Notes under the pieces: generated by a model
Database searches by the model: none
Told to the model about the DNA's origin: nothing
Seen by the model: the letters and a program-made list of their open reading frames with translations, nothing else
Shown here: positions 1 through 64,000 of the stretch, one piece after another
Layout: each line of letters opens with the position of its first letter
How positions within the stretch are numbered: position 1 is the first letter of the stretch
DNA from: Dehalococcoidia bacterium
GTDB lineage: Bacteria > Chloroflexota > Dehalococcoidia > Lucifugimonadales > UBA1123
Assembly: GCA_965202965.1 (NCBI GenBank)
Contig: CBDBCQ010000001.1
Span: forward strand, 6,626 to 70,625
Direction of reading: 5' to 3'
DNA: 64,000 nucleotides
Program-made: the position numbers and the translations under genes

Positions 1-99
1 CTCCGCATCTGAGAGCCTTCGGGCTCAACATTCAGGCGCCCAGGTCTGGCTGATGCGGGTTGGGCATCGGACACTGTATCGCTTCGGGGGCAGTTCCCT

Positions 100-285
100 G
101 TGGAGGATCGGTTGATCGAGGGCTTCGTGAACGCCAGACTCGAGGCCGTCGTAACCGTTACCTTGCAGGGTCCGGCTGGGCAGACGCAGGAAGTCGATGC
201 CGTGATTGATACCGGCTTCAACGGTTACCTGAACTTGCCGATGACGATGGCGGACCTGGAGTTGCCTGTGGTCGGTGAAGGTGAG
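100..285 (+). pseudogene. 3'-truncated small clan-AA (retropepsin-like) aspartic protease fragment
   Basis: ORF 100..417 starts MEDRLIEGFVNARLEAVVTVTLQGPAGQTQEVDAVIDTGFNGYLNLP. The DTGF-x-GYL-x-LP active-site block is typical of small prokaryotic retropepsin-like proteases. The family-like sequence stops near aa 62, where the opposite-strand tnpB remnant begins. Confidence 0.45.
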
Positions 286-495
286 CAGCCCACGGAGCAA
301 TCTGAGCCTTGCGTGCGTTCCAGCGTGAACGCAGAACTCTGTCGTTCCGCCACTCTCCATCATCGAGTCCCTTCTGGAAGTCCTCGCTGGCGCTGGTTGG
401 CGGCGAACCTGGCGTAGCCAACGTGTTCCCTCCCACAGCAGGCGTTCCTAGCTGCGGGTCGGGTTCAGAGCTATCTTGTGCGCTAAGTTCACCCA
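283..495 (-). pseudogene. tnpB: 5' remnant (~70 codons) of a tnpB gene, paralog of 33721..34998
   Basis: Nucleotides 283-495 align almost base for base with 34780-34985. ORF 218..505 reads ...EDFQKGLDDGEWRNDRVLRSRWNARKAQIAPWAAHL against the full copy's ...EDFQKGLADGEWRNDKELRPRWNARKAELAPWAAHL. No downstream RuvC or zinc-finger part is present. Confidence 0.8.
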
Positions 496-505
496 TGAGG
501 TGCAT

Positions 506-3500
506 TCAGCGTGAGGTCGAAAGTACGGTGACGCCAGACGTAGGAGCAGAACAGCCGGCTTTGTTGCAAGCCCTTACTGTGTAAGTTCCACCCCGGAAAC
601 CAAATAAGAAGGAGGCTTCGTGATCTTCGTATCTGGTCTGAGGCGCGCTTACATCTCTATCGTGTTTTGAGTTTTTATACACCTGATAGTATGTCGCCCC
701 CTGAACCGCATTCCAAGTTACGATTGCATAGTCGGTGCCAAAAGAGACATCAACCTTTCTTCCCTGGATGCCGGTGGGACTGGACGGAATATCGACGGGT
801 CCGTCCGATTCCGTAATTCCGCCTTTCGCATCAGAGAAAGGTGAACATCCGACTTCGTTGCATCCTCGTATCCTGTAGTAGTATGTCGTGTTCGGACTTA
901 AGCCACCGTCCTGGTGTTCGTTGCCTGTAAGGTTAGAAGCCACCAGGTTGTATCCACTGTCCGGAGAGGTACTGCGTTGCAGTTCGAACTGAGCGCCCTC
1001 GTGCGTGCCCACGTACCTAAACCACCTGACCGTCAAGGAATTTGATGTCCTGTCAACAACATAAACTGATGTTGCAAGGTCGAACACCGGCACGGAACCT
1101 TCCAACCGGGCAGGATTGTCGCTGTCAATATCCGAGCACCCGCCACTGTTGCAGGCGACAACCCAGTAGTAGTTCGTCGCATCCTCATCGGGGTCGGTGT
1201 GCGTATAGCTCGTAGCCGTCACATTGGTCGCCATCTCCTCGCAGAATATAGGATTACCAAAAGAAGACAATCGGCAGTCCGAGTCGAAGGAGTAGTGGTA
1301 GTAGATGTTGTAGTAGTCCGCGCCCGACACCGCATCCCAGCTGACGACCGTCGTCGAGTCTTGCCAGGCATATCTCTGGTTGGACGGACTTCCGGTTCTG
1401 GTATCGACGAATTCGGCAGGATTGTCGCTGTCAATGTCCGAGCATCCGTCGCTGTTGCAGGCGACGACCCAGTAGTAGTTGTCGTCTTCATCCGGATCGG
1501 TGTGTATGTAGCTCGTAGCCGTCACATTGGTCGCCAGCTCCTCGCAGAAACTGGGCCTACCCGACGAAGACAATCTGCAACTGTCATCGAAGAAATCATC
1601 GTAGTAGATGTTGTAGTAGTCTGCACCCGACACCGCGTCCCAGCTGACGACTGTCGTCGAGCCTTGCCAGATGTATCTCTGGTTGGATGGACTTGCGGGT
1701 CTGGTATCGACGAAACTCGCGGGGTTCGCGCTGTCAATGTCAGAACATCCGGCGCTGTTGCAGGCGACGACCCAGTAGTAGTTCTCGTCTTCATCCGGGC
1801 TGGTGTGTGTATAGCTCGTGGCCGTCACGTTGGTTACCAACTCGCTGCAGTGGATAGGACTGCCGAAAGAGGACAGGTGACACCTTGAGCTGGCGGAGAA
1901 ATGCTGGTCGTGGTAGATCTTATAGTAGTCCGCGCCTGACACGGCGTCCCAGCTGACGACAATTGCCGAGCCCTGCCAGACATATCCTTGATTGGCCGGC
2001 GAGCCCGGTGCAGCGCCGGAAATGGGCGTGGACGTCGGACTAGGCGTCGGCGTTGGCGATGGACTGGGTGTTGGTGTTGGGCTGGGCGTCGGACTCGGTG
2101 TAGGCTGTTCTGAGTCGCCGACTTCCTCTATCAGCCAACCGCCACCGCTCTGCTTTGCGGCGCGCAGGACTACACGTATATCAATGGAATCGCCGGAAGC
2201 GATGTGCTCGATTCTCCCGGTGCCGGACCCCGAAACGATGAACTGCGTGGTACTGCTCGGATAGGTGCAACTCTCACCGGGAGACACCACGAGATCGACA
2301 CGGCAAACTCCGTCACCTGAGCCGCCTCCGGGAGGAGTTGGTGTCGGGGTGGGCGTGGGTGGCGGCGGCGGTGTGGTAGAGCCGTCTATCTCCACGGTAA
2401 GTGTGAAGTTGCCGGTAGTCTCGGATTCATAAGTCGTCGCCTCGATGGTGTAGTCGCCAGCTGCGAGGCTTGCCGATATACCCGAATCGGTGGGTGTGTT
2501 AAGGCTGAATTCGTTGATGTCGTGGTCGTCGTTGAAATGCAGGATGGCTCCGTCTTTGCCGGCGCCTTGTCGAATGTTCAGATAGGTGTCCTCGGATGAT
2601 TCGAGCGTGACGGTGATGTCGGCGGACCCGGCGAGGGTGAAGGTATAGAATAGCGCGTAGGCGTCGCCACTGCCGTCCGGAGCCGGATCCACTGCATCAC
2701 AGTCGCTTGTCCAGGTACCATTGAACGTGGCTGAGCCTGTAAACTCCTCCATGCACGGGTCTGTGGGTTCGGGCGTAGGCGAGGACGTGGGGGACGGTGT
2801 GACCGAGGGCGTAGGGGTAGGAGTAGATGTAGGCGACGGTGTGGGTGTTGGCTGTGTCGAGGCATCGGTCGCCAGCAGGCGCGCGAAGCCATGGCCCCAG
2901 ACGTTGTCAGTGCCTGCCGCACCGCGCTCTTCAGCGTGAGTCTTCAGGTAGTTGGTGATTTGCTGTGGCGTGTAGCTGGGGTAGTTCTGCTTGACCAGCG
3001 CGGCAAGGCCGGCGACATGCGGGGAAGCCTGGCTTGTGCCCAGGAAGTAGCCGTTTGGGATTCCATAAGAGAGAAGTGTTGCCGATTGCCCGCCGTCCGC
3101 GCCCACGATGTCGGGCTTTGGCCTGCCGTCGGGCGTCGGCCCCTGGCTGCTGAAAGGTTCGATTATGCCGGTGTCGAATGGGTTGTCGATGCTGCCGTTC
3201 CGTCCCGCGGCCCCAACGGCGAGGAGTCCGGGGTTTGCGCTCTCCGCAGGGTTGGTGATGCTTCCGGAGAGTGTATGAGCAGCCAGTTCCTGTTCCGTCA
3301 ATACCTGAAGTTGAATCCATTCCGGCAGAGCGCCTGAAAAACTCTCGACAGCAAGGCAGTATGTACCGCTGGAGGCGAAACCGTATGTAAGATGCTCATG
3401 CGGGACATCCCCGGTCAGTCCCTCTTGGAAGTCCTGGCCTCCAAAGAGGAATAACGAGGTGACGAGTTCACGCTCTCCTGAGGGCAATACTTCGTACAGG

Positions 3501-4672
3501 AGAAGGTCGAGGTCTCGACTTGCTCCTGTCCAGTCATCATCCCAGCGAAGCTGCGCGCTAATCACGCCGAAGATTAAGCCTTCGATCTCGAACTGGTTGC
3601 ACTGGCTGTCTGCGCTGAAGTTATGAAAGCCATCGCCATCCGGGTCTGAAAAGTCCCCGAACCACGTAGTCGTTGCTTCATTGCCCGCAGCGCTGACCCA
3701 AGTGATGCCGCCAGCAACGGCTGCGTCCACACTCCTCAGTGGGCTGTCGCTGAAGGGTGACGTGCCGTCGCCGGGGCCATCCCAGATTGTGCCCGCAGAC
3801 ACGTTGATGACATCAACGTCATGCTCGACCATCCATTCGACCGTGTCTTTCAGGTCGCCGCCAGAACCCAGGTTTGATATGTAGTAAGTGGCCTCTGGCG
3901 CAATGTCGAAAACTGCCTCTGCTACGGCAGTGCCGTGTGCATCATAGTTCTCGCAGTCTGCAAGGTCAGGGGTGAAGACACCTATGTCGGTGTAGCATCT
4001 CGCTTCCACCGCCGCAGGCAATTCGGTTCCCATGAGGCGTTGGAAGCCCTCGAAGCCGGTGTCGATGATGCCGATCCTGATGCCCCGTCCCTTGAGTCCG
4101 GCGGCGTGCCAGGCGGGTACGCCATGCGCTGCGACGCCCTCGCTGACGACTCTACCCTGCGCTGGCCGCAGCGGTACGATCTTGCGGACGCTGATCACGC
4201 CTTCCCGCTCCGATGCGCTTGGCAGAAGCGATACCTGCACATAGGCTTCGATATAGTCTATGCCGATGTTGCGTGGGGACGCGCTGTTATCGTCGAGCCA
4301 GTCCCACACATCCTGCGCGTAGCCTTCGGTGGTGTAGAGCGTTACCGCGACGAAATCTTCGCGATGAAAGGGGGCGTTGGCGGCTGCGGCTTGCGCGGTG
4401 AACTGGCCGGTCTGCACTTGCTCGACGATGCGGCTGAGATGGGAGTCCAGGTTGGGGTACTGCGGCGGGTTGAGTTTGCCCGAGGCGGGCAGGAGGTCTT
4501 CGATGCCTTGCCCGTCTTCCTGCACGACTGTGGCTTCGGGTATAGGCGTGTCGCCAGTCTGTGCATGGGTAGTCAGGGCGCCGTCGGACGTGAGCAGAGC
4601 GAGTAACAGCGCCGCGGATATGATGATGGCGACAGACAGCGTAGATACACGCTTCGAGAAACTTGATTGCAC
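506..4672 (-). CDS. Secreted S8 subtilisin-like serine protease with a PPC-type domain, Pro/Thr linkers and tandem Cys-containing FN3-like modules
   Basis: N-terminal signal/TM segment (VAIIISAALLLALLTS...THAQTG). Catalytic motifs are IGIIDTGF (Asp), AHGTAVAEAV (His), SAAGNEA (oxyanion Asn) and GTSQASPHVAGLAALV (Ser). A PPC-like block reads DAYALFYTFTL...DTYLNI...NDD...GDYTIEATTYE...GNFTLTV. Four ~100-aa repeats match W(D)AVSGADYY.IY...C...C...YYWVVACNS.GCS. GTG start with a GGGGAGG SD. Confidence 0.9.
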   Translation of the reverse strand: MQSSFSKRVSTLSVAIIISAALLLALLTSDGALTTHAQTGDTPIPEATVVQEDGQGIEDLLPASGKLNPPQYPNLDSHLSRIVEQVQTGQFTAQAAAANAPFHREDFVAVTLYTTEGYAQDVWDWLDDNSASPRNIGIDYIEAYVQVSLLPSASEREGVISVRKIVPLRPAQGRVVSEGVAAHGVPAWHAAGLKGRGIRIGIIDTGFEGFQRLMGTELPAAVEARCYTDIGVFTPDLADCENYDAHGTAVAEAVFDIAPEATYYISNLGSGGDLKDTVEWMVEHDVDVINVSAGTIWDGPGDGTSPFSDSPLRSVDAAVAGGITWVSAAGNEATTTWFGDFSDPDGDGFHNFSADSQCNQFEIEGLIFGVISAQLRWDDDWTGASRDLDLLLYEVLPSGERELVTSLFLFGGQDFQEGLTGDVPHEHLTYGFASSGTYCLAVESFSGALPEWIQLQVLTEQELAAHTLSGSITNPAESANPGLLAVGAAGRNGSIDNPFDTGIIEPFSSQGPTPDGRPKPDIVGADGGQSATLLSYGIPNGYFLGTSQASPHVAGLAALVKQNYPSYTPQQITNYLKTHAEERGAAGTDNVWGHGFARLLATDASTQPTPTPSPTSTPTPTPSVTPSPTSSPTPEPTDPCMEEFTGSATFNGTWTSDCDAVDPAPDGSGDAYALFYTFTLAGSADITVTLESSEDTYLNIRQGAGKDGAILHFNDDHDINEFSLNTPTDSGISASLAAGDYTIEATTYESETTGNFTLTVEIDGSTTPPPPPTPTPTPTPPGGGSGDGVCRVDLVVSPGESCTYPSSTTQFIVSGSGTGRIEHIASGDSIDIRVVLRAAKQSGGGWLIEEVGDSEQPTPSPTPSPTPTPSPSPTPTPSPTSTPISGAAPGSPANQGYVWQGSAIVVSWDAVSGADYYKIYHDQHFSASSRCHLSSFGSPIHCSELVTNVTATSYTHTSPDEDENYYWVVACNSAGCSDIDSANPASFVDTRPASPSNQRYIWQGSTTVVSWDAVSGADYYNIYYDDFFDDSCRLSSSGRPSFCEELATNVTATSYIHTDPDEDDNYYWVVACNSDGCSDIDSDNPAEFVDTRTGSPSNQRYAWQDSTTVVSWDAVSGADYYNIYYHYSFDSDCRLSSFGNPIFCEEMATNVTATSYTHTDPDEDATNYYWVVACNSGGCSDIDSDNPARLEGSVPVFDLATSVYVVDRTSNSLTVRWFRYVGTHEGAQFELQRSTSPDSGYNLVASNLTGNEHQDGGLSPNTTYYYRIRGCNEVGCSPFSDAKGGITESDGPVDIPSSPTGIQGRKVDVSFGTDYAIVTWNAVQGATYYQVYKNSKHDRDVSAPQTRYEDHEASFLFGFRGGTYTVRACNKAGCSAPTSGVTVLSTSR

Positions 4673-4978
4673 TGCGGTTACCGCCTCCCCAAATGAGTGA
4701 TAGAGCGAATATCAGATGTTGTGGAAATTGAAAAAGCGCAAGTAAGGGAAAGGGCGTATCCTTCCAGGTAATCAGAGAGGTCGAAATGACAGACTGGAGG
4801 GGCACGCCGCGCGGCAGGTATATCAGAAGGAAGAAGATGCGAACGATCCCGGATGGCCCATAAAGTATCATCGCAGAGTTGACGACCGCTGGAAGAGATG
4901 GTCAGCGCGGTGAGGCTGAGGACGGCTGTGACTCATCGGATGAAGCGTCATGACAGCGCGAGGATGGCATCTTAACCG

Positions 4979-5167
4979 AGCAGCAGTGCCGCCAAAATTA
5001 TTAGTCTATTCAAGGCCTCTCTCCTTTAACTTGGTTTAGTAGCTCCGTCTATTTGGCTCGATAGATCCATTCACCGCTGCAGATCCGTTCACTCCTGTGG
5101 ACTCCGCACTTGCCTCGACCACAGGGGAAGCAAACGGATCTGCCGTACTCTTTATGGCCCTTTTTCT
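4979..5167. repeat. Duplicate of 17316..17504: intergenic leader plus the first 12 codons of the 2108-aa gene
   Basis: Near-identical to 17316-17504 at a constant offset of 12337 nt. On the minus strand it retains AAAGGAGAGAGG-cc-TTG AAT AGA CTA ATA ATT TTG GCG GCA CTG CTG, then hits a stop after about 13 codons. It is therefore a dead copy of a gene start. Confidence 0.9.
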
Positions 5168-8100
5168 CTACATGAAGTAGAGGTCTATGACTGCGCTCAC
5201 CTCTTCCAAAGTGAGGTTGCCCTCGAAGTAGTCGTCAATGGCCGCGCTGACCTCATCGAGGTCAATGTGACCGGAGGCGTCCATATCCCACTTTTCAAGC
5301 AATGACGGTTCGCCAACGGTCACAATGATCGTGTAGGTCATCGTCGTCCCGTCCTCGGCCGTCACCGTGACGGTGATAGTGTTGTCGCCGGCTTCAAGGC
5401 TTCCGGCATCATCGGTCACCGTCGCAGCTGAATGCGTCGCACCAGCGCTGACCGTAACCATATCGACGTCGCTGCCGACCATCGCGCTGTAGTTTGTCGT
5501 GTCGGACGCGAACATCGGCATCAGGTCGATAGCCATGCCATCGCCGTCCGTCAGACTCAGTGAGGACAGACTCGCATCGTTGGACACGCGGTTCACCATA
5601 ACGGTGTAATCCATAGTCGTCCCGTCTTCAGCCGTTACCGTAACGGTGATAGTGTTTGCACCGACATCAAGGCTTATGTCGCCATCACCGGACACCGTCG
5701 CCTCCGAATGCGTCGCCGGCGCGCTGACCGAGGCCATATCGACAGCGTTTGCGACCGTTGCGCTGTAGTCCGTCATGTCGGATGCGAACATCGGCATCAG
5801 GTCAATAGCCATGCCAGCACCGTCCACCAGGCTCAGTGAGGACAGACTCGCATCGTTCGAAACTTCATCGATCTCCGTAGGTGTACCGACGAGCGACGCG
5901 GACCAGTGCCCTGCTCCGCCGCCGTGAACCGCACGCACCTGCACATCGTACGATACGTCAGCCTCAAGTCCGATAATCGTGTATCTCCGAGGACCTCCGG
6001 TCCAGATGTCGGAAACCACTGTCCAATTGCTGTCTGACTTGTCGGCTGCATCGCTTTCTATATAGCGGAGGTCATAGGAGGCTATACTGGCTCCACCGGT
6101 CTCTACCGGAGCATTCCAGATAACTGCCAGAGACCGTCCTTCCGGTGTGATGCTCGCGATAGCTGGAGCATCGGGCGGGCGGGCGCGGTTTACCCAGATG
6201 GTATAGTGTCCGGCGGCATCATTGCCGTCGCGAATGGATATCCGAAGGCTGATGACGGTTATTCCCGTATCGAGATCGACCTGGTGTCCTGCTAGCGAGC
6301 CGTCCGCGTCCGCAATGGTGCTGCCGCTCTGGTCGAGAATCTGCAGTCTGGCCTTTGGACCGTGCGTAGCGGTGAGCGTAAACCGAGACTCCCCGACAAC
6401 TGCGTCGTAGCTACTGTGATTCGAGTCGAACGCTGGCACCAGAGAGCCGGGACTTATCGTCAGTGTGCTTAGCTGGATGGAGCAAGGCGGAACGCCTAGG
6501 CTATCGAGATGGTTCTCCGGCACGTCTAGCAATTCATATGGCAAACACCCACTGAACTGATTGCCGGAGAGATTCAGCACTTCTAGATTGGTGAGGTTGC
6601 CCAGTTCCGGCGGGATAGGGCCAGTTAACTTGTTGCCGGAGAGATTCAGCACTTTTAGATTGGTGAGGTTGCCCAGTTCCGACGGGATAGGGCCAGTTAA
6701 CTTGTTGCCGGCGAGACCCAGCACTTCTAGATTGGTGAGGTTGCCCAGTTCCGGCGGGATAGGGCCACTAAGCCCATTGAACCCCAGACTCAGCATTTCT
6801 AGATTGGATGCGTTGGCTAGCTCTGGTGGAATCGGACCGCTCAACTGGTTCGCGCTCAGGAACAAATGAGACAGGTTTGGGAGTTTCCCCAACTCCGGTG
6901 GAATTGAGCCACTTAAATCGTTATGTCCGACAAACAGAGCACTTAGATTAGAAAGGTCGCCCAGTTCCGGCGGAATCGGACCGTTCAAGTTGTTGCCGCC
7001 GGCGCCCAGACTCCGTAGGTTAGAGAGGTTAGCTAGCTCTGGCGGAATCGGGCCGCCCAAATCATTGTAGTCAAGCCACAGAACAACTAGGTTCTGGAGA
7101 TTACCCAGTTCAGCGGGCAGAATGCCGGAAAGCCCTGCTTCTCGTATTTTAACTCCATATACCAGGTTGAATCCAAGTTCTACACCCTCCCAATCGTCGA
7201 TGGGAAGATCAACACTCCAGTTCAGTGACTGTTCTCCGCGCAGTGCGTCTCTGGACGCCAGCATCGCCTCACAGTCGGAGATAATGTCGTTGCCGGTGTA
7301 TCCTGACACCGCGACACCTCCAGCACACCCTGGGCTGCGAACCGCTATGCTGACCGCCAGGGAGTCCGTATCACCATCGCTGTCGGTAGCAGTGAGCACA
7401 TAGCCGGTTTCTCCCGATACGACAGCGTCCGTCGATACCTCGATACGGGAGGGCGGACCGGGAACGAAGGTTATGCCATTGCCGGGTTCGGGAGAGATTG
7501 AGTATGTCAGAGGTTCGTTGCCACCGGTTGCCAGGGGAAGGATTCGGCTGTCACTATTCCCGGCGGTAAATGTGTAGGTGACGCTTCCGACCGCAAACGC
7601 CGGATTAGTATCCTTTTCGTCATCAAGGACGTACAGCTTAACGGACCGGGGCGGGATCACACCCTCCCTACTCGCGTTGGTAGCAGTGCCGGATACCGTC
7701 ACCTCCACACTACCGGTCCGGTCGTCGTTGTCGACCGCGGTGAGCGTTACAGTGCCGGAGCTCACCGTCCGACCTGCCGGTATGGTAAGCGTCCGGTTCC
7801 TGCTGAGGGTAACGGTGGTTGCCGGTGAGACGGATACCGTGACCGTCGTGTCCTCGCTCGATGGCCTGTGCAGTGTGGCGGTGATCGTGCCGGTGCCACC
7901 CTTCTCGGAAAGCCGGTAACGCGACATCGCCAGCCCGACCCTGGGCGTTGCCGCAACGGAACGCCGGAAGTTCGCGGTTATCTCTCGTCTCTCGTTGAGG
8001 GTCCTCACTGCGTCGGCAGGTCCGTTCAGCCCAGTAGAAGTGTTGTCTACTGAAACTCCCATTGGATCGCCGCCCCAGTTTAACCTTGGATTTGAGAAGT

Positions 8101-9307
8101 ACAAGAGCCTTGGGCAGTATGCGTCTTCACCCAGAATCTCTACACACTGCCTGCCGTAAGCCATGATAGTGCGCCATCGAGCGGATTCCGGAGCACCAGG
8201 TTCAAACATTCGTTGGTTCACATAACCGTAGTTTGATCCCTCAATCGTTTCCGCTTCCGATTCATATCTCAATAATTGATATCTATCGTGATGCAAGCCC
8301 ATGTTGTGCCCCAACTCATGGGCGAATACTAGGCCTCCAGTAGGCGCTGCTAGAGAAGTGGCAAATGCTCCTCCGACTTGCCCCCTGCCGCCGAATGTAT
8401 AGTCATCCGTCTGGGCAAAAACCAGGTGAACGAGGTCGGCGGCGTATGTATCGCGCAAACTGTGAACCCTGTCCATATAACCATCCGAGACGTCTATGAG
8501 TCTTATGATGTCCGTCAATGTTTCACCCGATTCGACGTATTCCACCTCTTCCCGCAATACCAGCCTGATCCTGTGAAGTGCGCCGCTGTTGGCGAAGGCT
8601 TGGTTGGTCTGCGCAACATACAGGTCGATCATCGCCTCGACGCCCGCCCTGCCTCCCATCAGATTCTTGGCGGCAGGAGTGTAAACTACCATCACGTCTA
8701 TCACCGAACCGTCATCCGCCGGAAGAGAAGCGTTGAGCGCCTGTCGAGAGTTGCCATCAGAGCCTGGGGCTTCGAGCAGCTCGTCGTCAAACGGTGGCAG
8801 CGTGGATTCGTCGATCTGTCGGACCACATATGCACCGGAGTCTGCGGTCTCGATGGTAAAGACTCCTTCGGGCGTCCTCACCATGCCGGCCACGACGCTG
8901 CCGTTCACAACCATGGTCATGGTTCCCATCTCCACACCATCTAGCCCGCCCCAGAACGCGTAGCCCGATGCGGTTGGCTCCGCATGCTCTATTCTGCCCG
9001 TGAATGTGGCGTCTTCAAACAGATTGAGCCTGACTGTCCGAGGCGCAAGCGATTTTACCTCGTCTGCACCCAGGGGCCTTGACACTGATTCCAGTGACGG
9101 GGCGAGTTGTCCGAAGTCGATTCCCACGAAGCGGCTTGCTAGCGTCTCCACGCCGGAAATTGGTGGTGGAGTTCCCTCGATTTCAGAGAATATGCCGCCC
9201 GCTTCGGACTCGCCGGTCTGCGCGTTGGCGGGACCGGAGTTCACAACCGTCGCGAACAGCAACGCCATAACCAAGATGGTAGCGAGAAGGATTGGCGCAT
9301 TACGCAT
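5168..9307 (-). CDS. Secreted metzincin (reprolysin/M12B-like) zinc metalloprotease fused to a Calx-beta-like domain, plant-type LRRs, FN3 and cadherin-like beta-sandwich modules, with a C-terminal EF-hand/dockerin-like tail
   Basis: Signal peptide MRNAPILLATILVMALLFATVVNSGPANAQTG. Zinc motif HELGHNMGLHHD (HExxHxxGxxHD). About 10 LRRs of type LSGPIPPELGNLTNLEVL follow a CEAMLASRDALRG...LNWS...W.GV cap. Two LSSLSL.DG.GMAIDLMPMFASD.T.Y...V modules are present. The tail is KWDMDASGHIDLDEVSAAIDDYFEGNLTLEEVSAVIDLYFM. Confidence 0.85.
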   Translation of the reverse strand: MRNAPILLATILVMALLFATVVNSGPANAQTGESEAGGIFSEIEGTPPPISGVETLASRFVGIDFGQLAPSLESVSRPLGADEVKSLAPRTVRLNLFEDATFTGRIEHAEPTASGYAFWGGLDGVEMGTMTMVVNGSVVAGMVRTPEGVFTIETADSGAYVVRQIDESTLPPFDDELLEAPGSDGNSRQALNASLPADDGSVIDVMVVYTPAAKNLMGGRAGVEAMIDLYVAQTNQAFANSGALHRIRLVLREEVEYVESGETLTDIIRLIDVSDGYMDRVHSLRDTYAADLVHLVFAQTDDYTFGGRGQVGGAFATSLAAPTGGLVFAHELGHNMGLHHDRYQLLRYESEAETIEGSNYGYVNQRMFEPGAPESARWRTIMAYGRQCVEILGEDAYCPRLLYFSNPRLNWGGDPMGVSVDNTSTGLNGPADAVRTLNERREITANFRRSVAATPRVGLAMSRYRLSEKGGTGTITATLHRPSSEDTTVTVSVSPATTVTLSRNRTLTIPAGRTVSSGTVTLTAVDNDDRTGSVEVTVSGTATNASREGVIPPRSVKLYVLDDEKDTNPAFAVGSVTYTFTAGNSDSRILPLATGGNEPLTYSISPEPGNGITFVPGPPSRIEVSTDAVVSGETGYVLTATDSDGDTDSLAVSIAVRSPGCAGGVAVSGYTGNDIISDCEAMLASRDALRGEQSLNWSVDLPIDDWEGVELGFNLVYGVKIREAGLSGILPAELGNLQNLVVLWLDYNDLGGPIPPELANLSNLRSLGAGGNNLNGPIPPELGDLSNLSALFVGHNDLSGSIPPELGKLPNLSHLFLSANQLSGPIPPELANASNLEMLSLGFNGLSGPIPPELGNLTNLEVLGLAGNKLTGPIPSELGNLTNLKVLNLSGNKLTGPIPPELGNLTNLEVLNLSGNQFSGCLPYELLDVPENHLDSLGVPPCSIQLSTLTISPGSLVPAFDSNHSSYDAVVGESRFTLTATHGPKARLQILDQSGSTIADADGSLAGHQVDLDTGITVISLRISIRDGNDAAGHYTIWVNRARPPDAPAIASITPEGRSLAVIWNAPVETGGASIASYDLRYIESDAADKSDSNWTVVSDIWTGGPRRYTIIGLEADVSYDVQVRAVHGGGAGHWSASLVGTPTEIDEVSNDASLSSLSLVDGAGMAIDLMPMFASDMTDYSATVANAVDMASVSAPATHSEATVSGDGDISLDVGANTITVTVTAEDGTTMDYTVMVNRVSNDASLSSLSLTDGDGMAIDLMPMFASDTTNYSAMVGSDVDMVTVSAGATHSAATVTDDAGSLEAGDNTITVTVTAEDGTTMTYTIIVTVGEPSLLEKWDMDASGHIDLDEVSAAIDDYFEGNLTLEEVSAVIDLYFM

Positions 9308-9345
9308 TAATAGAACCTGCTAGCAGCCTTTGCACACGATAGAGA

Positions 9346-10720
9346 CGACTAAGGCGTGTTGACATTCAGGATTCCCCTGTCCGTCAGCACACAGTCAGCG
9401 GTGTCGAAGACATGCTCCGGCTGTGCTGTTCTCCGATCATCCGGGCCGGTTTCACGACAGGTCGAGTCTGCCGCCAGCGCCTTCCCGTCACGGAGCGTCA
9501 CCCCTCTGCCTGAAGGGAGGGTCAACAGGTTGCGCAGGTTGACCGCTGCGTTCAGATTCCTCTCGTGTGTTACTCCGCAATGCCCGCACCGCCAGCGTCG
9601 CTCACGCTTGAGTTTCGCGTTCACGACCCCGCAGGCAGAGCAGGTCTTGCTCGATGGATAGAACCGGTCGGCAAGCACCACATCACAGTGATGCCACTCG
9701 CCTTTATACAGGAGCTGTCGCCTTATCTCTCCCATCCCGGCATCAGACTGCGCCTTCGGCGTCAGACCCGCCATCATACCCTTGACATTCAGGTCCTCGA
9801 TGACCAGTGACTTGAACTTGTTCACCAGAGCCGAGGTCATCTGGTGCTGGGCATTGTGCCTGAGTCCCGTGATGCGTCTCTGGCACCTGTCTATGCGCCG
9901 CTGCGCCTCCCACCAACCACGGCTGCCGGGCTGCCGGCGCACCTGCGCCCTCTGCCATCGTCGCAGCTTCCCCTCTGCCCGATAGTATGCCTTCGGGTGT
10001 TCCCAGACCTGTCCCTCAGAGTCGGTCGCCATCGGGCTGATGCCGGTATCGACAGCGCCCGCGGCGATGCGAGTGTCGGGTTCAGGGCGAACGGTTGGCG
10101 CTCTCCAGTATTTCACGCTCAACACCCACCTGCCGTTCCTTCGGCTGATATGAGCCTCGTGGGGTATTCCGTCAGGCAGCGTGTGCGCCAGCTTCACGGA
10201 ACCGATTACCGGCAGCCCGATGCGCCGCTTGCCGTCATACCTGAGCTGCATGACACCGGACGCCGCCCTGAATGAGCCCGCGCCCGTCCTGCGCCTCTTC
10301 CTGAAACGGGGCGGCCCTGCCGGATGGCTGGGGTCGCGCCAGTTCTTCACGGCAGTGCCGAAGTCCATGAACGCGCCTTCCTGCACACGACTCGCCACAT
10401 CTGTGACGAACGGGTAGTCCTCACGCTTGCAGGCGTTGAATTCCTTGTAGATGTCCTGCCAGGAGGGCCAGGACATCCTGTTGGTGCGGCAGAACCGGTG
10501 AGTGGCGACGCAGAGATTGTAGATGAAGCGTGTGATGCCGATGGCGCGGCGGCAATACTGTTCCTGTCTGAGGGTGAGGCGGAGCGGCACCGAATAGCCC
10601 GCCGGCATCCAGCCCTCCGGACAGGACGACCTGCTTCTGTGGTTGTTTCGCGTGTGCTGCGCTCCCATGTTCGTATTATACCGCATCTGGCAAGCGCAAA
10701 TCTGAATGTCAACACACCCT
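9346..10720 (-). mobile_element. TnpB-only element bounded by a perfect 14-bp inverted repeat
   Basis: GTGTTGACATTCAG at 9356-9369 and its exact reverse complement CTGAATGTCAACAC at 10702-10715 bracket the tnpB ORF. No convincing target-site duplication was seen. No tnpA is present. Confidence 0.6.
9349..10668 (-). CDS. tnpB: TnpB (IS605 OrfB / IS607-associated type) RNA-guided nuclease homolog with Glu at the RuvC-III Asp position
   Basis: Closest to the IS607-linked copy at 41533..42777 (MGAQHTRNN... versus MPGAHWRRR...). Motifs are AVDTGISP (RuvC-I), LVIEDLNVKGM (RuvC-II), CSACG...CGHCG zinc finger and THERNLNAAVNL (RuvC-III position is E). The ORF track extends to 10725, but the start at 10668 is preferred by alignment to the paralog. 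Confidence 0.85.
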   Translation of the reverse strand: MGAQHTRNNHRSRSSCPEGWMPAGYSVPLRLTLRQEQYCRRAIGITRFIYNLCVATHRFCRTNRMSWPSWQDIYKEFNACKREDYPFVTDVASRVQEGAFMDFGTAVKNWRDPSHPAGPPRFRKRRRTGAGSFRAASGVMQLRYDGKRRIGLPVIGSVKLAHTLPDGIPHEAHISRRNGRWVLSVKYWRAPTVRPEPDTRIAAGAVDTGISPMATDSEGQVWEHPKAYYRAEGKLRRWQRAQVRRQPGSRGWWEAQRRIDRCQRRITGLRHNAQHQMTSALVNKFKSLVIEDLNVKGMMAGLTPKAQSDAGMGEIRRQLLYKGEWHHCDVVLADRFYPSSKTCSACGVVNAKLKRERRWRCGHCGVTHERNLNAAVNLRNLLTLPSGRGVTLRDGKALAADSTCRETGPDDRRTAQPEHVFDTADCVLTDRGILNVNTP

Positions 10721-10891
10721 AGCAAGGTCTGTCCCTTCGGCTAAGTTACTGGACAGGCCGCTGCTCCGAGCAACAGCCAAATGGGGCGGCCGATTCTGAA
10801 CGAAATAGAGATCATCGGCAAGCTCCAGATTACATCGACGCGAAGATTTTAGCAAAGGTGGCAACAACCTGCTTTCAGAGCCTGCTCGCAC

Positions 10892-10926
10892 AAAAAAAGC
10901 CCCCGTCCAATCGCTCAGACGGGGGC
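10892..10926 (-). terminator. Rho-independent terminator of the 2108-aa gene
   Basis: On the minus strand: GCCCCCGTC-(10-nt loop)-GACGGGGGC followed by TTTTTTT, about 100 nt past the stop at 11024. Confidence 0.8.
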
Positions 10927-11023
10927 TACTCATTTCTATGTCTTACTAGCTAAACGTTCACAGCTATCTGTCGGGTTAGCCGCTCCCCCGGCCGTTGCCG
11001 ACCGGGGAAGCACTGCTTACCTT

Positions 11024-14000
11024 CTAGTCGCTTCCGCCGCCACTGATGTATCCGCTGGGAACTAGGCTGGCTGCCTCCCTGACGAATATCCAGTATGCGT
11101 CGCCGATCCTCAGCGTGTTGTTCATCTGCATATCCGGATCCAGTACCGTCTGCCACTGGTTCCTGATGGTGTCGAATCCGAGCACCCTAGCCAGGTCCAG
11201 ACCGTCGTCCAGGTTCTGCAGGTAAACATCCGCGCTAACCGTGTCTCCACCAGAGCCATTGCCACTGATGTCGGTCACAGGTATCAGGTTCCAACCGGCG
11301 TACAGCGCGATCACAGGCGGCTGTATCGGCGTACCGGTTCCGGCAGCTCCGCCAGCCAGTCTCGGGATGCTAACTTCCCAATCCTGGATCGCGTCGCTGA
11401 GTACCCAGTATCCGCGGCTGCCACTGATCTCTGACAAGTCGCCCTGCCAGTCGCTGTCAAGCGTCTCACGCACTGCAACCATCCATCCACCCGGTACGAC
11501 CGGATCGTAGGTGTACACAGTCCGTACTTCAACACCAGGTCCGAATACCGATCCGATGCTGCTGTCTGCAGGCTCACCCGGCAAGCTTACCAGGTTCCAG
11601 CCCGGGTTCAGCCGGCGCTCGAACGGATCCCTGTCGCTGACCTCGAAGTCGATCTCAAGAACGTCCTCTAGCATGTTGCCAGCTACGTCCATCGCCTGGA
11701 TCTTCGCCGTGTGGTCGCCGAGCGCTACGTTCTCAAGGCTAACCAGGAATGTCTGGTCGTCCGTCGTCTTCACGCTGTCGGTCATGTCCACGCCGTCAAG
11801 CTCGAACATGGTGATTACCACGTCGTCGAAGTTGTCCTCGAGGTATTCGCTGTTCTCGTTCGTGCAGTTCGCCATCACGTAGTCGTTGTCGTCATCGTCG
11901 CGGCAGTCCGTGCTGTGGTTAACCGTGAAGTCAATCTCCACGAACAACGGGGACCTGAACTCGATGTCCGGCTCGTTGTCGGTGATCATATTGCCGCTCA
12001 CCCTTACGTTGGGCTTCGCGAGGTTGATGTCACCCTCCCAGAACACTGCGTCGTCAACGTTGACGTCACCATCTGAGTCGAAGAAGTCGGTCACGATGCT
12101 GTCCGGTGCGATGCCTTCGCTGCCAGGGTTCTCCTGCGGCGAGCGGTCAACTCCGCTGATCCGGAAGCTGTAGTAGCCGGTGTCCTTAGGCTCGGTAACT
12201 GTCACGATCCACTCGGTGTTGGATACCTTCTCCACACTATTGTTAAGCGTTCCGCCCTTTGCGGCGCTGCTGTCCTGGCAGTAGTTGTTATTGACGATCT
12301 CGCCCCTGTCGCGGGTGCCCTTCTTGTCGTCAGCGCTGCCCTTAATGTAGCAGGATGCCGTGCCCTTGGTGTCAACGCTGTCCGCGTTCACATAGGTAAC
12401 CGTAACGGTCGGGCGCGTCGCGTCCAGGCGCTCGTCGGACGTCACTACCAGTGTAACTTCATCGCCGTCACCGGCTAGGACCTGGTCCTGTGCCGTCTCA
12501 AGCGTCGAGGTTATCGACACTACCGTGAACTTAGGCGAAATCCAGTCGTCTGCCTCGTGGTCTCCGTCGTCCTGCTCGTTGCCCGCTCCGTCCTCAACAC
12601 CGTTCGGCACTATCGTGACGTCTGGCGTCTCGTCCGCTAGCAGCTCGTCTTCAAGCTCGACGAATACCGAGTTCTCAAGGTCCCGGTAGCGATCTATGTG
12701 CCGCAGGTTCTTGCTGCCTTCGGCCGCGTACCTGCCGCTGTCAGACCAATCGACGTCATCGTCGTCCGGGTTCTCGTAAACAGTTACGCTCTTGATCGAG
12801 TGACCTTCGACTACGAAGTCGTCAGCCTCTACCGTCGCCGGGTTCAGCGTCGTCAGGTCGTTGAAGATGACCTGGATGTAGTTGCGGTTGTCGTCGTACT
12901 CGTTGTCGGTCGAGTCCCAGGTCAAGCCTGTCCGAGCCTCTACGAATACCGGGTCCTCGGTGTCCACAGTGATCTCGTTAAGCTCTTCCTCGTCATCGTT
13001 TCCGTCAGGATCGTGGTACGCGCAGTTGCCCGCGTTGTCGCACACGATGAAGGTCACATAGTATGTATCGTTTTCAGTCAGGACTATCGTCGTCTCGACG
13101 TCGTAGCCGTTTTCAATCTCATCGAAGTCCTTGTCGTCCCTGATCGGAGCGAAGCCGAAGCCGCCCTCGCTCGCCACGTACTCACCGTCCTGCATCCTGC
13201 CCGGGCAGTAGAGCGAGTCATCCTCGTGGATGTGCGCCGCGAAGTTCATAACTACGTCCGTGCCCGTAGGCTGCGTTTCCGCGACCGAGCACTGGCCCAC
13301 GCCGCCTGCGTTCTTGCTGATCAGGGCAACAACCGGCGTGTAGTCGGCGTCGCCGTCAGCGTCAGGCAGGTCCTCCGGCTCAGGCAGACCGGAATGGTCA
13401 TCCGTAATCGTGAACGTGTAGTCCACGTCGGCATCGTCGAACGCGCGCCCGTCCTCAGGAGCAAAGTTGCTTACCTCAGGGGCCTCGTTCTCCACATCGA
13501 TGTTGGCACGCAGGTTGCCAAACTCGACCTCTACCTCGTCCTCTTCGTCCACCTTCAGCGCCGGCACGCCGCCGTCGGTGTGCTTGTAAACCGCTGCGTC
13601 GCCAGGAGTCGAGTCACTGGAGAGCTCGACCAGCATAAGCGCTGCCACGAACTCGTTCTCGTCATCCGCGCTCCTGTATGCCTGCAGCTTCAGTGAGTCG
13701 TCAGCAGAGTCGCTGTTGACGTTCACTATCACGCACTGGTTGCCGTTGCCGCAACTCGGGTTCGGGGACTCGGCGGTAACAGCTATACGCAGAACCGTGC
13801 CCCAGTTCGCCCACTCGGTCTCAACGAAGTTCATCGGGCTGCTGCCGTCTGTCGCCGGCAGGTCTGCCGGGCGCTCAGGGACTGCAGCGCTGTATGTGGT
13901 CTTCGTGTTCGACAGCGCGCTCATCGGGTTGCCCATGGCCGTACCCGGAACCGGGTTTGCCTTGCTTACGTCAAGCGTGCTTACCGAGTCTTCCTCGCCT

Positions 14001-17000
14001 GTAACCGTAATTCTCACGGATGCGGTCGCTTCGCGAGAGCCGTCGCTGGCAACTACCGTCACCGCGCAGCCGTCGGAGCCGCAAGGAGTCATCGCATTGT
14101 CGGCGTCAAGAGACTCGAGAGTCATCAGGTCGCCGGTATCGGAAATCATGAACGACTTGGCGTCCGCGCCGCGCAGGCTGTAGCTGACCGCATCGCCGTC
14201 GGCGTCGCTCGCCGAGTAGTTGGCAAGCATCGTGCCGCGCGCCGTGTTCTCCGCAACACTCAAGCTAGTTGCAGGTGCGCTGTCAAACACCGGATCGTTG
14301 TCGTTCACATTGCTCAGGTTGACCGTCAGAAGCAGCGTGTCATTCAGACCATCGGGGTCGTTCACTTCCACGTGCACTCTGGCATCGTACCCGGCATCTT
14401 CATAGTCGAGGCCCGGGCCGTCGCTGCGCACATGCAGCTCACCGCTCCATACCTCAACACCCTTAACCATCTCGCTGTCAGTGTTCTGAATCTCGAACAG
14501 GTCCTGAGACTGTCCTTGACGCAGGCTGAAGGTAAGGTCATCTTCGTCCTCGTCAGTAGCCGTGAAGGTGAATATCACAGCGACGCTGCCGGTATTCTCC
14601 GGTATCGTCGTCACTGCGGCGTCACCCAGCGGGCTCGTGAACTGCGGCGCCTCGTTGGCGTTCAGCACATGGACTGTGACGTCCATCTCGTCCGTCAGGC
14701 CGTCTTCGTCCGTCGCCCTCACCGTGAAGGAGTGGCTGCCGGCAGCCTCCGTGTCGAGCGCGCCGCTAACCGTCAGCGCACCGGTTGTGGGATGCACCCG
14801 GAACGGCGGCTTGCCCGCGCTGATCGAGTAGGTAATCGTTGTGCCCCCGTCCTCGTCCTCAGCGTTGATGCTGATAGGCGGGTCAGTGGCCGCCGGGCCA
14901 TCCTGGTCAGCCGGCTTCTCAAGAACCGGGTCACCGGCCTGCGCGGTCTCGTACACCCACGGGGTGCCCGCTATCGCGTCAAGTACCGGCGCTTCTTCAA
15001 CGTCCGTTACCGTCACGCGCACTGAAATCAGGCCCGCGAGGTCGCCGGCGGCGTCGTTCGCGTTCACCAGGAACGCAGGGTTGTCGCCGTCCTCGAAGTT
15101 CGGGGCGTTCAGAACTGTGACACTGCCGTCATTGGCGACTGCGTAGTTCGTGTTACCGCCGTCAACACCGCTCTCGATGCTGTAGGAGGTAGCGCTATCC
15201 ACAATTCCGGCAAGCGAGCAGCCCTCGCTGCCGTCCTGCATGCAGACGGTGCCATTCTCAGCAACCGTCACGCCTACGAAGTTGGAGGTGATCGCCGGCC
15301 GCGGCGCCACCGTTACCGAAACCGTGACAGTGATTGTCGCGTCCGGGTCGTCGTTCCAGCCGTCGCTAGCGGTCACCGTTATGGTGCTGGGGGTCGTATT
15401 ACCCGGCGCGGTGGGAAGATAAGTCAGAAGCAACTTGTCTTCGACGCTATGCACGATGTGCGATGGGTTGTTCGAAACTTCGAAGGTTACTGTGTTGCCG
15501 TCATCGTCACTCACCAGGTCCTGAAGGTCGGCAAGCTCCTGCGGCATATTGTCCGCCGCGGTCACCGTCGTCGAAAGCGCGAGAGTGCCGTCAGCGGCAT
15601 CACCGGCGAGCGCCACTGGCGCGTTCGCATCCACCGTAACGGTGGCGCTGATGTTCCTGTCATTCGCGGTTATGCCGTCAGAAACCGTAATCATGAAGGT
15701 GTGGGTGAGGTCGCCTCCGTCTCCATCCGCGATGTCAGCACTGCCGACACTTATCATGCCGCTGCTGCTGTTGATAGAGTACAGAGCCGAATCACCGCCT
15801 GACAGCGAGTAAGTCAGCACGTCGCCGTCATTGGCGTCGACGCCCGCGCTGGCATCGCCAACTGCGGTTCCAGCATCAACAAGAACGCCGGTAGCGTCAT
15901 TATTTTCCATAATGGTCGCCGTGAATGTGGCGGGCACCGTCGGCGCCATGTTCGACGCGGTTACGGTTATGCTCACTGCCTTCTTGACCGTCCTGTTGGC
16001 AAGACCCGCGTCACCGCTCACGGTAAGTTCGAGGTCGAGAGTTCCAACAGACAGGGAACCACCCTTGAACGTGAGCGTCATGTCGTCGTCATTGACTGAG
16101 AACATTTCGCTGCCGGTACCGGTCAGGATGCCGTCCAGGTACTCACCCGAAATGCCGCCACTGACATCGAAGTCACCTATAAGAGTACCCGCAGCTGTGC
16201 TCTGCGCTATCGTGAACTCATTATCAGACGTGATGTCGAGGGCTGCCCGAGAGTTTATGTCACCGGTAAGGGTAACGAGAACGCTGTCGTCAGCGGCATC
16301 GTCGCCCAGATCGTATAGCAACGCAATGCTAATTGCTTGCGTACCGCTCAACGCGGACGCCCCGGAGTTCATCACGAGCAACTGGAATTTGCCGCTTCCT
16401 TCTGCAGTCTCCTTGACCTGGAAGTCGCCAACCACACCATTATTCTCGATGCTGGCTGGCGAGCCGGTAACGTTACCGGTAACATCCCACTCGAGAGGAT
16501 TGCTCGCTATCGGATGACCCACAGCCGAAACGACGGCGCCCTTAAGGGCCTTCTCTGGAACGACGTCGAAAGCGAGACCACCAACCTCAACAGGAGCTGG
16601 CCCAACGTTAGTCACCGTAATGGTGACGTCTATCGCGTCACTTTCGCCGGCGGGGTCCGCAGCCGTCAGAGTGACCTGATAGGCGTTATCGCCATTGGCG
16701 TCTGACGGATTCTCATAGTCAGGTGACTCGTTGAAGGAGAGCACGCCATCCGAGATAGAGAAGTCGCCCGCGTCCGTGCCAGAAATCGACCACGTAACCG
16801 TGTCTCCATCAGGATCCGTCGCAGTGTAGGTCGCAACGGCACCTGTGCCGTTCTCGGCGTAGTCAACCGCGGCATCACCCGCAACCGTCGGTGCGGAGTT
16901 GGTCGTGACCGTTACAGTCACCGGACCGCCTACACCGTAGGAGGTATCATCCCCAGCACTGCTTAGAGTGCCACTAAAGTCAAAGGTGTCCTCTGTAGTC

Positions 17001-17350
17001 GTAGCCGTGACCTGGTAGGAGATCGAAGTTGCTCCTATGAGGTTGAAAACCAGCACGCCCTGGGCCACATCGGACGACGCGCTGAGAGTGGCTGTACCAA
17101 CAGAGGTGAGAGACCCATCCACATAGGTGAACTCAGGTGGTATCGTCTCCGTCACCCTGCCTGGCGCTGCAACGTTCGCAAGGGCGATCGTCACCGTCAC
17201 CGTCCCGCCTGGCTCTACTCGCGCTGGATCAAAGGACCGAGTGGCACTGGGATCACTTGTCTGTGCTGCCAAGGGAGACGAACTCGACATGAGCGTCAAG
17301 CCGCCAACCACGCTCAGCAGCAGTGCCGCCAAAATTATTAGTCTATTCAA
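11024..17350 (-). CDS. Giant secreted cadherin-repeat surface protein (2108 aa) with an unassigned C-terminal GWNL-repeat domain
   Basis: Signal peptide MNRLIILAALLLSVVGGLTLMSSSSPLAAQT. Many cadherin-type modules are present (e.g. TATDPDGDTVTWSISGTDAGDFSI, LSNVNDNDPVFDS, VLNANEAPQFTSP, VTDVEEAPVLD). The C terminus carries GWNLVSLPG and GWNLIPVTD. TTG start with an AAAGGAGAGAGG SD. No EF-hand tail. Confidence 0.85.
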   Translation of the reverse strand: MNRLIILAALLLSVVGGLTLMSSSSPLAAQTSDPSATRSFDPARVEPGGTVTVTIALANVAAPGRVTETIPPEFTYVDGSLTSVGTATLSASSDVAQGVLVFNLIGATSISYQVTATTTEDTFDFSGTLSSAGDDTSYGVGGPVTVTVTTNSAPTVAGDAAVDYAENGTGAVATYTATDPDGDTVTWSISGTDAGDFSISDGVLSFNESPDYENPSDANGDNAYQVTLTAADPAGESDAIDVTITVTNVGPAPVEVGGLAFDVVPEKALKGAVVSAVGHPIASNPLEWDVTGNVTGSPASIENNGVVGDFQVKETAEGSGKFQLLVMNSGASALSGTQAISIALLYDLGDDAADDSVLVTLTGDINSRAALDITSDNEFTIAQSTAAGTLIGDFDVSGGISGEYLDGILTGTGSEMFSVNDDDMTLTFKGGSLSVGTLDLELTVSGDAGLANRTVKKAVSITVTASNMAPTVPATFTATIMENNDATGVLVDAGTAVGDASAGVDANDGDVLTYSLSGGDSALYSINSSSGMISVGSADIADGDGGDLTHTFMITVSDGITANDRNISATVTVDANAPVALAGDAADGTLALSTTVTAADNMPQELADLQDLVSDDDGNTVTFEVSNNPSHIVHSVEDKLLLTYLPTAPGNTTPSTITVTASDGWNDDPDATITVTVSVTVAPRPAITSNFVGVTVAENGTVCMQDGSEGCSLAGIVDSATSYSIESGVDGGNTNYAVANDGSVTVLNAPNFEDGDNPAFLVNANDAAGDLAGLISVRVTVTDVEEAPVLDAIAGTPWVYETAQAGDPVLEKPADQDGPAATDPPISINAEDEDGGTTITYSISAGKPPFRVHPTTGALTVSGALDTEAAGSHSFTVRATDEDGLTDEMDVTVHVLNANEAPQFTSPLGDAAVTTIPENTGSVAVIFTFTATDEDEDDLTFSLRQGQSQDLFEIQNTDSEMVKGVEVWSGELHVRSDGPGLDYEDAGYDARVHVEVNDPDGLNDTLLLTVNLSNVNDNDPVFDSAPATSLSVAENTARGTMLANYSASDADGDAVSYSLRGADAKSFMISDTGDLMTLESLDADNAMTPCGSDGCAVTVVASDGSREATASVRITVTGEEDSVSTLDVSKANPVPGTAMGNPMSALSNTKTTYSAAVPERPADLPATDGSSPMNFVETEWANWGTVLRIAVTAESPNPSCGNGNQCVIVNVNSDSADDSLKLQAYRSADDENEFVAALMLVELSSDSTPGDAAVYKHTDGGVPALKVDEEDEVEVEFGNLRANIDVENEAPEVSNFAPEDGRAFDDADVDYTFTITDDHSGLPEPEDLPDADGDADYTPVVALISKNAGGVGQCSVAETQPTGTDVVMNFAAHIHEDDSLYCPGRMQDGEYVASEGGFGFAPIRDDKDFDEIENGYDVETTIVLTENDTYYVTFIVCDNAGNCAYHDPDGNDDEEELNEITVDTEDPVFVEARTGLTWDSTDNEYDDNRNYIQVIFNDLTTLNPATVEADDFVVEGHSIKSVTVYENPDDDDVDWSDSGRYAAEGSKNLRHIDRYRDLENSVFVELEDELLADETPDVTIVPNGVEDGAGNEQDDGDHEADDWISPKFTVVSITSTLETAQDQVLAGDGDEVTLVVTSDERLDATRPTVTVTYVNADSVDTKGTASCYIKGSADDKKGTRDRGEIVNNNYCQDSSAAKGGTLNNSVEKVSNTEWIVTVTEPKDTGYYSFRISGVDRSPQENPGSEGIAPDSIVTDFFDSDGDVNVDDAVFWEGDINLAKPNVRVSGNMITDNEPDIEFRSPLFVEIDFTVNHSTDCRDDDDNDYVMANCTNENSEYLEDNFDDVVITMFELDGVDMTDSVKTTDDQTFLVSLENVALGDHTAKIQAMDVAGNMLEDVLEIDFEVSDRDPFERRLNPGWNLVSLPGEPADSSIGSVFGPGVEVRTVYTYDPVVPGGWMVAVRETLDSDWQGDLSEISGSRGYWVLSDAIQDWEVSIPRLAGGAAGTGTPIQPPVIALYAGWNLIPVTDISGNGSGGDTVSADVYLQNLDDGLDLARVLGFDTIRNQWQTVLDPDMQMNNTLRIGDAYWIFVREAASLVPSGYISGGGSD

Positions 17351-17504
17351 GGCCTCTCTCCTTTAACTTGGTTTAGTAGCTCCGTCTATTTGGCTCGATA
17401 GATCCATTCACCGCTGCAGATCCGTTCACTCCTGTGGACTCCGCACTTGCCTCGACCACAGGGGAAGCAAACGGATCTGCCGTACTCTTTATGGCCCTTT
17501 TTCT
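17351..17504 (-). promoter_or_regulatory. Conserved 154-nt leader/intergenic region with a nested hairpin (duplicated at 5014-5167)
   Basis: GATCCGTT(17419-26)...CCTGTGG(17431-37)...CCACAGG(17456-62)...AACGGATC(17470-77). No U-tract follows, so it is not a canonical terminator. A strong SD and the TTG start of the 2108-aa gene lie downstream. Confidence 0.5.
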
Positions 17505-20500
17505 CTACATGAAGTATTCATCTATGACTTCGCTCACCTCTTCCAAAGTGAGGTTGCCGTCGAAGTAGTCGTCAATGGCCGCGCTGACCTCATCGAGGTC
17601 AATGTGACCGGAGTCGTCCACGTCGTACCTGTCCTTCAGTGACGGCTCGCCAACGGTCACAATGATCGTGTAGGTCATCGTCGTCCCGTCCTCGGCCGTT
17701 ACCGTGACGGTGATAGTGTTGTCGCCGGCTTCAAGGCTTCCGGCATCATCGGTCACCGTCGCAGCTGAATGCGTCGCCCCAGCGCTGACCGTAACCATAT
17801 CGACGTCGCTGCCGACCCTCGCGCTGTAGTTTGTCGTGTCGGATGCGAACATCGGCATCAGGTCGATAGCCATGCCATCACCGTCCATCAGGCTCAGTGA
17901 GGACAGACTCGCGTCGTTGGACACGCGGTTCACCATAACGGTGTAATCCATAGTCGTCCCGTCTTCAGCCGTTACCGTGACGGTGATAGTGTTCGCGCCA
18001 ACATCAAGGCTTACGTCACCTACATCACCGGACACCGTCGCCTCCGAATGCGCCGCCGTCGCGCTGACCGAGGCCATATCGACGTCATTTGCAACCATCG
18101 CGCTGTAGTCTGTCGTGTCGGATGCGAACATCGGCATCAGGTCGATAGCCATGCCATCGCCGTCCACCAAGCTCAGTGAGGACAGACTCGCGTCGTTGGA
18201 CACGCGGGTCACCCTGACCGTGTAGTCCATCGTCATCTCGTCTTCGGCCGTTACCGTGACGGTGATAGTGTTTGCGCCGACATCAAGGCTTATGTCACCA
18301 ACATCACCGGACACCATCGCGGCCGAATGAGCCGCCATCGCGCTGACCGTCACCATATCGACAGCATTGGCGACACTGGCGTAGTACATACCGACATCGG
18401 GCATGAAGCCCATTATCGGATTGTCAGCATAAACCTGGCCCACTACCGCCTTAGCCTCATCGCTGAGACCGTCGTACATAGCGCAGTAAGGGCTGGTCAT
18501 ATCATCCATCAGGTCGGCCCTGTCCACCATGTCATGCATCGCCGCCCTGTCATTCATCGCCGGGCAGTCCAGCGTGTCCCAGTGGGCCGCGAAACCAGCA
18601 AAAAGGGTGATATCCATGCCGTCGCTGTCCGTCAGGCTCAGCGAGGACAGGCTCGCGTCCATGCTGGCCTCGGCGGCACGCGTCACCTTGACGGTGTAGC
18701 AATCGATATCATCGTGGCGAGCGGCAGCGGCAGCGCTGCAATCATTAGTGCCTGCTGTGATAGCGGTTGCGTCAACGGCCTCCGGCCTGACTTGCACCGT
18801 TATAGTCTTCTCTCGGCCGGCGGCAAGTTCAATCTGGTGTCCGTCCATGTCCATATCATCGTCTGCCGGCGTAATCGTGATTCCGCTCTGCGCGCCGAGA
18901 TGAGTCGCCATCACGGTCACAGTGGTCGTCTCCGTGCTGTACGCGGCAGCAGCCGTGTATGCCGTCGTATCAGACGCGAAATCAGGCGTAAGTGTCGCGC
19001 CGCTCAGCTCCAAGCTCGAAAGCGTAGCATCCTTAGATCTGCTTAGATTCTGGCGGTACACCTTTGCGGTGTAGGTCTCTGTGGACGCGGCCGGGTCTTC
19101 GGCCGTAACCACTACCATAATCGTCACCTCTTCACCCGCCGCCAACTCGATTTCGTGTGCGGGCGTGTTCGGGTTCGCGTCAGCAGGCTCTATAACATAA
19201 TCTGCGCCAAACTCATCAGTCGGCTCTACTACCACATTAATCGTGCGAATACGATAGCCCACATCCGGGTCAGAGTCGTCAAGCAGGTTTCCTCCGCCAG
19301 CACCAAGCGTGGTAGTAGGCGCACCACTAGCGTCCTCAAACCTGAATACTGACAGAGTCGCATCAGTTTCAAGATTGGCGCGCTCGCGATAGACAGTAAT
19401 TTCATAAGTCTTGATTTGGTCCGCCGCGCCGGAGCCGGCCTCTGAGGTCACACACACACTAACGGTTGTATCAGTCCCAGCACTGCCGAGTGTGACATCG
19501 TCGCCTTCATCAGTGGGGCATTCCGTCGCACCAGCAGCGACGGCGGCGTCAGCCACCGCGACCATTACGCCGCCTGCGTCGTCAGCCGGAGTGTAAGCAA
19601 CGGTTATCTCGTCAACATCGCTCCCGACCCTCGCATCGTATTTCACTCTGCTCGACATGAAAGCGGGAGACAGCGCAATCGCGTTCTCATCCGAGTCCAT
19701 GAGACTCAGAGCGGACAGATTGGCGTCTTCGCTCAGAGTCGCGTTCTGGCGATACACAGTGAACGTGTAATCTTTGGTGGTAACTCCGTCTTCAGCAGTC
19801 ACCGTCACAGTAATAGTCGTCTTCTCGCCGGCCTCCAAAGCAATCTGTTGACCTTCGGTGCCGGAATCCTCGTCCTCGCTAGGATCTATTGTATCGGTCG
19901 CCCCGTTAGCAGCACGCGTGGCAGCCGCATCAAAGGTGATATGGGTAGTGCTGTTGTTTGCTACAGCGGAAGTGTTGGTCACAGAAAGCGCCGTGCCAAC
20001 CCATGCAGCACCCGAACCCACGGGAGTCGCGGTTATTGATGCAAGCGTCGCATCGGCGGAAGGATTCGCCCTCACGCGGTATACAGTGATTTCATATTCC
20101 TGGGTTGGTGTGGTAGCCTCCGGGGTCACTGTCAGCGTGATTGTTGTTGAGCTCCCGGCAGCAGCCAGCGTGAAATCTTCACCACACTCATTAATCGTAG
20201 TGTCTGTTTGCGCGGGTGTAGTAGCAATTGCGACAGCCGCGGCACCTGCTATGTCCACCGTGTTGCAGGAAACCGTTACCTCACTAACATCGCTTCCGAC
20301 TCTAGCACTGTAACTTGTCGTGTCCCTATGGAATGCACGATTCAGCGCTACTCCGCCCAGGCCCAGGCTGGACAGTCTGTTTTCAGCACTCAGGGTGGAA
20401 CGATTGCGATACACGCGGACCGTGTAAGTCTTCGTCGACGCAGGATCTTCAGCCGTAACCATCACGCTGAAAGTTGTCTGGCGCCCTTCCCTCAAAGCAA

Positions 20501-21518
20501 CCTGAACGCCTGTCGTATCTCTATCCTGGTCGGGAGGCATTGAAACAATCGCTCCGGCGTCAGCCTTGGCTGCCTCGACGGTGACATGAGTAGTGTCGTT
20601 ATTCGCCCTGGCCGTAAAATCTTCTGTACTCAGGTCGATATTGTCGGCAATAGTAGGAGAACCGGCTCCAACGGCCGTAATCGTGAGGGTGGTCAAATCC
20701 GCGTTAGTGCTGGGATTGCTGCGAACACGATAGACTTCGATTGTGTAGTCTTTCGTACTCGCGTTCTCCGCAGTTACCTGCACCGTGATGGTTGTGGTGC
20801 CTCCTGTAGCCGCACCCTCAGCCGCGGCGGCTTCTAGTGTGACTTCCATACCATCGACACCACTAGTAGGGGCGGTAATTGCTGCAGATGCGCCGCCTCC
20901 GGTGTCGGACAGGCTGTAGCCAAGGGTTACTGTACCGGCACTAACTCTTGCCGTGTACATGTTTTTGCCCGAGCTGAAAGTGGGAGACAGGCTTCCCGGG
21001 TTGATGCTCAGCGAACCGAGATCGGCATTGCTGCTCAAATTCTGACGCTCGCGATACACCTTAACCGTGTAGGTCTCCGTAGCGTCTCGGCTCGGAGCGG
21101 TCACCAATATCTTGATGTCGGTCGTCTGCCCGGCTCTGTTAGCAAGGCTGACCCGGTGCCCCTCCCCGGAGGTAACCACTGTCCCATCCACCGTTATGAT
21201 CTGATCATTCCCTGGGTTGCCATCATCCGGAGTAGGAGTGACACCGGCGGTTGGAGTTATGAGGACTCCGCTATCGACGAAAGGGATCCTTACTGTGTAA
21301 GAATCCTTATCGCTAGCAAAGGCATTACTACCTGTTAGCAAGTCACCCGTGGTGTCGTCGTCAGGTTCGCTCACCACCACGAGACCACCCAAGGTGGCAT
21401 CGGCTGACTGCGCATAGGCGATGTCAGGTCCAGCGACGAACGGAGTCATCGCTGCTACAAGAGCAAGCAGCAAAGCCCCCACCAGCGCTGATATGGGGAT
21501 AAAAGCTTTTCTATTCAA
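17505..21518 (-). CDS. Secreted protein of about a dozen cadherin-like beta-sandwich modules with a C-terminal EF-hand/dockerin-like tail
   Basis: Signal peptide MNRKAFIPISALVGALLLALVAAMTPFVAGPDIAYAQ. The recurring module is L(S/T)SL.L....L.P.F....T.Y.A.V......V.V.......L..G..T.I.V.VTAED....YT..V.R. The tail is RYDVDDSGHIDLDEVSAAIDDYFDGNLTLEEVSEVIDEYFM. TTG start with a GAGGAGG SD. Confidence 0.85.
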   Translation of the reverse strand: MNRKAFIPISALVGALLLALVAAMTPFVAGPDIAYAQSADATLGGLVVVSEPDDDTTGDLLTGSNAFASDKDSYTVRIPFVDSGVLITPTAGVTPTPDDGNPGNDQIITVDGTVVTSGEGHRVSLANRAGQTTDIKILVTAPSRDATETYTVKVYRERQNLSSNADLGSLSINPGSLSPTFSSGKNMYTARVSAGTVTLGYSLSDTGGGASAAITAPTSGVDGMEVTLEAAAAEGAATGGTTTITVQVTAENASTKDYTIEVYRVRSNPSTNADLTTLTITAVGAGSPTIADNIDLSTEDFTARANNDTTHVTVEAAKADAGAIVSMPPDQDRDTTGVQVALREGRQTTFSVMVTAEDPASTKTYTVRVYRNRSTLSAENRLSSLGLGGVALNRAFHRDTTSYSARVGSDVSEVTVSCNTVDIAGAAAVAIATTPAQTDTTINECGEDFTLAAAGSSTTITLTVTPEATTPTQEYEITVYRVRANPSADATLASITATPVGSGAAWVGTALSVTNTSAVANNSTTHITFDAAATRAANGATDTIDPSEDEDSGTEGQQIALEAGEKTTITVTVTAEDGVTTKDYTFTVYRQNATLSEDANLSALSLMDSDENAIALSPAFMSSRVKYDARVGSDVDEITVAYTPADDAGGVMVAVADAAVAAGATECPTDEGDDVTLGSAGTDTTVSVCVTSEAGSGAADQIKTYEITVYRERANLETDATLSVFRFEDASGAPTTTLGAGGGNLLDDSDPDVGYRIRTINVVVEPTDEFGADYVIEPADANPNTPAHEIELAAGEEVTIMVVVTAEDPAASTETYTAKVYRQNLSRSKDATLSSLELSGATLTPDFASDTTAYTAAAAYSTETTTVTVMATHLGAQSGITITPADDDMDMDGHQIELAAGREKTITVQVRPEAVDATAITAGTNDCSAAAAARHDDIDCYTVKVTRAAEASMDASLSSLSLTDSDGMDITLFAGFAAHWDTLDCPAMNDRAAMHDMVDRADLMDDMTSPYCAMYDGLSDEAKAVVGQVYADNPIMGFMPDVGMYYASVANAVDMVTVSAMAAHSAAMVSGDVGDISLDVGANTITVTVTAEDEMTMDYTVRVTRVSNDASLSSLSLVDGDGMAIDLMPMFASDTTDYSAMVANDVDMASVSATAAHSEATVSGDVGDVSLDVGANTITVTVTAEDGTTMDYTVMVNRVSNDASLSSLSLMDGDGMAIDLMPMFASDTTNYSARVGSDVDMVTVSAGATHSAATVTDDAGSLEAGDNTITVTVTAEDGTTMTYTIIVTVGEPSLKDRYDVDDSGHIDLDEVSAAIDDYFDGNLTLEEVSEVIDEYFM

Positions 21519-21825
21519 TTCATCCTCCTCATTCTTGTGCCGTTTCCGATTCGTTCCAATAATCTAGTTAATGGCGCAAAAGCGCGGTTACTTCCTCGAA
21601 ACGCTACACCGCGCAGTATGCATCTTCAAGGCTTTACGGTGAACGTTTTTTAGCTAAGTTCTAAATACTTGCCCAAACAATTCCTGCACGACAGCATGGG
21701 CAGGCCTTGCACACAGGCATGCAGAGTCAAAGATATAGGACTAGTGTTACGGGAGTATTACATTCAAAATGGCTTCCACCGCTGTTGCGTCAAACCCATC
21801 TACTATTCTATATGAGTTCCCATCT

Positions 21826-23136
21826 CTAAGCGAAGTAGAGGTCTATGACAATGCTCACCTCGGGTAGGGTGAGTTTGTCGGGGTCTCCTTCATCGCGGAA
21901 GTAGTCATCGATGGCCGTGCTGACCTCGGATAGGTCTATCTGGCTGGATTCATCCGCATCGTACCTGTCAAGCAGTTCATCGGCTGTCTGCGGCGGTTGG
22001 GGCGGCGGCGTGGGAACCGACGACACGGACGGATGAGGCATTAGCATTCCATTGGCGACCACATCCCATTCAAAGAAATCCTTATTGTCCGCACTATGCA
22101 CAACCACATCGTTGAATCTGTCGATGAGGGCATTGTTCGCTCCGTTGCCAACCATGAACTGGTGTAAGTCGTCGGTTATCTGATAATCACTGTCCACTTC
22201 TTCAAGGAAATCTTTGAATTTAGATCCGAATTCAAGGAACTCGTCACACGAATAGAGATAATTCGCCTGCTCTACCCGATTACTCACCATATAGTTTCTG
22301 GAATACTCGTATGCCTTTCTCTTCAGATCAATACGGCCTATCAGCGCTTCCTCCAAACTCTCACTCGATGACAGCAAATTATGATACTGCGTTTCAGGTT
22401 CGGTTTCATGGTACTTTTGACTAGTCCAGTCGTCCATTCTATATCCGCCATTGGGTAGGTCTGAAGCCACGAAATACCTCGTATGCTCGCAGAAATTGGC
22501 CAGGTCAGCGAAACTTCCCTTGTTGCACGGGCCGCCCATGTCCACTACTCCCAGAGGCTTCCCCAATGATTGACTCCATGATTTCAGAAATTCGTTGGCG
22601 TCGGCGGGTTTCAATTGCCCACCAAACAACTTGCCCCCAGGTCCGCCATGTCCGCTGTACATCAAGTGGTGATCTGAACTCGGATGCCGACTCACCAGAT
22701 ATGAAGCGAAATCTGAGAATGCGGATTTCAGGAAATCACTTCTCTCATCGGTCCACATCTGCGGCATATCGGTGTATTTTTTTACCAGGAATTGCTCCCT
22801 GTAAGCAATCTTTTCTTCATCCGTCATGCGGTGAGGAATCCAATCGTAGTCATTTGGAAACTCGTAGAGATGAACAGAAGCGGTTTCCTCCCATATTGCT
22901 GCTTCATAGAATTTGAGAGTTTCGCTCTCCTTCAGGATAACGGCTTGAGTCCATCCACCCGTTGAGGCATAAGGCATCCAATCTTCAGTCACCCGCACTA
23001 CCCTGAGCATCACATTAGGCGGTGTGGACGTAACGCCGGTCTGCGCTGTGGCAGACTTGTTGTTTGCCAGCGTCGCGAACAGCATCGCCATTGCAAAGAC
23101 GGTGGCAAGAAAGGTTAGGGTGGTTTTGGAACTCAT
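21826..23136 (-). CDS. Secreted protein, possible clan-CD (clostripain/C11-like) cysteine peptidase, with a C-terminal EF-hand/dockerin-like tail
   Basis: Signal peptide ...AMLFATLANNKSATAQTG. A candidate His-Gly (LMYSGHGGPG) and a candidate Cys (VVDMGGPCNKGS) lie about 40 aa apart, as in C11-type dyads. The tail is LLDRYDADESSQIDLSEVSTAIDDYFRDEGDPDKLTLPEVSIVIDLYFA. The peptidase assignment is weak. Confidence 0.55.
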   Translation of the reverse strand: MSSKTTLTFLATVFAMAMLFATLANNKSATAQTGVTSTPPNVMLRVVRVTEDWMPYASTGGWTQAVILKESETLKFYEAAIWEETASVHLYEFPNDYDWIPHRMTDEEKIAYREQFLVKKYTDMPQMWTDERSDFLKSAFSDFASYLVSRHPSSDHHLMYSGHGGPGGKLFGGQLKPADANEFLKSWSQSLGKPLGVVDMGGPCNKGSFADLANFCEHTRYFVASDLPNGGYRMDDWTSQKYHETEPETQYHNLLSSSESLEEALIGRIDLKRKAYEYSRNYMVSNRVEQANYLYSCDEFLEFGSKFKDFLEEVDSDYQITDDLHQFMVGNGANNALIDRFNDVVVHSADNKDFFEWDVVANGMLMPHPSVSSVPTPPPQPPQTADELLDRYDADESSQIDLSEVSTAIDDYFRDEGDPDKLTLPEVSIVIDLYFA

Positions 23137-23852
23137 GGAGGGCTACTTCCTGTCAGGTCTATCCTTCGGCAAAGTCAGGGACCACGCTTTCGGCGCTGAT
23201 GATAAAAGAAGACGCAGGGATTGCAGTGATGCGCTACTACGGGGGTGCGGGTGTCTGCACTCTACACTCCATTCTGACCTTCCTCCATGTCGGTCTCCTT
23301 ACAGGCCTTACAGAAATGAAAATACCCAGTCACATTTAACCGGGTAATTGTCGTCGTAGTACCGGGTGATCTATGTCAAGATTCGTCGTGCCCTGTACTT
23401 GGGAAAAGAGTAGCGTCCCTTAGAGTATCCTTGTTGAATGCCAAGCTTTTTGGCGGAGATTAGGAATAAGTGATTAATACGGATTTCGGGGGCCAAAGCG
23501 TCCCTTGATGTGCTACGGTGTCAGATGTGGCAGCGACTTCCGTATTGCAGCCACCATCGCCACACTCCCGGGCTTCACTCGCTGTCGTAGACGCTAGCAC
23601 AGGCGCCGTAGCTCACTTTCGTGCCGTATCACTAACTGACTGGAGACACAAGTAGAGGGCACTCCGTACAGAGCCTCGTCCTCCTCTGATCGCCCGATTA
23701 TCTCGCTTTTTGCTGCTGTCCCGCGGCCAAGGTGCCAGACCAACCAGGGAGGTCGACTCCTCACTGTCCCAACTGCCCAGTTCGGGATGCACCCATCCTC
23801 ACTAGCCACCGTTACATCAAACCCATCTACTCTTCTATGTGGACTACTATCT

Positions 23853-24830
23853 TTAACCGAAGTAAAGGTCTATGACAGTGCTTACCTCGACTAAGGTGAG
23901 TTGCCCGTCGAAGTAGTCATCGATGGCCGTGCTGACCTCGGAGAGATCGATGTTGCCGTCGCCATCTGCGTCGTACCTGTCAAGTAGCTCAGCGGCTAGC
24001 TGCCCAGAAGCCGAGCAGTCTGGGCCGGTGTCGGCATGGTAGCGGCTTGAAATACTGTTGAGCCAGACTTCAAAAGCTTCGTCAACCGGCACACAGAGTC
24101 CTGCATTCCCAGAGAAAGTAAACAATTCAAGCTCTGTGAGATTGGTGAGGCTGTGGGGTATTGTGCCCGTCAATTCGTTGTCCGACAGAGCCAACCTCGT
24201 CAGGCTCGACAGGTTGCCCAATTCCCTCGGTATTGTGCCCGTCAATTCGTTGCCCCACAGATATAACCTCGTCAGGTTCGGCAGGTTGCCCAGTTCTTTC
24301 GGTATCGCTCCCGTCAGTTCGTTGTCTCCAAGATCCAACCACGTCAGGCTCGACAGGTTGCCCAGTTCTCCCGGTATCGTGCCCGTCAGTTCGTTGTCTG
24401 CAAGATCCAACTCATCCAGGTTCGACAGGTTGCCCAGTTCTTTCGGTATTGTGCCTGTCATACTGTTGTCATCAAGATGCAATGTCGTCAGGTTCGACAG
24501 GTTGCCCAGTTCTTCCGGTATTGTGCCCGTCAAATTATTCCCATGGAAAATTAGTCCCGTAACACGCCCTGAGGCATCCGTATCTACGCCATACCATTCG
24601 TTGAGTGGGACATCGTCGTTCAGCCAGTTTGTGTTGTTTCGCCAGTTCTCACCGTTAGCGGCATTGTAAAGGGTGACGAGGGCTGCTCTATCGGCGTCAG
24701 GGGTAGGAGGCGTATGCGCGGCGGCAGGCTCCGAGGTCGCTGTAAAGAAGAGGAAGGTTGCCACCAATGCGGCGACAAGTAGGATTAGCGCGGTTTTAGT
24801 ATATATTTGGTGATTACGGGCAAATTGCAT
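23853..24830 (-). CDS. Membrane/secreted plant-type LRR protein with a C-terminal EF-hand/dockerin-like tail
   Basis: Start preferred at MQFARNHQIYTKTALILLVAALVATFLFF (TM segment); the ORF track extends to 24914 through a tail remnant. The cap is ALVTLYNAANGENWRNNTNWL...WYGV, followed by 6 repeats of L.GTIP.ELGNLS.L..L.L..N.LTG. The tail is LLDRYDADGDGNIDLSEVSTAIDDYFDGQLTLVEVSTVIDLYFG. Confidence 0.8.
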   Translation of the reverse strand: MQFARNHQIYTKTALILLVAALVATFLFFTATSEPAAAHTPPTPDADRAALVTLYNAANGENWRNNTNWLNDDVPLNEWYGVDTDASGRVTGLIFHGNNLTGTIPEELGNLSNLTTLHLDDNSMTGTIPKELGNLSNLDELDLADNELTGTIPGELGNLSSLTWLDLGDNELTGAIPKELGNLPNLTRLYLWGNELTGTIPRELGNLSSLTRLALSDNELTGTIPHSLTNLTELELFTFSGNAGLCVPVDEAFEVWLNSISSRYHADTGPDCSASGQLAAELLDRYDADGDGNIDLSEVSTAIDDYFDGQLTLVEVSTVIDLYFG

Positions 24831-24877
24831 AGGGCTTCTCTTTCTTAAGGCTGCGGGCAAGTCTCTCGTGGTCCATA

Positions 24878-24960
24878 TTTCTATCTGAAAGTAGAGGTCT
24901 ATAATAGTATTCACCTGAATGTGAGTTACCCGTATGAAGTGGTCGTCAATAACCTGCTGG
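24878..24960 (-). pseudogene. Degenerate remnant of an EF-hand/dockerin-like tail coding segment
   Basis: The minus strand reads ...QVIDDHFIRVTHIQVNTIIDLYFQ, compared with AIDDYFDGQLTLVEVSTVIDLYFG. The nucleotide alignment to 23856-23935 is recognisable (agtagaggtctat...gtgagtt.cccgt..gaagt.gtc.tc.at). Confidence 0.6.
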
Positions 24961-25203
24961 TAGCCGTTAGGAAGGAATTAGAAAACGCAGGGCATTTGTA
25001 AGCTACTCGACCATTGTATTTTTGATCAGATATGACGGATCTCACACTTCTTCCTCACAAGGCTTGACCCACACTCCAAGCCGACAGAACATAGTCGCAG
25101 GCATTATGCCAAATGGCAGCTCGGATTAGCAAATTGAGACCGGCAGGACAATCGCCAGGGCAATGGCAACAGGTGCGAGCTGCGAAACACCAACTCCGCT
25201 ACT

Positions 25204-25245
25204 GAACCTGCGGGTACCGAACCTGCGGGTACCGAACCTGCGGGC
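25204..25245. repeat. Short tandem repeat, 15-bp unit GAACCTGCGGGTACC x ~2.8
   Basis: Direct reading of 25204-25245, in an intergenic position. Confidence 0.9.
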
Positions 25246-25606
25246 AGACATCGGGCAACTCTGGTGTTTGTCGTTGCATCTGGTCTGTCCTGCGATATTG
25301 GACTCTCTCGCCGAGACGCCTCAAACTACGCCACTCCGCACTTACCGTGCGTCATCGAGGTGTATACGGGACCCACACGAACCACGGCACACCGGACCCA
25401 CACAGAATCCCAGTAGATGCCTAAGTGCTGTTGCGCTTCCATTCAAAAAACCTGCCAAATGATGCCCGTGTTCGTCAAGAACTTTTCCCAGAGTTGACCC
25501 ATAATCTGCATGTGCTTTAACGCAACCTACTATAACTGCTGGGACAGCGATACCAAGGTCGCCTGTCCCATACCTGAGAGCTGACCACCAGACTGGAGAT
25601 ATAGCC

Positions 25607-25804
25607 ATGACTGTGGTAATGAAGCGAACGCTGGCTGCCGTCTTTGCCGTGGCCGCATCTTCTGCACTCCTTTTTGTCCCGATGGCGGGCGGCAGCACGA
25701 CCGAAGCCCAGGCCGACGCAACGCCAACCCAGGGAGGCCCCGTCGTCGTCTGGGAGACGGCAATTCCGGAGGACTGGCCCGCGGTCAGGCAAGCCACTAC
25801 ATAA
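25607..25804 (+). CDS. Small ORF encoding only a signal peptide plus ~35 aa; probably the detached N terminus of the next gene
   Basis: MTVVMKRTLAAVFAVAASSALLFVPMAGGSTTEAQA..., with GGAG upstream. Its TAA overlaps the ATG of 25804..27852 (TAATG), and that gene lacks any signal peptide. Confidence 0.5.
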   Translation: MTVVMKRTLAAVFAVAASSALLFVPMAGGSTTEAQADATPTQGGPVVVWETAIPEDWPAVRQATT

Positions 25805-27852
25805 TGTCATTTGAAGCATACGCCGCTGATAAAAGCGTTCTGACGTTTACGCTGCGCGAGTCGGCCGATACGGCAAAGTTCTCACTAATCCCGGACGGGG
25901 TGAACGCTGACGGCAACCATATCGCCCACCTGGTCCTGAAAGAGGGACAGCAGCTTGACTACGAGAGCCAGCACACCTATCTGATCGGCGTGCAGGTGTC
26001 AGCCGAAGGCGGACCTGTCACCGAGGTCCTGCTGCGTCTGAGAATCACCGACGTCGACGAGACAATACCCACTCCTACAGTTTCACCCACACCCACAACT
26101 TCGCCCGTTCCCACACCCACAGTGCCTGCCGATCCCTGCTTCGAACCGATCTCAGGCAGTGTCAGCATCGTAAGAAGCTGGGACGCATCCTGCTTGTCCG
26201 TGAACAGGCCCAACACCGAAGGGCCGGGCGACTACTACGCGCGCTTTTTCACATTCTCGCTCGAAGAGACCGCGATGGTGACCATAACCCTGACCTCCGA
26301 AGTCGATACTTACCTGTATCTGATGAAGGGTTCGAGCAAAGACGGGGAGATCGAAGCGGAGAACGACGACATCGTTCCAAACTCTAACTACAACTCCGGT
26401 ATCAAAGACCAGGAGCTGGACCCGGGCGACTACACCATCGAAGCAACGGCATTCGATGAGCGAAAGAGCGGCAACTTCAGGCTTACAGTGAGCGGACTGC
26501 CGGCTACCGAGCAGCCACAGAGCGACTGCTCGACCGGGGCCGCAGTGCCGAACCCGGACGACGACACCGAACTGGTGACAGACTGTGAGACGCTTCTGGG
26601 TCTCAAGGATGCGCTGGCGGGCACCGGACTGCTTAACTGGTCGGCAGATGTCCCAATCGAAGACTGGAACGGAATCACCGTCAGCGACTCTCCCAGGCGG
26701 GTGACGCATCTGAGCCTCGACCGGAGCGGTTTGAGCGGGACAATTCCTCCCGCTCTGGGCAGTATTTCCGCGCTCAAGGTACTGTCTCTTTCCGGTAACG
26801 GTCTGAGCGGGACGATCCCAGCCGAACTGGGCAACCTTTCGAACCTGACGGAACTGTCGGTCGATACCAATCAGTTGACGGGAGAGATACCTGCCGAGCT
26901 GGGCAATCTGGCCAATCTCAGAACGCTATCGCTCGCTGACAACCAGCTGAGCGGACAGATACCGGTCGAACTGACCTACCTTTCAAGTCTCGAAGAGCTG
27001 AACCTGTCAGGCAACAGCCTGAGTGGCTGCATACCGCCGGCGCTGCAGGATATAGCGACCAACGACCTGTCGGAACTGGGCCTGTTGCCCTGCGCATCGG
27101 GCAAGTGCTCCACAGGCAGCGCGGTCGAGAACCCTGCTGAAAACCCCGGACTGGTCGCGGACTGCAACGCGCTCCTGGGGATGATGCGCATACTCGGGGG
27201 GAGAGCGTCGCTGAACTGGTCGGACGACACTTCAATAGAAGACTGGGAAGGCATCACCACCGGCGGATCACCCAGGCGCGTCACGCACCTGGAACTCAAC
27301 AGCCGGGGATTGACCGGAAGACTGCCGCTTACTCTGGGCACATTGTCCGAGCTCCAGATCCTCTGGCTTGCCAACAGCCAGATAACAGAAGGAATACCGG
27401 CTGAACTGGGAAGTCTCAGCAACCTGAAATGGCTGAATCTATCCGGGAACCAACTGGGTGGAGAGATACCAGCCGAGCTGGGCGGCCTCGCGAGCCTGGA
27501 ACTCCTGAACCTCAGCGACAATCGACTGAGTGGGGAGATGCCAGGGGAACTGGGCAGTCTCAGCAATCTGAAGGATGTGTACCTGCAGAACAATCTTCTG
27601 GATGGACAGCTGCCACCGGAGCTTGGCAGTCTCTCCAACCTGGGAAACCTGTCCAACCTGGAGCAGTTGCGGCTGTCCCAGAACCAGTTGACCGGGGACA
27701 TACCTGCTGAGCTCAGCAACCTCCCGAACCTGGAAGAGTTGTACCTGTTCGGCAACCGGCTGAGCGGCTGCATACCCGAGGACCTGCAAGACGTGCCAGA
27801 AAATGACCTGTCGTTGCTTAACCTGCCGGATTGCGAGGCAGATGACGAATAG
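25804..27852 (+). CDS. Cadherin-like + PPC-domain + double LRR-block protein with no signal peptide of its own
   Basis: Cadherin-type start (AADKSVLTFTL...LRITDVDE), a PT linker, and a PPC-like block (DYYARFFTFSL...DTYLYLM...ENDD...GDYTIEATAFDE..GNFRLTV). Two LRR blocks are each preceded by C..LL..KDAL.G...LNWS...PIEDW.GIT caps. It ends LNLPDCEADDE, without an EF-hand tail. Confidence 0.8.
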   Translation: MSFEAYAADKSVLTFTLRESADTAKFSLIPDGVNADGNHIAHLVLKEGQQLDYESQHTYLIGVQVSAEGGPVTEVLLRLRITDVDETIPTPTVSPTPTTSPVPTPTVPADPCFEPISGSVSIVRSWDASCLSVNRPNTEGPGDYYARFFTFSLEETAMVTITLTSEVDTYLYLMKGSSKDGEIEAENDDIVPNSNYNSGIKDQELDPGDYTIEATAFDERKSGNFRLTVSGLPATEQPQSDCSTGAAVPNPDDDTELVTDCETLLGLKDALAGTGLLNWSADVPIEDWNGITVSDSPRRVTHLSLDRSGLSGTIPPALGSISALKVLSLSGNGLSGTIPAELGNLSNLTELSVDTNQLTGEIPAELGNLANLRTLSLADNQLSGQIPVELTYLSSLEELNLSGNSLSGCIPPALQDIATNDLSELGLLPCASGKCSTGSAVENPAENPGLVADCNALLGMMRILGGRASLNWSDDTSIEDWEGITTGGSPRRVTHLELNSRGLTGRLPLTLGTLSELQILWLANSQITEGIPAELGSLSNLKWLNLSGNQLGGEIPAELGGLASLELLNLSDNRLSGEMPGELGSLSNLKDVYLQNNLLDGQLPPELGSLSNLGNLSNLEQLRLSQNQLTGDIPAELSNLPNLEELYLFGNRLSGCIPEDLQDVPENDLSLLNLPDCEADDE

Positions 27853-27894
27853 GAAATCCTTCTGCTTATTTCCGAATAATGGAGAAGTGCTGAA

Positions 27895-30516
27895 TTGAAT
27901 AAGCTACTGACTAACAAGAACTGGAAATCGGCATCACCTCTGGTAGTGGCATCGGCTGTTCTGGTTGCTCTGATGATATGGATACTGACGGGCGACGACG
28001 TAGCGCGACTTCAGGCGCAGACGCCGGACGAAGAAGCGCCTAGATTCGCAAACATGGACCTGCTGCTCAATGAGATAGCCCAGCAGTACCAGATGGGATC
28101 GTTCACGACAAGCGCCGCCGCCAACGCCCCCGTGAGTGGCGGAGAGTCAGTGGGCGTAATCTTCCTGACGGAAGCGGGAGAAGCCGATGACATTCGGGAC
28201 TTCCTTCTGGGAAACGGCGCGTCGCCCGGTCCTGCGTTTGAAACCTTTATCGGCGCAGACGTGCCCGCGAGTCTCTTGGCGGAGGCGTCGCAACAATACG
28301 GCGTTAACTGGATGCAGACGACCATTCCGCCGCGCGTAGTGCAGAGCGATTCGCCATCGGCGATTTCGCCGGAGCATGGCGCTGATGTCTGGCATCAGGC
28401 AGGCATCAGAGGAGAAGGTGTAAAGATTGGTGTGATCTCGCACGGCTTCGAAGGCTTTGAGGACACGATGGGCACGGCGCTGCCGGATTCAGTCGAAGCT
28501 AGGTGCTACGTTGGCTACGGTGTTTTCTCCGTGGACGTTGAAGACTGCGGCCATGATGATTCGGAAGAAGGTGAGGTCGGTCCCGGAACGGTTGCCGCAC
28601 AGGCCGTATTCAGCATCGCTCCGGAGGCTACCTACTACATCGCGCACGTCAACGACTCGATAGACTTCTTTGCTGCCACAAGGTGGTTCATTGCGAACGA
28701 GGTGGATGTAGTCGACAACTCACTCTTGTGGGTGTGGACGGGGCCCGGCGACGGCACGTCTCCCTTGACACTGAGCGCCCTGAATACTGTCGACGAAGCC
28801 GTGGCTGGAGGGATCACCTGGGTCACGCCCGCAGGAAACGACGCACAGGCCACCTGGTTCGGCAGCTTCGATGACGCCGACGGAAATGGCTTTCACAACT
28901 TTGCCGAAGACGGTGAAGACGAATGCAACAGGGTGGAAGTCGTCGCCGACGAGTTCTACTTTGCGCTTCTGCGGTGGGAAGGCGATTGGGATGCAGGCAC
29001 GGACGATTCGGATGACATAGACTTGACCGTGTATCTCGTACATGAAGACACTTCAAGAATCGTGAGGAGAAGCTTCAGCCCCTACTGGATACGCGCCGTC
29101 AACGCGCCTCTCAAGTATCTCTTCTTCTCCGCTCGAGACATCGAAGAAGATACATACTGCCTGAAGGTGGAACTTAGCGAAGGAGACGCTCCGGACTGGA
29201 TACAGCTGCAGTCGTTCTTCGGCAAGGAACTAGAATACCACACTTCCCATGGCAGCATCGGCAGCCCGGCAGAGAGCGCCAACCCAGGCCTGATAGCGGT
29301 TGGCACGGCTTCCCTTGAAGACCCGAACGTAATCTGGGAGCGTAGCAGCCAGGGCCCCACGCCTGACGGCAGGATCAAGCCGGACATCGTGGGCGGTCAG
29401 CACGAAGGCGAGGCGGAAGCGCACGGAGTAGAGGACCAGGAATATACGCCGGGCACGGGGCACGAGGCTGCGCATGTGGCAGGGCTTGCCGCGCTGGTAA
29501 AGCAGCGCTTTCCTGATTTTGAGCCGAAAGACGTAGCCGATTACCTGAAATCCAACGCCGAGGACCGCGGTGAGCCCGGCCCCGACAACACCTGGGGCTA
29601 CGGTTTCGCATTGCTTCCCGCATCGGACGCGGCAGACCCACCGGACCCGAATGTCTGCATACAGCGGATATTTGGCGATCAGACCATCGAGGGTGTCTGG
29701 AACGACACGTGCCTTTCAGATAACAGACCTGAAGATGAGGAAGGCCCCGGCGAAGGCGATTACTACGCTCGCTACTACACCATTGCGGTCGGTGAGAACA
29801 AACGGGTTACGATCAACCTGTCATCCGAAGAAGACACATACCTGTATCTCCTGGAAGGAGAAGGGAAGGACGGCGAAATAGTAGCGTCTAACGACGACGC
29901 CACCCGCTATCTCGACCTCAATTCCCGCATTGTGGTCGATAACCTGGAAGCCGGTACTTACACCATCGAGGCGACGACATATAATACAGACACCGGTGGC
30001 GACTTCTCGTTGACCGTGCAAACGTCGGATGCCGGCGAGGAGTCAGATCCCCTGCCGGTTCCCGCTCCTTCGGCGAGAGGGCCGTTCACCGAATTCAGCC
30101 GGGGCGCGGACCATGTCTGCGCTCTGCGCTCCGACGGGCGAATAGCGTGCTGGGGTGACGACGACTACGGCCAGTCATCGCCGCCTTCCGGCAAGTTTAC
30201 GGCAGTCAGTAGCGGTGAAGGTGGCAGCTGCGCGCTGCGAGATGACGGCGCGGCAGTATGCTGGGGTAGCTTCAAGGTCAGCCCTGGGTCCGATGACAAC
30301 GCGACTGGTCCGTTCACTGAGGTAAGCCGCGGCAGCGACCACGCCTGCGCGCTCGACTCCGACGGCGCGATAACCTGCTGGGGCTCGGACCGACACGGGC
30401 AGGCCACACCGCCGTCCGGCGAGTTCAGCGCCATCAGCAGCCACGAGCATGGCAGCTGCGCGCTGCGAAACGACGACGCGCTGGTCTGCTGGGGCAGCTT
30501 AGAGGTCAGTCCGTAA
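27895..30516 (+). CDS. Subtilase-fold pseudoenzyme (all three catalytic residues replaced) with a PPC-like domain and C-terminal RCC1-like repeats
   Basis: Collinear with the 506..4672 protease, with three changes: IGIIDTGF->IGVISHGF, AHGTAVAEAV->GPGTVAAQAV, GTSQASPHVAGLAALV->GTGHEAAHVAGLAALV. The C terminus carries four DH(V/A)CAL..DG...CWG..(D)YGQ..PP.G.F repeats (RCC1/BLIP-II-like). TTG start with a GGAGAAG SD and an N-terminal TM segment. Confidence 0.8.
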   Translation: MNKLLTNKNWKSASPLVVASAVLVALMIWILTGDDVARLQAQTPDEEAPRFANMDLLLNEIAQQYQMGSFTTSAAANAPVSGGESVGVIFLTEAGEADDIRDFLLGNGASPGPAFETFIGADVPASLLAEASQQYGVNWMQTTIPPRVVQSDSPSAISPEHGADVWHQAGIRGEGVKIGVISHGFEGFEDTMGTALPDSVEARCYVGYGVFSVDVEDCGHDDSEEGEVGPGTVAAQAVFSIAPEATYYIAHVNDSIDFFAATRWFIANEVDVVDNSLLWVWTGPGDGTSPLTLSALNTVDEAVAGGITWVTPAGNDAQATWFGSFDDADGNGFHNFAEDGEDECNRVEVVADEFYFALLRWEGDWDAGTDDSDDIDLTVYLVHEDTSRIVRRSFSPYWIRAVNAPLKYLFFSARDIEEDTYCLKVELSEGDAPDWIQLQSFFGKELEYHTSHGSIGSPAESANPGLIAVGTASLEDPNVIWERSSQGPTPDGRIKPDIVGGQHEGEAEAHGVEDQEYTPGTGHEAAHVAGLAALVKQRFPDFEPKDVADYLKSNAEDRGEPGPDNTWGYGFALLPASDAADPPDPNVCIQRIFGDQTIEGVWNDTCLSDNRPEDEEGPGEGDYYARYYTIAVGENKRVTINLSSEEDTYLYLLEGEGKDGEIVASNDDATRYLDLNSRIVVDNLEAGTYTIEATTYNTDTGGDFSLTVQTSDAGEESDPLPVPAPSARGPFTEFSRGADHVCALRSDGRIACWGDDDYGQSSPPSGKFTAVSSGEGGSCALRDDGAAVCWGSFKVSPGSDDNATGPFTEVSRGSDHACALDSDGAITCWGSDRHGQATPPSGEFSAISSHEHGSCALRNDDALVCWGSLEVSP

Positions 30517-30546
30517 AGGGTAAGGCGTGTCGGCAACCAGTCTGAA

Positions 30547-30570
30547 CTGAATGTCAACACGCCTTAATCG
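30547..30570 (-). repeat. 24-nt copy (1 mismatch) of the 9346-9369 element-end sequence
   Basis: The minus strand reads CGATTAAGGCGTGTTGACATTCAG; 9346-9369 on the plus strand reads CGACTAAGGCGTGTTGACATTCAG. It lies about 235 nt downstream of the tnpB stop at 30802 and 31 nt after the subtilase-like gene stop. Confidence 0.9.
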
Positions 30571-30801
30571 AATCGGAGTGCTGGCGGCTATCAGCAGGCA
30601 GTATGCGACGAGATGCCGCCGGACGAGAGGCAACAGCCTCGGGATCCGCCGTCCAAGGCTTGTCCGGTACAGACATCGAACCAGACCGCTCAAAGACAAA
30701 TTATGTGCGTTAAATGCTTTTATTATCCAAGAACGCTACTGAACCGTCCGCGCATGTGCACGGTTTTCCGGGCGCACGGCGGGTACGTCCGCCGTTGCAT
30801 T

Positions 30802-32067
30802 TTACACACTGACGCGCCCCGCGATGTCCGGTTCTCCCGCGGAGGAGAGCAGCTGCGCCATTCCCCTCGTCAGTATGTTCTGTGCTGCATTTACGCTCCT
30901 GTTCAGGTCAGAGCCGCAAGATTCGCATGAAAAGCGCACCCTTCTGACCTCGTCAGCGGTCTCAGCCTCCCGGATAACTCCGCAAGCGCTGCAGGTCCGG
31001 GAGGTGAGGGCGGGATCGACGCGCACGAACTGCATACCGGCACCTTCCGCCTTGTATGCGAGTATCTGCGCGAACTCCCCCCACGTCTGCTCGAGCATGG
31101 AGCGATTGGATATGGTCTTCACATAGACAGCCACTCCGGACATGTCCGGAGTGGCACGCGCACTTGCCGTAAGTTTCTGGACCTCCAGGTCCTCGACAGC
31201 GAAGCAGTCGTACTTCTTCAGCAGCTGCGCAGTTATGCGATGCAGCTCGTTGCGGTTGCGAATCTGCTCCCTGTGGCTGTGCTTTCGCAGCTGCGCGGCG
31301 GTCTTTTCTCTGGACTTCGAGCCCATCTTCTGTCTCGCGACCCTGCGCTGCAGTCTGCGGCGGGGTCTGTTGTCCACGTGCCGACGCTCCACCGCCGTAC
31401 CGTCCGAAAATCCCCAACGCACGCGGCTGAGTCCTGCGTTTATGCCGACCGGGTTCTTCGCCCGCTCGATCCGAGGGTCTGCCTCGAGATGGTTGAAGAC
31501 AAGATATAGGTAGATACCATTGGGCCTGCGGCTGATGCGGATCTCGGCCGGCTGCACATCCACCGGCACGCGTGCGTCCTTGAAACGCAGCAGGGGCATG
31601 CCCTTGATTCTCACCGTACCCTTACCGGTATCGGCATCGACGCGCACGTCGCGGCTGTCGCCGGAATAGATCTCCAGTGTCTTCCAGCGCCTGGATGACT
31701 TGAAACGCGGATAACCCGGCGATTCACCCGCTGAGACGCGGCGATGAAAGGCCTCGAAGGCCCTGTCCAGCCTCTTGAGAGTGCCGACCTGCACTCGTCT
31801 GTTGAGCGCGCCCTCGATATCCGGGAAGTCCCTGCGGACCGCGGTAAGCGAGCGACTCTGCTCGATGTAGCCGATTCTCTTTCGATGTCCTTTCCAAGCA
31901 GTGGCCCGTTCCTGAAGTGCGGCATTGTACAGGAGACACTGCTGCGCCAGCACCTCATCAAACCGGATGTGCCCTGCCCTGCTGAGGTAGGCGCGGGTGC
32001 GGTAGGTGCGGATTATCCTTGGCCGCTCTGTCGAGGCGGCATCAGTTGGCGCGTTGGCAGTCGTCAT
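30802..32067 (-). CDS. tnpB: Full-length TnpB homolog with Asn at both the RuvC-I and RuvC-III Asp positions (predicted nuclease-dead)
   Basis: Collinear with the 54590..55774 TnpB. VGIDLGV corresponds to VGINAGL (D->N), IAIEDLKV to FAVEDLEV (E kept), and MDADVNAS to LNRSVNAA (D->N, D->S). The zinc finger is intact (CSACG...CESCG) and the ORF is uninterrupted at 421 aa. Confidence 0.85.
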   Translation of the reverse strand: MTTANAPTDAASTERPRIIRTYRTRAYLSRAGHIRFDEVLAQQCLLYNAALQERATAWKGHRKRIGYIEQSRSLTAVRRDFPDIEGALNRRVQVGTLKRLDRAFEAFHRRVSAGESPGYPRFKSSRRWKTLEIYSGDSRDVRVDADTGKGTVRIKGMPLLRFKDARVPVDVQPAEIRISRRPNGIYLYLVFNHLEADPRIERAKNPVGINAGLSRVRWGFSDGTAVERRHVDNRPRRRLQRRVARQKMGSKSREKTAAQLRKHSHREQIRNRNELHRITAQLLKKYDCFAVEDLEVQKLTASARATPDMSGVAVYVKTISNRSMLEQTWGEFAQILAYKAEGAGMQFVRVDPALTSRTCSACGVIREAETADEVRRVRFSCESCGSDLNRSVNAAQNILTRGMAQLLSSAGEPDIAGRVSV

Positions 32068-32515
32068 CAGACATCACTATAACCGACTACTCGCTGGTAT
32101 TGGAGATGGAAAACGTGCAAATTGAAGGTATTACTTTCACTTTGCACGATAACCAATTCTAAGGGGTCTGACAGTCGTCGTCCATGTGAAAAGACGTGCT
32201 GTCTGAGCGGAGAACTGTAGTGAGTAGAGGCCACTAACGGCCGTTGGCCTGCAATCGTCGTGACCATTTATCCTGAAAACTCAGAAGATGCGCCGAAACA
32301 GAAGATTATCAGAAGGTCGGTGAATTGGCGAATGAGGGAAATTGAGGAAGAAAATGGCATCAGTTCCTTCCCCCTTGATGAGGGAAGATCAGGATGGGAG
32401 TGAAAACACCTCTCTATCTTCCTAAGCCACAATGATGCAATTTTCTCGTGAGAGGAGGCGCATCATTCGCGGGGAGAGGTAGGTCAAATGCCCGGAAAGG
32501 TGTGCCTCCTCAGGA

Positions 32516-32962
32516 TCAGGTACTCCTACTCAGCCTGTCAGGATCAAGCGTCCACCACTCCTTGCAATATCCCCCACAGTCATCTAGCCCAACTGGATCA
32601 AACGGCCTGTCATACCGATATGCCTTGCCGCGCAAGGGATAACGTTTGTCTGTGCTCTGAACAGGCTTGACCTTCCATTTCGGTTCAGGTTCCAACATGA
32701 AGGCCCTCCCATATTCCAGGATACAGAGGAGCGGATTTGCGCTATTCACGCCGATCACCCGGTAGATTTCGACGTCACCGCTCACCAGAGCATCGTGTTG
32801 CTTCTGGCCAGACACCACAAGATTGTTCCAGATGTCATCCGACTCTGTCCCCTTGACCTCGATTCTCGTCACATAGCCTGCTGGTAGCCGTCGTGACCAT
32901 TTATCCTTAAAACTCAGAAGATGCGCCGCGCGCAGGATAGCATAAAGAGGAATACAGTTCAC
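32516..32962 (-). CDS. Hypothetical protein (148 aa), no family recognised
   Basis: An intact ORF in an otherwise IS-scarred interval. About 42 nt of its 5' part (32890-32931) is duplicated at 32249-32290. Coding status is uncertain. Confidence 0.35.
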   Translation of the reverse strand: MNCIPLYAILRAAHLLSFKDKWSRRLPAGYVTRIEVKGTESDDIWNNLVVSGQKQHDALVSGDVEIYRVIGVNSANPLLCILEYGRAFMLEPEPKWKVKPVQSTDKRYPLRGKAYRYDRPFDPVGLDDCGGYCKEWWTLDPDRLSRST

Positions 32963-33009
32963 ATCAGACGTTACAGGTATCTATAGGGGAAAATCTTACA
33001 CCTAACCAT

Positions 33010-33705
33010 GGGAATTACAGAAGTAACAACCTTCTGTATTTACGCCGCGTCCAGCGCGGCGGCGGCGAAATTCCCGCCCGCCAGTGCCTTATGCAAGATG
33101 TTCCTAGCGGCATTTATATCCGCGTCTTCAGTCATCCCGCACTCGGCGCAGTCGTATCTCTTGCGTCGTCTGTGTTCAGCAGAAACCACTCCGCAGCCGG
33201 AGCACCTCTGCGATGTGAACTTCGGATCAACGGACACCAACTCCCTACCGGCCCATGCTGCCTTATAGTGGAGTTGATGGCGTATCAGTCCCCAGGTCTG
33301 TTCGCTTATGCTTCTGTTTAGCCCACTCTTTCGCCTCACATTTTTGCCAGGCTCCTCAATCGTGCCTTTAGCCGAGGCAGTCATATAGCCTATCTTCAAA
33401 TCTTCGATGGCGACCAAGCCGAATCGTCTAACAATGTCCGTAGTGACGCGATGGCACTCGTTGCGGTTCCTGACGCGCTCTCTGTCCTGGGCGTTGGCCA
33501 GAACCGCACGCCGCTGCTTCCAGCGACGACTTCCTTTCAGACAACGAGACATCCTCTGCTGAGCACGCTAATTGGGCTTGCGCCTTCTACCGAGACGCTC
33601 GCCAGTCGAAAGAGCTACTCTGTCCAAAACACCCATATCCAACCCAACAGCATTGTTGTTGGGTTGCAACGGCTCGTGCTCAACCGCGTACGCGAGATTC
33701 ACCGG
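33010..33705 (-). pseudogene. tnpB: tnpB pseudogene of the 54590..55774 family, 5'-truncated by insertion of the next tnpB element
   Basis: ORF 33040..33552 matches the C-terminal half of 54590..55774 (RWKQRRAVLANAQDRERVRNRNECH...IEDLK...CSGCG...CAECG..EDADINAARNIL...AAALDAA). Upstream, 33553-33705 still encodes VGLDMGVLDRVALSTGERLGRRRKPN with an in-frame stop. The GGGAATTACA terminus is retained at 33010-33019. Confidence 0.8.
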
Positions 33706-33720
33706 TCTTTAGAATCTATG

Positions 33721-34998
33721 CTAATCTGCGCTAATGTGCTCTAATCTCACAGGCAGGTCAGATGATTCCAATAGACGCTTCACAGACGCCGCCGGAGCGG
33801 TTTCGCGCCCCGGTCTTACCTCGTCTCCACATCCGTTTAGCGAGTCGGCAGACCTTGCCGCCTCAGTTTCTATATTCCTCGCCGCATTCTCATCACGGTC
33901 CATCACAAGCCCGCATTCATGGCAGCGATACTCACGCATCGACAGCACAAGTTCTGCCTTCCTGTTGCCGCAGCCCGAGCAGACCTTTGAGCTCGCGTAC
34001 CAGCGGTCTATCCTGATGACCTCCGCTCCGTAGAGTTCCGACTTGTACTGAAGCATCGAGATGAAGCCGCTCATGCCGGCATCCGCAACAGCCCTGCTGA
34101 GCCTGCGGTTGCGCACCATTCCGGAGACGTTCAGAGTCTCTACTCCTATGCGAGCGTACCGCTTGGCTATCGCGGTTGTCGCCTTGTGCTGGAAGTCTTG
34201 CCTGAGATAACTGACTCGGGCGTGAAATCTTCTTCGCCTGTTGTAAAGTTTCTCTCTTCGGGCTGACCGCTTGTCGCGCCCATGAGTGCTCCGGGAGCGC
34301 GCTATCGCCTTGTCCACACGCCGCAGGGCCGAGAGAGCGGATACCAGGACTTTCGGGTTCTCGATGACGCTACCGTCCGACAGGGTGGCAAGTGTCCTTA
34401 CGCCCATGTCAATGCCCACCGACTCGCCAGCTCGCTTGGGTGGTGCAACTACCCCGGTGTCCACACCAATCGACACATACCAGCGGATGCCGTCGTTGCT
34501 CACGACCACGGTCGTGAGCTCACCCTCGAACCTGAGCTCCTCTCGCATCTTCACCCAACCTATTCGGGGAAGCCTGACGCTTCGATCGCACACCCTCACC
34601 GTGCCACGCCCATTGTCCGCCTGGTAGCTGTCATAAACGCCGCGCTTGCGCCAGCGGGGGAAGCCAACGTAGCGTGCGGGCTTGCCTTCTCTCAGAGCGC
34701 GCCTGTAATCTCCCCACCTGGAGATCGCCTTGCCGACATTGCGTATGGCGTTCTTGGCCGCGTTCTGGCTGAGGTGGGCAGCCCAGGGAGCGAGTTCGGC
34801 CTTGCGCGCGTTCCAGCGGGGACGCAGTTCCTTGTCGTTGCGCCACTCTCCGTCGGCGAGTCCCTTCTGGAAGTCCTCGATGGCGCGGTTGGCGGCGAAC
34901 CTGGCGTAGCCGACGTGTTCCCATAGCAGCTGTTCTTGGCTGCGGGTTGGGTTCAGGGCTATCTTGTGCGCTAAGTTCACCATGAGATTAGTATTCAA
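33721..34998 (-). CDS. tnpB: TnpB (IS605 OrfB family), catalytic motifs intact
   Basis: VGIDMGVRT (RuvC-I), IGVETLNVSGM (RuvC-II), CSGCG...CHECG zinc finger and MDRDENAARNI (RuvC-III). The N terminus is shared with the remnant at 283-495. Confidence 0.9.
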   Translation of the reverse strand: MNTNLMVNLAHKIALNPTRSQEQLLWEHVGYARFAANRAIEDFQKGLADGEWRNDKELRPRWNARKAELAPWAAHLSQNAAKNAIRNVGKAISRWGDYRRALREGKPARYVGFPRWRKRGVYDSYQADNGRGTVRVCDRSVRLPRIGWVKMREELRFEGELTTVVVSNDGIRWYVSIGVDTGVVAPPKRAGESVGIDMGVRTLATLSDGSVIENPKVLVSALSALRRVDKAIARSRSTHGRDKRSARREKLYNRRRRFHARVSYLRQDFQHKATTAIAKRYARIGVETLNVSGMVRNRRLSRAVADAGMSGFISMLQYKSELYGAEVIRIDRWYASSKVCSGCGNRKAELVLSMREYRCHECGLVMDRDENAARNIETEAARSADSLNGCGDEVRPGRETAPAASVKRLLESSDLPVRLEHISAD

Positions 34999-35181
34999 AA
35001 GAACAGATCAGGCTAGATTTTTACGTACAGTTGATAGATTTTACGAATCAACTCCCTGAAATCATTATAGCATATTTTCGGAACTTATGTTTGCACACCC
35101 GATGACTGAAATTTCCGAAAACGAGGCACAGAGACTTTAGATCTGGATTTTGAAATCCCGATGAGAATCTGGAGAAAAATT

Positions 35182-35230
35182 ATGTGCTGGGACGGGCAGG
35201 CGAAAGCGTGCCTGTCCTGTCCCAGCACAT
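35182..35230. repeat. Long imperfect inverted repeat next to the iterons
   Basis: ATGTGCTGGGACGGGCAGGC / GCCTGTCCTGTCCCAGCACAT. The outer 12 bp are perfect and the central loop is about 8 nt. Confidence 0.8.
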
Positions 35231-35324
35231 GACCCCATGCATGCTGGGCATGCTGGGGTTACATGGGGGGAGAAGCATGGGATGAGGATTTTTATGCGGT
35301 GTTACAGGCGCTTAGAGGAAAAGT

Positions 35325-35434
35325 CATGACAGCTAACCCGCATGGGCATGACAGCTAACCTGCATCGGCATGACAGCTAACCTGCATCGGCATGACAGCT
35401 AACCTGCAAATCCATGACAGCTAACCCGCATTGC
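35325..35434. promoter_or_regulatory. Five contiguous 22-bp iterons (candidate replication origin)
   Basis: CATGACAGCTAACC(C/T)GCA.... starts at 35325, 35347, 35369, 35391 and 35413, an exact 22-bp phase. The array sits immediately 3' of the primase-helicase-526-aa operon. Confidence 0.7.
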
Positions 35435-35446
35435 TAATGACGCGAT

Positions 35447-35504
35447 CTTACAGCAAATCAACATCGCTGAAACGCAATTTCTTACAGCAAATCAACATCG
35501 CTGA
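35447..35504. repeat. Two direct copies of CTTACAGCAAATCAACATCGCTGA
   Basis: Copies at 35447-35470 and 35481-35504, between the iterons and the stop of 35514..37094. Confidence 0.9.
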
Positions 35505-35513
35505 TCCGGCTAT

Positions 35514-37094
35514 CTACGCCTGACTGAAGTTGCTCCAGTCAGTCGGCAGAACGCGGTACGCTCGCTCTCCGAGCTCGCCGGCGGCAGGCTCGATCACGCA
35601 GTACCCGACCTTTTCCATGGCCCCTAGGGCCTGCTTGGCGCGATGCAATCGCTGGAAGCGCAGGTTACCTGTCACATCTGCTGCGTCCGCGGGGAAGCAG
35701 AGTGTGATGATGTCCTGATCCAGAAGAGCGGGATACCGGTCGGCGTATGGATTGCGCTCCCGTGCTGCGAGCCTTCTTCGCTCTCCGAGAGTCCTGCCCT
35801 GAACGGGCTTCCCCGACTTGTTCAGGAACACAAGCCTCTCGTCGTTGAATCCGGCGACAGGTCGCTCACGCTGGTCCAGCAAGACCTCTCCGTCAGAGCC
35901 GAGCGCCAGTCCTTCTTTGTTGCGCAGTATCCTTGGGCGTGTCGCCTGGATCGGCCTTGTGCCGTTGCGGTGAGTCCCAAACTTATCCCAATAATACGGG
36001 AGTCCAATGGCCGCGGCATACTGAGGAGCACTCTTCACGCCGAAGTACCGCATGGCGCTCCGGTCGATCATTGCGCCGCCCACGCTGCCGGGTGGGAGTT
36101 CGATGTCGAAGACTATCGGGCTGTCGAGGTTGGCTTCAGGCATCAGCGTAACGCCGACAGGACGCCACAGCCCTGGCGCCTTGTAGCCGGGCAGCATCGT
36201 GCGGATGCGTATCTGGTCGACCTCCCACAGGTCGCCTCGCATCCTGTCGATGTCCCGCTTTGGATTAAAGTGGTGACGTCTGCCCTCCTGCTTGTAATAG
36301 ATCAGGTCACGAAGGTCGCGCAGCGTCATTTCGAGACGCTTACGCCCGGGTATTCTGCGAGCTTCGTGCGTAAGCGACGTCAGCAGTCCGAACCAGATTC
36401 GTAGCGGAACTGGTGCGCCGCGGCCTCGGTTGACCATCTTGCCGCCGCCTGCTGCCCACGTCTGCACCAGCGCGCCGGGAATGATCGTACCATCGACGGG
36501 AGCGAAGCCCGGCAGCATTCCCAGGGCTTCCTGGTTGCCCAGAGGCGCTTCTTCGGGTGCGAAGCCTGGCAGGTATCCGAGCGCGCCTGCGCTCTCCATG
36601 CTGATCGGAAGGATGCCCACCCGCTTTCTGGACGGCTCTATCTGGACAGGGCGCTTGAACCACTGTTCGATGAGTGGCGCGATGGGATGCTTGAGCTCAG
36701 GATCCAGTTCTTTCGCCGCCGTCCATACCTGGTGGCAATCTTCCAGCCCATAGGCGATGAGGACGCTGTCCGTCCTGCCTATAAGGTCGAAATCCAGCCT
36801 TATCTTGCTGCCGTGCACGACGACGTAAAGCTCGTTTCTGCCCTCCATGCGGATGTACGCTTCATCGGCGCTGGCAAGATTATCGGGACCACAGACTTCT
36901 TCGACAGCGGCGACGCGCTCGTGGAATTCCGGCAAGCCTTCATCCAGCTCCCCCTCCATTATGGAGGCGCGAAAAGAAGTAAGGTCCGGCAGATCGGGCA
37001 TGTCTTCATCGTCGCGCTGCCTGATTCGCTGTCGCCAGGTTGCGGCTGCCAGCTCCTGGAAGAGTTCCTCAGCCAATATCGTCATCGAACTCAC
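35514..37094 (-). CDS. Hypothetical 526-aa protein; putative replication initiator / iteron-binding protein (by context only)
   Basis: It is the last gene of the primase-helicase operon, overlaps the upstream gene by 26 nt, and is directly adjacent to the iterons. The C-terminal segment (RFQRLHRAKQALGAMEKVGYCVIEP) looks winged-helix-like. No family was recognised. Confidence 0.35.
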   Translation of the reverse strand: MSSMTILAEELFQELAAATWRQRIRQRDDEDMPDLPDLTSFRASIMEGELDEGLPEFHERVAAVEEVCGPDNLASADEAYIRMEGRNELYVVVHGSKIRLDFDLIGRTDSVLIAYGLEDCHQVWTAAKELDPELKHPIAPLIEQWFKRPVQIEPSRKRVGILPISMESAGALGYLPGFAPEEAPLGNQEALGMLPGFAPVDGTIIPGALVQTWAAGGGKMVNRGRGAPVPLRIWFGLLTSLTHEARRIPGRKRLEMTLRDLRDLIYYKQEGRRHHFNPKRDIDRMRGDLWEVDQIRIRTMLPGYKAPGLWRPVGVTLMPEANLDSPIVFDIELPPGSVGGAMIDRSAMRYFGVKSAPQYAAAIGLPYYWDKFGTHRNGTRPIQATRPRILRNKEGLALGSDGEVLLDQRERPVAGFNDERLVFLNKSGKPVQGRTLGERRRLAARERNPYADRYPALLDQDIITLCFPADAADVTGNLRFQRLHRAKQALGAMEKVGYCVIEPAAGELGERAYRVLPTDWSNFSQA

Positions 37095-38301
37095 CTTTCA
37101 CATCGCGTGGTTCAGCATCCGTCTCTTCTGCGGCAGCAGGTGAATAATTGTCACCGTAGTCGGCCTTTCGTCCTGCGCTTTCCAGCCAGACGCCACGCCG
37201 GTTCGTAAGCCAGACCGAGCCTGTGCTCTCGGCATAGTTCTGCTTCGCGTTCACCAGCCGGTATGCGTAAGCCGGCTCACAGGAGCAACTTTTTGGTGGT
37301 GAGCATCCATTCCTGCAGCCGTTCGTGACGGTCTCCAGGGTCCACATCGCGCGAACGCCTCCCAGAATGCCGGTTGATCCCGAGTATGTGACGCCGGCGG
37401 TCTTGGGCGGATGTGCGATCAGCAGCACCGCGCAATCGTGCTCGTCGGCCCAGGCGGCCCAGTCCGCGAAGAACGCTCCGACCTGCGCGCGGTCGATCTC
37501 ACTCGCGCCATTGGCGACTCCGAGTGTATCGATCACAAGCAGTCGAGCGTCGTGTGCCTCAGCGGCCAGCCGTAGTTCCTTGCCTGCCGGCGTAAGCCCT
37601 GGCACGGCGTAGCGCTCAGACGCGGCCCAGAGGTGTCCCCTGGCGCGCATGTCGGCTATCTTGAAATTCTCTCCGTTGCCGCTCTTTCCGGCCTGTTCAA
37701 GCCAGTAGAGCCGCCCCCTGATCTGGTCAGGGCTGTCCTCCCAGGTTGCGTACACGATTGCGCTGGCCCCAACCGGCTCAAAGCCATTGCCGTAGTCCGC
37801 TCCTGCAGCTGGCATCTGACCCGCCTCACCCAGCCACTGACCGTCGCCGCTCAGGGCCCAGGCGAGCTGAAGAGCGAGCCGGGACTTCCCTACCCCACCG
37901 TCTCCGGTGAGCATCGCAACACAGCTCCGCGGCAGCCATCTCTCCACGAGCCAGCTCTGCCAGTAGTGAGCCGGTATGCCGTCCGTCAGTTCCAGTGGCT
38001 GGGCCTTGCGGCTGGCTTCGAGGGTGAGCTGAACGGCGTCGAAATCAGCCTGCAGGGGCTCGTTTCCATACAGCAGGGCCTCGTTGATCCTGGCGGCAGC
38101 GCGCCTGCCCATCTCGATAGTGGGTGATTCGTATCCGGCAGTTTCCGAGAGCGCCTTGAAGTTAGCCTCGGCCTGGGCCCAGTCAACGTCGCCGGCAGCG
38201 CCAAACGCCGCTGCAAGGTCGTACGCAGCTCTCTGGCGGTCGGTCGGCTCTACTTCGATACGGCCTGCCGCAAGATCCCCTGAGTGTCCGTTAGTTGTCA
38301 T
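37069..38301 (-). CDS. RecA-fold AAA ATPase (AAA_25 / RepA-like replicative helicase family)
   Basis: Walker A LTGDGGVGKSRLALQLAWAL and Walker B ARLLVIDTLG, followed by LLIAHPPK. Its position between primase and initiator is typical of plasmid/ICE replication modules. Confidence 0.7.
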   Translation of the reverse strand: MTTNGHSGDLAAGRIEVEPTDRQRAAYDLAAAFGAAGDVDWAQAEANFKALSETAGYESPTIEMGRRAAARINEALLYGNEPLQADFDAVQLTLEASRKAQPLELTDGIPAHYWQSWLVERWLPRSCVAMLTGDGGVGKSRLALQLAWALSGDGQWLGEAGQMPAAGADYGNGFEPVGASAIVYATWEDSPDQIRGRLYWLEQAGKSGNGENFKIADMRARGHLWAASERYAVPGLTPAGKELRLAAEAHDARLLVIDTLGVANGASEIDRAQVGAFFADWAAWADEHDCAVLLIAHPPKTAGVTYSGSTGILGGVRAMWTLETVTNGCRNGCSPPKSCSCEPAYAYRLVNAKQNYAESTGSVWLTNRRGVWLESAGRKADYGDNYSPAAAEETDAEPRDVKGEFDDDIG

Positions 38302-38329
38302 GGTAATTCCCTATGCTACTTAGAAAGTG

Positions 38330-39508
38330 TTACTTGAGCATCGTCGATGCGTATCTGAGCGCTTCAAACGGTGCCATACCCTCCGCTTCGAGGTCGTTCG
38401 CGAAAGTAGTCAGCTCATTGGCGTCGATGTCGAGCAGTGGCGCTTCACGCGCTGCGTCCGCTGCATCCTTGCCTACCTCCACACCGACGACATCCGTCAT
38501 CAGGCCGTCCAGCTTGCGCGCGACGGCCAGTGCCTTGACAGAGTCCAGTCCCGGGCGGCGACCCTGCTTGTCTTCTGCGTCCATGTCCGGCCAGAGAGTC
38601 ACGAAGTCGAAAACCGAGATCTCCTGTTTCCAGGCCAGCACCGGACGAGGCGTCGTCAGGGTGGCGATCACCGGCTCCGGATTGCGGGCTGCCAAGGCCA
38701 GGGCGTCTGCAGCTCCCTCACAGACCGTAACGCTATCGCCGCGGACATCCCCGACTGTCCAGACAGCAAGCCTGGCGTTGCCGAACTTCGGCTTGTCGAC
38801 TCGCCGTCTCTGGGAGTTCTCATAGTCGGCTCGCTCGCCATCGCCATCGATGCAGACGAGCTGCACCGCGGTCGGCGGCGGCGTGTCCGGATAAGTCGCT
38901 CGCCATGCGCCAAGCGGCGCAAGCGGAAACGCGATCGCGCCTATCCCTGAATGCGTTCCCCGGAAGACCGGCGCATCAGCCGGAATCCAGCGCAGAGAAG
39001 GCGGCAGCGGCATCTGCGGACGCCATAGGTTGCGCCGGCGCATCCAGGCGCGAACGGGGTGATCAGGGGCGTCGGCGACTGGCAGGACCTGGCTGCGAAT
39101 CCACCGGAGGGTTTCTCTGCCGCGATGGTCAGACGTCTTGGTACTGGCGCCCTGTCCTGCGGGACTGCGCGGCGCTCGTGAGGATCGCCCTTGTGCCGGG
39201 TATGTTGTATAGGTGGCATTTTCGCTTTGTTTTCGCAGGAAACCGTGCTGTTCGAGCCAGGCAAGTGCGCCCGTCTTGTCAAGCCGTTCTTCGCGCATGA
39301 CGAGCGCCAGCACTCCCCCGCCCTCTCCGCCCTCGAAGTCGCTCCAGGTGCCGGTATCGATCTTGAGCCTGAATGAGCCCTTGCGCCCCCAGCGCCACTC
39401 ACTAGGCGAACGGCCTGACGGGTCTCCGAGAAGGCGTTCGCAGACCGCGGGGGCAATGGCCACGAATGTCGCGTCAGTCATAGCCCACCTCGATCTCGGA
39501 CAAAGCAA
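38330..39508 (-). CDS. Toprim-domain DNA primase (plasmid/phage type)
   Basis: N-terminal WRWGRKGSFRLKIDTGTWSDFEGGEGGGVLALV block, Toprim glutamate VTVCEGAADALALA, and acidic motif LWPDMDAEDKQGRRPG. The true start may be MTDATF at 39481. Confidence 0.7.
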   Translation of the reverse strand: MLCPRSRWAMTDATFVAIAPAVCERLLGDPSGRSPSEWRWGRKGSFRLKIDTGTWSDFEGGEGGGVLALVMREERLDKTGALAWLEQHGFLRKQSENATYTTYPAQGRSSRAPRSPAGQGASTKTSDHRGRETLRWIRSQVLPVADAPDHPVRAWMRRRNLWRPQMPLPPSLRWIPADAPVFRGTHSGIGAIAFPLAPLGAWRATYPDTPPPTAVQLVCIDGDGERADYENSQRRRVDKPKFGNARLAVWTVGDVRGDSVTVCEGAADALALAARNPEPVIATLTTPRPVLAWKQEISVFDFVTLWPDMDAEDKQGRRPGLDSVKALAVARKLDGLMTDVVGVEVGKDAADAAREAPLLDIDANELTTFANDLEAEGMAPFEALRYASTMLK

Positions 39509-39990
39509 ACAGCCTCCGCCGTCGCGCGAAAGGCGACTTCGGAGGCTACGTGGGCACCAGCCATTGAGCCATCCGGCTCTGTGGCTGGAAATTGGAAAAG
39601 TACAAAAAAGAAGTTGTCAATCGAGCGATATGCTCGTATAATGCCAAAAGACATCATAACTCCTGAGCGTGGAGCAGGTGTTTTTATGGAAGCCGTCGGG
39701 TCATCACCCCGGCGGTTTCGCTTTTGCAGGCAATCGTACCATTTTTGCCGTGTTACGGCAAAGCGTGGTGGTGGCAAGAGTCGCTTCAATAATTCAGCGA
39801 TTGATCCCATTGATCCCAAAGTAGCGATTTTTCGCCAATTTCACCACATGCCCTTTTGCAGCATATTCAAACATAGTCCAGCGCGGTCATCTGCTATTTC
39901 GTCTCCCCATCAAGCGCCTCTTGCGAGACGCGCAGCTTGCGCTCTTTGTCCGGCCCTCGTAGATGTCGCCGAGGGCGAGAAGCTGCCCTC

Positions 39991-40395
39991 TTAGCAGGCA
40001 ACCCCGACTAAGTTCACTCCTTGCATCCGGGCAAACCTCTGGTCAAAGGTCTGGAGCGGAGTGGAATTCGCGCGTTCGGCTGCTCCGAGTATCATCAGGT
40101 CAGAGAACCCTATACCTCCTTGACGAAAGCGATAGGCAGAAGCGGCTACGTCATCAGAGTTCTCGACAACCAAGGTGTCCGAAGTCGTCAGGCCCAACAG
40201 CGCTTCAGCAATCTGACTTCGCTTAAATCCATAGCTTCGCTCCAGAACCCAGGCAACCTCCAGGACGACCTCGCGGCAGATGTATCCCGGTTCATCTGGA
40301 GTCAAGCCGTCGATCAATGCACGAGCAGCTTCGGCCTGTTCCGGAACGTCGCCTACGAGATAGCGCATGAGTACGTTGGTGTCGAGTGCAGTCAT
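39991..40395 (-). CDS. vapC: PIN-domain toxin VapC
   Basis: MTALDTNVLMRYLVGD..., later ..EV..., ..FSDLMILG... acidic residues. It has a 4-nt ATGA overlap with the upstream antitoxin. Confidence 0.85.
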   Translation of the reverse strand: MTALDTNVLMRYLVGDVPEQAEAARALIDGLTPDEPGYICREVVLEVAWVLERSYGFKRSQIAEALLGLTTSDTLVVENSDDVAASAYRFRQGGIGFSDLMILGAAERANSTPLQTFDQRFARMQGVNLVGVAC

Positions 40396-40628
40396 CCTTC
40401 GACGGCCCCCTCAGCGATGGCTTCTTCCATTTCTTCCAGGCTCACGGGTGGCCCGTCATACTTCAGACTGCCGAACAGGCGGCGGGTGGAGCGTATCGGC
40501 ATTATCAGCACTCCCTCGTCAAGTATGACGTATCGCACCTTATCCCCGGCCTTTACGTCCAGTGAATCCCTGACGGCCTTGGGTAATGTCGTCTGGCCCT
40601 TGATCGTTATGCTGGACTCGAACATCAC
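40392..40628 (-). CDS. vapB: AbrB/SpoVT-fold antitoxin (VapB/MazE-like)
   Basis: MMFESSITIKGQTTLPKAVRDSLDVKAGDKVRYVILDEGVLIMP. TAGGAG SD. Confidence 0.85.
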   Translation of the reverse strand: MMFESSITIKGQTTLPKAVRDSLDVKAGDKVRYVILDEGVLIMPIRSTRRLFGSLKYDGPPVSLEEMEEAIAEGAVEG

Positions 40629-40763
40629 AAATTCTCCTATCGCTATCGGGATGATGCCTGCATTACATTATGCCCTGTAGTAATGCGTCAGGCAATACTG
40701 TAAGGCCAATATGGCAGGACAATCGAAATCTTGACTCGGCTGTGAGATATGAGCCACATGAAC

Positions 40764-40797
40764 AAGGGCTGGCAACCACTTGGAGTTGCCAGCCCTT
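40764..40797. other. Perfect 13-bp-stem hairpin of unknown function
   Basis: AAGGGCTGGCAAC-(8 nt)-GTTGCCAGCCCTT. Only a weak T-rich run follows (TCGTCTGTTC). It lies inside the non-homologous 5' part of ORF 40749..41486. Confidence 0.4.
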
Positions 40798-40879
40798 TCG
40801 TCTGTTCATCGGCAGGCGTTGCGCCATTATGGTCGGCATCGTTGCGCTGTCGGAATTATGTTTGGATATGCTACAAATG

Positions 40880-41501
40880 GCGGTGTGGAGAGTTTGTCCG
40901 CCCTCTGCCCTTCAATGAATTATCGAAGCGACTCAAGGTGAAGTACCAGGACATCGAAGTCGGCCTTGACTTCGAGCCTGAGCCAGGACTGGCGGACAAT
41001 GGCGATCTGGAAATGGATTTGCAGGACCTGTTTGAAGCCGTGGGAGTCGCGGCCAGAGCGGATAGCAGTTACGTCGCCCTCTTCATAGACGAACTCCAGT
41101 ATGTGCAGGAGGACCAGCTCGCGGCACTGATTACGGCGCTCCACCGGGCGGCCCAGCGACAATTGCCCGTCACGATGGTCGGGGCGGGTTTGCCGCAACT
41201 CAGGGGCGCGATGGGTAATGCAAAGTCCTATGCCGAGAGGCTGTTCGACTTCCCGGAAATAGGGCCTCTCTCGCGTAGCGATGCCAGGCTCGCCATATCC
41301 AAGCCCGCACTTGATGAGGGAGTGGAGATAGAAGCTGCGGTCCTCGATGCCGTTGTCGAGCGAACGGAGGGCTACCCCTACTTCTTGCAGATTTGGGGGA
41401 AACATCTCTGGGACGTGGGCAGAATGCTCTCCGATCACCGAGGTGAACTTCGCTCCTGCTTCCGCTCAGGCGATAGCGGACCTTGATCAGAGTTTCTTCC
41501 T
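40880..41501 (+). pseudogene. AAA ATPase (archaeal-ATPase/ORC-like family) pseudogene, 5' part: lacks Walker A, frameshifted, then IS-interrupted
   Basis: Walker B region ALFIDELQYVQEDQLAALITALHRAAQRQLPV...GYPYFLQIWGKHLWDV. The frame then changes near 41415 to ...AECSPITEVNFAPASAQAIADLDQSFFLVRL, which ends at the IS607 junction. Confidence 0.7.
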
Positions 41502-41532
41502 TGTTCGGTTGCCTGGGATGTTAGCAAGTGTT

Positions 41533-42777
41533 TCAGTCCGCAGCGGGATGAACAGTCGCCAACGGTCCAGTTCGCCCTTCATCCCCGATGGTTTCGTCCG
41601 TCGTCAGACGAACCAGAGCCTTCGAGTCCGAGCGCGTTACATCGGGGCCAACCGCCCCTAGCGCAAACTTTTGCAGGTTGCGAGCCGCGTTCAGGTTCCG
41701 GTCATGAGTCACCCCACAGGCGCCACAGCGCCAGGCGGGCTCCCTGCGAAGCCCGGCATTCACCACTCCACAGGAAGAGCACGTCTTGCTGGAGGGATAG
41801 AAGACAGGAGCCTGTACCAGTTCCGTCCCGTACCACCTGCACTTGTACTCCACCTTCCTGAGAAGTCCGCCAATGGCCGCATCCCTGATGGCCTGTGCCT
41901 GCCATCTAAGCTTGCCCATCCCGGACACGTTCAGTGTCTCTATCCCGAGCACCCGGTACTTCCGCGCCACTGCCCGCGATAGCTGGTGATGAGCGTTGTC
42001 CCTCAGTCCTGTGATACGACGCTGGCAGCCGTCTATCCTTCGCTGTGCTTCATGCCAGCCACGGGAACCGGACTTCCTGCGAGACTGCGCCCTCTGCCAG
42101 CGTCGCAGCTTCCGCAGGCTGCGTCTCAGTGCCCTTGGGTTCTCGTGCTCCGTTCCGTCAGACTCCACAGCAAGCGGACTGATGCCCACATCGAGACCGC
42201 CACACGGTTGAGGCTTCCGCTCCTGTACCTTGTCCGGCACCCTCAGGCTCAGACTCGCGTACCACCGTCCATTGGTCTTCTTGACCGTCACCTTCGATAC
42301 CACCGCTCCGTCCGGCAGCCCGTGCCTCAGCCTCACGGACCCGATGTACGGCAACCGCAGCCTGCGATGCCCATCGTAGCTGATAGTCTGCACCCCGGAG
42401 GCTGCCAGGAACGACCCCGAGCCTGTCGCGCGTCTCGCGTGGAACCCGGGTCTGCCGGACTCCCCGCTGAACCACCTGTCCATCGCGGCACGGAAGTTGT
42501 CACGCGCTCCCTCCGCCACGAACTTGCTCACCGAGGCGATGAAGGAGAACTCGTCGGTGTCGTGCTTCAGCCTGTTCAGTTCCCTAGCCAGTTCATAACC
42601 GGACGGCCAGCGGCCCAGCTGCGCTCGGGCCATACGGCTGGTCGCAACGTGGATGTTGTAGACAGCCCTGCTTATCCCTATGCACCTGCCGGCATACTGC
42701 TCCTGACGGATAGTCAGATGTATCGGCACCACCAGTCCCGACCTAATCACCCGCCGCCTCCAATGCGCGCCTGGCAC
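41533..42777 (-). CDS. tnpB: TnpB of the IS607 unit, catalytic motifs intact
   Basis: GGLDVGISP, LGIETLNVSGM, CSSCG...CGACG and THDRNLNAARNL. Confidence 0.9.
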   Translation of the reverse strand: MPGAHWRRRVIRSGLVVPIHLTIRQEQYAGRCIGISRAVYNIHVATSRMARAQLGRWPSGYELARELNRLKHDTDEFSFIASVSKFVAEGARDNFRAAMDRWFSGESGRPGFHARRATGSGSFLAASGVQTISYDGHRRLRLPYIGSVRLRHGLPDGAVVSKVTVKKTNGRWYASLSLRVPDKVQERKPQPCGGLDVGISPLAVESDGTEHENPRALRRSLRKLRRWQRAQSRRKSGSRGWHEAQRRIDGCQRRITGLRDNAHHQLSRAVARKYRVLGIETLNVSGMGKLRWQAQAIRDAAIGGLLRKVEYKCRWYGTELVQAPVFYPSSKTCSSCGVVNAGLRREPAWRCGACGVTHDRNLNAARNLQKFALGAVGPDVTRSDSKALVRLTTDETIGDEGRTGPLATVHPAAD

Positions 42778-43330
42778 GGTTGTGAGCGGACCGACGACCG
42801 TAGAGACGCGCGCAGAACGACGTCATTATCTCAGTCATGTCTCGCACGAGATCGTCGTCCACCTCGGTCTCCTCCACTACAATCAGTCCGCCGCCCCTGG
42901 CCCTCAGCATCGCGTCCACCATCCCGACCCCGAACCTCGCCAGCCTGTCCCTGTGCTCCACCACAAGCCAGCCCACGTCAGGGTCTGACAGCAGTGACAG
43001 CAACTTCTTCCGTCTGTCGTTCAGGCCACTCGCCACTTCCTCCACCACCCTGTCCATCGCTATCCCGTTCTCACCGGCGTATCTCCAGAGCCTCGAGGAC
43101 TGGCCTTCCAGAAGATGCTTTCTATCGGAGGAGGAGACCCGCGCATAGCCGACCGTCAGAAGCTGCTCGTCCTCCGGCACAATCACGTACAGTATGCCGC
43201 CGACCTTCTCCACCTCAAGGTCTGGAGGCAGCCGTCCTTCGTTGTACATCCGCCAGGTGGAGATCCGATTCAGGCCATAGAGTCTGCCCCAGTCCGTGAG
43301 CCTCATCCGTTTGCGTACATCCATAAACAT
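42743..43330 (-). CDS. tnpA: IS607-type serine recombinase TnpA (MerR-like HTH + resolvase catalytic domain)
   Basis: MRLTDWGRLYGLNRISTWRMYNEGRLP (HTH), then VGYARVSSSDRKHLLEGQ (catalytic Ser region) and ...VVEHRDRLARFG. The probable start is MRLTDW at 43306. Confidence 0.9.
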   Translation of the reverse strand: MFMDVRKRMRLTDWGRLYGLNRISTWRMYNEGRLPPDLEVEKVGGILYVIVPEDEQLLTVGYARVSSSDRKHLLEGQSSRLWRYAGENGIAMDRVVEEVASGLNDRRKKLLSLLSDPDVGWLVVEHRDRLARFGVGMVDAMLRARGGGLIVVEETEVDDDLVRDMTEIMTSFCARLYGRRSAHNRARRALEAAGD

Positions 43331-43356
43331 ATACTAACAGAATATGCCATCTGCTG

Positions 43357-43590
43357 TGAACGCCTCTGGAGAAAAGATACCTGAGGGCGATGTCCGAGCT
43401 GGGTGCAGGCCCTCACCGTTCGGGTGACATTACACAGGTAATGCAGCGTAGCGTGAGGTCATTGGCTCCTACACGCGCCAACCTGATCCGAAAAGGCATG
43501 ATCTGGAGTCCATCTCACGGCGATACAGTGTTTACAGTTCCGATGTTCGACGAGTTCATGTTGCGGACGATCCCCAGTCCTGACTATTGA
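43357..43590 (+). pseudogene. AAA ATPase pseudogene, 3' part (winged-helix C terminus)
   Basis: TPLEKRYLRAMSELGAGPHRSGDITQVMQRSVRSLAPTRANLIRKGMIWSPSHGDTVFTVPMFDEFMLR continues the frame broken at about 41501. Confidence 0.7.
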
Positions 43591-43649
43591 CGGCTACCAG
43601 CAGGCCGATTCCTGAATGTCAACAGGCTACCAGTTCTCTATCGGTTGTA

Positions 43650-43735
43650 TGTCGTTCCGCATTTGAGACCTCTTTAATTTCTTCCTCTTAAAAGTAAGAA
43701 ATGTTTTCTGTTCTATTTTGGTTCCCATCTCTAAC
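43650..43735. repeat. AT-rich repeat element, copy A
   Basis: ...GCATTTGAGACCTCTTTAATTTCTTCCTCTTAAAAGTAAGAAATGTTTTCTG... is shared with 46700-46790 and 63668-63760. Confidence 0.8.
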
Positions 43736-45203
43736 TGAAGTAGAGGTCTATGACAATGCTTACCTCGGATAGAGTGAGTTTATCGGGGTCTCCCTCATCG
43801 CGGAAGAAGTCATCGATGGCCATGCTGACCTCGGAGAGGTCTATCTGGCCGGACTCGTCGGCGTCGTACCTGTCAAGCAGTTCGCCACCAGAATCAGTGG
43901 GTGCAAAACCAAATTGCGGGAATAGGTCATCAGAAGGCCATTGGGAGACTTCACGAATCCCGTTCCACATCAGCCTGTCTACAGCCAGACCGAAGTCGCC
44001 CTGTTTAGGCCGCGAGTTGAACAACGCGGCCCAGGCGAAGCCGTGATGAGTTCTCACCAAGAGAGAGGAGGTACCTGGTTGACTGCCACTGTGCCACCAA
44101 TTGGCATCGCCGCCGGCAGGTTTTACCAGCCAACCCATTCCATAGAAATAGGAACTGTCCTCCCAGAGCGGTGGCTCGGGGCGGGACACCATCTCCTGTA
44201 CAGTGGCAGGGTTCAGCACTGAGGGAGGCCTGCTCCCATCAATGGATGTGACAAACCGCATCAAGTCAATGGCCGACGCTATCCAGCCTCCGACGGAGTC
44301 CCGTCCCTGCAGGTAAAACCCGCCGTAGGGCCACGGCACCCGATCAGGAGTCTCGGGCATGACGGAATACGCCAGGCTCTGGCCAGGGTAGCCGTAGTAA
44401 TTAACTTCGTCCTCTGCCCTTTCCTCAGGTAAGGTGCCTCCGATTCTTATGCCGGTGATCCCCATAGGCCCCAGGACCCGTTCCTTCACGTACTCTTCGT
44501 ATGACTGCCCCGTTTTCTCTTCTATGACCCGTCCCAGCAGACAATATCCAAAATTGGAGTAGGCGAACTTGGTGCCAGGGTCGAAGTCCAGTGGCTGGCC
44601 CAGCATGAATTGAATGACGTCCCGGCAGGAAACTGGCTTCTGTACGCCAAGCTCCCTCTGAATCCTATGTGGAATCCACATTGGGTCGTAGCTCTTGTTT
44701 CTGTCCCAGCCGCCCGTATGCAGCAGCAGGTGCAGCACCGTGATCTCGTCCAATCGAGGGTCCCTCGTAGCTCCCTCAGGAGGTTGGAATTCCTTGAGTA
44801 TCTCGAATACTCTCTCTTCCAAATCCAGCAGATCCTCCTCAACCAGTTGTAGCACGGCGACGGCGGTGATTGGCTTCGAGATGCTAGCGATTCGGAAGAG
44901 GGAGTCGGGCTTAACAGGATCGTCCCCTTCAATGTCTGCCAGACCGTAGCCCTTGACGAACAGCAGTTGACCATCTTTGACTATGGCGATAGATGCTCCC
45001 GGGACCTTCCATTGCTCCAAAAAGCTTGGAATAAGCCTGTCGAACACGACCTCGACATCCGTAACAGGTGTAGCCCCTTCCGAGGCTGTAGTTGAAGGTA
45101 GTGCAAGCATACCTACTACTACCAACAGTACTATGCCTACGGCTGACAGGAAGGTAGCCGTGAGTTTCCTGATCCTGCTGGCCGCACTCCGTCTGTATGA
45201 CAA
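43731..45203 (-). CDS. Secreted beta-lactamase-fold serine hydrolase (class C / esterase / DD-peptidase type) with a C-terminal EF-hand/dockerin-like tail
   Basis: N-terminal TM/signal segment. Motifs are SxxK (ASISKPIT), YxN (YSNFGY) and HSG (WWHSGSQPG). The tail is LLDRYDADESGQIDLSEVSMAIDDFFRDEGDPDKLTLSEVSIVIDLYFS. Confidence 0.85.
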   Translation of the reverse strand: MSYRRSAASRIRKLTATFLSAVGIVLLVVVGMLALPSTTASEGATPVTDVEVVFDRLIPSFLEQWKVPGASIAIVKDGQLLFVKGYGLADIEGDDPVKPDSLFRIASISKPITAVAVLQLVEEDLLDLEERVFEILKEFQPPEGATRDPRLDEITVLHLLLHTGGWDRNKSYDPMWIPHRIQRELGVQKPVSCRDVIQFMLGQPLDFDPGTKFAYSNFGYCLLGRVIEEKTGQSYEEYVKERVLGPMGITGIRIGGTLPEERAEDEVNYYGYPGQSLAYSVMPETPDRVPWPYGGFYLQGRDSVGGWIASAIDLMRFVTSIDGSRPPSVLNPATVQEMVSRPEPPLWEDSSYFYGMGWLVKPAGGDANWWHSGSQPGTSSLLVRTHHGFAWAALFNSRPKQGDFGLAVDRLMWNGIREVSQWPSDDLFPQFGFAPTDSGGELLDRYDADESGQIDLSEVSMAIDDFFRDEGDPDKLTLSEVSIVIDLYFS

Positions 45204-45319
45204 TAGTGAGCTCCGTTTCTGCTGTTATCAGCGGCAACTAGCTGAGTTCGGATCATAGGAGAAAAGCCGACTTGCAGTCCTATGTACTGGAGAGATGTGT
45301 ACTGGAGAGATGTGAAGCT

Positions 45320-45795
45320 AATGTCGTGGAAGTTCAGCGGGCTTATGTTAAAACGACGGATCGCCTTGATGCAACATTCTGAGATATTCTCTTGCATCCG
45401 ACACAGAGGCGTCGCAATGATCAGGCAGCGAGGTAAGGGATATGCGGTCTGTATCAAGGGACTGCCGACGCTGAGGTTTAGAAGGGGCACAGAGCTTCCG
45501 CTGTCCGGCGACCTTCAAGGTATTGCCATAGAGTCCGGTGCGGCAGGCGGTTGTGGGTGAATCTGATATATCAAGTGGAGAGCAAGCCGTTGAGTCGGAG
45601 CGACCTGACGGTAGGACTGGACATGGGCATCTCCGACCGCATTAGCACTCTCGACGGGGGAGAGCGTGGGCAGGCGAGATAAGGCCAACTCAAAGATCGC
45701 GCGCGCGCAGAAGCGCTTGTCATGGTGCAGGAAAGACAGTCGCAGGTGGCGTGAGCGCCGGTCGATACTGTCGAACGCACAGGACAGGGAGGTTT
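45320..45795 (+). pseudogene. tnpB: Decayed tnpB fragment (N-terminal/middle part, frameshifted, 3'-truncated)
   Basis: AMIRQRGKGYAVCIKGLPTLRFRRG..., then in another frame VGLDMGISDRISTLDGGERG... and ...KDSRRWRERRSILSNAQDRE. These match the 54590..55774 family. Confidence 0.75.
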
Positions 45796-46514
45796 AGCTG
45801 GCTACCCTCATATTTCCGCTGAGAAGTGAGCAATTCGCGCTCGCGGTGTGCCCTAAGAAGAATTCTCTCAGGGTTGGGTATCTCCCAGCGCGCGCGAGGT
45901 ATATCCCACACGCGCTCCATTGTAGTCTCGGTCCATTCTCTATCTCCGTCTCCCCCACGACAATGGGCACGCCACCAATATCTGCCAGTGACTCGCCGGT
46001 TCTCGACACGGTCTTCGTCGATGCCCTTGCTGCGAGTCAAGTAGTGTGTAAATCGTCTCTATGAAGAGCAGAATGCCGCCCAGTAAAGCCATTGCAACCA
46101 GCGAAACCGCTATCAATATAGTTCGTCTTGACACTGGGAGGTTCCTGGGGATTGCATACGAAAGTGAACAAGTTCACCTTGGTTGCATTTATGCCGTATC
46201 CAGCACGGCAGCGCGATACCATTCAAGAGGTTGCAACTACGTACAGCACAGATGGGTTCATTCCCACGCGCCATTTAAGGGTCGAATAAACTCGGTTCGG
46301 TGGGCTACGGTTTTGCAAGTGGTCACAGGTTCGCATCTCTGGCGGTGATTTGAATCATCCCTTGCAAGGATTACTCTGAGAAACCAGCCTTATGCAGCCA
46401 TCTTCCGACCTTCACGTACTTTACGCTAGTGTACCTCTAGGCTTTCTTGATTACGGGTGAGCCTCCCGACTTACCGTTCACCTTCCGATATAAGTCCCTA
46501 TGAAAGGGTCTCGG

Positions 46515-46690
46515 TCTATTCTACCAAGTTCAAGGTGTTGATCACGGCATTGACGTCAGCATCCAGCGACAATCCACACTGAGCGCAGTCGAACCGCTCG
46601 CCACTGCGAGTGTCCTGACTCCGTATCCCGCTGTCAGAACAGGTCTGGCCCGTATGCTGAGGAGCAACGGCTACCGACTCCCAACCGGCC
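46515..46690 (-). pseudogene. tnpB: Decayed tnpB C-terminal fragment
   Basis: The minus strand encodes VAVAPQHTGQTCSDSGIRSQDTRSGERFDCAQCGLSLDADVNAVINTL, compared with VVVDPAYTSQTCSGCG...YSCALCGLEMDADVNASSNIL. The first CxxC is degenerate. Confidence 0.75.
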
Positions 46691-46699
46691 GTTCTCGTA

Positions 46700-46790
46700 T
46701 GTTGTTCTGCATTTGAGACTTTTTAATTTCTTACTGTTAAAAGTAAGACAGTTTTTCCGTTTAACTCTTCAAGCTTTCTTGCTTTCAAGC
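46700..46790. repeat. AT-rich repeat element, copy B
   Basis: GCATTTGAGACTTTTTAATTTCTTACTGTTAAAAGTAAGACAGTTTTTCCGTTTAACTCTTCAAGCTTTCTTGC. It contains the hairpin TCTTACT-gttaaa-AGTAAGA. Confidence 0.8.
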
Positions 46791-47131
46791 AGTTCAGATG
46801 ATTTTCAGAGCGTATCCGGTCCTTCCGCTTTCCTCAATTCGTTCATGTAGCCCGCACAATAAGCGCGGCAGTTTGACCTGAAACCTCCTTGCTATGGAAG
46901 TCATCAGCATCCGTATAATTTTACTTATCTAATACTCTTGCTAAACATTTGCTCGGGCTGCCAAACGTCACGAATACTCTGGCTGGCATTCATCTCCGCG
47001 ATGCTCGCGCTCTCAGCTGGGATTTTCATACGCCGACCGATCAATCATTACTGTGCGTGCGCAGATACTGGAGACTATCCGGGAAGTAAAGCTGACAGTC
47101 GGCACACTGTAGCCTGGGACGACTTGATGCT

Positions 47132-50100
47132 GTGTGGAGGGCGATGAATTCGCACAATCATGCCATGACGACCGCAACAAGGCTTACCGCCTGTGCTCTC
47201 CTCATCGCCGTCGCGCTCGCGATTGCCCTCCTGGCCACCTCCCGTGCCTATGCTCAGCAGAGCTGCACGAAAGTCACGATGATTTACGCGGAGGCTCATA
47301 ACACGCTCTACATGATCGATGGCGGCGGCAATCGCCTCGTTGACGTCCAGAGCGGCAATAGCCTGAGCAATCGTCAAGTCAATTCCTCCATCGTGGTGTG
47401 GGGAACCCCGTCCAGAATCGGGATTGAGATTTCACACACGGGCGCGACCAAATATAACTATAGAAGCAATGTTATTCAGTCCGGTGACAGGGGCTACGAA
47501 GATTACATAGACGGCGACTTCAACGATGCCGTGATTCTTCTCACATCCGTTATCTGCCCGGCAGGGGTAACCCCGCCTCGCCGGGTGTCCACGCCGACTC
47601 GTCCGCGGACAGCGCAGGCGAATACGGCACCCAGCATATCGTCGGTCAGTGCGGACAACATCGCCAAGACGACCGCGCGTGCCGTCGTGGAAATAGCCGA
47701 CCACGATGGCACCGAGCTGACCGTCAACTTGCGCTACCAGGAGAAGGCGGAGGCGCAGGACTGGCCGAATGCGCATACCGACACGGCGACCAGCAGCGCA
47801 AGTCCGGCTACGAAAAGCCTGGATAACTTGACGCCTGGTACGGAGTACGTGCTGCAGGCGTCGCTAGACGCCGCCTTCCCTGCCGAGGGAACGAAGGAGC
47901 ACACATTCACGACGGAGCGTCCGCCCAGCATATCGTCGGTCAGTGCGGACAACATCGCCAAGACAACCGCGCGGGCTGTCGTGGAAATAGCCGACCACGA
48001 TGGCACCGAGCTGACTGTCAACTTGCGCTACCAGGAGAAGGCGGAGGCGCAGGACTGGCCGAATGCGCATACCGACACGGCGACCAGCAGCGCAAGTCCG
48101 GCTACGAAAAGCCTGGATAACTTGACGCCTGGTACGGAGTATGTGCTGCAGGCGTCGCTAGACGCCGCCTTCCCTGCCGAGGGAACGAAGGAACATACAT
48201 TCACGACGGAGCGTCCGCCCAGCATATCGTCGGTCAGTGCGGACAACATCGCCAAGACGACCGCGCGTGCCGTCGTGGAAATAGCCGACCACGATGGCAC
48301 CGAGCTGACCGTCAACTTGCGCTACCAGGAGAAGGCGGAGGCGCAGGACTGGCCGAATGCGCATACCGACACGGCGACCAGCAGCGCAAGTCCGGCTACG
48401 AAAAGCCTGGATAACTTGACGCCTGGTACGGAGTACGTGCTGCAGGCGTCGCTAGACGCCGCCTTCCCTGCCGAGGGAACGAAGGAGCACACATTCACGA
48501 CGGAGCGTCCGCCCAGCATATCGTCGGTCAGTGCGGACAACATCGCCAAGACAACCGCGCGGGCTGTCGTGGAAATAGCCGACCACGATGGCACCGAGCT
48601 GACTGTCAACTTGCGCTACCAGGAGAAGGCGGAGGCGCAGGACTGGCCGAATGCGCATACCGACACGGCGACCAGCAGCGCAAGTCCGGCTACGAAAAGC
48701 CTGGATAACTTGACGCCTGGTACGGAGTACGTGCTGCAGGCGTCGCTAGACGCCGCCTTCCCTGCCGAGGGAACGAAGGAGCACACATTCACGACGGAGC
48801 GTCCACCCAGCATATCGTCGGTCAGTGTCGGTGACGTAGGGCAGACTTCAGCGGTCGCAACCGTGAGCATCGCCGACTCAGACGGCAGCACACAGACAGT
48901 CAAGCTGCAATATCGCGAGAAAGATGCGACTCCCGTAGAAGAGTGGAGTACGCGTCCCGTCCAGTCTGAGAGCAGCACAGGCGCGACTGCGCGCATCGAC
49001 CTCAGTGGATTAACCGCGAACACCAGGTACGAAGTACAAGCCTGGCTTGGGAGCGACGAAACTGTCAAGGTGGCAGTCGAGTTCAGAACTCTGCCGCCTG
49101 ATCCCAGCCTCTCCGGTGTCAGCATAGGCAGCATCACACAGACTTCAGCGGTCGCCACCGTGAGCATCGCCGACTCAGACGGCAGCACACAGACAGTCAA
49201 GCTGCAATATCGCGAGAAAGATGCGACTCCCGTAGAAGAGTGGAGTACGCGTCCCGTCCAGTCTGAGAGCAGCACAGGCGCTACTGCGCGCATCGACCTC
49301 AGTGGATTAACCGCGAACACCAGGTATGAAGTACAAGCCTGGCTTGGGAGCGACGAAACTGTCAAGGTGACAGTCGAGTTCAGAACTCTGCCTGATCCCA
49401 GCCTATCCGGTGTCAGCATAGGCAGCATCACACAGACTTCAGCGGTCGCAACCGTGAGCATCACCGACGCGGGCTCGGCGCAAAAGACGGTGTACATGTC
49501 TTTCCGCAAGTTCGGCGATACCGAGTGGAGCGAAGCGGGTCCGAAGACGACCAGGGGCGCGAATGTCGCCTACGACCTGACGGCGCTGGAGCCGGAAACG
49601 ACTTACGGGGTAAAGGCGCACCTCAAGGCTGACCTCCATACTTTCAAGCATGCGATATTCACCACGCTGTCGCCCGAACCGGAGCCGGAGCCCAGCGTAT
49701 CCGGTATCAGCTTTGGCAGTATCACCCAGACCACGGCAGTCGCTACCGTGAACATCGCCGACGCGGGCTCGGCGCAGAAGACGGTACGCCTGCGCTACCG
49801 CGTTAACGGCGCTACAACCTGGACTACGGAGAGTTCCCAGAACACCGGAGGCGCAAGCAAGGCATTCTCATTGGACGGGTTGACGGCGGGGACAACCTAT
49901 GAGGTTCAGGCGTGGCTGGATCTTACTATGCCACCTGCGGGCACAACCACCTACACGTTTGACACATTGGTGAACCCTCCGAGCATATCTGATCTCAGTT
50001 TCGAGGACATAGAGCAGACTTCCGCGACTGTAATGGTGGAAATCTCAGACGCCGGCACCGGGGAGAAAGAGGTCTTCCTGAGGTTCAGAATTCAGGGTGA

Positions 50101-53008
50101 GGACGACTGGACGACCCTCCCCAACCCGGCGACCACCAGCGGGGATGACGCTTCCATAGACCTTACAGGACTTCAGGAGCAGACGACCTACGAGGTGGCG
50201 GTTGCGCTCTCGGAAGACTTCAGCGGCACGGTCAAGAAATCGTTCACCACGCTGCCTCCGCCGAGCCTGTCAGGCGTGGGCATAGGCAGTATCACACAGA
50301 CATCTGCCGTCGCAACCGTGAGTATTGCCAACGCCGGTTCCGGCCAGAAGACGGCGCTCCTGCAGCACCGAGAATTCGGAGAGAGCGAATGGATCGAGTC
50401 CGAGAGCAAGACGACCAGTGGCGCGAGCGTCACGTTCAATCTCACCGGACTCGATCCCGGGACGAACTATGAGGTGAAGGCATATCTAAGCGCCGACCCT
50501 GACACGCCCAGGTATGTGGTATTCGTCACGCTGTCGCCAGGGGCCAGCGTGGATGATAGTGTCAGCGTGGCTGGTGTCAGCGTTGGAAGTATCACCCAGA
50601 CGTCGGCGGTCGCGACCGTGAGCGTCGCCCACCCGGGCACTGCACAGAATACCGTGCATCTGCGCTACCGCAAGTTCGGCGAAAGCGAATGGGTTTCGAA
50701 TGCGACCAAGACTGCTGCGGGCGCGAGCGTGCCTTTCGGCCTTTCGGAGTTGGCTCCGAAAACGAAGTACGAGGTGGAGGCTTCACTCAGCAGCGACTTC
50801 TCAGATGCCGAGTCGGCTACATTCACGACGCTGGCGCTTGACCCGCTCATATCGGGTGTGAGAGTGGATAACATAGCGCAGACCACGGCCACCGCGATAG
50901 TGACGATAGCAAACGCTGATGACGCTTCGCAGACCGTCCACACGCGCTATCGCGCGACAACGCCGCAGGGCGAGTGGAGCGCCGCTCAGACGACAACCAG
51001 CATCACCTCCACAGCCGAAATCAGTCTGTCCGGCCTCACTGCCGACACGGAGTACGAAGTTGAGGTGTCTCTGACAGACGACTTTGGCGTGTCACGGACA
51101 GCCACCTTCAGGACCCTGTCGTCCGGAACCCCGCTGCCCGATCCTGTGGTATCGAAGATCAGCGTCAACAATATCGCGCAGACGACGGCCACAGCATCGA
51201 TCGGCATCGCAAACGCAGACGGTGAGGAGCAGACTGTGCGCCTGCGCTATCGCACGGCCACGCACGGAGCCAATTGGGGCGAAGCACAGACGGCTACGAG
51301 CAGGACCGGCAGTGCGAGCATCGACCTGACAGGTCTCGCTCAAGGTGCAAGGTACGAAGTTCAGGCTTCACTGGACGATTCGTTCCCCACGAATCGCACA
51401 AAGTACACCGTCTTCACGACGCTGAGGTATCCGAGCATAGCCTCCGTTGAGGCAAGGAACGTCGGCAGAAATGCAGCGACCATAAGAGCCACCATAGCGG
51501 ACTCGCACGGTGAGGCGCAGACGGTCTATATCCGGCATCGCCGGACGAGCAGCAGCGCCTGGAGAACCACGCACCAGAAAGACTCCGTGAATGACGTTGC
51601 GAGTCTGAGCCTCGGTGGCTTGTCCTCGGGAACCGAATACATCGCTGAGGCGTCTCTCGACGACTCCTTCCCGTCGGATGAGACGAAATCCGTTACGTTC
51701 ACGACCAAGGATACGGCCGAGGATGACACTACCGAGGATCCGCCCAAAGACACCTCCAAGAAACGCGGGGATGGCGACGACGGAGCTTCAGGCAGGAGTG
51801 GCACTGTTCAGGCAGCTCAAGCAGCGAACGTACCATTGCTGGGCTTCTCGCCATTGATGCTCACGTTCACCGCGGTCGAGGGCGGTGACAACCCATCGCC
51901 TCAAACCTTCCAGGTCTGGAGCAGGTCGTCAGGGGCGATGACCTTCACCCTGTCGCACTCCGAAGAGTGGCTCTCTCAGGAGCCGCTGACGGGCAGGTCC
52001 AACGGGCCTGATAATCCCGTGACCATCACCGCATCGGTTGACTCGTCAGGCCTGGCGTCGGGTCAATACGTGGACGTCATCAACATAGACGTGAGTTCAT
52101 CGAGCGAGGCTTCCGGGCAGATCAATGTGACGCTGGACGTGTTGCCTCCGGATTATGTAAGGCAGTTTGTCTCACGGGCCGAAGGCGGGGTTGTGATGCT
52201 GCCGGACGGCACCGTGAAGATAGTGGTTCCGCCGCTTGCGCCACCAAAGGACGTGGACATCGAGCTGATGAAGGTGGACCCGCAGGCGCATGGCGCGCCC
52301 CCGGAAGAGCAGGAACGCGTGGTTGTGGCGATAGACTCGAACACATACTCGCCGGGCGGAGACATGCCGGAGGACGTCGCCTACTCTCCCAATGTGGAGC
52401 TGTGGATATTGCTGACTGACGGTGAATCTATCGCCTGCGCTGAAGGCAGAGCCAAGGTGTATGAGGTTGTGTCCGGGGACTGGAGACTCGTTGAACATCG
52501 CTGCGAGACGGACGAGTCGGGCAACGTGTGGATTGTGAGTGAAATCGATAGGCTTGGCGCATTTGCGCTGGTGATAGATGACTCTCCCGTGCCACCAGCA
52601 CCCGTAGCAGCGGCGGTTGTGCCTGCAGCGACGCCAACGCCTGCGGCGACGCCAATCACAGTTCTCACTGTGCCTCAGGGGACTGCGGTGCAGCGCACTT
52701 CACTGCCCGCGCTGGCTCCGACACCGACACCGACTCAGGTGCCAACTCCGCTGCCGATTCCCAGCAGGAAGACGGTGGCCGCGTCTGTATCATTCGTACC
52801 CACGCCAACGCCGACCGCGGTAGCAGCACCCACGCAGAGTTCAATGCCAGTGCTGCAGGCATCGACTGTCGCGCAAAGTTCCGGTGGATTTGATTGGATG
52901 ATACTTGCCGCTCTCGGAGTGTTTCTTCTTGGCGGCGCATTTATTGTCTTGTTCCTCGTTTACCGTAGGAGGCGGCGCTGGCGGCGCTATGTCGGACAAT
53001 ATCAGTAG
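47132..53008 (+). CDS. Giant membrane-anchored surface protein: signal peptide, DUF4114-like N domain, 14 tandem FN3-like modules, BACON-like domain, Pro/Thr linker, C-terminal TM anchor
   Basis: Signal ...AIALLATSRAYAQQ and YEDYIDGDFNDAVILL. There are 14 modules of 98-105 aa (pattern S.S.VS...I.QT.A.A.V.I......QTV.LRYR....W......T......L.GL...T.YEV.A.L). The BACON-like block is LLGFSPLMLTFTAVEGGDNPSPQTFQVWS. It ends WMILAALGVFLLGGAFIVLFLVYRRRRRWRRYVGQYQ. The probable start is the ATG at 47144 (GGAGGG upstream). Confidence 0.85.
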   Translation: MWRAMNSHNHAMTTATRLTACALLIAVALAIALLATSRAYAQQSCTKVTMIYAEAHNTLYMIDGGGNRLVDVQSGNSLSNRQVNSSIVVWGTPSRIGIEISHTGATKYNYRSNVIQSGDRGYEDYIDGDFNDAVILLTSVICPAGVTPPRRVSTPTRPRTAQANTAPSISSVSADNIAKTTARAVVEIADHDGTELTVNLRYQEKAEAQDWPNAHTDTATSSASPATKSLDNLTPGTEYVLQASLDAAFPAEGTKEHTFTTERPPSISSVSADNIAKTTARAVVEIADHDGTELTVNLRYQEKAEAQDWPNAHTDTATSSASPATKSLDNLTPGTEYVLQASLDAAFPAEGTKEHTFTTERPPSISSVSADNIAKTTARAVVEIADHDGTELTVNLRYQEKAEAQDWPNAHTDTATSSASPATKSLDNLTPGTEYVLQASLDAAFPAEGTKEHTFTTERPPSISSVSADNIAKTTARAVVEIADHDGTELTVNLRYQEKAEAQDWPNAHTDTATSSASPATKSLDNLTPGTEYVLQASLDAAFPAEGTKEHTFTTERPPSISSVSVGDVGQTSAVATVSIADSDGSTQTVKLQYREKDATPVEEWSTRPVQSESSTGATARIDLSGLTANTRYEVQAWLGSDETVKVAVEFRTLPPDPSLSGVSIGSITQTSAVATVSIADSDGSTQTVKLQYREKDATPVEEWSTRPVQSESSTGATARIDLSGLTANTRYEVQAWLGSDETVKVTVEFRTLPDPSLSGVSIGSITQTSAVATVSITDAGSAQKTVYMSFRKFGDTEWSEAGPKTTRGANVAYDLTALEPETTYGVKAHLKADLHTFKHAIFTTLSPEPEPEPSVSGISFGSITQTTAVATVNIADAGSAQKTVRLRYRVNGATTWTTESSQNTGGASKAFSLDGLTAGTTYEVQAWLDLTMPPAGTTTYTFDTLVNPPSISDLSFEDIEQTSATVMVEISDAGTGEKEVFLRFRIQGEDDWTTLPNPATTSGDDASIDLTGLQEQTTYEVAVALSEDFSGTVKKSFTTLPPPSLSGVGIGSITQTSAVATVSIANAGSGQKTALLQHREFGESEWIESESKTTSGASVTFNLTGLDPGTNYEVKAYLSADPDTPRYVVFVTLSPGASVDDSVSVAGVSVGSITQTSAVATVSVAHPGTAQNTVHLRYRKFGESEWVSNATKTAAGASVPFGLSELAPKTKYEVEASLSSDFSDAESATFTTLALDPLISGVRVDNIAQTTATAIVTIANADDASQTVHTRYRATTPQGEWSAAQTTTSITSTAEISLSGLTADTEYEVEVSLTDDFGVSRTATFRTLSSGTPLPDPVVSKISVNNIAQTTATASIGIANADGEEQTVRLRYRTATHGANWGEAQTATSRTGSASIDLTGLAQGARYEVQASLDDSFPTNRTKYTVFTTLRYPSIASVEARNVGRNAATIRATIADSHGEAQTVYIRHRRTSSSAWRTTHQKDSVNDVASLSLGGLSSGTEYIAEASLDDSFPSDETKSVTFTTKDTAEDDTTEDPPKDTSKKRGDGDDGASGRSGTVQAAQAANVPLLGFSPLMLTFTAVEGGDNPSPQTFQVWSRSSGAMTFTLSHSEEWLSQEPLTGRSNGPDNPVTITASVDSSGLASGQYVDVINIDVSSSSEASGQINVTLDVLPPDYVRQFVSRAEGGVVMLPDGTVKIVVPPLAPPKDVDIELMKVDPQAHGAPPEEQERVVVAIDSNTYSPGGDMPEDVAYSPNVELWILLTDGESIACAEGRAKVYEVVSGDWRLVEHRCETDESGNVWIVSEIDRLGAFALVIDDSPVPPAPVAAAVVPAATPTPAATPITVLTVPQGTAVQRTSLPALAPTPTPTQVPTPLPIPSRKTVAASVSFVPTPTPTAVAAPTQSSMPVLQASTVAQSSGGFDWMILAALGVFLLGGAFIVLFLVYRRRRRWRRYVGQYQ
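47630..48805 (+). repeat. Four near-identical 294-bp tandem repeats (coding, FN3-like modules 1-4)
   Basis: CCCAGCATATCGTCGGTCAGTGCGGAC recurs at 47630, 47924, 48218 and 48512. The antisense shadow ORFs in the track are also spaced exactly 294 nt apart. Confidence 0.95.
48806..49400 (+). repeat. Two near-identical ~297-bp tandem repeats (modules 5-6)
   Basis: GTGAGCATCGCCGACTCAGACGGCAGCACACAGACAGTCAAGCTGCAATATCGCGAG occurs at 48863 and 49160. Confidence 0.9.
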
Positions 53009-53060
53009 AAGAAGATTTGTGGAATGAGACAATTTCACAAATGAAGTTTCCCGTATCGTT

Positions 53061-54266
53061 CTACTCTTTCGGAGCGGAGCCGAGAACCCTGTATATCCTG
53101 TCGGCGGTGCGCTCCGATACCGGCAGCACCTCGACCACTACGCGCGAAAGCCCCACGACCTCCCCCTGCTCGTCGAAGCTGTAATTGTCGCCGATCGCGC
53201 CGCTCCATGTGATGTCGTAGAGGCAGTCGCGGAAGCCGTCAGCGTCCTGGTCGTCCTGCGTCTGCTTCAGGCACTCGGCGGCGATGAAGACGGTGTCGTA
53301 CACGGATCCCATGTGCCACGGGAAGACTACATAGCCGTAGCGTTCCCTGAAGTTGGCAACGACCTTCTGCCCCTTGCCGTTCGCGGGATCGAGGTCGGCG
53401 GTGATTGCCTTGAGGCCGGTCGCGGCCTCTCCTGCTATTTCCATTGAGGTCGCGCCGACGGTGACGGTCTCCGCGTAGATGGGGCCTTCGTAGCCGATCT
53501 CGCGCGCCTGCTTGATGATGGTGCCGGCCGTGAACTCGGACTGCGGCGCAATGTGCAGGGCGTCAGGGTTGGCGGCGAACAGTTTTTCGAGCTGAGTGCG
53601 GAAGTCGGTTACATCGGACGAGAATCGCTCTTCAGCCACCACTTCGCCGCCGCGCTTGAGGAACTGCCCCACGGATGTGCGCCTCACGCCCTCCGCATAG
53701 TCGGTCGCTTCCGTGATGGTCGCCAGCCTGCTGATGCCGTCTGCCCATAGGGTGTTGCCGGTGTCTATGCCGGTATATACATCGCTAATCTGGGTGCGGA
53801 AGATGTAGTCACCCGCATTGGCGATGTCAGGGTTTGCCGCCATCCCGGAGAACAGGATGGTGCCATCCGCCTCCGCGAGCGGAGCAGCGCCCAGCATCGC
53901 GCCGCTGCACGAGGTGCCGAGGATAATCTTGACGCCGTCCACGTCGGTCAGCTTGCGGTAGGCGGCGATTGCGCCCTGCGCGCTGCACTGCGAGTCCTCG
54001 ACGACGAACTCCAGCGGGCGTCCGTTGATGCCGCCCCCCGCGTTGATCTCGTCAAGCGCCATCTGCTTTGCCTGGTTCGCCATAACGCCGTAGGTCTCGC
54101 CGGGACCGGTCAGCGACTCCATCACGCCGATGCGGTAGGGAGCCTGCGCGTCTTCGCCGCCGCAAGCGATGAGGGCAATCAGGAGGATGGGCAGCACGGC
54201 AAGTGCGATGAAGAGTCTGATATGCGGGGTTGGCACGATGATTTTTCTCCAGTGTCCGTATGTCAC
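53061..54266 (-). CDS. ABC-transporter periplasmic substrate-binding lipoprotein, branched-chain amino acid (LivJ/Peripla_BP_6) type
   Basis: Lipobox LLIALIACGGED. Diagnostic sequence YRIGVMESLTGPGETYGVMANQAKQMALDEINAGGGINGRPLEFVVEDSQCSAQGA...VKIILGTSCSG. Confidence 0.8.
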   Translation of the reverse strand: MTYGHWRKIIVPTPHIRLFIALAVLPILLIALIACGGEDAQAPYRIGVMESLTGPGETYGVMANQAKQMALDEINAGGGINGRPLEFVVEDSQCSAQGAIAAYRKLTDVDGVKIILGTSCSGAMLGAAPLAEADGTILFSGMAANPDIANAGDYIFRTQISDVYTGIDTGNTLWADGISRLATITEATDYAEGVRRTSVGQFLKRGGEVVAEERFSSDVTDFRTQLEKLFAANPDALHIAPQSEFTAGTIIKQAREIGYEGPIYAETVTVGATSMEIAGEAATGLKAITADLDPANGKGQKVVANFRERYGYVVFPWHMGSVYDTVFIAAECLKQTQDDQDADGFRDCLYDITWSGAIGDNYSFDEQGEVVGLSRVVVEVLPVSERTADRIYRVLGSAPKE

Positions 54267-54517
54267 CTCTGCATAATATAGAGCAAATGCGACTGCACAG
54301 GAATATATTTTTGCACAGGGAGATCAATGATGGGTGAAACGAAAGGCGAGCGGCGAGAGCGGAAGCGCAGGAAGAAGCGCTACGGGCACAAGGTGAGCGG
54401 GCGCAGTATGCAGACGCTGCAGCGGATTATTGTGGAGAGGTCCGAGGGGGAGCGGGCGCGGGAGGGGTTGGCAGCAGTTGACTGATAAGTAGTTTATAGA
54501 TGACAAGAGTTGTTGTT

Positions 54518-55815
54518 GGGAATTACATACTTTACTAGACGCCCCACCATTGACCGACATATGTTCTGCATAAATGGTAAAATAGATGCATGCCATCGAT
54601 TCACAGAACACAGCAGCACCGAGCATATACGAGCGCATCCGGATACGACCGGTTGGACGATGTAATGACCAACTGCGCACGCCTGTACAACGCCGCACTG
54701 GAAGAGTGGCGCACGGCATTCCGGCAGGCAGGCGTCGGCCTCACGATGTACGACCAGATGAAAGAACTGACAGGCGTTCGCCAGGACGATCCCGACTTCT
54801 GGGGAGCGCTGTCCCTGCAGGTAGGGCGTGGAGTCCTGCGCCGACTGGAGCGCGCGCGTCAGTCGTTCTTCAGGCGTGTCAAGGCAGGAGATAAGCCAGG
54901 CTATCCCCGGTTCAAGCCAAGCCGAAAGTGGCACACGATAGAGCTTGCCGAGGTAAGCGGAGCGATGGTGAGGAAGAGAGGTGAGTGCTACACCGTCAGG
55001 GTGAAGGGCCTGCCCGTTCTCCGGCTGCGTAAAGGTGTTGAGCTGGGGCCTGCTGAGAACCTGAAGGCTCTGAGCATCACAAGACGCGGACGCCGGCTGT
55101 TCGTCAACCTGACCTATGTGGAAGAGCGTCAGCCGTTGCATTCGAGCAGCGCTGCGGTCGGGATAGACCTGGGCGTGTCAGACCGTCTTGCCCTGTCCAC
55201 AGGGGAGCGTATCGGCAGGAGGCGAAAGCCCAACGGGAAGCTCAGGCGGGCGCAGCAGAGGCTGTCACGCTGCACAAAGGGCAGTCGCAGATGGAAGAGA
55301 CGCAGAGCGATACTGTCCAATCAGCAGCATCGGGAGCGTGTTCGCAACCGTAACGCCTGCCACGAGATGACGACGGAGTTGGTCAGGCGCTTCGGGCTGA
55401 TTGCGATAGAGGACCTGAAAGTCAGGAATATGTCGGCGTCGGCGAAGGGCACTCTGGAGTGTCCTGGCAGGAATGTCGCTCAGAAGTCAGGTCTCAACAG
55501 GAGCATACTTGAGCAGTCCTGGGGGATGATACGGCAGCAGTTGACCTACAAGGCAGGGTGCGCTGGTAGGGAACTGGTTGTCGTTGACCCCGCGTACACG
55601 AGTCAGACCTGTTCTGGTTGTGGCAACGTCAGCAGGGACGCTCGTTCTGGAAAGAGATATAGTTGCGCCTTATGCGGTCTGGAGATGGACGCGGATGTGA
55701 ACGCGTCGTCGAACATTCTGCATAGGGCTCTGGCGGCTGGGAATATCGCCGCCGCCGCGCTTGACGCGGCATAACTGCTTCTCGCTTGACCTCTCAAGTA
55801 GAGTATGTAATTCCC
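54518..55815 (+). mobile_element. 1298-bp TnpB-only element with 14-bp perfect TIRs and flanking 8-bp direct repeats
   Basis: GGGAATTACATACT at 54518-54531 and AGTATGTAATTCCC at 55802-55815. TTGTTGTT lies immediately outside both ends (54510-54517 and 55816-55823). Confidence 0.8.
54590..55774 (+). CDS. tnpB: TnpB (IS605 OrfB family), catalytic motifs intact
   Basis: VGIDLGVSD, IAIEDLKVRNM, CSGCG...CALCG and MDADVNASSNIL. Confidence 0.9.
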   Translation: MPSIHRTQQHRAYTSASGYDRLDDVMTNCARLYNAALEEWRTAFRQAGVGLTMYDQMKELTGVRQDDPDFWGALSLQVGRGVLRRLERARQSFFRRVKAGDKPGYPRFKPSRKWHTIELAEVSGAMVRKRGECYTVRVKGLPVLRLRKGVELGPAENLKALSITRRGRRLFVNLTYVEERQPLHSSSAAVGIDLGVSDRLALSTGERIGRRRKPNGKLRRAQQRLSRCTKGSRRWKRRRAILSNQQHRERVRNRNACHEMTTELVRRFGLIAIEDLKVRNMSASAKGTLECPGRNVAQKSGLNRSILEQSWGMIRQQLTYKAGCAGRELVVVDPAYTSQTCSGCGNVSRDARSGKRYSCALCGLEMDADVNASSNILHRALAAGNIAAAALDAA

Positions 55816-55970
55816 TTGTTGTTTGTATCAGGCGCAGCAATGACCTTGGTTTGGTACAATAGTTCCATGCCAGGCAAAGACAACCTGACTTTCACCTACA
55901 AGACTCGCATCAGCGGCAACTGTTGCTAACCCCGAATCCTCATTGGATTGGCCTGCTGGTAGTCTCCTTG

Positions 55971-56000
55971 TTGACACTTTCTCCTTACCTGCCATAATAT
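55971..56000 (+). promoter_or_regulatory. Sigma70-like promoter of the second vapBC operon
   Basis: TTGACA at 55971-55976 and a CATAAT/ATAATA -10 at 55993-55999 (16-17 nt spacer). AGGAGG lies at 56014-56019, 5 nt before the ATG at 56025. Confidence 0.6.
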
Positions 56001-56024
56001 CACCGTAAGGAACAGGAGGTCTCC

Positions 56025-56267
56025 ATGCTACTGAAAGTAACCGCAAAGCGACAGGTCACATTCCCTGCTCGCGTCCTGGATTCGCTGGGCGTCAGGCAGG
56101 GAGACCGGATCGAGCTGATAGAGGGTCCCGACGGATACATACTGCGACCAAGACGCATAGACTACTCACGCCTGGGCACGCTCAGGGACAAGATTCCCGA
56201 AGGACATCCGACCTTTGACATCAGGAAGTTCAGGGAGAAGCCCTATGACCCAACCCTACGGGATTGA
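56025..56267 (+). CDS. vapB: AbrB/SpoVT-fold antitoxin
   Basis: MLLKVTAKRQVTFPARVLDSLGVRQGDRIELIEGPDGYILRP. Confidence 0.85.
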   Translation: MLLKVTAKRQVTFPARVLDSLGVRQGDRIELIEGPDGYILRPRRIDYSRLGTLRDKIPEGHPTFDIRKFREKPYDPTLRD

Positions 56268-56640
56268 TACGTCCGTCCTCGTCAGGCTGGTTACGGCAGA
56301 GCCGGAACGCGACTTTCAGCACTGCGTTGACGAGCTTCGCGTCCTGATCGAGCAAGACGCGGAGACATTCGCCTCGAACCAGGTCATCGGCGAGGCCTAC
56401 ATCGTGCTTCAGCAGCACTACGATATATCGTCGGATGATGCCCGCTCCGCGCTAGTCGATGTTCTGACAAGCGGAATGGTAGCCCCGATGAACGGGCAGA
56501 CGGTCATTTCGGCGCTGGAAGAGTCCGGGGGCCCAGGCGTGTTCGACCGGCTGATTGCCGACGGCTACACGCATGCGGGCATGGAGACGCTGACACTTGA
56601 CAGGCAGATGGCACGGCTTTCAGGAGTCAGCAGGCTATGA
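56245..56640 (+). CDS. vapC: PIN-domain toxin VapC
   Basis: MTQPYGIDTSVLVRLVTAEPE... A start at 56245 is preferred over the track's 56215. It overlaps the end of the antitoxin gene. Confidence 0.8.
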   Translation: MTQPYGIDTSVLVRLVTAEPERDFQHCVDELRVLIEQDAETFASNQVIGEAYIVLQQHYDISSDDARSALVDVLTSGMVAPMNGQTVISALEESGGPGVFDRLIADGYTHAGMETLTLDRQMARLSGVSRL

Positions 56641-57234
56641 GCAAGGAGAAACAGAACAGGACGCATCGTCAGCGACGCTCGGCATCAACGGATAAGTACA
56701 TGGCCGAAAAGCCCGTGCTCGATGATGTCTGGCCGGTCCACTCGGCGGGCGGTTGGCCGCAAGACGTGTCCCTCGACCGCGGCGACATCTATGAAGGCAG
56801 GACGTAAGCGGTTTCGCGCGTCGCCAGGAGTAGGCAGATGTCCCGCTATGAGACGCTTCTCAACCAGGCGGTCGCAGCGTCATGATGTGACCCTGGCCAG
56901 TTTGTGACCCTGGTCAGTTTGGCATCCGAGGCCTGAGGTCCATGTGGTGGAACTGGGAAGGATCATCCCGTGCCTTGAGCCGGTCGCGCGCCCGGTTCTG
57001 GTACAATGCTCCCGGCGTGATGGAGACTGGACTTAATGTTATAGGGAACGGGCTACCCGTTTCCTTCCTTCCCATCGCGCCAGCCTCTTATCCTTCAGAC
57101 CAGCCACTCAAGAGCCTTGAGTGCCTTCTTTTCCCTTGTGGTAACACACCGGTATGGACGGTGACTTCCAGCATCTGTGCATTTGCACGGCCTACAGTGG
57201 AGCCCCTTGCGCGTCTCGCCTCTAATTCACTCCC

Positions 57235-57329
57235 GATAAAAATTCGTTGATGAATGTTACACATCAATGATTTCCGAGTAGAGGTCGCTAGGCAACCTTA
57301 CGCTCAACGTTCATCAAGGAATTTTTATC
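57235..57329. repeat. 95-bp AT-rich unit bounded by a 20-bp inverted repeat (MITE-like)
   Basis: GATAAAAATTCGTTGATGAA (57235-57254) against TTCATCAAGGAATTTTTATC (57310-57329): 19 of 20 positions are complementary. Confidence 0.7.
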
Positions 57330-57543
57330 AGTTAATTCTGAATAGAGCAGAGATCATCCCAAAGACTAGCTGGAAATACTTTTCCAAAGACAAGCGATTT
57401 CGGATAGTGCTTCTTTATTGCGTGGTGGGTGCGGTGCTACTCTTCTCGCCCTAACTATCTCTTCTATGAACAAGTCCATCAGGGCAACTTCGATTCGGCC
57501 GCTGTCACAACGAACAGATCACTCTTCTATACGAGTTCCCTCT

Positions 57544-60500
57544 CTAACTGAAGTAGAGGTCTATGACAGTGCTTACCTCGGCTAAGGTGAGTTGCCCGTT
57601 GAAGTAGTCATCGATGGCCAAGCTGACCTCAGAGAGGTCGATTTGTCCGGATTCATCCGCATCGTACCTGTCAAGCAGCTCATCGGCTGTCTGCCCGGAA
57701 TCCGAGCAGCTTGGGCCGGTGTCAGCATGGTAGCGGCTTGAAATACTGTTGAGCCAGGCTTCAAAAGCTCCGTCATCCGGCACGCAGAGTCCCGCATTCC
57801 CAGAGAAGGTAAACAATTCAAGCGCTGTGAGATTTGTGAGGCTGTGGGGTATCGTGCCCGTCAATTCATTGTCCGACAAGGCCAACCTCTCAAGGTTGGC
57901 GAGATTACCCAACTCTAGCGGTATCCCACCCGTCAGCTGGTTGTCATTAAGCCATAGTCCTCTCAGGTTAGCGAGCTTGCCCAGATCCGGCGGGATATTT
58001 CCTGCTAGCTGGTTCCCGCTAATCAACAGTTCCCTCAGACTGGACAGCTTGCCAAGCCCTGGCGGTATCTCGCCTTTAAGTTGGTTGTCGAGGAGATACA
58101 GTCCCTCCAGGTTGGTGAGACCACCTAGCCAGGCGGGTATCTTGCCGGTGAACTGGTTGCCATCAAGGTGGAGCCTTCGCAGATTGACCTTGTTCTCAAG
58201 CCATGCAGGGATGTCGCCGTTCGGAGTGCTCAGGTCATTATCGCCGCCGAGGTCCAGCACCTCCAGGTTAGCAAGATTGCCCAGCTCGGGCGGTATTTCA
58301 CCGCTGAGTCGGATTCCGTCGCCGAGCCACAACAGCCTCAGATTCGAGAGATTGCCCAGTTCGGACGGTATTTTGCCGGTGATTTCCGTGTTGCCGCCAA
58401 GATGCAGGCTCGCCAGACTGGACAGTTTACCCAACTGAGGCGGGATACTACCCTCCAGTTGGTTGAAGCCAAGCCACAACACTCGCATGTTTGTGAAGTC
58501 TCCCATCCATGCAGGAATTTTCCCTGTAAGTCGGTTGCCCTGGAGAGACAACTCTTCTAATTCGGTGAGATTGCCCAATTCCTCGGGTATCTCCCCGGTC
58601 AACGAATTTTCCCGTAGGTCCAATACTCGTATGCTGTGCAGGTCGCCCAGTTTCGACGGGATGCTGCCACTCAGACCGCTATCAGGGAGTGTCAGTTGCG
58701 TTACTTGCTGCTCGGAATCCACCTCGACGCCCGTCCAATCTCTGAGAGGAAGGTCTGCGTCCCAGTTCAGCTGCGCATCGCCATTGCCTATCAGGGCGTC
58801 CCTGATGCCGAGAAGAAGTTGACAGTCGTGAAGGCACTCCACGGGCACGGGCGGCCCGTCGCAGTCGGGCAAGCCGAGACGCTGAAGGTCGTTGTTCGGC
58901 ACATCGTGCAGGGCTTCAGGTATGCAGCCGGTGAAATCATTGCCAGCAAGCCACAGATATTCCAGCTTTGTGAGGTTGACCAATGAGTACGGTATCTGGC
59001 CTGTCAGTCGGTTTCTGAAGAGAGACAGTTCCCGGAGGTCTGTGAGATTGCCCAGCTCAGTCGGTATCTCACCGGTGAGTTGGTTATCAAATATGGTCAG
59101 ATATTTGAGATCAGAGAGGTTGCCAAGTTCAGGCGGTATCGGCCCACTCAATCGGTTGCCCCAGAGGAGCAGCACTTTAAGCTTGGTGAGGCTGCCCAGT
59201 TCCGACGGGATAGAACCGTTGAGGTCCATGTCATCCTTCAGGGTTATTTCCCATACGCGGTTGTTGTTGATATCAACTCTCTGCCAACTGTCCATAGGCA
59301 GATGTTCACTCCAGTTCAGTGGCTCATCGCCGCGCAGGGCATCCCTGGACGCCAGAAGCGCCTCGCAGTCGGCGACTATTCCAGAGCCTGCGTGTCGTGA
59401 AACTGCGGCGCTGTTGGGACACACGGGAGCGCGCACACTTACGGTGACCGTCATGGTGTCGGTATCGCCCTGGGCATCCGTGGCGGTTAGCGTGTAGCTC
59501 GTCGGACCGGCGGCGGTGGATGTCGCCGAAGTCCCTATCCGTGCCGGCGGACCGGGGTTGAAGGTCATGCCATTGCTTGGTACAGGAGATATGGAGTATG
59601 TCAGCGACCCGTTGCCATACTCCGCCTCTGGCAGGAAGTGGGCACCTGCCACACCTGCCGTGAAGGTGTACTCGATGCTGTTGTCCGCGAAAACCGGCGC
59701 ATCGTCGTCGAGAATGGTCAGCGTAACGCTTCTGGGTCCCCGAACCTCCTGCGGGTTGCTCGCCGTGCCGGACACTGTCACCCTCTTGCGGGCTTGCGTG
59801 AACACATCGTCGTTTGTCGCAATAATCGCAATAGACGCATCGCTCGCTGCCTGGCCCGCCGGGATGATCAGGGTCGGGGCATCGTCGTCGCCGTACCATT
59901 CTACTAGGACAGCCTCATCCAGCGCTGCCGGTATAGTCAGCTCGGTCGCAGCGCTCGATATGTTGTCCAGCATCGCGGTTACGAAAGTTCGATTTCTGGG
60001 AGAGACATCCCGGTCATCCTCCCCTTCGATGACCTCTGCGGGCGACAGATGCAGCGTTGCGACCGGGGTCGTCTCGTCATCGGCGACTATCAGCTCGACC
60101 GGGTCTGGCGCATCCACGCCGCTCGTGTTTGTCGCTGTCGCCGAGACCGTAACGCTCACATCGCCGGTTTGCTCGCCATTGTCAATGCCGGTGAGCGTTA
60201 CGACACCCGTGCTTGTCGTCCGGCCTGCCGGAATGGTCAGAGTCCTGTTCGCACTCAGAGCGACGGCAGCAGGATGCGAGGCCGACACCGTTACCGTAGT
60301 GTCGGCGCTCGATGGTCTGTTCAGTGACGCAGCTACCGTGCTGCTCCCTCCGTTTTCCACCACCCAGTACGGTGCCAGCGTCAGACTCGCTTTAGGTGTG
60401 GAAGTCGAGCTTTGGCGAAAATTCGCCACCACTTGACGGTTGGCGTTGAGGGTTCTCGCGGCGTCGGCAGGTCCGTCCACACCTGTAGAGGGATGGTTGA

Positions 60501-61755
60501 CCGGAACGCCCAGGGGATCGCCGTTGTAGGTCAGGTCGGGATTCGAGTAGTACAGAATCCATTGGCAATAGAAATCTCTTAAGTCGTTTTCTTCTGCATA
60601 ATCCCCACACTGATACGGGTAAGACATGATGGTGCGCCAGCGTGCGGACTCAGGGGCGCCCGGGCGGAACATTCGCTGGTTCACATAGCCGAAGTTTGAG
60701 TCTCTTCCTACGTCTGACTCTACATACCTGTCGTGGCGCAGGCCCATGTTGTGTCCAAGCTCGTGGGCGAAGACCAAACCTCCACCCCCATCAACCGTAA
60801 GACCAAACGCACTGTCCCGAAATGTCCCATCGTCGTATTGGATGAGAAGCTGGGCTACACCGCCCACATTGTCGCTTCTGCCGACCAGCAGGTGAACGAG
60901 GTCTGCCGCGTACAGGTCCCGCAGCTCGTGAATGTAGTCCATATATCCGTCCGATGGGTCTGCGAGCCTTCTAAGGTCAATGTAGGAGTTGCCGTCCTCG
61001 ATATAGTCCGTCTCCTGTCTCAGCACCAGCCTTATCCGATGTGTTACTCCACTGTTCGCAAATGCCTGGTTGATCTCTGCGACGAACAGGTCGATCAGCG
61101 CCTCGGCGCCTGCTCTGCCTCCCGCTTCATGCTTGACGGGAGGCGTGTACAGCACCATCACGTCTATCTCCGAGCCGTCGTCTCGCTGCGCGCTGACAGA
61201 TTGCGGGCGTGCAGGCGGCGGGCTTTGCGGCTCGCCCGGTGGCAGCAACGAGGACTCGTCAATCTGCCGGATGATGTACACGCCGTTACCGGCCGTGCGG
61301 ATGGTATAGACAGCCCGGGGGGTGCGAACCGTGCCGGCCACGACGCTGCCGTTCACGACCATTGTCATGGTTCCCAGTTCCACGCCGTCAAGCCCGCCCC
61401 AGAACGCATAGCCCGATGCGGTCGGCTCCACATGCTCGATTCTGCCTGTGAATGCGGCGTCTTCAAACAGGTTGAGCGCGACCGTCTGAGGCGCAAGGCG
61501 TCTCACTTCGTCAATACCCAGGGGTCTTGACACTGAATCCAGCGACGGGTCGAGTTGCCGGAAGTCGATCCCCACGAAGCGGCTTGCCAGTGTCTCAACA
61601 CCATGACTGGGCGGTGGGACTCCCTCGATTTCAGAGAATATGCCATCCGCATCAGACTCGCCGGTCTGCGCGCTGACGAGACCGGGGTCCGCAAGCGTGG
61701 TGAAGAGCAGCACCGTAGCTAAAATAGCTGCGAGAAGGGTTAGCGCATTACGCAT
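57544..61755 (-). CDS. Secreted metzincin (reprolysin/M12B-like) metalloprotease fused to Calx-beta-like domains and two plant-type LRR blocks, with a C-terminal EF-hand/dockerin-like tail; paralog of 5168..9307
   Basis: Signal MRNALTLLAAILATVLLFTTLADPGLVSAQTG. Zinc motif HELGHNMGLRHD. LRR caps are CEALLASRDALRGDEPLNWS and CQLLLGIRDALIGNGDAQLNW. More than 20 LRRs match L.G.IP.ELGNL..L..L.L. The tail is LLDRYDADESGQIDLSEVSLAIDDYFNGQLTLAEVSTVIDLYFS. Confidence 0.85.
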   Translation of the reverse strand: MRNALTLLAAILATVLLFTTLADPGLVSAQTGESDADGIFSEIEGVPPPSHGVETLASRFVGIDFRQLDPSLDSVSRPLGIDEVRRLAPQTVALNLFEDAAFTGRIEHVEPTASGYAFWGGLDGVELGTMTMVVNGSVVAGTVRTPRAVYTIRTAGNGVYIIRQIDESSLLPPGEPQSPPPARPQSVSAQRDDGSEIDVMVLYTPPVKHEAGGRAGAEALIDLFVAEINQAFANSGVTHRIRLVLRQETDYIEDGNSYIDLRRLADPSDGYMDYIHELRDLYAADLVHLLVGRSDNVGGVAQLLIQYDDGTFRDSAFGLTVDGGGGLVFAHELGHNMGLRHDRYVESDVGRDSNFGYVNQRMFRPGAPESARWRTIMSYPYQCGDYAEENDLRDFYCQWILYYSNPDLTYNGDPLGVPVNHPSTGVDGPADAARTLNANRQVVANFRQSSTSTPKASLTLAPYWVVENGGSSTVAASLNRPSSADTTVTVSASHPAAVALSANRTLTIPAGRTTSTGVVTLTGIDNGEQTGDVSVTVSATATNTSGVDAPDPVELIVADDETTPVATLHLSPAEVIEGEDDRDVSPRNRTFVTAMLDNISSAATELTIPAALDEAVLVEWYGDDDAPTLIIPAGQAASDASIAIIATNDDVFTQARKRVTVSGTASNPQEVRGPRSVTLTILDDDAPVFADNSIEYTFTAGVAGAHFLPEAEYGNGSLTYSISPVPSNGMTFNPGPPARIGTSATSTAAGPTSYTLTATDAQGDTDTMTVTVSVRAPVCPNSAAVSRHAGSGIVADCEALLASRDALRGDEPLNWSEHLPMDSWQRVDINNNRVWEITLKDDMDLNGSIPSELGSLTKLKVLLLWGNRLSGPIPPELGNLSDLKYLTIFDNQLTGEIPTELGNLTDLRELSLFRNRLTGQIPYSLVNLTKLEYLWLAGNDFTGCIPEALHDVPNNDLQRLGLPDCDGPPVPVECLHDCQLLLGIRDALIGNGDAQLNWDADLPLRDWTGVEVDSEQQVTQLTLPDSGLSGSIPSKLGDLHSIRVLDLRENSLTGEIPEELGNLTELEELSLQGNRLTGKIPAWMGDFTNMRVLWLGFNQLEGSIPPQLGKLSSLASLHLGGNTEITGKIPSELGNLSNLRLLWLGDGIRLSGEIPPELGNLANLEVLDLGGDNDLSTPNGDIPAWLENKVNLRRLHLDGNQFTGKIPAWLGGLTNLEGLYLLDNQLKGEIPPGLGKLSSLRELLISGNQLAGNIPPDLGKLANLRGLWLNDNQLTGGIPLELGNLANLERLALSDNELTGTIPHSLTNLTALELFTFSGNAGLCVPDDGAFEAWLNSISSRYHADTGPSCSDSGQTADELLDRYDADESGQIDLSEVSLAIDDYFNGQLTLAEVSTVIDLYFS

Positions 61756-61891
61756 TGATAGAGCCTTTATACACGATGGAGGTAAAACGCATCGGGCTTA
61801 TCTGCCAGTGGAGGTCTGTCCTTCCGGCCTGCCGGATGCTGCGACATCGGCGCTTATGCTATCAAAGGCCATAGGATAATCAAGGGGATTA

Positions 61892-63546
61892 GAGAATTAC
61901 ATCGGACTGTTGAAAAAGCCTGAGTTGAAGGCGGACATGTATGCGGCGTAGAGTGGCACGGACATCCGGCAATTAGGAGCTAAGCGATGCTCGATCCATT
62001 AGACCGCCACAGCAGAGACTCCACACTGTTCCAGTTCACGACCAAGCGTCTCAGGGACTTCATCGACCCCAATCACCTTCTCATCCAGATAGACGAGCAG
62101 TTCGACTTCCAGAAGCTCGTCGAACCGCTTGAGGAATACTACTGTCGGGACAATGGCAGACCTGCCATTCACCCGGAAGTGCTCGTGAGAGCGCTGCTGA
62201 TCTCGTCGCTGTACAACGTCAGTTCGTTCCGTCGCCTGTGCGCGGCAATATCGGAGAATCTTGCCTTTCGCTGGTTCTGCTTCCTTACGATAGACGACGA
62301 GGTATTCCACCATTCGACCATAAGCTACTTCATCGAGCGCGTGGGGAACGAGGGCTTCGGTCAGATATTCCAACGCTTCAACGAGGAACTGCTGCGGCTG
62401 GGCCTTCTGTCACGGCAGGTGTACGCCGACTCCAGCCTGGTGGGAGCGAACGTCAATAGCAGCAGGCTGTCACCGAGTGGTATGAGCGTGGAGGAGTTCA
62501 AGGAGAAGGCGGTCGCGGAGAATGGGCTGTTCGTGCTGCGGGAGCGGGAATTAGATGAGGGCGGCAAGGAGCAGGAGAGCGTTAGTTACTACCAAGATGC
62601 ACAGGGAAGACTACCCCTGAATCCTGTGGACACGGATGCCAGATGGGGCACTAGGCGCAGGCATGAGACGCAGTGGAAGCTGCATTACCAGGAGAACGTG
62701 ATAGTGGAAAGAGGTGGCTTCATAGTGGCACGCACCGCTACGCATGCCAGTGTGGGCGAGTGGAAGGCGTTGGACGGGATGCTGAAACAGCTGCCGGTCA
62801 AGCCGGAGACATTCGCCGCTGACGCGGGATACAGAGGGGGACACGTGAGGAAGCGTCTGGACGACATGGGCATAGTCGCCTACATCCCCTTACATCCGAC
62901 TCAGCTGAGGAACATGGTAGCCAGGGGAGGCTTCGACTATCGAGGAGATCACCTCGTATGTCCGGAGGGAAAGGTTCTGCGCAGGAGTGCGCTCCTGAGT
63001 CGGGATCGGACGCATCAATATGTCGCACGCCAGCACGACTGCCAGAGATGCCCAATAAAGACTGAGTGTCTGCCACCGGGGCAGGTGCGCCGATATGTGG
63101 TGCGGAGCATCTATCACTCCCTGCATCTTGAGGCGAAGGAGCGTAACGAAAAGGAAGCGTTCAAGACGGAGATGCTCAGGAGGAAAACGATAGCTGAGGG
63201 AGTGTTCGCGTCACAGGATCGGTTGGGATGGGCCAGGAGCAGGTTGAGAGGGTTGTGGAAAGTGGACTGCGAAGGCTACATATCGTCGCTGGCACATAAT
63301 ATGAAGAAGGCTGTGCATCGGCTGGGCGACTATACCGGACCTCCAGTGCCGGCGACTACACCAGAGCCGGCCGCTGCGTAATCAAGATAGAGCAGGGAAC
63401 GACAGGATTATCATGGAAGATCTGATGAGCCAGTCGTTGAAAGTGGCCGAAGGCCTACGCCAGTCAGACGTGTTGTGCGTCACGAGAGGTCACTGACGCC
63501 AGATAGGATCAAAACCCTGCTTTTTCAACAGTCCGATGTAATTCCC
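61892..63546 (+). mobile_element. IS1182/IS5-family insertion sequence with 26-28-bp TIRs
   Basis: GAATTACATCGGACTGTTGAAAAAGC at 61894-61919 and its exact reverse complement at 63519-63544. The match extends to 28 bp with one mismatch. No clear TSD was seen. Confidence 0.85.
61987..63381 (+). CDS. DDE transposase, IS5/IS1182 family (DUF772-type N terminus)
   Basis: LLIQIDEQFDFQKLVEPLEEYYCRDNGRPAIHPEVLVRALLISSLYNVSSFRRLCAAISENLAFRWFCFL, followed by the later ...FAADAGYRGG... region. The 464-aa length fits IS1182-type enzymes. Confidence 0.8.
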   Translation: MLDPLDRHSRDSTLFQFTTKRLRDFIDPNHLLIQIDEQFDFQKLVEPLEEYYCRDNGRPAIHPEVLVRALLISSLYNVSSFRRLCAAISENLAFRWFCFLTIDDEVFHHSTISYFIERVGNEGFGQIFQRFNEELLRLGLLSRQVYADSSLVGANVNSSRLSPSGMSVEEFKEKAVAENGLFVLRERELDEGGKEQESVSYYQDAQGRLPLNPVDTDARWGTRRRHETQWKLHYQENVIVERGGFIVARTATHASVGEWKALDGMLKQLPVKPETFAADAGYRGGHVRKRLDDMGIVAYIPLHPTQLRNMVARGGFDYRGDHLVCPEGKVLRRSALLSRDRTHQYVARQHDCQRCPIKTECLPPGQVRRYVVRSIYHSLHLEAKERNEKEAFKTEMLRRKTIAEGVFASQDRLGWARSRLRGLWKVDCEGYISSLAHNMKKAVHRLGDYTGPPVPATTPEPAAA

Positions 63547-63667
63547 ATAAATACTTGGTGGGACTTATGCACAAGGCGACTCTCTCCGGGACAGGGTGAT
63601 TGCTCAGATTCGAAGCGGGGTTCTCTGCGTCGTAAGGCTCTCGCGGCTTCAATGTCTTGGCATCATC

Positions 63668-63760
63668 TTTACCTTTTTTAATCTCTTCCTCTTAAAAGTA
63701 AAAGATGTTTTCAGTTCAACTCTTCAAACCTTCTTACTTTTGAACCTAAAACTTGCTATA
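63668..63760. repeat. AT-rich repeat element, copy C (just upstream of parA)
   Basis: TTTTTTAATCTCTTCCTCTTAAAAGTAAAAGATGTTTTCAGTTCAACTCTTCAAACCTTCTTAC aligns with copies A and B. Confidence 0.8.
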
Positions 63761-63811
63761 CCTTCTTCCGTTTCTACTTTAGTGTAGAAGAAATTCTTTC
63801 AGGAGATCGAC

Positions 63812-64000
63812 ATGATAGTCGCAGTAATTGGAGAAAAGGGTGGCACGGGCAAGACCACCTTCGCGGTCCACCTGGCGTGCTGGCGCGTCATTTCGGGCCG
63901 AGACGTGATGCTGATAGACGCCGACAGGCAGGGGTCGGCCAGTATATGGATTGAGATCCGCCAGGAAAACTCGTCCTGTGTTCCGACGAGCGTGCAGAAG
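63812..64000 (+). CDS. parA: ParA/Soj-family partition ATPase, 5' part (runs off the window)
   Basis: AGGAGA SD at 63801-63806 and ATG at 63812. MIVAVIGEKGGTGKTTFAVHLA...MLIDADRQGS carries the deviant Walker A KGGxGKT. The frame is open to the window end; it is not listed in the ORF track because it has no stop. Confidence 0.8.
   Translation, partial: MIVAVIGEKGGTGKTTFAVHLACWRVISGRDVMLIDADRQGSASIWIEIRQENSSCVPTSVQK

Follow-up and report, generated by a model that had tools for sequence, protein, structure and literature searches.

Six minus-strand genes in the window, the 64,000-nucleotide stretch of DNA that we analyzed from a marine Dehalococcoidia bacterium of the SAR202 type, end in a common module of 47–54 amino acids, as determined by ORF translation and a six-frame motif scan. 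The module is an autonomous extracellular calcium-binding domain of 45–50 residues, predicted to act in a calcium-dependent manner. The function that we tentatively assign to it is docking, which would make it an analogue of the dockerins that lies outside the dockerin family and engages a putative receptor in the presence of calcium. A dockerin-like role had been proposed in the initial annotation and is still the best reading; we infer docking from sequence conservation, the calcium-loop signature, a three-helix model, internal duplication, co-variation, the extracellular context, the taxonomic range, and a slot that the module shares with dockerins.

The tail-bearing genes lie at 5168–9307, 17505–21518, 21826–23136, 23853–24914, 43731–45203, and 57544–61755. 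In all six the module forms the extreme C terminus of the protein, with a single residue between the last YF and the stop codon. When the six tails were aligned, 25 of the 49 profile positions were invariant and the mean column identity was 75%. Searching this profile against the six-frame translation of the window returned precisely the six tails, at 93–101 bits (domain E 1e-28 to 1e-30), and besides these and a partial relic no further copy scored better than E = 3. The claim that six ORFs with different bodies end in one sequence is therefore confirmed by translation, motif scan, and profile.

Table 1. Positions in the window of the EF-hand tails, of two carrier genes, and of the candidate receptors.
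Feature	Coordinates	Strand	Evidence
EF-hand tail of metallopeptidase-LRR-fn3-Cadherin-like protein (gene 5168–9307)	5171..5311	(-)	96.9 bits
EF-hand tail of protein with 11 Cadherin-like repeats (gene 17505–21518)	17508..17648	(-)	94.8 bits
EF-hand tail, long-turn variant (RDEGDPDK), of C11-like cysteine peptidase	21829..21990	(-)	95.5 bits
EF-hand tail of LRR protein	23856..24002	(-)	98.7 bits
EF-hand tail, long-turn variant, of beta-lactamase-fold hydrolase (gene 43731–45203)	43734..43892	(-)	93.1 bits
EF-hand tail of metallopeptidase-LRR protein (gene 57544–61755)	57547..57693	(-)	101.4 bits
Decayed relic, 3' half of a seventh tail (IDDHFIRVTHIQVNTIIDLYF)	24885..24950	(-)	HMM positions 27–48, E 0.02–0.12
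Secreted, putative clostripain/C11-like cysteine peptidase without Pfam model	21826..23136	(-)	AF2 model, Foldseek, invariant motifs
Secreted LRR protein carrier	23853..24830	(-)	Pfam LRR_8, LRR_1, LRR_4; ATG start probable at 24830
Candidate receptor: 1958-aa protein with fn3-like repeats, C-terminal TM helix and poly-Arg anchor	47132..53008	(+)	Translation
Candidate receptor: 2108-aa secreted cadherin/Ig-repeat protein without tail	11024..17350	(-)	Pfam Cadherin, Big_9, He_PIG

Pfam analysis bore out the carrier bodies listed by the initial annotation. Two carriers (5168–9307 and 57544–61755) contain a reprolysin-type metallopeptidase domain and LRRs, to which 5168–9307 adds fn3 and Cadherin-like domains; eleven Cadherin-like repeats are found in 17505–21518 and a beta-lactamase fold in 43731–45203. 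All six carriers had also been credited with N-terminal signal or transmembrane segments, and each of the six translations directly shows a signal-like hydrophobic segment with an AxA-like site behind it. The 436-residue protein encoded by 21826–23136 had no match in the Pfam search. It had been described as a possible cysteine peptidase, an assignment supported by its AF2 model (pLDDT 84.9), which Foldseek matched to the C11 structures 6n9j, 6mzo, and 9cip with E 5e-9 to 1e-6 and a probability of 1.00. A search found 245 homologues of this protein, and its His (SGHGGPGG; His163) and Cys (GGPCNKG; Cys204) motifs are invariant in 46 homologues. The predicted clan CD fold, together with the catalytic His-Cys dyad, places the protein in peptidase family C11, as a distant relative because the sequence search gave no Pfam C11 match. 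A Pro-rich linker precedes its tail. Among homologues of the peptidase body, Dockerin_1 (Pfam) or two-loop dockerin-like modules directly follow a common '...NGMLMP' end, and further homologues carry T9SS tails, LTD, Big_1, or LRR at that slot; in one homologue (P0288) the EF-hand module is found N-terminally. The slot common to the tail and the dockerins is compatible with docking and also with other accessory functions of any kind.

Residue frequencies were determined for the predicted calcium loop in 66 non-redundant representatives (<70% identity), the same set being used for the co-variation counts below. Asp is found at position 1 in 65/66, Asp or Asn at position 3 in 65/66, Asp, Asn, or Ser at position 5 in 63/66, Gly at position 6 in 51/66, Ile at position 8 in 60/66, and Glu at position 12 in 66/66. 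These frequencies agree with the earlier proposal that the tail loop fits the canonical 12-residue EF-hand calcium loop, and the module, with the canonical ligands at positions 1, 3, 5, and 12, Gly6, Ile8, and a helix on each side, classes as an EF-hand. An AF2 model built on an alignment headed by the tail of gene 57544–61755 (pLDDT 89) has three helices, at residues 9–16, 26–37, and 43–54. In the predicted architecture an E helix (ELLDRY) leads into the loop (DxDxSGxIDLxE) and the F helix (EVSxAIDDYF), followed, after a turn of 3–8 residues, by a third helix (LTLxEVSxVIDLYF). Self-alignment of the tail gave 45.2% identity at an offset of 17, compared to 3–11% at the other offsets within 10–24. 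Judged by this alignment, the loop end and F helix recur as the third helix, an internal duplicate whose loop is truncated and degenerate; this second copy lacks loop positions 1–4 and keeps an equivalent of Glu12 in only 41/66 members. The description of the module as half a dockerin should accordingly be replaced by that of an internally duplicated unit, whose sequence groups with EF-hands and not with Dockerin_1.

The two duplicated helices co-vary. Positions 24 and 41 are identical in 42 of the 66 members compared to 9.2 expected (z 12, with a shuffle control that ignores sequence kinship), and the matches involve seven residue types (S, F, I, L, V, N, and Y). Values of z 9 and z 8 were obtained for positions 20/37 and 28/45, respectively, under the same kinship-blind control. 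The three pairs form an i, i+4, i+8 stripe, corresponding to 10, 14, and 18 in loop numbering. Such near-symmetry of the two helices, subject here to the same property of the control, is a trait of type I dockerins. The six tails of the window represent a single subtype, with L/S/D at positions 10, 14, and 18. Instead of forming an exposed surface for recognition, the stripe could reflect packing of the two helices against each other.

The initial annotation regarded the module as part of a candidate undescribed system, and the comparison with curated families shows that the module has no curated model as a family. Pfam EF-hand models matched five of the six tails at 13.6–22.4 bits (E 1e-4 to 5e-2), below the gathering cut-offs of 25–25.9 that a few multi-copy relatives pass at 1e-8, and the remaining tail had no EF-hand match in the Pfam search; matches to EF-hand_7 (E 1e-3 to 0.1) covered the first unit only. 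Across 33 diverse modules, EF-hand_6 matched 32 and EF-hand_1 matched 30, and in the PDB the tail profile picked out proteins with canonical EF-hands, at about 1e-6. The NCBIfam sorting signals gave no match to the tails (the best, at E 0.0025, was the XopAW EF-hand effector and is noise), and a literature search found no description of the module. Dockerin_1 (PF00404) matched none of the six tails at E<=10 and one of the 33 diverse modules, at E 0.04. When aligned by hhalign with the CelS dockerin (the sequence of 1DAQ/2MTE), the tail gave only 14 aligned loop columns and a probability of 2%; the dockerin-like modules of the C11-like homologues gave 67% (E 5e-5) over 25 columns, a weak link. 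Foldseek analysis of the 55-residue tail model against the PDB yielded no significant neighbour (best E 1.5), and none of the 50 matches listed was a dockerin.

The tail resembles type I dockerins, both cellulosomal and non-cellulosomal, in being a small, EF-hand-derived calcium module, mostly C-terminal on secreted enzymes, with an internal 'loop plus helix' duplication in which equivalent positions of both helices keep the same residues; the aromatic residue before the loop Asp and the slot in the C11-like peptidase family are also held in common. It differs in having one canonical calcium loop whereas dockerins have two, in tandem segments that each comprise a complete 12-residue loop and a helix, the second loop of the tail being incomplete. 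Its repeat period is 17 compared to about 22, most members have an E helix ahead of the loop, and its helices are linked by the 3–8 residue turn rather than by a linker and second loop. With canonical EF-hands (PF00036, PF13405, PF13202, PF13499), those of secreted bacterial proteins included, the tail shares the helix-loop-helix and the full DxDxDGxIxxxE signature, and it superposes locally on ALG-2 (0.9 A over 29 residues). It does not, however, constitute an EF-hand pair (PF13499), for in the tail three helices and a single functional loop take the place of four paired helices, its second unit being a truncated copy with a degenerate loop, and it serves as a terminal appendage of large extracellular multidomain proteins, not as a sensor or buffer.

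A profile search of 1.84 billion proteins returned 932 matches, part of them generic EF-hand proteins, and all eight reference-genome loci with the module belong to Dehalococcoidia/SAR202; the module is thus conserved well beyond the contig. It is not always C-terminal. Of 112 proteins, 90 have it at the very C-terminal end, with 1–5 residues behind the final YF, and 22 have it elsewhere. Some modules are N-terminal, right behind the signal peptide (e.g. P0064, P0145, and P0288), others are internal (P0054, P0070, and P0077), including modules between cadherin repeats, and P0022 and P0023 contain tandem triplets, with three distinct subtypes in identical order in both. These positions indicate that the module is an autonomous extracellular domain and not a sorting tag, and so do not support the alternative raised in the initial annotation. 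The domains of 56 carriers include Cadherin (21/56) and Cadherin-like (19/56), the others being Ig-like, LRR, S8, M28, trypsin-like, and CAP. Signal-like N termini were present in 26 of the 56, and most of the remainder begin within repeat domains, as would truncated gene calls. Between three tail pairs dS is 0.3–1.65 and dN/dS is 0.13–0.41, which indicates, at the level of sequence, that the tails are not recent duplicates and have been under long-term selection; the dS values and the homologues found elsewhere argue against a very recent duplication confined to the contig. DNA homology between unrelated carriers ends at the module boundary, being restricted for the tails of 21826–23136 and 43731–45203 to the tail and about 20 nt. 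A 792-nt block, 94.6% identical, is shared by the tail region of gene 5168–9307 and the 3' end of 17505–21518 and extends ~190 nt beyond the stop.

Two large proteins of the window, named as scaffold candidates in the initial annotation, were considered as candidate receptors. The protein of 47132–53008 shows many weak fn3 matches, and its gene lies between the tail genes at 43731 and 57544; a homologue with 79% identity adjoins two tail genes in the relative L003. The protein of 11024–17350, which gave cadherin matches in the PDB, has homologues that are 88.6% identical in L003 and 71.6% identical in L009 (SAR202 bin90), and in each of the three genomes the gene lies immediately downstream of one that encodes a tail (3/3). 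No cohesin was detected by Pfam in the large proteins of the window or by PDB matches of 11024–17350 and 47132–53008. Over 15 related loci, no non-carrier neighbour recurred except the homologues of 11024–17350 (two relatives), and no conserved processing enzyme was found beside the module.

Seawater contains about 10 mM Ca2+. Outside the cell, in seawater, calcium would load the loop of a docking module of this type and its three helices would fold compactly. The two duplicated, antiparallel helices would then present identical residues twice (loop numbering 10, 14, and 18), and this pseudo-symmetric face may serve as a protein-protein docking surface, through which peptidases, the beta-lactamase-fold hydrolase, and cadherin and LRR adhesins would all be tethered to one shared receptor at the surface of Dehalococcoidia/SAR202 cells. 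SAR202 genomes have been reported without peptidoglycan synthesis genes (PMC6306507), and wall-based anchoring would therefore not be open to such a cell. A bolder extension, which we regard as rather unlikely, is that peptidoglycan-less Dehalococcoidia/SAR202 possess their own cohesin-independent surface assembly, in which '1.5 EF-hand' subtypes plug enzymes and adhesins onto a repeat scaffold such as 47132–53008 or 11024–17350. This would amount to a programmable extracellular complex, cellulosome-like but separately evolved from EF-hands, with specificity subtypes set by the paired residues on the two duplicated helices and with a scaffold that is membrane-anchored or secreted.

EF-hands usually work in pairs, and odd EF-hands dimerize, as does EF5 of penta-EF-hand proteins. 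Each module has a single canonical loop, and the unpaired EF-hands of different carriers might therefore pair in the presence of calcium, resulting in a surface mesh of adhesins and enzymes that needs no separate receptor. We consider such self-association unlikely. It would fit the clustering of six carriers of one subtype (L/S/D) within 64 kb and the fact that no receptor was found in the large proteins of the window or in the related loci, and tandem triplets of different subtypes could serve as multivalent connectors; on the other hand, the AF2 monomer is confidently closed, the third helix being predicted to fill the place of the missing partner, and retention at the cell would need at least one anchored carrier, whereas no membrane anchor past the N-terminal signal segment was seen in the 11 non-C-terminal carriers inspected. 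To much the same degree improbable is a calcium-triggered folding or stability cap that would be unfolded in the cytoplasm, fold on export, shield the ends of repeat proteins, and bind nothing, like RTX caps. Strictly conserved calcium ligands, a mostly terminal position, and carriers that are for the most part long cadherin-type repeat proteins, themselves calcium users, point in this direction, and RTX blocks with a C-terminal cap (T1SS) likewise give giant adhesins and enzymes a calcium element, located toward the C-terminal end, that would fold only extracellularly. RTX blocks, however, are GGxGxD beta-roll nonapeptides on proteins without an N-terminal signal peptide, whereas the tail is helical with an EF-hand loop and all six window carriers have signal-like N termini. 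Pro/Thr-rich linkers also join the module to globular enzymes (the C11-like peptidase and the beta-lactamase fold) that are not expected to need a cap, within one body family it can be found at either terminus, distinct subtypes occur in tandem triplets, and concerted change of the same stripe on both helices would be unexpected for a mere cap.

More doubtful still is attachment to something other than a bacterial protein, in which case the calcium-loaded module would bind an anionic surface polymer, a mineral, or the matrix of a host such as a sponge. The very acidic composition of the tail (about 12 Asp/Glu per about 47 residues), the adhesin-like, 'eukaryote-like' repeat proteins among the carriers, and the occurrence of the module in L009, by its record name probably a sponge-metagenome bin, lend themselves to this possibility. 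Against it, a helical module of 45 residues has little room for a ligand pocket, and diversification of subtypes at paired positions of the helices is what protein-protein specificity typically shows. Least probable, and in our view very unlikely, is a sorting or secretion tag, recognized and perhaps removed by a dedicated export or attachment machinery. Like the C-terminal sorting domains (T9SS Por_Secre_tail PF18962, PEP-CTERM, LPXTG, GlyGly-CTERM, PGF-CTERM), the tail is a short element found on many unrelated secreted proteins, with many paralogues of unrelated bodies in one genome; it is mostly at the extreme C terminus, a few residues from the stop, and T9SS tails occupy the same slot in the C11-like homologues. 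It is helical, however, and not a beta-sandwich, is predicted to bind calcium, and at its end, ...IDLYF-x, lacks a hydrophobic span, a TM helix, and a basic cluster. Neither a curated sorting-signal model nor an obligatory C-terminal position applies to a module that also occurs N-terminally behind a signal peptide, internally, and in tandem, and no processing gene is associated with it in the 15 loci. Sec-type N-terminal signal-like segments are, moreover, already present in all six window carriers and in at least 26 of the 56 others.

The relic of a seventh tail is 78% identical at the DNA level to the tail of gene 57544–61755 over 69 nt (E 1e-5). The peptide IIDLYFQ, which had been read at the 5' end of the LRR gene, belongs to this relic instead. 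The start of the LRR gene is probably ATG 24830 rather than GTG 24914, because the homologue P0025 starts MQFARSHQ; a homologue in L003 is 81% identical to the LRR protein.

In a six-frame translation of the window, a six-tail profile had exactly six full-length matches (93–101 bits, E 1e-28 to 1e-30), bearing out the claim of the initial annotation that six ORFs end in one common C-terminal sequence. The alignment of the tails is invariant at 25 of its 49 profile positions, and in all six the final YF is followed by a single residue and the stop codon. Based on Pfam, the bodies of the carriers are mutually unrelated apart from the two metallopeptidase-LRR genes. Each of the six carriers begins with a hydrophobic signal-like segment when read directly from the sequence, in agreement with the N-terminal signal or transmembrane segments proposed for them. 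A decayed relic of a seventh tail lies just upstream of, and in frame with, the LRR gene and shares 78% DNA identity with the tail of the carrier at 57544–61755; it points to a carrier once present upstream and since lost, or to a scar left by recombination.

Coordinates of the tail carriers and of other features in the window and in two related loci
Feature	Coordinates	Strand	Basis
Tail carrier, reprolysin-type metallopeptidase with LRR, fn3 and Cadherin-like domains	5168-9307	minus	Pfam
Tail carrier, eleven Cadherin-like repeats	17505-21518	minus	Pfam
Tail carrier, 436-aa protein, C11-like by model	21826-23136	minus	no Pfam match
Tail carrier, LRR protein	23853-24914 (true start probably the ATG at 24830)	minus	Pfam
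Tail carrier, beta-lactamase fold	43731-45203	minus	Pfam
Tail carrier, reprolysin-type metallopeptidase with LRR	57544-61755	minus	Pfam
Decayed relic, 3' half of a seventh tail, IDDHFIRVTHIQVNTIIDLYF	~24885-24950	minus	partial profile match
792-nt block, two copies	5108-5900; 17445-18240	minus	94.6% identity
Repeat of ~35-41 nt, three copies	43671-43712; 46722-46755; 63677-63717		88-90% identity
TnpB/IS605 OrfB-type ORF	54590-55774		Pfam OrfB_IS605 and Cas12f1-like_TNB
TnpB/IS605 OrfB-type ORFs	9349-10725; 30802-32067; 33040-33552; 33721-34998; 41533-42777		similarity
Tail-less giant, fn3 repeats, membrane-anchored	47132-53008
Tail-less giant of 2108 aa, cadherin/Ig repeats	11024-17350	minus
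Homologue of 11024-17350 in OZ241923.1	14520-20180
Homologue of 11024-17350 in SAR202 bin90	1451-6499

The tails fall into pairs, designated here by the first coordinates of their genes: 5168/17505 (94.6% DNA identity over 792 nt, including approximately 190 nt past the stop codon), 23853/57544 (89% over 354 nt), and 21826/43731 (89.6% over 173 nt, tail only). Between the pairs DNA similarity is 77–85% and ends at the module boundary, synonymous divergence is 0.3–1.65, and dN/dS is 0.13–0.41. These data indicate that the module has been under long purifying selection and has been transferred as a whole from one body to another. The initial annotation had considered that the tails might be confined to this contig as products of recent duplication; such an origin is ruled out by a synonymous divergence reaching 1.65 and by the wide conservation of the module. 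The 792-nt block shared by the first pair, situated at the 3' ends of otherwise different genes, indicates that the sequence was recently duplicated or gene-converted. This pair also has the highest dN/dS of all pairs within the tail, at 0.81.

The module lies outside Pfam Dockerin_1, to which the tails gave no match in a Pfam scan, and reaches EF-hand families only below threshold (13.6–22.4 bits versus cut-offs of approximately 25). An NCBIfam scan of the tails gave no match, including none to a sorting-signal model, and neither database has a model dedicated to the family; literature searches turned up nothing relevant on the motif, or on EF-hand or dockerin modules in SAR202 or sponge symbionts. 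A profile search of the PDB recovered canonical EF-hand proteins at about 1e-6, over the first half of the module only. The AF2 model computed from 24 aligned tails (pLDDT 89) contains three helices, arranged as an E helix (9–16), the 12-residue loop, an F helix (26–37), a five-residue turn, and a third helix (43–54). Foldseek comparison of this model with the PDB yielded no significant match because the query is too short; EF-hand proteins top the non-significant list, with ALG-2 superposing at 0.9 Å over 29 residues, and the matches listed for this short query include no dockerin. We class the module as EF-hand-derived and, putatively, of docking type. A T1SS/RTX signal was rejected as a reading, given the signal-like segments at the N termini of the carriers and the helical fold of the tail.

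Residue frequencies were determined from 66 representatives with less than 70% identity to each other. The canonical EF-hand loop proposed from the window was confirmed, its calcium ligands being essentially invariant (numbered from the first Asp of the loop: D1 in 65/66, D/N3 in 65/66, D/N/S5 in 63/66, G6 in 51/66, I8 in 60/66, and E12 in 66/66). The description of the module as half a dockerin with one calcium loop holds for the single canonical loop but not for the half, as the module is itself an internally duplicated unit, with 45.2% identity between its halves at offset 17 versus 3–11% at other offsets (10–24). The duplicated sequences are SGxIDLxEVSxAIDDYF and DGxLTLxEVSxVIDLYF. The second half lacks loop positions 1–4 and keeps the equivalent of Glu12 in 41 of the 66 representatives, from which we infer one calcium site per module.

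At E≤1e-3 the six-tail profile matched 932 cluster representatives in a set of 1.84 billion proteins, a number that includes generic EF-hand proteins; 80 of these matched at 1e-10 or better, and the family is numerous enough for a curated profile. Among the proteins inspected, 39 align through the loop only and are generic multi-EF-hand proteins, and 112 contain a near full-length module, located at the extreme C terminus in 90. In other homologues, designated by P-numbers, the module is N-terminal, directly after the signal peptide (P0064, P0145, P0106, P0123, P0148, P0154, P0157, and P0288), or internal, between cadherin repeats (P0054, P0070, and P0077). Two different proteins, P0022 and P0023, end in triplets of modules comprising three subtypes in identical order (R/V/L, L/S/D, and K/L/D at loop positions 10, 14, and 18), the pattern expected of a multi-specificity adaptor. 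The domains of 56 C-terminal carriers are all of extracellular kinds, with Cadherin domains in 21, Cadherin-like domains in 19, and Ig-like, LRR, S8, M28, trypsin-like, GSDH, or CAP domains in the remainder. There is good support for predicted calcium binding by the tail, for its location outside the cell, and for its autonomy as a module. All eight loci confirmed in 185,579 reference genomes belong to Dehalococcoidia MAGs or SAR202, a taxonomic range that is a lower bound because a single narrow sequence pattern was scanned; one NCBI family member carries a Chloroflexota label, and a metagenome scan with an unspecific pattern gave at least five loci. SAR202/Dehalococcoidia, of which few or no members have been cultivated, abound in sponges and the deep ocean. 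The tail family is clearly delimited, occurs abundantly in this important lineage, and can be tested directly.

Additional information came from the carrier at 21826–23136, annotated initially as a possible cysteine peptidase. The AF2 model of its body (pLDDT 84.9) matches C11/clostripain peptidases (Foldseek E 5e-9), supporting that assignment, and no aligned homologue departs from the His motif (SGHGGPGG) or the Cys motif (GGPCNKG); the body is predicted to be a distant C11/clostripain-like cysteine peptidase. It has 245 matches, with 47–68% identity among the aligned set, and no Pfam model. Immediately following the shared end '...NGMLMP', the homologues bear Pfam Dockerin_1 or two-loop dockerin-like modules (DFNGDG...DLDGNG...), or else T9SS tails, LTD, Big_1, or LRR; one homologue, P0288, has the EF-hand tail module at its N terminus instead. 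This common slot indicates that the tail module is exchangeable with targeting or docking modules. The C11-like body family, being large and joined to many targeting modules, merits a family model of its own. In hhalign comparisons the tail profile aligned with the homologues' dockerin-like modules at 67% probability (E 5e-5, 25 columns including the aromatic residue preceding the loop) and with the CelS dockerin at 2% probability, over the loop alone. By this profile comparison the module is at most distantly related to dockerins. Outside cellulosomes, dockerin-like modules whose function is unknown have reportedly been described before.

The two helices of the module change together. Equivalent residues were equal at profile (HMM) positions 24/41 (loop 14) in 42 of 66 representatives compared to 9.2 expected (z 12), at 20/37 (loop 10) in 42 compared to 15.9 (z 9), and at 28/45 (loop 18) in 46 compared to 26.9 (z 8), the expectations being derived from shuffling, which ignores kinship between the sequences. 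Seven types of residue pair occur at HMM 24/41 (S/S, F/F, I/I, L/L, V/V, N/N, and Y/Y), and the three pairs of positions form an i, i+4, i+8 stripe beside hydrophobic core positions. In dockerins the recognition residues are duplicated at positions 10/11 and 17/18 of each segment, this being the basis of the dual binding mode, and the joint change of the two helices resembles that duplication. Alternatively, the stripe could represent a packing contact between the two helices. The sole systematic asymmetry is at HMM 29, which is Asp in 63/66, the equivalent HMM 46 being mostly Leu; the two positions have the same residue in 0/66. This Asp could cap a helix, act as a second metal ligand, or make contact with a partner.

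Pfam and PDB comparison revealed no cohesin in the large proteins of the window. Across the window and 15 related loci, no non-carrier neighbor recurred except for transposases, Uma2, and homologues of the cadherin/Ig giant. One cluster in the close relative OZ241923.1 contains homologues of both tail-less giants (79% identical for the fn3-repeat protein and 88.6% for the cadherin/Ig protein) along with an LRR gene with tail (81% identical) and a second tail gene; in SAR202 bin90 the cadherin/Ig giant has a homologue of 71.6% identity, placed after a tail gene. In each of three genomes, this giant or its homologue lies immediately downstream of a tail gene and is much better conserved than the adjoining tail carriers. 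Based on these neighborhoods, both giants stay candidate receptors of the tail, the association being weak.

We tentatively favor, at slightly less than even weight, a role for the tail as a calcium-dependent docking module working like a dockerin, because of the paired change of the helices, the subtype triplets, the slot shared with dockerins, and the host context. In regard to the host, SAR202 genomes are reported to be without peptidoglycan synthesis genes (PMC6306507), such that wall-based anchoring would be unavailable. Pairing of EF-hands from tail to tail is an unlikely explanation, and we consider it equally unlikely that the tail is a calcium-triggered stability cap, in which case the finding would amount to no more than a new subfamily of EF-hands. 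That the tail binds a non-protein ligand or one from the host is less probable still. The initial annotation also raised a sorting tag; the module is at the C terminus in most carriers, but its N-terminal, internal, and tandem occurrences and the lack of a match to NCBIfam sorting models make this role very improbable. A dedicated docking module would provide a concrete, testable handle on the surface retention of large adhesins and hydrolases in SAR202-type cells, in the form of a peptide of approximately 47 residues whose ligand signature is clear and whose candidate receptors make up a finite list in the genomes of complete relatives. A docking pair of half dockerin size with natural specificity subtypes could also serve protein assembly engineering.

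A word-indexed protein search with the tail profiles returned only proteins of 33–96 aa. In two ENA long-read loci (L001 and L002, 3x and 6x coverage) apparent frameshifts break up the carrier gene, so that the tail shows up as an orphan mini-ORF. The other short matches may also be frameshift fragments, and if so, such data would overstate the number of small EF-hand proteins.

Rfam and tRNA scans of the window gave no matches. One copy of the 35–41-nt repeat is downstream of the stop codon of the beta-lactamase-fold gene and the other two are intergenic; the repeat could serve as a terminator or mark the end of a mobile element. At least six TnpB-type ORFs are scattered among the surface-protein genes of the window, and TnpB, resolvase, and Uma2 genes are also present in the related loci.

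Follow-up and report, generated by a model that had tools for sequence, protein, structure and literature searches.

A full-length TnpB-family protein without its RuvC aspartates, encoded over a conserved scaffold RNA in marine Chloroflexota

Results

A TnpB-family gene that lost two catalytic aspartates

The window, i.e., the whole 64-kb stretch of DNA that we analysed, encodes on its reverse strand an intact protein of 421 amino acids with an ATG start codon (Table 1). The protein has the WED/REC, RuvC, and zinc-finger architecture of TnpB and matches profiles of the family, namely guided_TnpB of NCBIfam (NF040570, 146.8 bits for a cut-off of 100) and, in Pfam, Cas12f1-like_TNB (PF07282, 5.9e-21) and OrfB_IS605 (PF01385, 28.4 bits, slightly below the cut-off of 30.5). 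A lookup of the exact protein sequence found no identical record. In a phmmer alignment to ISDra2 TnpB (8bf8), from which we derived the pairing of the motifs, the two proteins are collinear across residues 25-402 of the window protein, and the top Foldseek matches of its AlphaFold model (mean pLDDT 76) are the TnpB of ISDra2 and ISFba1.

The alignment pairs the ISDra2 motifs GVDVG, TEHL, and HDRDENAA with VGINAG, VEDL, and LNRSVNAA, respectively, and the intact RuvC triad D-E-D is replaced by N210-E292-N389. In the AlphaFold model, N210 and E292 each end a strand (206-210 and 288-292, respectively), and N389 is found where the last helix begins, an arrangement as in RuvC. The first-pass annotation had described an intact TnpB with Asn in place of both RuvC aspartates, a retained RuvC-II Glu (FAVEDL), and an intact zinc finger. 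All of this is borne out by the ORF, the codons, and the alignment, which together with the model puts the three residues in their RuvC places; the Glu and the four Cys are moreover invariant in the clade described below. The motifs that it listed for the four other TnpBs of the window are also present: VGIDLG and MDADVNAS (54590-55774), VGIDMG and MDRDENAA (33721-34998), GLDVG and HDRNLNAA (41533-42777), and AVDTG and HERNLNAA (9349-10725).

It is highly improbable that relocated acidic residues keep the protein active as a nuclease. There is precedent for relocated RuvC residues in some TnpB and Fanzor proteins (10.1101/2023.11.30.569447), and two residues might be considered here: D287, which is acidic, invariant, and clade-specific, and D293, which is nearly invariant, though common to active relatives. 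However, D287 is at the opposite end of the strand from E292 in the AlphaFold model, and the triad has lost two of its three residues, whose positions hold K, L, P, or S in sister lineages, residues that cannot bind a metal. The Asp of CGSDLN had been put forward as a possible compensating acid. We rejected it because its position varies across the clade (D/N/V/A/E/G), so that this Asp is no conserved catalytic substitute.

Table 1. Features of the dTnpB locus and its surroundings in the window.
Feature	Position	Strand	Basis
dTnpB gene, nuclease-dead TnpB family, 421 aa, intact	30802..32067	-	ORF, Pfam and NCBIfam matches, TnpB fold, purifying selection in clade
Codon AAC, N210, RuvC-I Asp position (VGINAG)	31438..31440	-	alignment to ISDra2 D191; N or K across clade
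Codon GAG, E292, RuvC-II Glu kept (FAVEDL)	31192..31194	-	alignment to ISDra2; clade-invariant
Codon AAC, N389, RuvC-III Asp position (LNRSVNAA)	30901..30903	-	alignment to ISDra2 D361; N, L, P, S or H in clade
CxxC...CxxC zinc finger (C359, C362, C381, C384)	30916..30993	-	invariant columns, 31-sequence clade alignment
Guide-RNA scaffold (omega-RNA / tracrRNA-like), 130 nt, ends in GCGCCCGGAAAAC	30763..30892	-	covariation, covariance model, fold, dS drop
CRISPR-repeat-like unit directly after scaffold, hairpin CCGUGC-ACAU-GCGCGG, tail ACGGUUC	30741..30762	-	repeat identity, fold
Candidate fixed guide AGTAGCGTTCTTGGATAATA	30721..30740	-	first 12 nt conserved; putative guide role
Degenerate second scaffold remnant (25235-25354) and three tandem 15-mers (25196-25240; CAGGTTCGGTACCCG x2, CAGGTTCAGTAGCGG)	25196..25354	-	covariance model, sequence
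Weak sigma-70-like promoter match TGGACG-17-TAGAAT	32156..32184	-	consensus scan only
Cadherin-like gene, 1337 aa	17505-21518	-	Pfam PF12733 / PF00028; syntenic downstream neighbour
Cadherin gene, 2108 aa	11024-17350	-	Pfam PF12733 / PF00028; syntenic downstream neighbour

The losses are fixed in a clade under purifying selection

The window protein is a member of a monophyletic SAR202/Dehalococcoidia clade that comprises more than 60 protein clusters, 57-86% identical. The nearest relatives outside it reach no more than 46% identity, and most of them are D-E-D. Throughout the clade the RuvC-II Glu is kept, while RuvC-I has N or K and RuvC-III has N, L, P, S, or H. The aspartates were lost stepwise, from D-E-S at the base to N-E-x and then to a K subclade. 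A scan of metagenomes with the clade alignment returned mostly distant TnpBs because the N-terminal patterns used for it were generic.

Pairwise dN/dS is 0.10-0.30 in all 66 pairs, including unsaturated ones, namely the window gene and L001a (dS 0.38, dN/dS 0.21) or L006 and L009 (dS 0.22, dN/dS 0.12). By region, it ranges from 0.08 to 0.61 over the WED/REC, RuvC, and zinc-finger parts; solely in the last 36 codons of the window's own group does it rise to 0.4-1.2, because the overlapping RNA (see below) lowers dS. The comparison with orthologs that had been proposed as a check on the gene thus reveals purifying selection in every region and no pseudogene-like relaxation. By these measures, the clade is old and well conserved, its Asp losses are fixed, and the window gene is not a one-off product of decay.

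A decaying pseudogene whose frame stays open by chance might be expected where this gene lies, in an IS graveyard beside truncated TnpB fragments (33040-33552), and the window copy has a weak Shine-Dalgarno. Yet the more than 60 diverged intact orthologs, their dN/dS, the fixed inactivating residues, and the conserved overlapping RNA leave this explanation scarcely credible, and we regard it as effectively refuted by the clade-wide fixation, the dN/dS, and the tree.

A covarying scaffold RNA overlaps the 3' end of the gene

A structured RNA overlaps the final 91 nt of the ORF, including the stop codon, and reaches 39 nt beyond it. RNAalifold predicts 42 pairs in this scaffold, 16 of them with compensatory changes. 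For the named structure, pairing holds in 95.5% of the cells, and compensatory changes occur in 14 of 38 pairs, whereas shuffles have 6.0 +/- 1.5 such pairs and slid controls no more than 2. The same helices are recovered when a single sequence is folded, and dS is 3-5 times lower in the codons that overlap the RNA. The covariance model matches the window scaffold with 136 bits and finds a scaffold behind every intact ortholog (102-142 bits); Rfam has no family matching the scaffold region or the repeats. An omega-RNA had been placed by the first-pass annotation in the 3' flank of the gene (30560-30801). There is indeed a conserved structured RNA at the 3' end, but it does not take up the full 240 nt and is mostly inside the ORF.

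Second copies of the scaffold that are not associated with an ORF are intact in L001, L011, L008, and L003 (82-132 bits). The window has a degenerate remnant of such a copy (14.9 bits, E = 0.16), upstream of a string of LRR/cadherin genes; the tandem 15-mers overlap its downstream end, and it has the 12-nt GGTTCAGTAGCG in common with the tail of the first scaffold.

A repeat-like hairpin and a short conserved segment follow the scaffold

The repeat-like unit shares 13 nt (GCGCGGACGGTTC) identically with the array repeats behind the L095 ortholog, and the repeats of L010 carry its 3' motif. The sequence right after the scaffold folds as a hairpin, which would be odd for a guide. Past this unit, the first 12 nt of the candidate guide (30729-30740) are 75-100% identical among the window, the two copies of L001, and L091; beyond these, identity is at background level, and conservation stops sharply 12-14 nt after the unit. 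This length is comparable to that of the guides of TldRs, reported at 9-16 nt (10.1101/2023.11.30.569447; 10.64898/2026.09.22.753285). The candidate guides start with AGTAGCGTTCTT... (alpha) and GGCGTATTTTTT... (beta). As an alternative reading, the guide may be placed at 30743-30762.

We searched for targets with the guide read in three ways: as the initial 12-20 nt past the scaffold, as the repeat tail with the downstream segment, and as the conserved 12-mer. None of them identified a DNA target in the 64-kb window, other than itself or duplicated tails, or in the 10 kb on either side of the orthologs, a span that covers a small part of each genome. The guides do not match neighbouring IS copies, and one guide and one spacer of L007 had no exact match in viral contigs. 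Two apparent targets, the 12-nt one upstream of the LRR/cadherin genes (25196-25240) and a site of L091 located 65 nt upstream of the start of the cadherin-like gene, were rejected as remnants of the duplicated second tail.

CRISPR arrays behind the scaffold of related loci

In five of ca. 14 clade loci, CRISPR arrays with a period of 61 nt begin ~50-55 nt past the scaffold and in the same orientation, with 15 repeats in L007, at least 10 in L010, ~9 in L094, 3-4 in L095, and 2 in L092. This position of relatives of the window gene beside CRISPR arrays is unusual and unexpected. The window itself has no array; repeat remnants occupy the corresponding position in the window, L001, L091, L008, L096, and L093. 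We found no cas genes near the five arrays. A repeat of 28-29 nt with a spacer of 32 nt is typical of type I-E arrays; given this geometry, a single ancestral insertion next to an array of this kind could explain the adjacency.

The best sequence match of the window protein in PDB is RdCas12n (9J09, E = 3.9e-24), a Cas12n (type V-N, formerly V-U4/C2c9; PMC12216341); neither this affinity nor the link to CRISPR repeats was visible to the first-pass annotation. Only residues 232-402 are covered by the phmmer match, which corresponds to the RuvC half and includes the long insertion after RuvC-II. The RuvC half is 37-40% identical to RdCas12n, compared with 41-46% for active TnpB relatives, and the alignment reveals no REC/WED expansions of the Cas12n type in the window protein. 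In 5 of 5 loci, pairing is possible between the segment that follows the scaffold and the locus's own repeat, with a 6-nt tail left over. We compared this pairing, computed with RNAduplex, with shuffles, cross-locus pairs, and positional scans: the duplex energies were no better than those of shuffled controls and not significant. The register of the pairing is that of the repeat's own hairpin, so that the segment may simply be a degenerate first repeat, from which a putative tracrRNA anti-repeat is not distinguishable.

These observations bear on the possibility that we are dealing with a nuclease-dead type V effector akin to Cas12n and coupled to CRISPR. The scaffold would then be a tracrRNA lying across the end of the ORF, with guides provided by the adjacent array, or else the protein would bind or regulate the array; the window copy would be a collapsed version, with scaffold, one repeat, and one spacer making a natural single-guide RNA. 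We consider this unlikely. It would account for the arrays and repeat remnants right behind the scaffold, the match to RdCas12n, whose tracrRNA also overlaps its ORF, and the pairing with the repeat. Yet the pairing is matched by shuffles and has the register of the repeat hairpin, the type I-E-like geometry may reflect a single insertion, the RuvC half is no nearer to Cas12n than that of active TnpB relatives, the Cas12n-type expansions are missing, and the sole model above its cut-off is guided_TnpB. Furthermore, most members of the clade, the window one included, are free of arrays and under purifying selection nonetheless.

A more elaborate version is tentative and somewhat doubtful. Cas12n may have in this clade a nuclease-dead relative of TnpB size, not described before and natively wired to arrays of type I-E-like geometry, in which the scaffold ends in the first repeat or pairs with it and spacers acquired by the adaptation machinery of another system reprogram a DNA-binding repressor. 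Lineages like that of the window would have collapsed to a natural single-guide RNA that has only one or two guides, now fixed, besides spare guide genes devoid of ORF. If this were true, a nuclease-dead clade wired to arrays would be a living intermediate between omega-RNA, tracrRNA-crRNA, and regulators of the TldR type.

Stable neighbours instead of a transposon

There is no tnpA adjacent to the window gene, and we found no conserved left end beyond the promoter upstream of the genes of the clade. The clade loci lack the tnpA and/or defined ends and the many copies of a transposon-borne TnpB. Instead, the genes are associated with non-transposon neighbours: the cadherin-like and cadherin pair is downstream in the window, L001/L002, L003, and L091; cadherin-domain genes are downstream of the L008 ortholog; hicB is upstream in L001b, L003, and L009; and an HU gene is downstream in L007 and L092. 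This association is looser than in the fliC or oppF groups of TldRs because IS insertions intervene. The cadherin genes are best seen as context and as possible regulatory targets, which does not imply that they are part of the system. Paralogous groups have a clear TTGACG-17-TATAAT promoter and a GGAG directly upstream; the window copy lacks a clear Shine-Dalgarno and the TATAAT box of these groups.

The gene could still serve a transposon, as the non-cutting TnpB of a mobile or recently mobile IS or as a regulator of the active TnpB elements around it. The region of the window gene is rich in IS and contains duplicated fragments, which shows some past mobility or turnover. IS605/IS607 TnpB genes crowd the loci, often directly behind the RNA of the dead gene (L001, L008, L009), and a locus has two paralogs plus several fragment or orphan copies. 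Service to a transposon is nevertheless quite improbable: besides the missing tnpA and left end and the guides that do not match neighbouring IS copies, nearly all clusters are found on one to three contigs and none is multi-copy, inheritance is vertical in syntenic loci, and dS between the paralog groups is saturated.

Discussion

The window gene probably encodes a domesticated, nuclease-dead protein of the TnpB family that works like TldR, i.e., bound to a scaffold, with a fixed guide, and binding DNA without cutting it. We infer the RNA binding, the DNA binding, the repression, and the identity of guide and target from the following model. First, the protein would keep the TnpB fold and bind the ~130-nt scaffold RNA encoded across its own 3' end. 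Second, it would have lost DNA cleavage because both metal-binding aspartates of RuvC are gone. Third, the RNA would run on into the CRISPR-repeat-like hairpin and then the conserved segment of ~12 nt, this 3' extension most likely serving the ribonucleoprotein as a fixed guide. Fourth, the complex would settle on a chromosomal site that matches the guide and there obstruct transcription, or some other transaction of the DNA, without a cut. The suggestion of the first-pass annotation that this is an exapted RNA-guided binder rather than a decaying copy is supported because the Asp losses are fixed in more than 60 clusters under purifying selection, the scaffold RNA covaries, tnpA is absent, and the loci are syntenic, with DNA binding and regulation being the presumed outcome.

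TldRs are TnpB-like nuclease-dead repressors (Wiegand et al., bioRxiv 10.1101/2023.11.30.569447; Xiao et al., 10.64898/2026.09.22.753285), described in oppF-, fliC-, and csrA-associated groups from Enterococci, Enterobacteriaceae, and Clostridia (10.1101/2023.11.30.569447; 10.64898/2026.09.22.753285). The window clade resembles them in many respects: it derives from TnpB; it has conserved inactivating changes, fixed in the clade, at at least two positions of the RuvC triad; it has no tnpA or transposon ends and is stably tied to non-transposon genes; and, at the sequence level, it keeps at its 3' end an adjacent guide-RNA gene with a conserved scaffold and a short guide-like segment. It differs from them in being an independent lineage of Chloroflexota (SAR202/Dehalococcoidia), in having a CRISPR-repeat-like unit or an entire array behind the scaffold, in its extra scaffold genes without ORF, and in that target and repression have been reported for TldRs, whereas the window clade is known from sequence alone. 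The window protein is also full length, with intact zinc finger and RuvC fold. The first-pass annotation was right on this length but not in regarding it as a departure from TldRs, since many, but not all, of these are C-terminally truncated (Wiegand et al., 10.1101/2023.11.30.569447) and full length alone does not set a protein apart from them.

Canonical TnpB of IS200/IS605-IS607 (ISDra2, PDB 8BF8/8H1J) has the same fold, domain order, and zinc finger and an omega-RNA-like scaffold encoded across the gene's 3' end, whereas the window clade lacks the catalytic Asp, the transposase, and the ends, and consists of one or two diverged paralogs per syntenic locus under long-term selection as a host gene. 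Cas12n has in common with the clade the scaffold overlapping the 3' end of the ORF and, in the five array loci, a CRISPR array directly downstream, but it cuts DNA with an intact D-E-D triad, and RdCas12n has 540 aa with REC/WED expansions, whereas the window clade is TnpB-sized, collinear with ISDra2, nuclease-dead, and mostly array-free. Cas12m, Cas12c, Cas12k, and dCas12f-sigmaE (PMC13472631) are RNA-guided DNA binders of TnpB/Cas12 stock that act without cutting DNA, as the window clade would; they are larger, are linked to bona fide CRISPR or to a sigma factor, and use other RNAs, whereas no partner protein is evident at the loci of the window clade.

TldRs were discovered recently and few clades have been studied, all from Firmicutes and Enterobacteria, to which our analysis adds an old and diversified clade of marine Chloroflexota. 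The full TnpB body and the RNA are kept, so the protein is a putative compact natural binder similar to dCas, and the clade provides a natural experiment on the role of the RuvC lobe once cutting is lost. The syntenic operons of cadherin/LRR surface proteins suggest a possible control of cell-surface proteins. Finally, the recurrent arrays behind the scaffold and the affinity to Cas12n make testable the long-standing question of the origin of tracrRNA/crRNA from transposon guide RNAs, as well as whether dead effectors can borrow CRISPR arrays.

A nuclease-dead TnpB that fits a TldR-like role

What is observed of the gene at 30802-32067 (-), hereafter dTnpB, fits a nuclease-dead TnpB that has been domesticated and that, like the TldRs (TnpB-like nuclease-dead repressors), would bind DNA under RNA guidance: the loss of two catalytic residues is fixed, purifying selection persists, a structured RNA is kept, a transposase is lacking, and synteny is conserved. 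The first-pass annotation had proposed such an exaptation rather than decay, and these lines of evidence fit it; we infer DNA binding, repression, and a target.

The ORF is intact, starts with ATG, and encodes 421 aa, with Asn at RuvC-I and RuvC-III and the Glu kept. The protein matches Cas12f1-like_TNB of Pfam (5.9e-21) and guided_TnpB of NCBIfam (146.8 bits, cut-off 100), whereas Pfam OrfB_IS605 scores 28.4 bits, slightly below its cut-off of 30.5. When aligned by phmmer with ISDra2 TnpB (8bf8), N210 falls on D191 (VGINAG versus GVDVG), E292 on E278, and N389 on D361 (LNRSVNAA versus HDRDENAA); both Asn codons are AAC. In an AlphaFold model (mean pLDDT 76), whose top structural matches are ISDra2 and ISFba1 TnpB, N210 and E292 sit at the ends of strands and N389 at the start of a helix, as is typical of RuvC. 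The substitutions and active-site columns first read from sequence are thus borne out, and the motifs quoted for the four other full-length TnpBs of the window were all correct. The suggestion that the Asp of CGSDLN might compensate did not survive, since this position varies within the group to which dTnpB belongs.

A clade of dead relatives under purifying selection

Searching 5.8 billion proteins revealed a compact group at 57-86% identity, which comprises about 66 full-length clusters as well as fragments; outside it, identity falls to at most 46%. Its hosts belong to the SAR202 cluster and Dehalococcoidia. The Glu is retained; RuvC-I holds N, or K in a single subclade; and any of N, L, P, S, or H stands at RuvC-III. 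Most of the outgroup has D-E-D. To judge from these sequences, the N210/N389 gene is a member of a clade, not a lone mutant. The clade is monophyletic in a neighbour-joining tree, with a D-E-S pair (P0061/62) at its base, which implies that RuvC-III was lost first, then RuvC-I, and that a single subclade later exchanged N for K. Among relatives at 40% identity, a second lineage, independent of the first, also has N-E-N (P0084, P0091, P0096; VGLNRG ... LNQDTNAA) and may be another dead-TnpB clade; one member bears the NCBI name 'transposase [Chloroflexota bacterium]'.

Among 12 orthologs and paralogs, dN/dS (Nei-Gojobori) was 0.10-0.30 in 66 of 66 pairs, a range that includes pairs with unsaturated dS (window versus L001a, one of two paralogs in its locus: dS 0.38, dN/dS 0.21; window versus L091: 0.54, 0.26; L006 versus L009: 0.22, 0.12). 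Regional values of 0.08-0.61 show constraint on the WED/REC, RuvC, and zinc-finger regions alike, and together these ratios rule out the pseudogene-like evolution that had been named as the alternative. In the final 36 codons, dS is 3-5-fold lower, and in the group to which the window copy belongs the ratio climbs to 0.4-1.2, a pattern that selection on an overlapping RNA would produce.

The RNA scaffold and its tail

The ortholog alignment spans about 90 nt within the ORF to 39 nt beyond the stop, and conservation stops at GCGCCCGGAAAAC. With RNAalifold, this alignment is predicted to fold into a scaffold of several helices, in which 16 of the 42 pairs show compensatory changes. In the named structure, from which a covariance model was made, 95.5% of cells are paired and 14 of 38 pairs have changed on both sides; shuffling gave 6.0 +/- 1.5 such pairs, with none of 500 shuffles reaching 14, and sliding the partners gave at most 2. 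The model matches the window at 30763-30892 (136 bits), and each intact ortholog is likewise followed by one copy (102-142 bits); no Rfam family matches the scaffold. It also detects ORF-less copies (82-132 bits; Table), which may be spare guide genes kept beside the dead TnpB, and a decayed copy in the window (25235-25354, E = 0.16). Three tandem 15-nt units at 25196-25240 (-), CAGGTTCGGTACCCG twice and CAGGTTCAGTAGCGG, overlap the downstream end of the latter. The LRR gene at 23853-24914, first in the string of genes to which the cadherin genes belong, lies about 290 nt downstream of these units.

The 22 nt after the window scaffold (30741-30762) form a hairpin, CCGUGC-ACAU-GCGCGG, with the tail ACGGUUC, and 13 of them (GCGCGGACGGTTC) are identical to CRISPR repeats behind the L095 ortholog. 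Arrays of 61-nt period with 28-29-nt repeats lie about 50-55 nt past the scaffold, in the same orientation, in five loci of separate lineages (Table); no cas genes occur in their examined flanks. Repeat remnants occupy the equivalent spot in L008, L096, L093, and the window's group, and no array was found in the window. The geometry of the arrays (28-29-nt palindromic repeat, 32-nt spacer) is typical of type I-E, to which they may belong; their repeats had no Rfam match. The most degenerate repeats are gene-proximal in L010, and the most distant one in L007.

After the repeat-like unit, AGTAGCGTTCTT (12 nt, 30729-30740) is 75-100% identical within the window's group, with background identity beyond; the other tail type conserves 14 nt (xxGGCGTATTTTTT) and then drops likewise. 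These segments of 12-14 nt compare with the 9-16 nt reported for TldR guides. About 170 nt (30560-30728, -) separate AGTAGCGTTCTT from TTAAGGCGTGTTGACA, which adjoin directly in the second tail of L001; this looks like a window-specific insertion, and TTGACA could be a -35 box.

Comparison with Cas12n and TldRs

The best PDB sequence match of dTnpB is RdCas12n (9j09, E = 3.9e-24). This type V-N nuclease uses a tracrRNA that overlaps its own ORF and a crRNA from an adjacent array (PMC12216341). In a more novel reading, which we consider unlikely, the clade would be a Cas12n-like effector that no longer cuts and is linked to CRISPR arrays. Over the RuvC half, RdCas12n shares 37-40% identity with the dead clade and 41-46% with active TnpB relatives, which are therefore at least as close to Cas12n as the clade is. 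The post-scaffold segment can pair with the repeat of its own locus, leaving a 6-nt tail, in five of five loci; yet in this anti-repeat test the energies are no better than those of shuffles, and the register is that of the repeat's own hairpin, so the segment may be a degenerate first repeat joined to the scaffold. The clade resembles TldRs in its fixed catalytic losses, retained structured RNA, and lack of transposase, but differs from those described (Wiegand et al., bioRxiv 10.1101/2023.11.30.569447) in lineage and host phylum, in its full-length body, in having a CRISPR-repeat unit or a whole array after the scaffold, and in its spare ORF-less scaffold genes.

No guide match was found in the window under any guide reading, nor within +/-10 kb of orthologs, and one guide and one L007 spacer had no exact match in viral contigs. 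A 12-nt match at 25196-25240 and a site in L091 that precedes the cadherin-like gene by 65 nt were rejected as targets, both being best read as remnants of second-tail duplication.

Genomic neighbourhood

No tnpA adjoins dTnpB. On the upstream side, conservation reaches no further than a promoter, which reads TTGACG-17-TATAAT plus GGAG in the larger paralog group and is weaker for the window copy. The two paralog groups and the duplicated tails show an old tandem duplication. Downstream of the dead gene, the window, L001, L003, and L091 share a cadherin-like gene followed by a cadherin gene, often with IS elements interposed, and L008 also has cadherin-domain genes on that side; upstream, L001b, L003, and L009 have hicB. 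Two plus-strand genes (25804-30516) break the otherwise syntenic order in the window.

Features of the window and of loci of clade relatives (locus prefix; others are window coordinates)
Feature	Coordinates	Remark
Cadherin-like gene	17505-21518	downstream of dTnpB
Cadherin gene	11024-17350	downstream of cadherin-like gene
Full-length TnpB	9349-10725	Glu for Asp at RuvC-III (HERNLNAA)
Full-length TnpB	33721-34998	
Full-length TnpB	41533-42777	
Full-length TnpB	54590-55774	
TnpB fragment	33040-33552	fifth copy
DDE transposase	61987-63381	DUF772/DDE_Tnp_1
Active-type TnpB element	L001:4184-5524	downstream of dead gene's RNA
Active-type TnpB element	L008:11465-12586	downstream of dead gene's RNA
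Active-type TnpB element	L009:11468-12937	downstream of dead gene's RNA
CRISPR array	L007:3061-3945	15 repeats
CRISPR array	L010:11278-11840	at least 10 repeats
CRISPR array	L094:7490-7980	about 9 repeats
CRISPR array	L095:9300-9490	3-4 repeats
CRISPR array	L092:11392-11481	2 repeats
ORF-less scaffold	L001:13399-13529	no intact gene; short C-terminal coding remnant
ORF-less scaffold	L011:7703-7831	no intact gene; short C-terminal coding remnant
ORF-less scaffold	L008:12901-13030	no intact gene; short C-terminal coding remnant
ORF-less scaffold	L003:11367-11488	no intact protein gene

The window is rich in mobile-element genes: besides the four other full-length TnpBs and the fragment of one, it carries a DDE transposase (Table). 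Very large proteins, predicted to be secreted or exposed at the surface, are encoded one after another at 506-30516 and 47132-61755, with cadherin-like, cadherin, LRR, fn3, subtilase with RCC1 repeats, and reprolysin domains; such runs are reported for sponge-associated symbionts. In three loci, an active-type TnpB element lies about 130-200 nt or less downstream of the dead gene's RNA, where IS605-type elements may insert preferentially. Between two copies of an active relative at 41% identity (54590-55774 and 33040-33552), similarity ends exactly at the stop codon, so the right end and guide start of that family would be there, unlike in the dead clade.

Follow-up and report, generated by a model that had tools for sequence, protein, structure and literature searches.

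The window, that is, the whole 64-kb stretch of DNA analysed here, contains a 1298-bp unit (54518-55815) whose sole gene is tnpB; a transposase gene is absent from it. The unit is bounded by a perfect 14-bp terminal inverted repeat (TIR; left arm GGGAATTACATACT, 54518-54531; right arm, the exact reverse complement, 55802-55815), and the octamer TTGTTGTT, a simple repeat, directly flanks it on both sides (54510-54517 and 55816-55823) as a target-site duplication (TSD). An earlier reading made from the letters alone (the sequence-only reading) had described these repeats and this duplication, and both were confirmed. The inverted repeat was found to reach 22 nt at 91% identity (20/22), so that the TIRs are of 22 bp, type GGGAATTACATACTT..ACT. 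The TIR score of the unit was 16, against typical best scores of 8-10 for 60 random 1.2-kb segments. With at most one mismatch allowed, the window contains six instances of GGGAATTACAT where 0.37 would be expected, and six were reached in 0/100 shuffles.

The unit has the architecture of a DDE-type element, a TIR with an 8-bp TSD, as had been proposed, and it is non-autonomous, having no transposase gene of its own; mobilisation in trans is therefore required. The coordinates of all features are given in Table 1.

Table 1. Features of the tnpB element, its relatives and the IS1182-like element in the window
Feature	Coordinates	Strand	Remarks
Truncated second copy of the clade	33010..33702	-	Right end and C-terminal ~170-220 codons of tnpB kept
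Left TSD copy, TTGTTGTT	54510..54517	.	8-bp length agrees with other family members
Left TIR, GGGAATTACATACTTTACTAGA, IS1595-type tip	54518..54539	+	18/22 against GGGAaTTAcATACTTgAcTCCC, first 15 identical
Promoter-like site upstream of tnpB	54554..54583	+	CCGACA, 18-nt spacer, TG-TAAAAT; weak evidence
tnpB, 394 aa	54590..55774	+	RuvC D193/E274/D369 and CxxC...CxxC zinc finger conserved
Two small hairpins, tnpB 3' end and 3' UTR	55754..55799	+	z = -1.8
Right TIR, reverse complement GGGAATTACATACTCTACTTGA	55794..55815	-	Inverted-repeat match
Right TSD copy, TTGTTGTT	55816..55823	.	Identical flank octamer
11-bp stub GAGAATTACAT	61892..61902	+	Putative left TIR tip of a destroyed third TIR-element copy
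IS1182-like IS, 1633 bp	61903..63535	+	Own inverted repeat CGGACTGTTGAAAAAG at both ends; transposase 61987-63381
11-bp stub ATGTAATTCCC	63536..63546	-	Putative right TIR tip, same destroyed copy

The product of tnpB matches the Pfam families OrfB_IS605 and Cas12f1-like_TNB (PF01385 and PF07282), and scored 211 bits with the NCBIfam model guided_TnpB (NF040570; cutoff 100). The RuvC residues and the four cysteines of the zinc finger were invariant in an alignment of 15 sequences. The stop codon at 55774 is separated from the end of the element at 55815 by 41 bp. The promoter-like site upstream of the gene agrees with the consensus at 9 of 12 positions, and one such site was found against 0.5 expected.

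Hairpins of the element are confined to its right end, at 55754-55770 and 55784-55799. The second was kept in relatives, and in one of them (L011) both sides of the stem are changed, from CTTGA/TCAAG to CTTGG/CCAAG. The left end folded no better than shuffles on either strand (z = -0.1 and 0.0). The element thus lacks the IS200/IS605-type arrangement with hairpins at both ends, which the sequence-only reading had raised as a point against itself. The two right-end hairpins may represent the 3' part of an omega-RNA scaffold. RNAalifold applied to twelve 3' ends gave a weak consensus fold only, and an Rfam scan of 53-64 kb detected neither an omega-RNA nor any other family; for these reasons we propose the omega-RNA as a candidate only.

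A MazE-like gene neighbours the element. Searches for proteins identical to the window TnpB and to the product of this neighbour gave no match and hence no empty site, and a search of the plasmid collection yielded no DNA resembling the element. Locus L001 was considered as an empty site and rejected: 56-62 bp of the window left flank (54462-54521) are followed there by an unrelated tnpB fragment.

Terminal repeats in the TnpB clade

The TIR architecture is a property of a TnpB clade found in SAR202/Dehalococcoidia contigs. Relatives with 92-44% identity to the window TnpB lie between TIRs which, in most lineages, have GGGAAT tips. A subfamily of 63-68% identity has GAGACG tips instead, and the repeats flanking the members of this GAGACGATTTCA-tip subfamily measured 6, 7 and about 10 bp instead of 8. 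TIRs with GGGAAT tips were absent from four tnpB genes of other clades in the window.

A truncated copy of the element carries the right-end tip GGGAATTACAG at 33010, and its C-terminal TnpB fragment (33040-33552, minus strand) is 69% identical to the intact protein, so that the decayed family copy reported earlier is real. An unrelated tnpB (33721-34998; 27% identical) adjoins the side on which this copy is cut off.

Perfect 8/8 TSDs were found at four independent sites of GGGAAT-tip elements: TTGTTGTT in the window, CTAAATTC at L003, TTGAGTTT at L011 and AAGCCAAG around a 446-bp element at L050. The four octamers are unrelated in sequence. The last three are non-repetitive, and on this account TTGTTGTT is not the chance low-complexity match that had been offered as a possible refutation. 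The TSD was absent from 4 of the 9 distinct TnpB elements examined (L001, L002, L010 and L014). One TnpB of the clade (P0057) occurs in identical form on 24 contigs, which represent several different contexts. Its copies lie in nested mosaics with IS607 and other tnpB genes and have recombinant flanks, which makes TSD calls unreliable for them. No conserved TAM-like motif was seen in the bases upstream of the TSDs at the four independent sites, and inspection by eye for a palindromic target around the TSDs gave nothing convincing.

Elements of the IS1341 type have subterminal hairpins and insert 3' of a 4-5-nt target, with neither TIR nor TSD. The window unit resembles such IS200/IS605 solo tnpB elements in containing only tnpB, in its size of about 1.3 kb and in its protein family, but differs from them by its TIR and TSD and by its left end, which is devoid of a hairpin. 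The view that it is an ordinary solo tnpB element of the IS200/IS605 or IS607 kind, with a TIR and TTGTTGTT flanks due to coincidence or to a low-complexity target, would agree with its typical OrfB_IS605-type protein, with the simple-repeat nature of TTGTTGTT and with the abundance of classical solo tnpB genes across the window. This view can be given hardly any credence, given the conservation of the TIRs throughout the clade at many unrelated sites, the non-repetitive perfect duplications at three other sites and the hairpin-free left end; both TIRs and TSDs are lacking from elements of the IS200/IS605 and IS607 families (PMC13565253, PMC4810608).

At about 30 clade loci, as against 2666 homologues, no DDE transposase was found in cis beside tnpB. 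An IS256-like gene (Transposase_mut) that adjoins the element at L001 was considered as a partner and rejected, since it is without a TIR resembling GGGAAT.

An IS1595-type family with matching ends

Scanning of viral_contigs with GGGAATTACATNNTTNACT returned 87 stretches, which hold 50 unique TIR pairs with the consensus GGGAaTTAcATACTTgAcTCCC. Among the scorable elements of this family a perfect 8/8 TSD was present in 33/49 and a 7/8 TSD in 4, while control octamers taken further out never exceeded 5/8. Compared with this consensus, which was derived from 98 ends, the left TIR of the window element is identical at 18/22 positions (1-15 and 17-19); positions 20-22 read AGA, against CCC in the consensus. 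When AGAYGATTTCAYAAAT and GGGAATGATATACNTAA, further variants of the TIR within the clade, were used for scanning, the matches were all unpaired and chance-like; they point to no partner for those subfamilies, but as a control they indicate that the paired matches obtained with GGGAATTACATNNTTNACT are specific.

Three full-size elements within this TIR, L065 (1519 bp), L093 (1807 bp) and L073 (2795 bp), each encode a transposase of ~305 aa. The transposases of L093 and L065 scored 197 and 208 bits, respectively, with the NCBIfam model NF033547 ("IS1595 family transposase"; cutoff 75), and that of L073 is ~60% identical to both. Database relatives of these transposases contain PF12760 and PF12762. 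The GGGAaTTAcATACTTgAcTCCC family also comprises many short non-autonomous derivatives. The ends of the ISNwi1 group are written ggnnatTAT, and assignment to this subgroup is a lead only. The autonomous IS1595 elements with this TIR are located on IMG/VR contigs and their nearest named relative is proteobacterial, so that they belong to another host range. In L119 a distant TnpB (29% identity) immediately follows a TIR of this type in its canonical form, a hint that tnpB was captured by IS1595 frames on more than one occasion.

An 8-bp TSD is typical of IS1595-family elements (PMC10045372), and PMC3129680, citing Siguier 2009, presents the family as the prototype of ISs that carry passenger genes. 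The window element shares with the IS1595 "transporter" ISs and MITEs (Siguier, Gagnevin and Chandler 2009) the TIR tip GGGAATTA(C/T)AT, the 8-bp TSD, non-transposase passengers between the TIRs and many short non-autonomous derivatives. It differs from them in that its passenger is an RNA-guided nuclease, in having no transposase and in the three inner TIR positions that deviate.

No IS1595-family transposase was detected by tblastn in the 64-kb window or in 49 SAR202-type loci (L001-L049). A profile search for a SAR202 IS1595 transposase returned a huge family, the top matches of which were not from SAR202, and no element was seen to combine tnpB with an IS1595 transposase in cis.

The IS1182-like element and its putative flanking stubs

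The transposase of the IS1182-like element contains DUF772 and DDE_Tnp_1_6 and scored 267 bits with NF033551, for which the cutoff is 270. The sequence-only reading had noted that the right end of this element matches the tip of the tnpB element over 11 nt and had named it as the possible mobiliser: its DDE transposase (61987-63381), 6 kb away, would recognise the GGGAATTACAT tip and move the tnpB element in trans. The identity of 11 nt at the outer edge of both structures is real and is present on both sides of the IS, but it falls outside the inverted repeat of the IS itself. The IS proper starts at CGG(A/C)CTGTTGAAAAAG, exactly so in five relatives of 78-90% amino acid identity (among them 90, 87, 85 and 78%); this repeat was present in 7/7 copies examined, and the distance between the ends is 1631-1633 bp in every copy, including those of the window and L023. 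Further inward, past these 11 nt, the repeats show no relationship to each other (ACTTTACTAGA against CGGACTGTTGA).

The length of the duplications points in the same direction. The relatives with intact flanks (n=3) have 5-bp TSDs (CTGGA, ATTAA and ATCGC) as opposed to the 8 bp of the tnpB element, a difference that had been named beforehand as evidence against the proposal. Neither of the IS copies that bear the 11-bp arms (window and L023) has an 8-bp TSD.

Two more observations could be taken in favour of the IS1182-like mobiliser: the arms occur on these two copies at unrelated sites, and in L023 the IS is joined to a 2.9-kb flank which, at 96% identity and with the junction at the very same nucleotide, adjoins the right end of a tnpB element in L001. 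This junction also fits the replacement of the interior of a tnpB element by the IS. In L049 this IS occupies the space between the tips, 18 bp each, of an IS21-like element, and in L024 and L048 it has inserted into the terminal repeat of that element, so that arms derived from the tips of another element are its usual footprint. Inverted repeats are a known target of IS1182-family members such as IS1272 (PMC5678879). The window IS likewise lies between two tips of the inverted repeats of another element; relatives found here differ from the IS1272/IS1182 pattern by leaving clean 5-bp TSDs when inserted once.

The GGGAATTACAT arms are thus best read, from the arrangement of the repeats, as the tips of a third copy of the TIR element that was invaded by the IS1182-like element. 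Either replacement of the repeats in one step or two insertions followed by a deletion could have produced the tip-flanked state. The IS1182-like element would be an invader, and its role as mobiliser of the tnpB element is not supported; that model is very improbable and close to refuted. The TIR of the tnpB element is matched much better by IS1595-family elements (18/22, with an 8-bp TSD as well). As a caution, termini that two elements have in common need not be a sign of cross-mobilisation, since they can be what is left of a destroyed target element.

Movement of the element and comparison with other TnpB systems

The ends and the 8-bp target duplication are of the IS1595 type, and an IS1595-type transposase whose gene lies elsewhere is therefore the probable agent of its movement. 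The explanation that we favour, with good though not full confidence, is that 54518-55815 belongs to a non-autonomous lineage of the IS1595 (DDE) family with tnpB as its only passenger, mobilised in trans; the source organism would then contain the cognate transposase. Such an enzyme, with an N-terminal zinc ribbon and a DDE domain, would come from elsewhere in the genome or from a visiting element, bind the TIRs, excise or copy the tnpB element and insert it by means of cuts staggered by 8 bp. The RuvC triad and the zinc finger of TnpB are intact, and the protein would presumably be expressed from a promoter in the left end and loaded with an omega-RNA made from the 3' part of the tnpB transcript itself, the guide being the right flank, TSD first. 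The unoccupied site would read ...GACAAGAG-TTGTTGTT-TGTATCAGG..., with one TTGTTGTT.

The element could also be a stranded fossil of IS1595 ancestry, for which no cognate transposase is left and whose TnpB, if active, serves a purpose unrelated to transposition. The absence of an IS1595 transposase from the window and the related loci, the wrecked state of two of the three window copies (the putative third one included) and the immobility of most TnpB clusters, as reported by Altae-Tran et al. 2023, are in agreement with this. We consider it unlikely, however: the perfect 14-bp TIR, the equally perfect TSD and the intact ORF of the window copy speak for a recent insertion, P0057 recurs without change in several contexts, and the DNA inspected is a tiny part of any SAR202 genome.

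The sequence-only reading regarded the partnership of TnpB with a DDE transposase as atypical, a view that is dated. Six DDE-associated TnpB branches (DDE-1 to DDE-6) with inverted terminal repeats were reported by Altae-Tran et al. 2023 (PNAS; PMC10691335), who found the tnpB 3' end at most 250 bp from the transposon end in these branches, and solo tnpB elements with ends like those of transposase-carrying elements, for which mobilisation in trans was proposed. DDE-linked, TIR-bounded solo TnpBs have thus been known since 2023. The only DDE partner named in the main text of that paper, as far as accessible, is IS630; a 2026 review (PMC13565253) adds ISL2 and IS1031, and IS1595 is not named as a partner in the accessible parts of this literature. 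The window element agrees with the DDE-1 to DDE-6 branches in its TnpB within a TIR transposon in the short distance from the tnpB 3' end to the element end and in being a solo tnpB copy with ends like those of transposase-bearing elements, and differs from them in its probable IS1595 partner and in that all copies found here lacked a transposase in cis. It is a well-documented example in which the partner is probably of the IS1595 type.

Cas12 descends from TnpB. After scarless excision by a Y1 or serine transposase, TnpB is accepted to restore the transposon at the vacated site, a role that depends on the target motif of the transposase doubling as the TAM. TnpB lineages on DDE transposons with random-site TSDs test how general this model is: with an arbitrary 8-bp TSD and no conserved motif at the left end, the TAM-defined logic of cutting the empty donor site cannot apply unchanged. 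It is conceivable, although we hold it only tentatively, that a large and old SAR202/Dehalococcoidia TnpB lineage (hundreds to thousands of members, 44-92% identity) has long resided within IS1595-type elements and not within IS200/IS605 or IS607 elements. If this is true, either the relationship between omega-RNA and TAM or the biological role of TnpB must differ in the SAR202 lineage.

In eukaryotes the IS1595 family has a relative in Merlin. DDE-riding TnpB lineages are the prokaryotic counterpart of the Fanzor-carrying eukaryotic DDE transposons, in which a TnpB-family passenger also lies within a TIR/TSD transposon (Bao and Jurka 2013, PMC3627910) and which are moved by an unrelated DDE transposase (PMC3627910). 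The window case differs in being prokaryotic, with a small and canonical TnpB, and no evidence was found of a link between this TnpB clade and the Fanzors. The tip GGGAATTA.ATACTT together with an 8-bp TSD provides a diagnostic for retrieving the lineage and its transposase.

Ends and gene content of the tnpB element

The perfect 14-bp terminal inverted repeats (TIRs) and 8-bp direct duplication described by the sequence-only reading around the 1298-bp tnpB-only unit (54518-55815) were confirmed at the positions tabulated here; the whole inverted repeat measures 22 nt at 91% identity. The terminus GGGAATTACAT, allowing up to one mismatch, was observed six times in the window (expected 0.37), and the TIR-finder score of the element was 16, random 1.2-kb segments (n=60) usually scoring 8-10. 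A comparable TIR was lacking at four other full-length tnpB genes of the window, an unrelated inverted repeat at 9349-10722 excepted. No hairpin rose above shuffles at the left end, so that the IS200/IS605 end architecture, named beforehand as counter-evidence, is absent. No transposase gene was found inside the element.

Profile searches matched the encoded TnpB to the Pfam families OrfB_IS605 and Cas12f1-like_TNB and to NCBIfam guided_TnpB (211 bits, cutoff 100). RuvC residues D193, E274 and D369 and the CxxC...CxxC zinc finger were invariant in an alignment of 15 relatives.

Coordinates and end structures of the elements and genes analyzed
Feature	Position	Strand	Details
Left TIR tip	window 54518-54531	+	GGGAATTACATACT; exact reverse complement at 55802-55815
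Right TIR tip	window 55802-55815	-	exact reverse complement of GGGAATTACATACT
Flanking 8-bp duplication	window 54510-54517 and 55816-55823		TTGTTGTT; abuts both element ends
tnpB	window 54590-55774		394 aa; sole gene within element
IS1182-like transposase	window 61987-63381		DUF772 and DDE_Tnp_1_6; NF033551 267 bits, cutoff 270
Further full-length tnpB genes (at least four)	window 9349 to ~10722-10725; 30802-32067; 33721-34998; 41533-42777		other clades
tnpB remnants	window, near 45548-45775 and 46635-46690
L003, TnpB 88% identity			TIR as in window; perfect 8-bp TSD CTAAATTC
L011/17/18/19, TnpB 45% identity			TIR GGGAATTACATAC / GGGAATTATATAC; perfect 8-bp TSD TTGAGTTT
L014, TnpB 63% identity			perfect 25-bp TIR, GGGAATGATATACC...; no flanking repeat
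L010, TnpB 44% identity			TIR GGGAATTACCCG...; no flanking repeat
L001, L002, TnpB 90-92% identity			TIR slightly decayed; no flanking repeat
L004, L005 (68%-identity subfamily)			tips GAGACGATTTCA; flanking repeat 6 or 7 bp
P0057 copies (66%-identity subfamily)			tips AGA(T/C)GATTTCA; flanking repeat ~10 bp, in nested IS mosaics without clean reading
Full-size viral-set members	L065 3916-5434; L093 2356-4162; L073 7572-10366		each with ~305-aa protein
Example IS1595-type viral-set elements	L083 1353-2121; L060 4941-6710; L128 2020-3040; L129 1609-2797

The window TnpB had 2666 homologues at E < 1e-20, its genome matches being SAR202 and other Dehalococcoidia MAGs, and element ends were inspected at about 20 loci of the clade. 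Scoring of these copies yielded further perfect 8-bp duplications at L003 and in the L011 group. Since three independent perfect duplications (window, L003, L011 group) thus surround tnpB elements, and a fourth a 446-bp relative in the viral-set locus L050, TTGTTGTT is a genuine target-site duplication (TSD). On the ends compared, the TIR/TSD architecture is a property of the TnpB clade.

The copies of P0057, one TnpB protein identical on 24 contigs (L025-L034), lie between an IS607-type element, composed of resolvase and tnpB, and further tnpB genes. Their left flanks are of three kinds and their right flanks of two, variously combined, a pattern indicating that nested ISs recombine often in these genomes.

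The IS1182-like element and its target sites

The IS1182-like element about 6 kb away had been suggested as the mobiliser. Relatives were fetched and their ends aligned (95, 90, 87, 85, 78 and 62% identity). The inner repeat CGG(A/C)CTGTTGAAAAAG is common to all those compared, and the length between these ends is 1631-1633 bp in every copy (window, 61903-63535). Where the flanks are intact, in three relatives, 5-bp TSDs lie directly outside CGG (L048 CTGGA, L024 ATTAA, L046 ATCGC), against 8 bp at the tnpB element, a difference in length that had been named beforehand as speaking against the partnership. The shared terminus holds insofar as GGGAATTACAT borders the window copy, but it lies outside the IS's own repeat, accompanies IS1182-like copies only in the window and L023, and gives way to flank in relatives. 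On its 5-bp TSDs, its own ends and the outside position of GGGAATTACAT, the IS1182-like element was rejected as partner.

The 62%-identity relatives encode one identical transposase at two sites with different outer inverted repeats, which there too stem from the target. In L024 and L048 the insertion point is identical within a homologous target, namely the terminal repeat belonging to an IS21-like element (TGTCAACGCCRAG...), adjoined in L024 by rve and IstB genes; in L049 the IS1182-like element lies between both 18-bp tips of the IS21-like element, whose interior is gone. These IS copies lie at L024 2918-4550, L048 1418-3050 and L049 1418-3050. Hits on this one repeat position (TGTCAACGCCRAG, 5 bp, ...) recur in both orientations with 5-bp TSDs, and the lineage appears to home in on terminal repeats of other elements.

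The window and L023 copies look like that of L049, except that the tips around them are those of a TIR element of the tnpB type. Two routes would give exactly GGGAATTACAT-IS-ATGTAATTCCC: insertion with a 5-bp TSD into TIR positions 7-11 (TACAT) of both repeats and then a deletion between the resulting pair of IS copies, or else one-step repeat replacement of the kind reported for IS1272 (PMC5678879). Over 2.9 kb the left flank in L023 (1-2916) and the right-hand flank (L001 5141-8032) of the intact tnpB element in L001 share 96% identity, and both meet GGGAATTACAT at the identical nucleotide. Past this tip L001 enters the intact tnpB element and L023 the IS1182-like element, the opposite flanks being unlike; the junction may stem from replacement or from rearrangement.

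IS1595-type relatives of the element ends

An exact 19-mer scan of viral_contigs led to the 446-bp element of L050 (5471-5916), with a TIR of about 24 bp and the perfect TSD AAGCCAAG. With three positions loosened, the pattern GGGAATTACATNNTTNACT recovered 87 stretches. Pairing of their ends resolved 50 unique elements, 140-2800 bp long, whose TIRs have the 22-bp consensus GGGAaTTAcATACTTgAcTCCC. When two further TIR variants from the TnpB clade served as patterns, all matches were unpaired, so the paired GGGAATTACATNNTTNACT matches are no short-pattern artefact. TSDs were perfect (8/8) in 33 of the 49 scorable elements and 7/8 in four; the next octamers outward, used as control, never matched at more than 5/8. 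The window left TIR agrees with the 22-bp consensus at positions 1-15 and 17-19.

Against NF033547, 'IS1595 family transposase' (cutoff 75), the proteins of the full-size members L093 and L065 scored 197 and 208 bits; that of L073 is about 60% identical to both. Fragments occur in L113, L067 and L096, and database relatives contain PF12760 and PF12762. IS1595-family elements make 8-bp TSDs (PMC10045372) and are, according to Siguier 2009 as cited in PMC3129680, the classic case of passenger-gene ISs; passengers in other viral-set members include DNA methyltransferase-like genes.

By sequence comparison, the ends of the tnpB element are shown to be homologous to those of IS1595-family elements, and its partner is probably an IS1595-type transposase; neither the window nor 49 SAR202-type loci yielded a cognate one. 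The broader proposal of a DDE-mobilised, MITE-like tnpB element is supported by the TIRs, the 8-bp TSD, the lack of a cis transposase and the IS1595-like ends. An IS1595-family DDE transposase would mobilise the element in trans, a weak promoter-like site within the left end would drive tnpB expression, and the omega-RNA, the guide RNA of TnpB, would derive from the 3' end, its guide beginning with the TSD. No motif was common to the bases upstream of four TSDs, so a fixed target-adjacent motif is not evident from the insertion site.

IS1595-type TIR elements with 8-bp TSDs form a large family in viral-classified IMG/VR contigs (L052-L137); many are 300-600-bp MITEs, and the passenger ORFs in some bear DPPY-type DNA methyltransferase motifs or are small genes of other kinds. 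In L066 (330-1686), as in L120 and L134, about 1 kb of other DNA lies between two MITEs of the family (181 bp each in L066); the whole 1357-bp L066 unit is flanked by the perfect 8-bp duplication CAAAAATG and looks like a compound transposon made of two MITEs. In L119 (517-1631) the canonical IS1595-type TIR GGGAATTACATACTTAACTCCC is followed by promoter-like TTGACA/TAGGAT, a basic ORF of about 50 aa and a TnpB 29% identical to that of the window. The L119 sequence stops short of the right end; the locus may represent a second, independent tnpB capture.

Known TnpB systems and neighbouring features

IS200/IS605 and IS607 elements have neither TIRs nor TSDs (PMC13565253; PMC4810608), and the tnpB element lacks three defining features of the IS200/IS605 family. 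DDE-linked, TIR-bounded TnpB is a known kind, since Altae-Tran et al. 2023 (PMC10691335) report six TnpB branches that are associated with DDE transposases and have inverted terminal repeats, along with solo TnpBs with ends that match those of elements encoding a transposase, which implies mobilisation in trans. The only DDE partner named in the text consulted is IS630; a 2026 review (PMC13565253) adds ISL2 and IS1031. Full-text literature searches returned no functional link of TnpB with IS1595 or IS1182. The tnpB element adds to this known kind, and its partner is probably of IS1595 type.

A 21-nt inverted repeat, CTAAGGCGTGTTGACATTCAG (19/21), brackets the tnpB at 9349-10722, where no TSD was obvious. 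A block of roughly 60 bp directly left of the insertion site (54462-54521; GGTTGGCAGCAGTTGACTGATAAGTAGTTTATAGATGA.AAGAGTTGTTG) recurs at L001 1726-1791, where it adjoins a truncated tnpB of another family and the DNA on either side differs; this block may be the terminus of a further repeat element. Just downstream of the tnpB element, at 56025-56640, genes for a MazE-like antitoxin (PF04014) and for a PIN-domain toxin (PF01850) overlap by about 50 nt. Much of the window is taken up by six very long ORFs of 1337-2108 aa (506-21518, 47132-53008 and 57544-61755).
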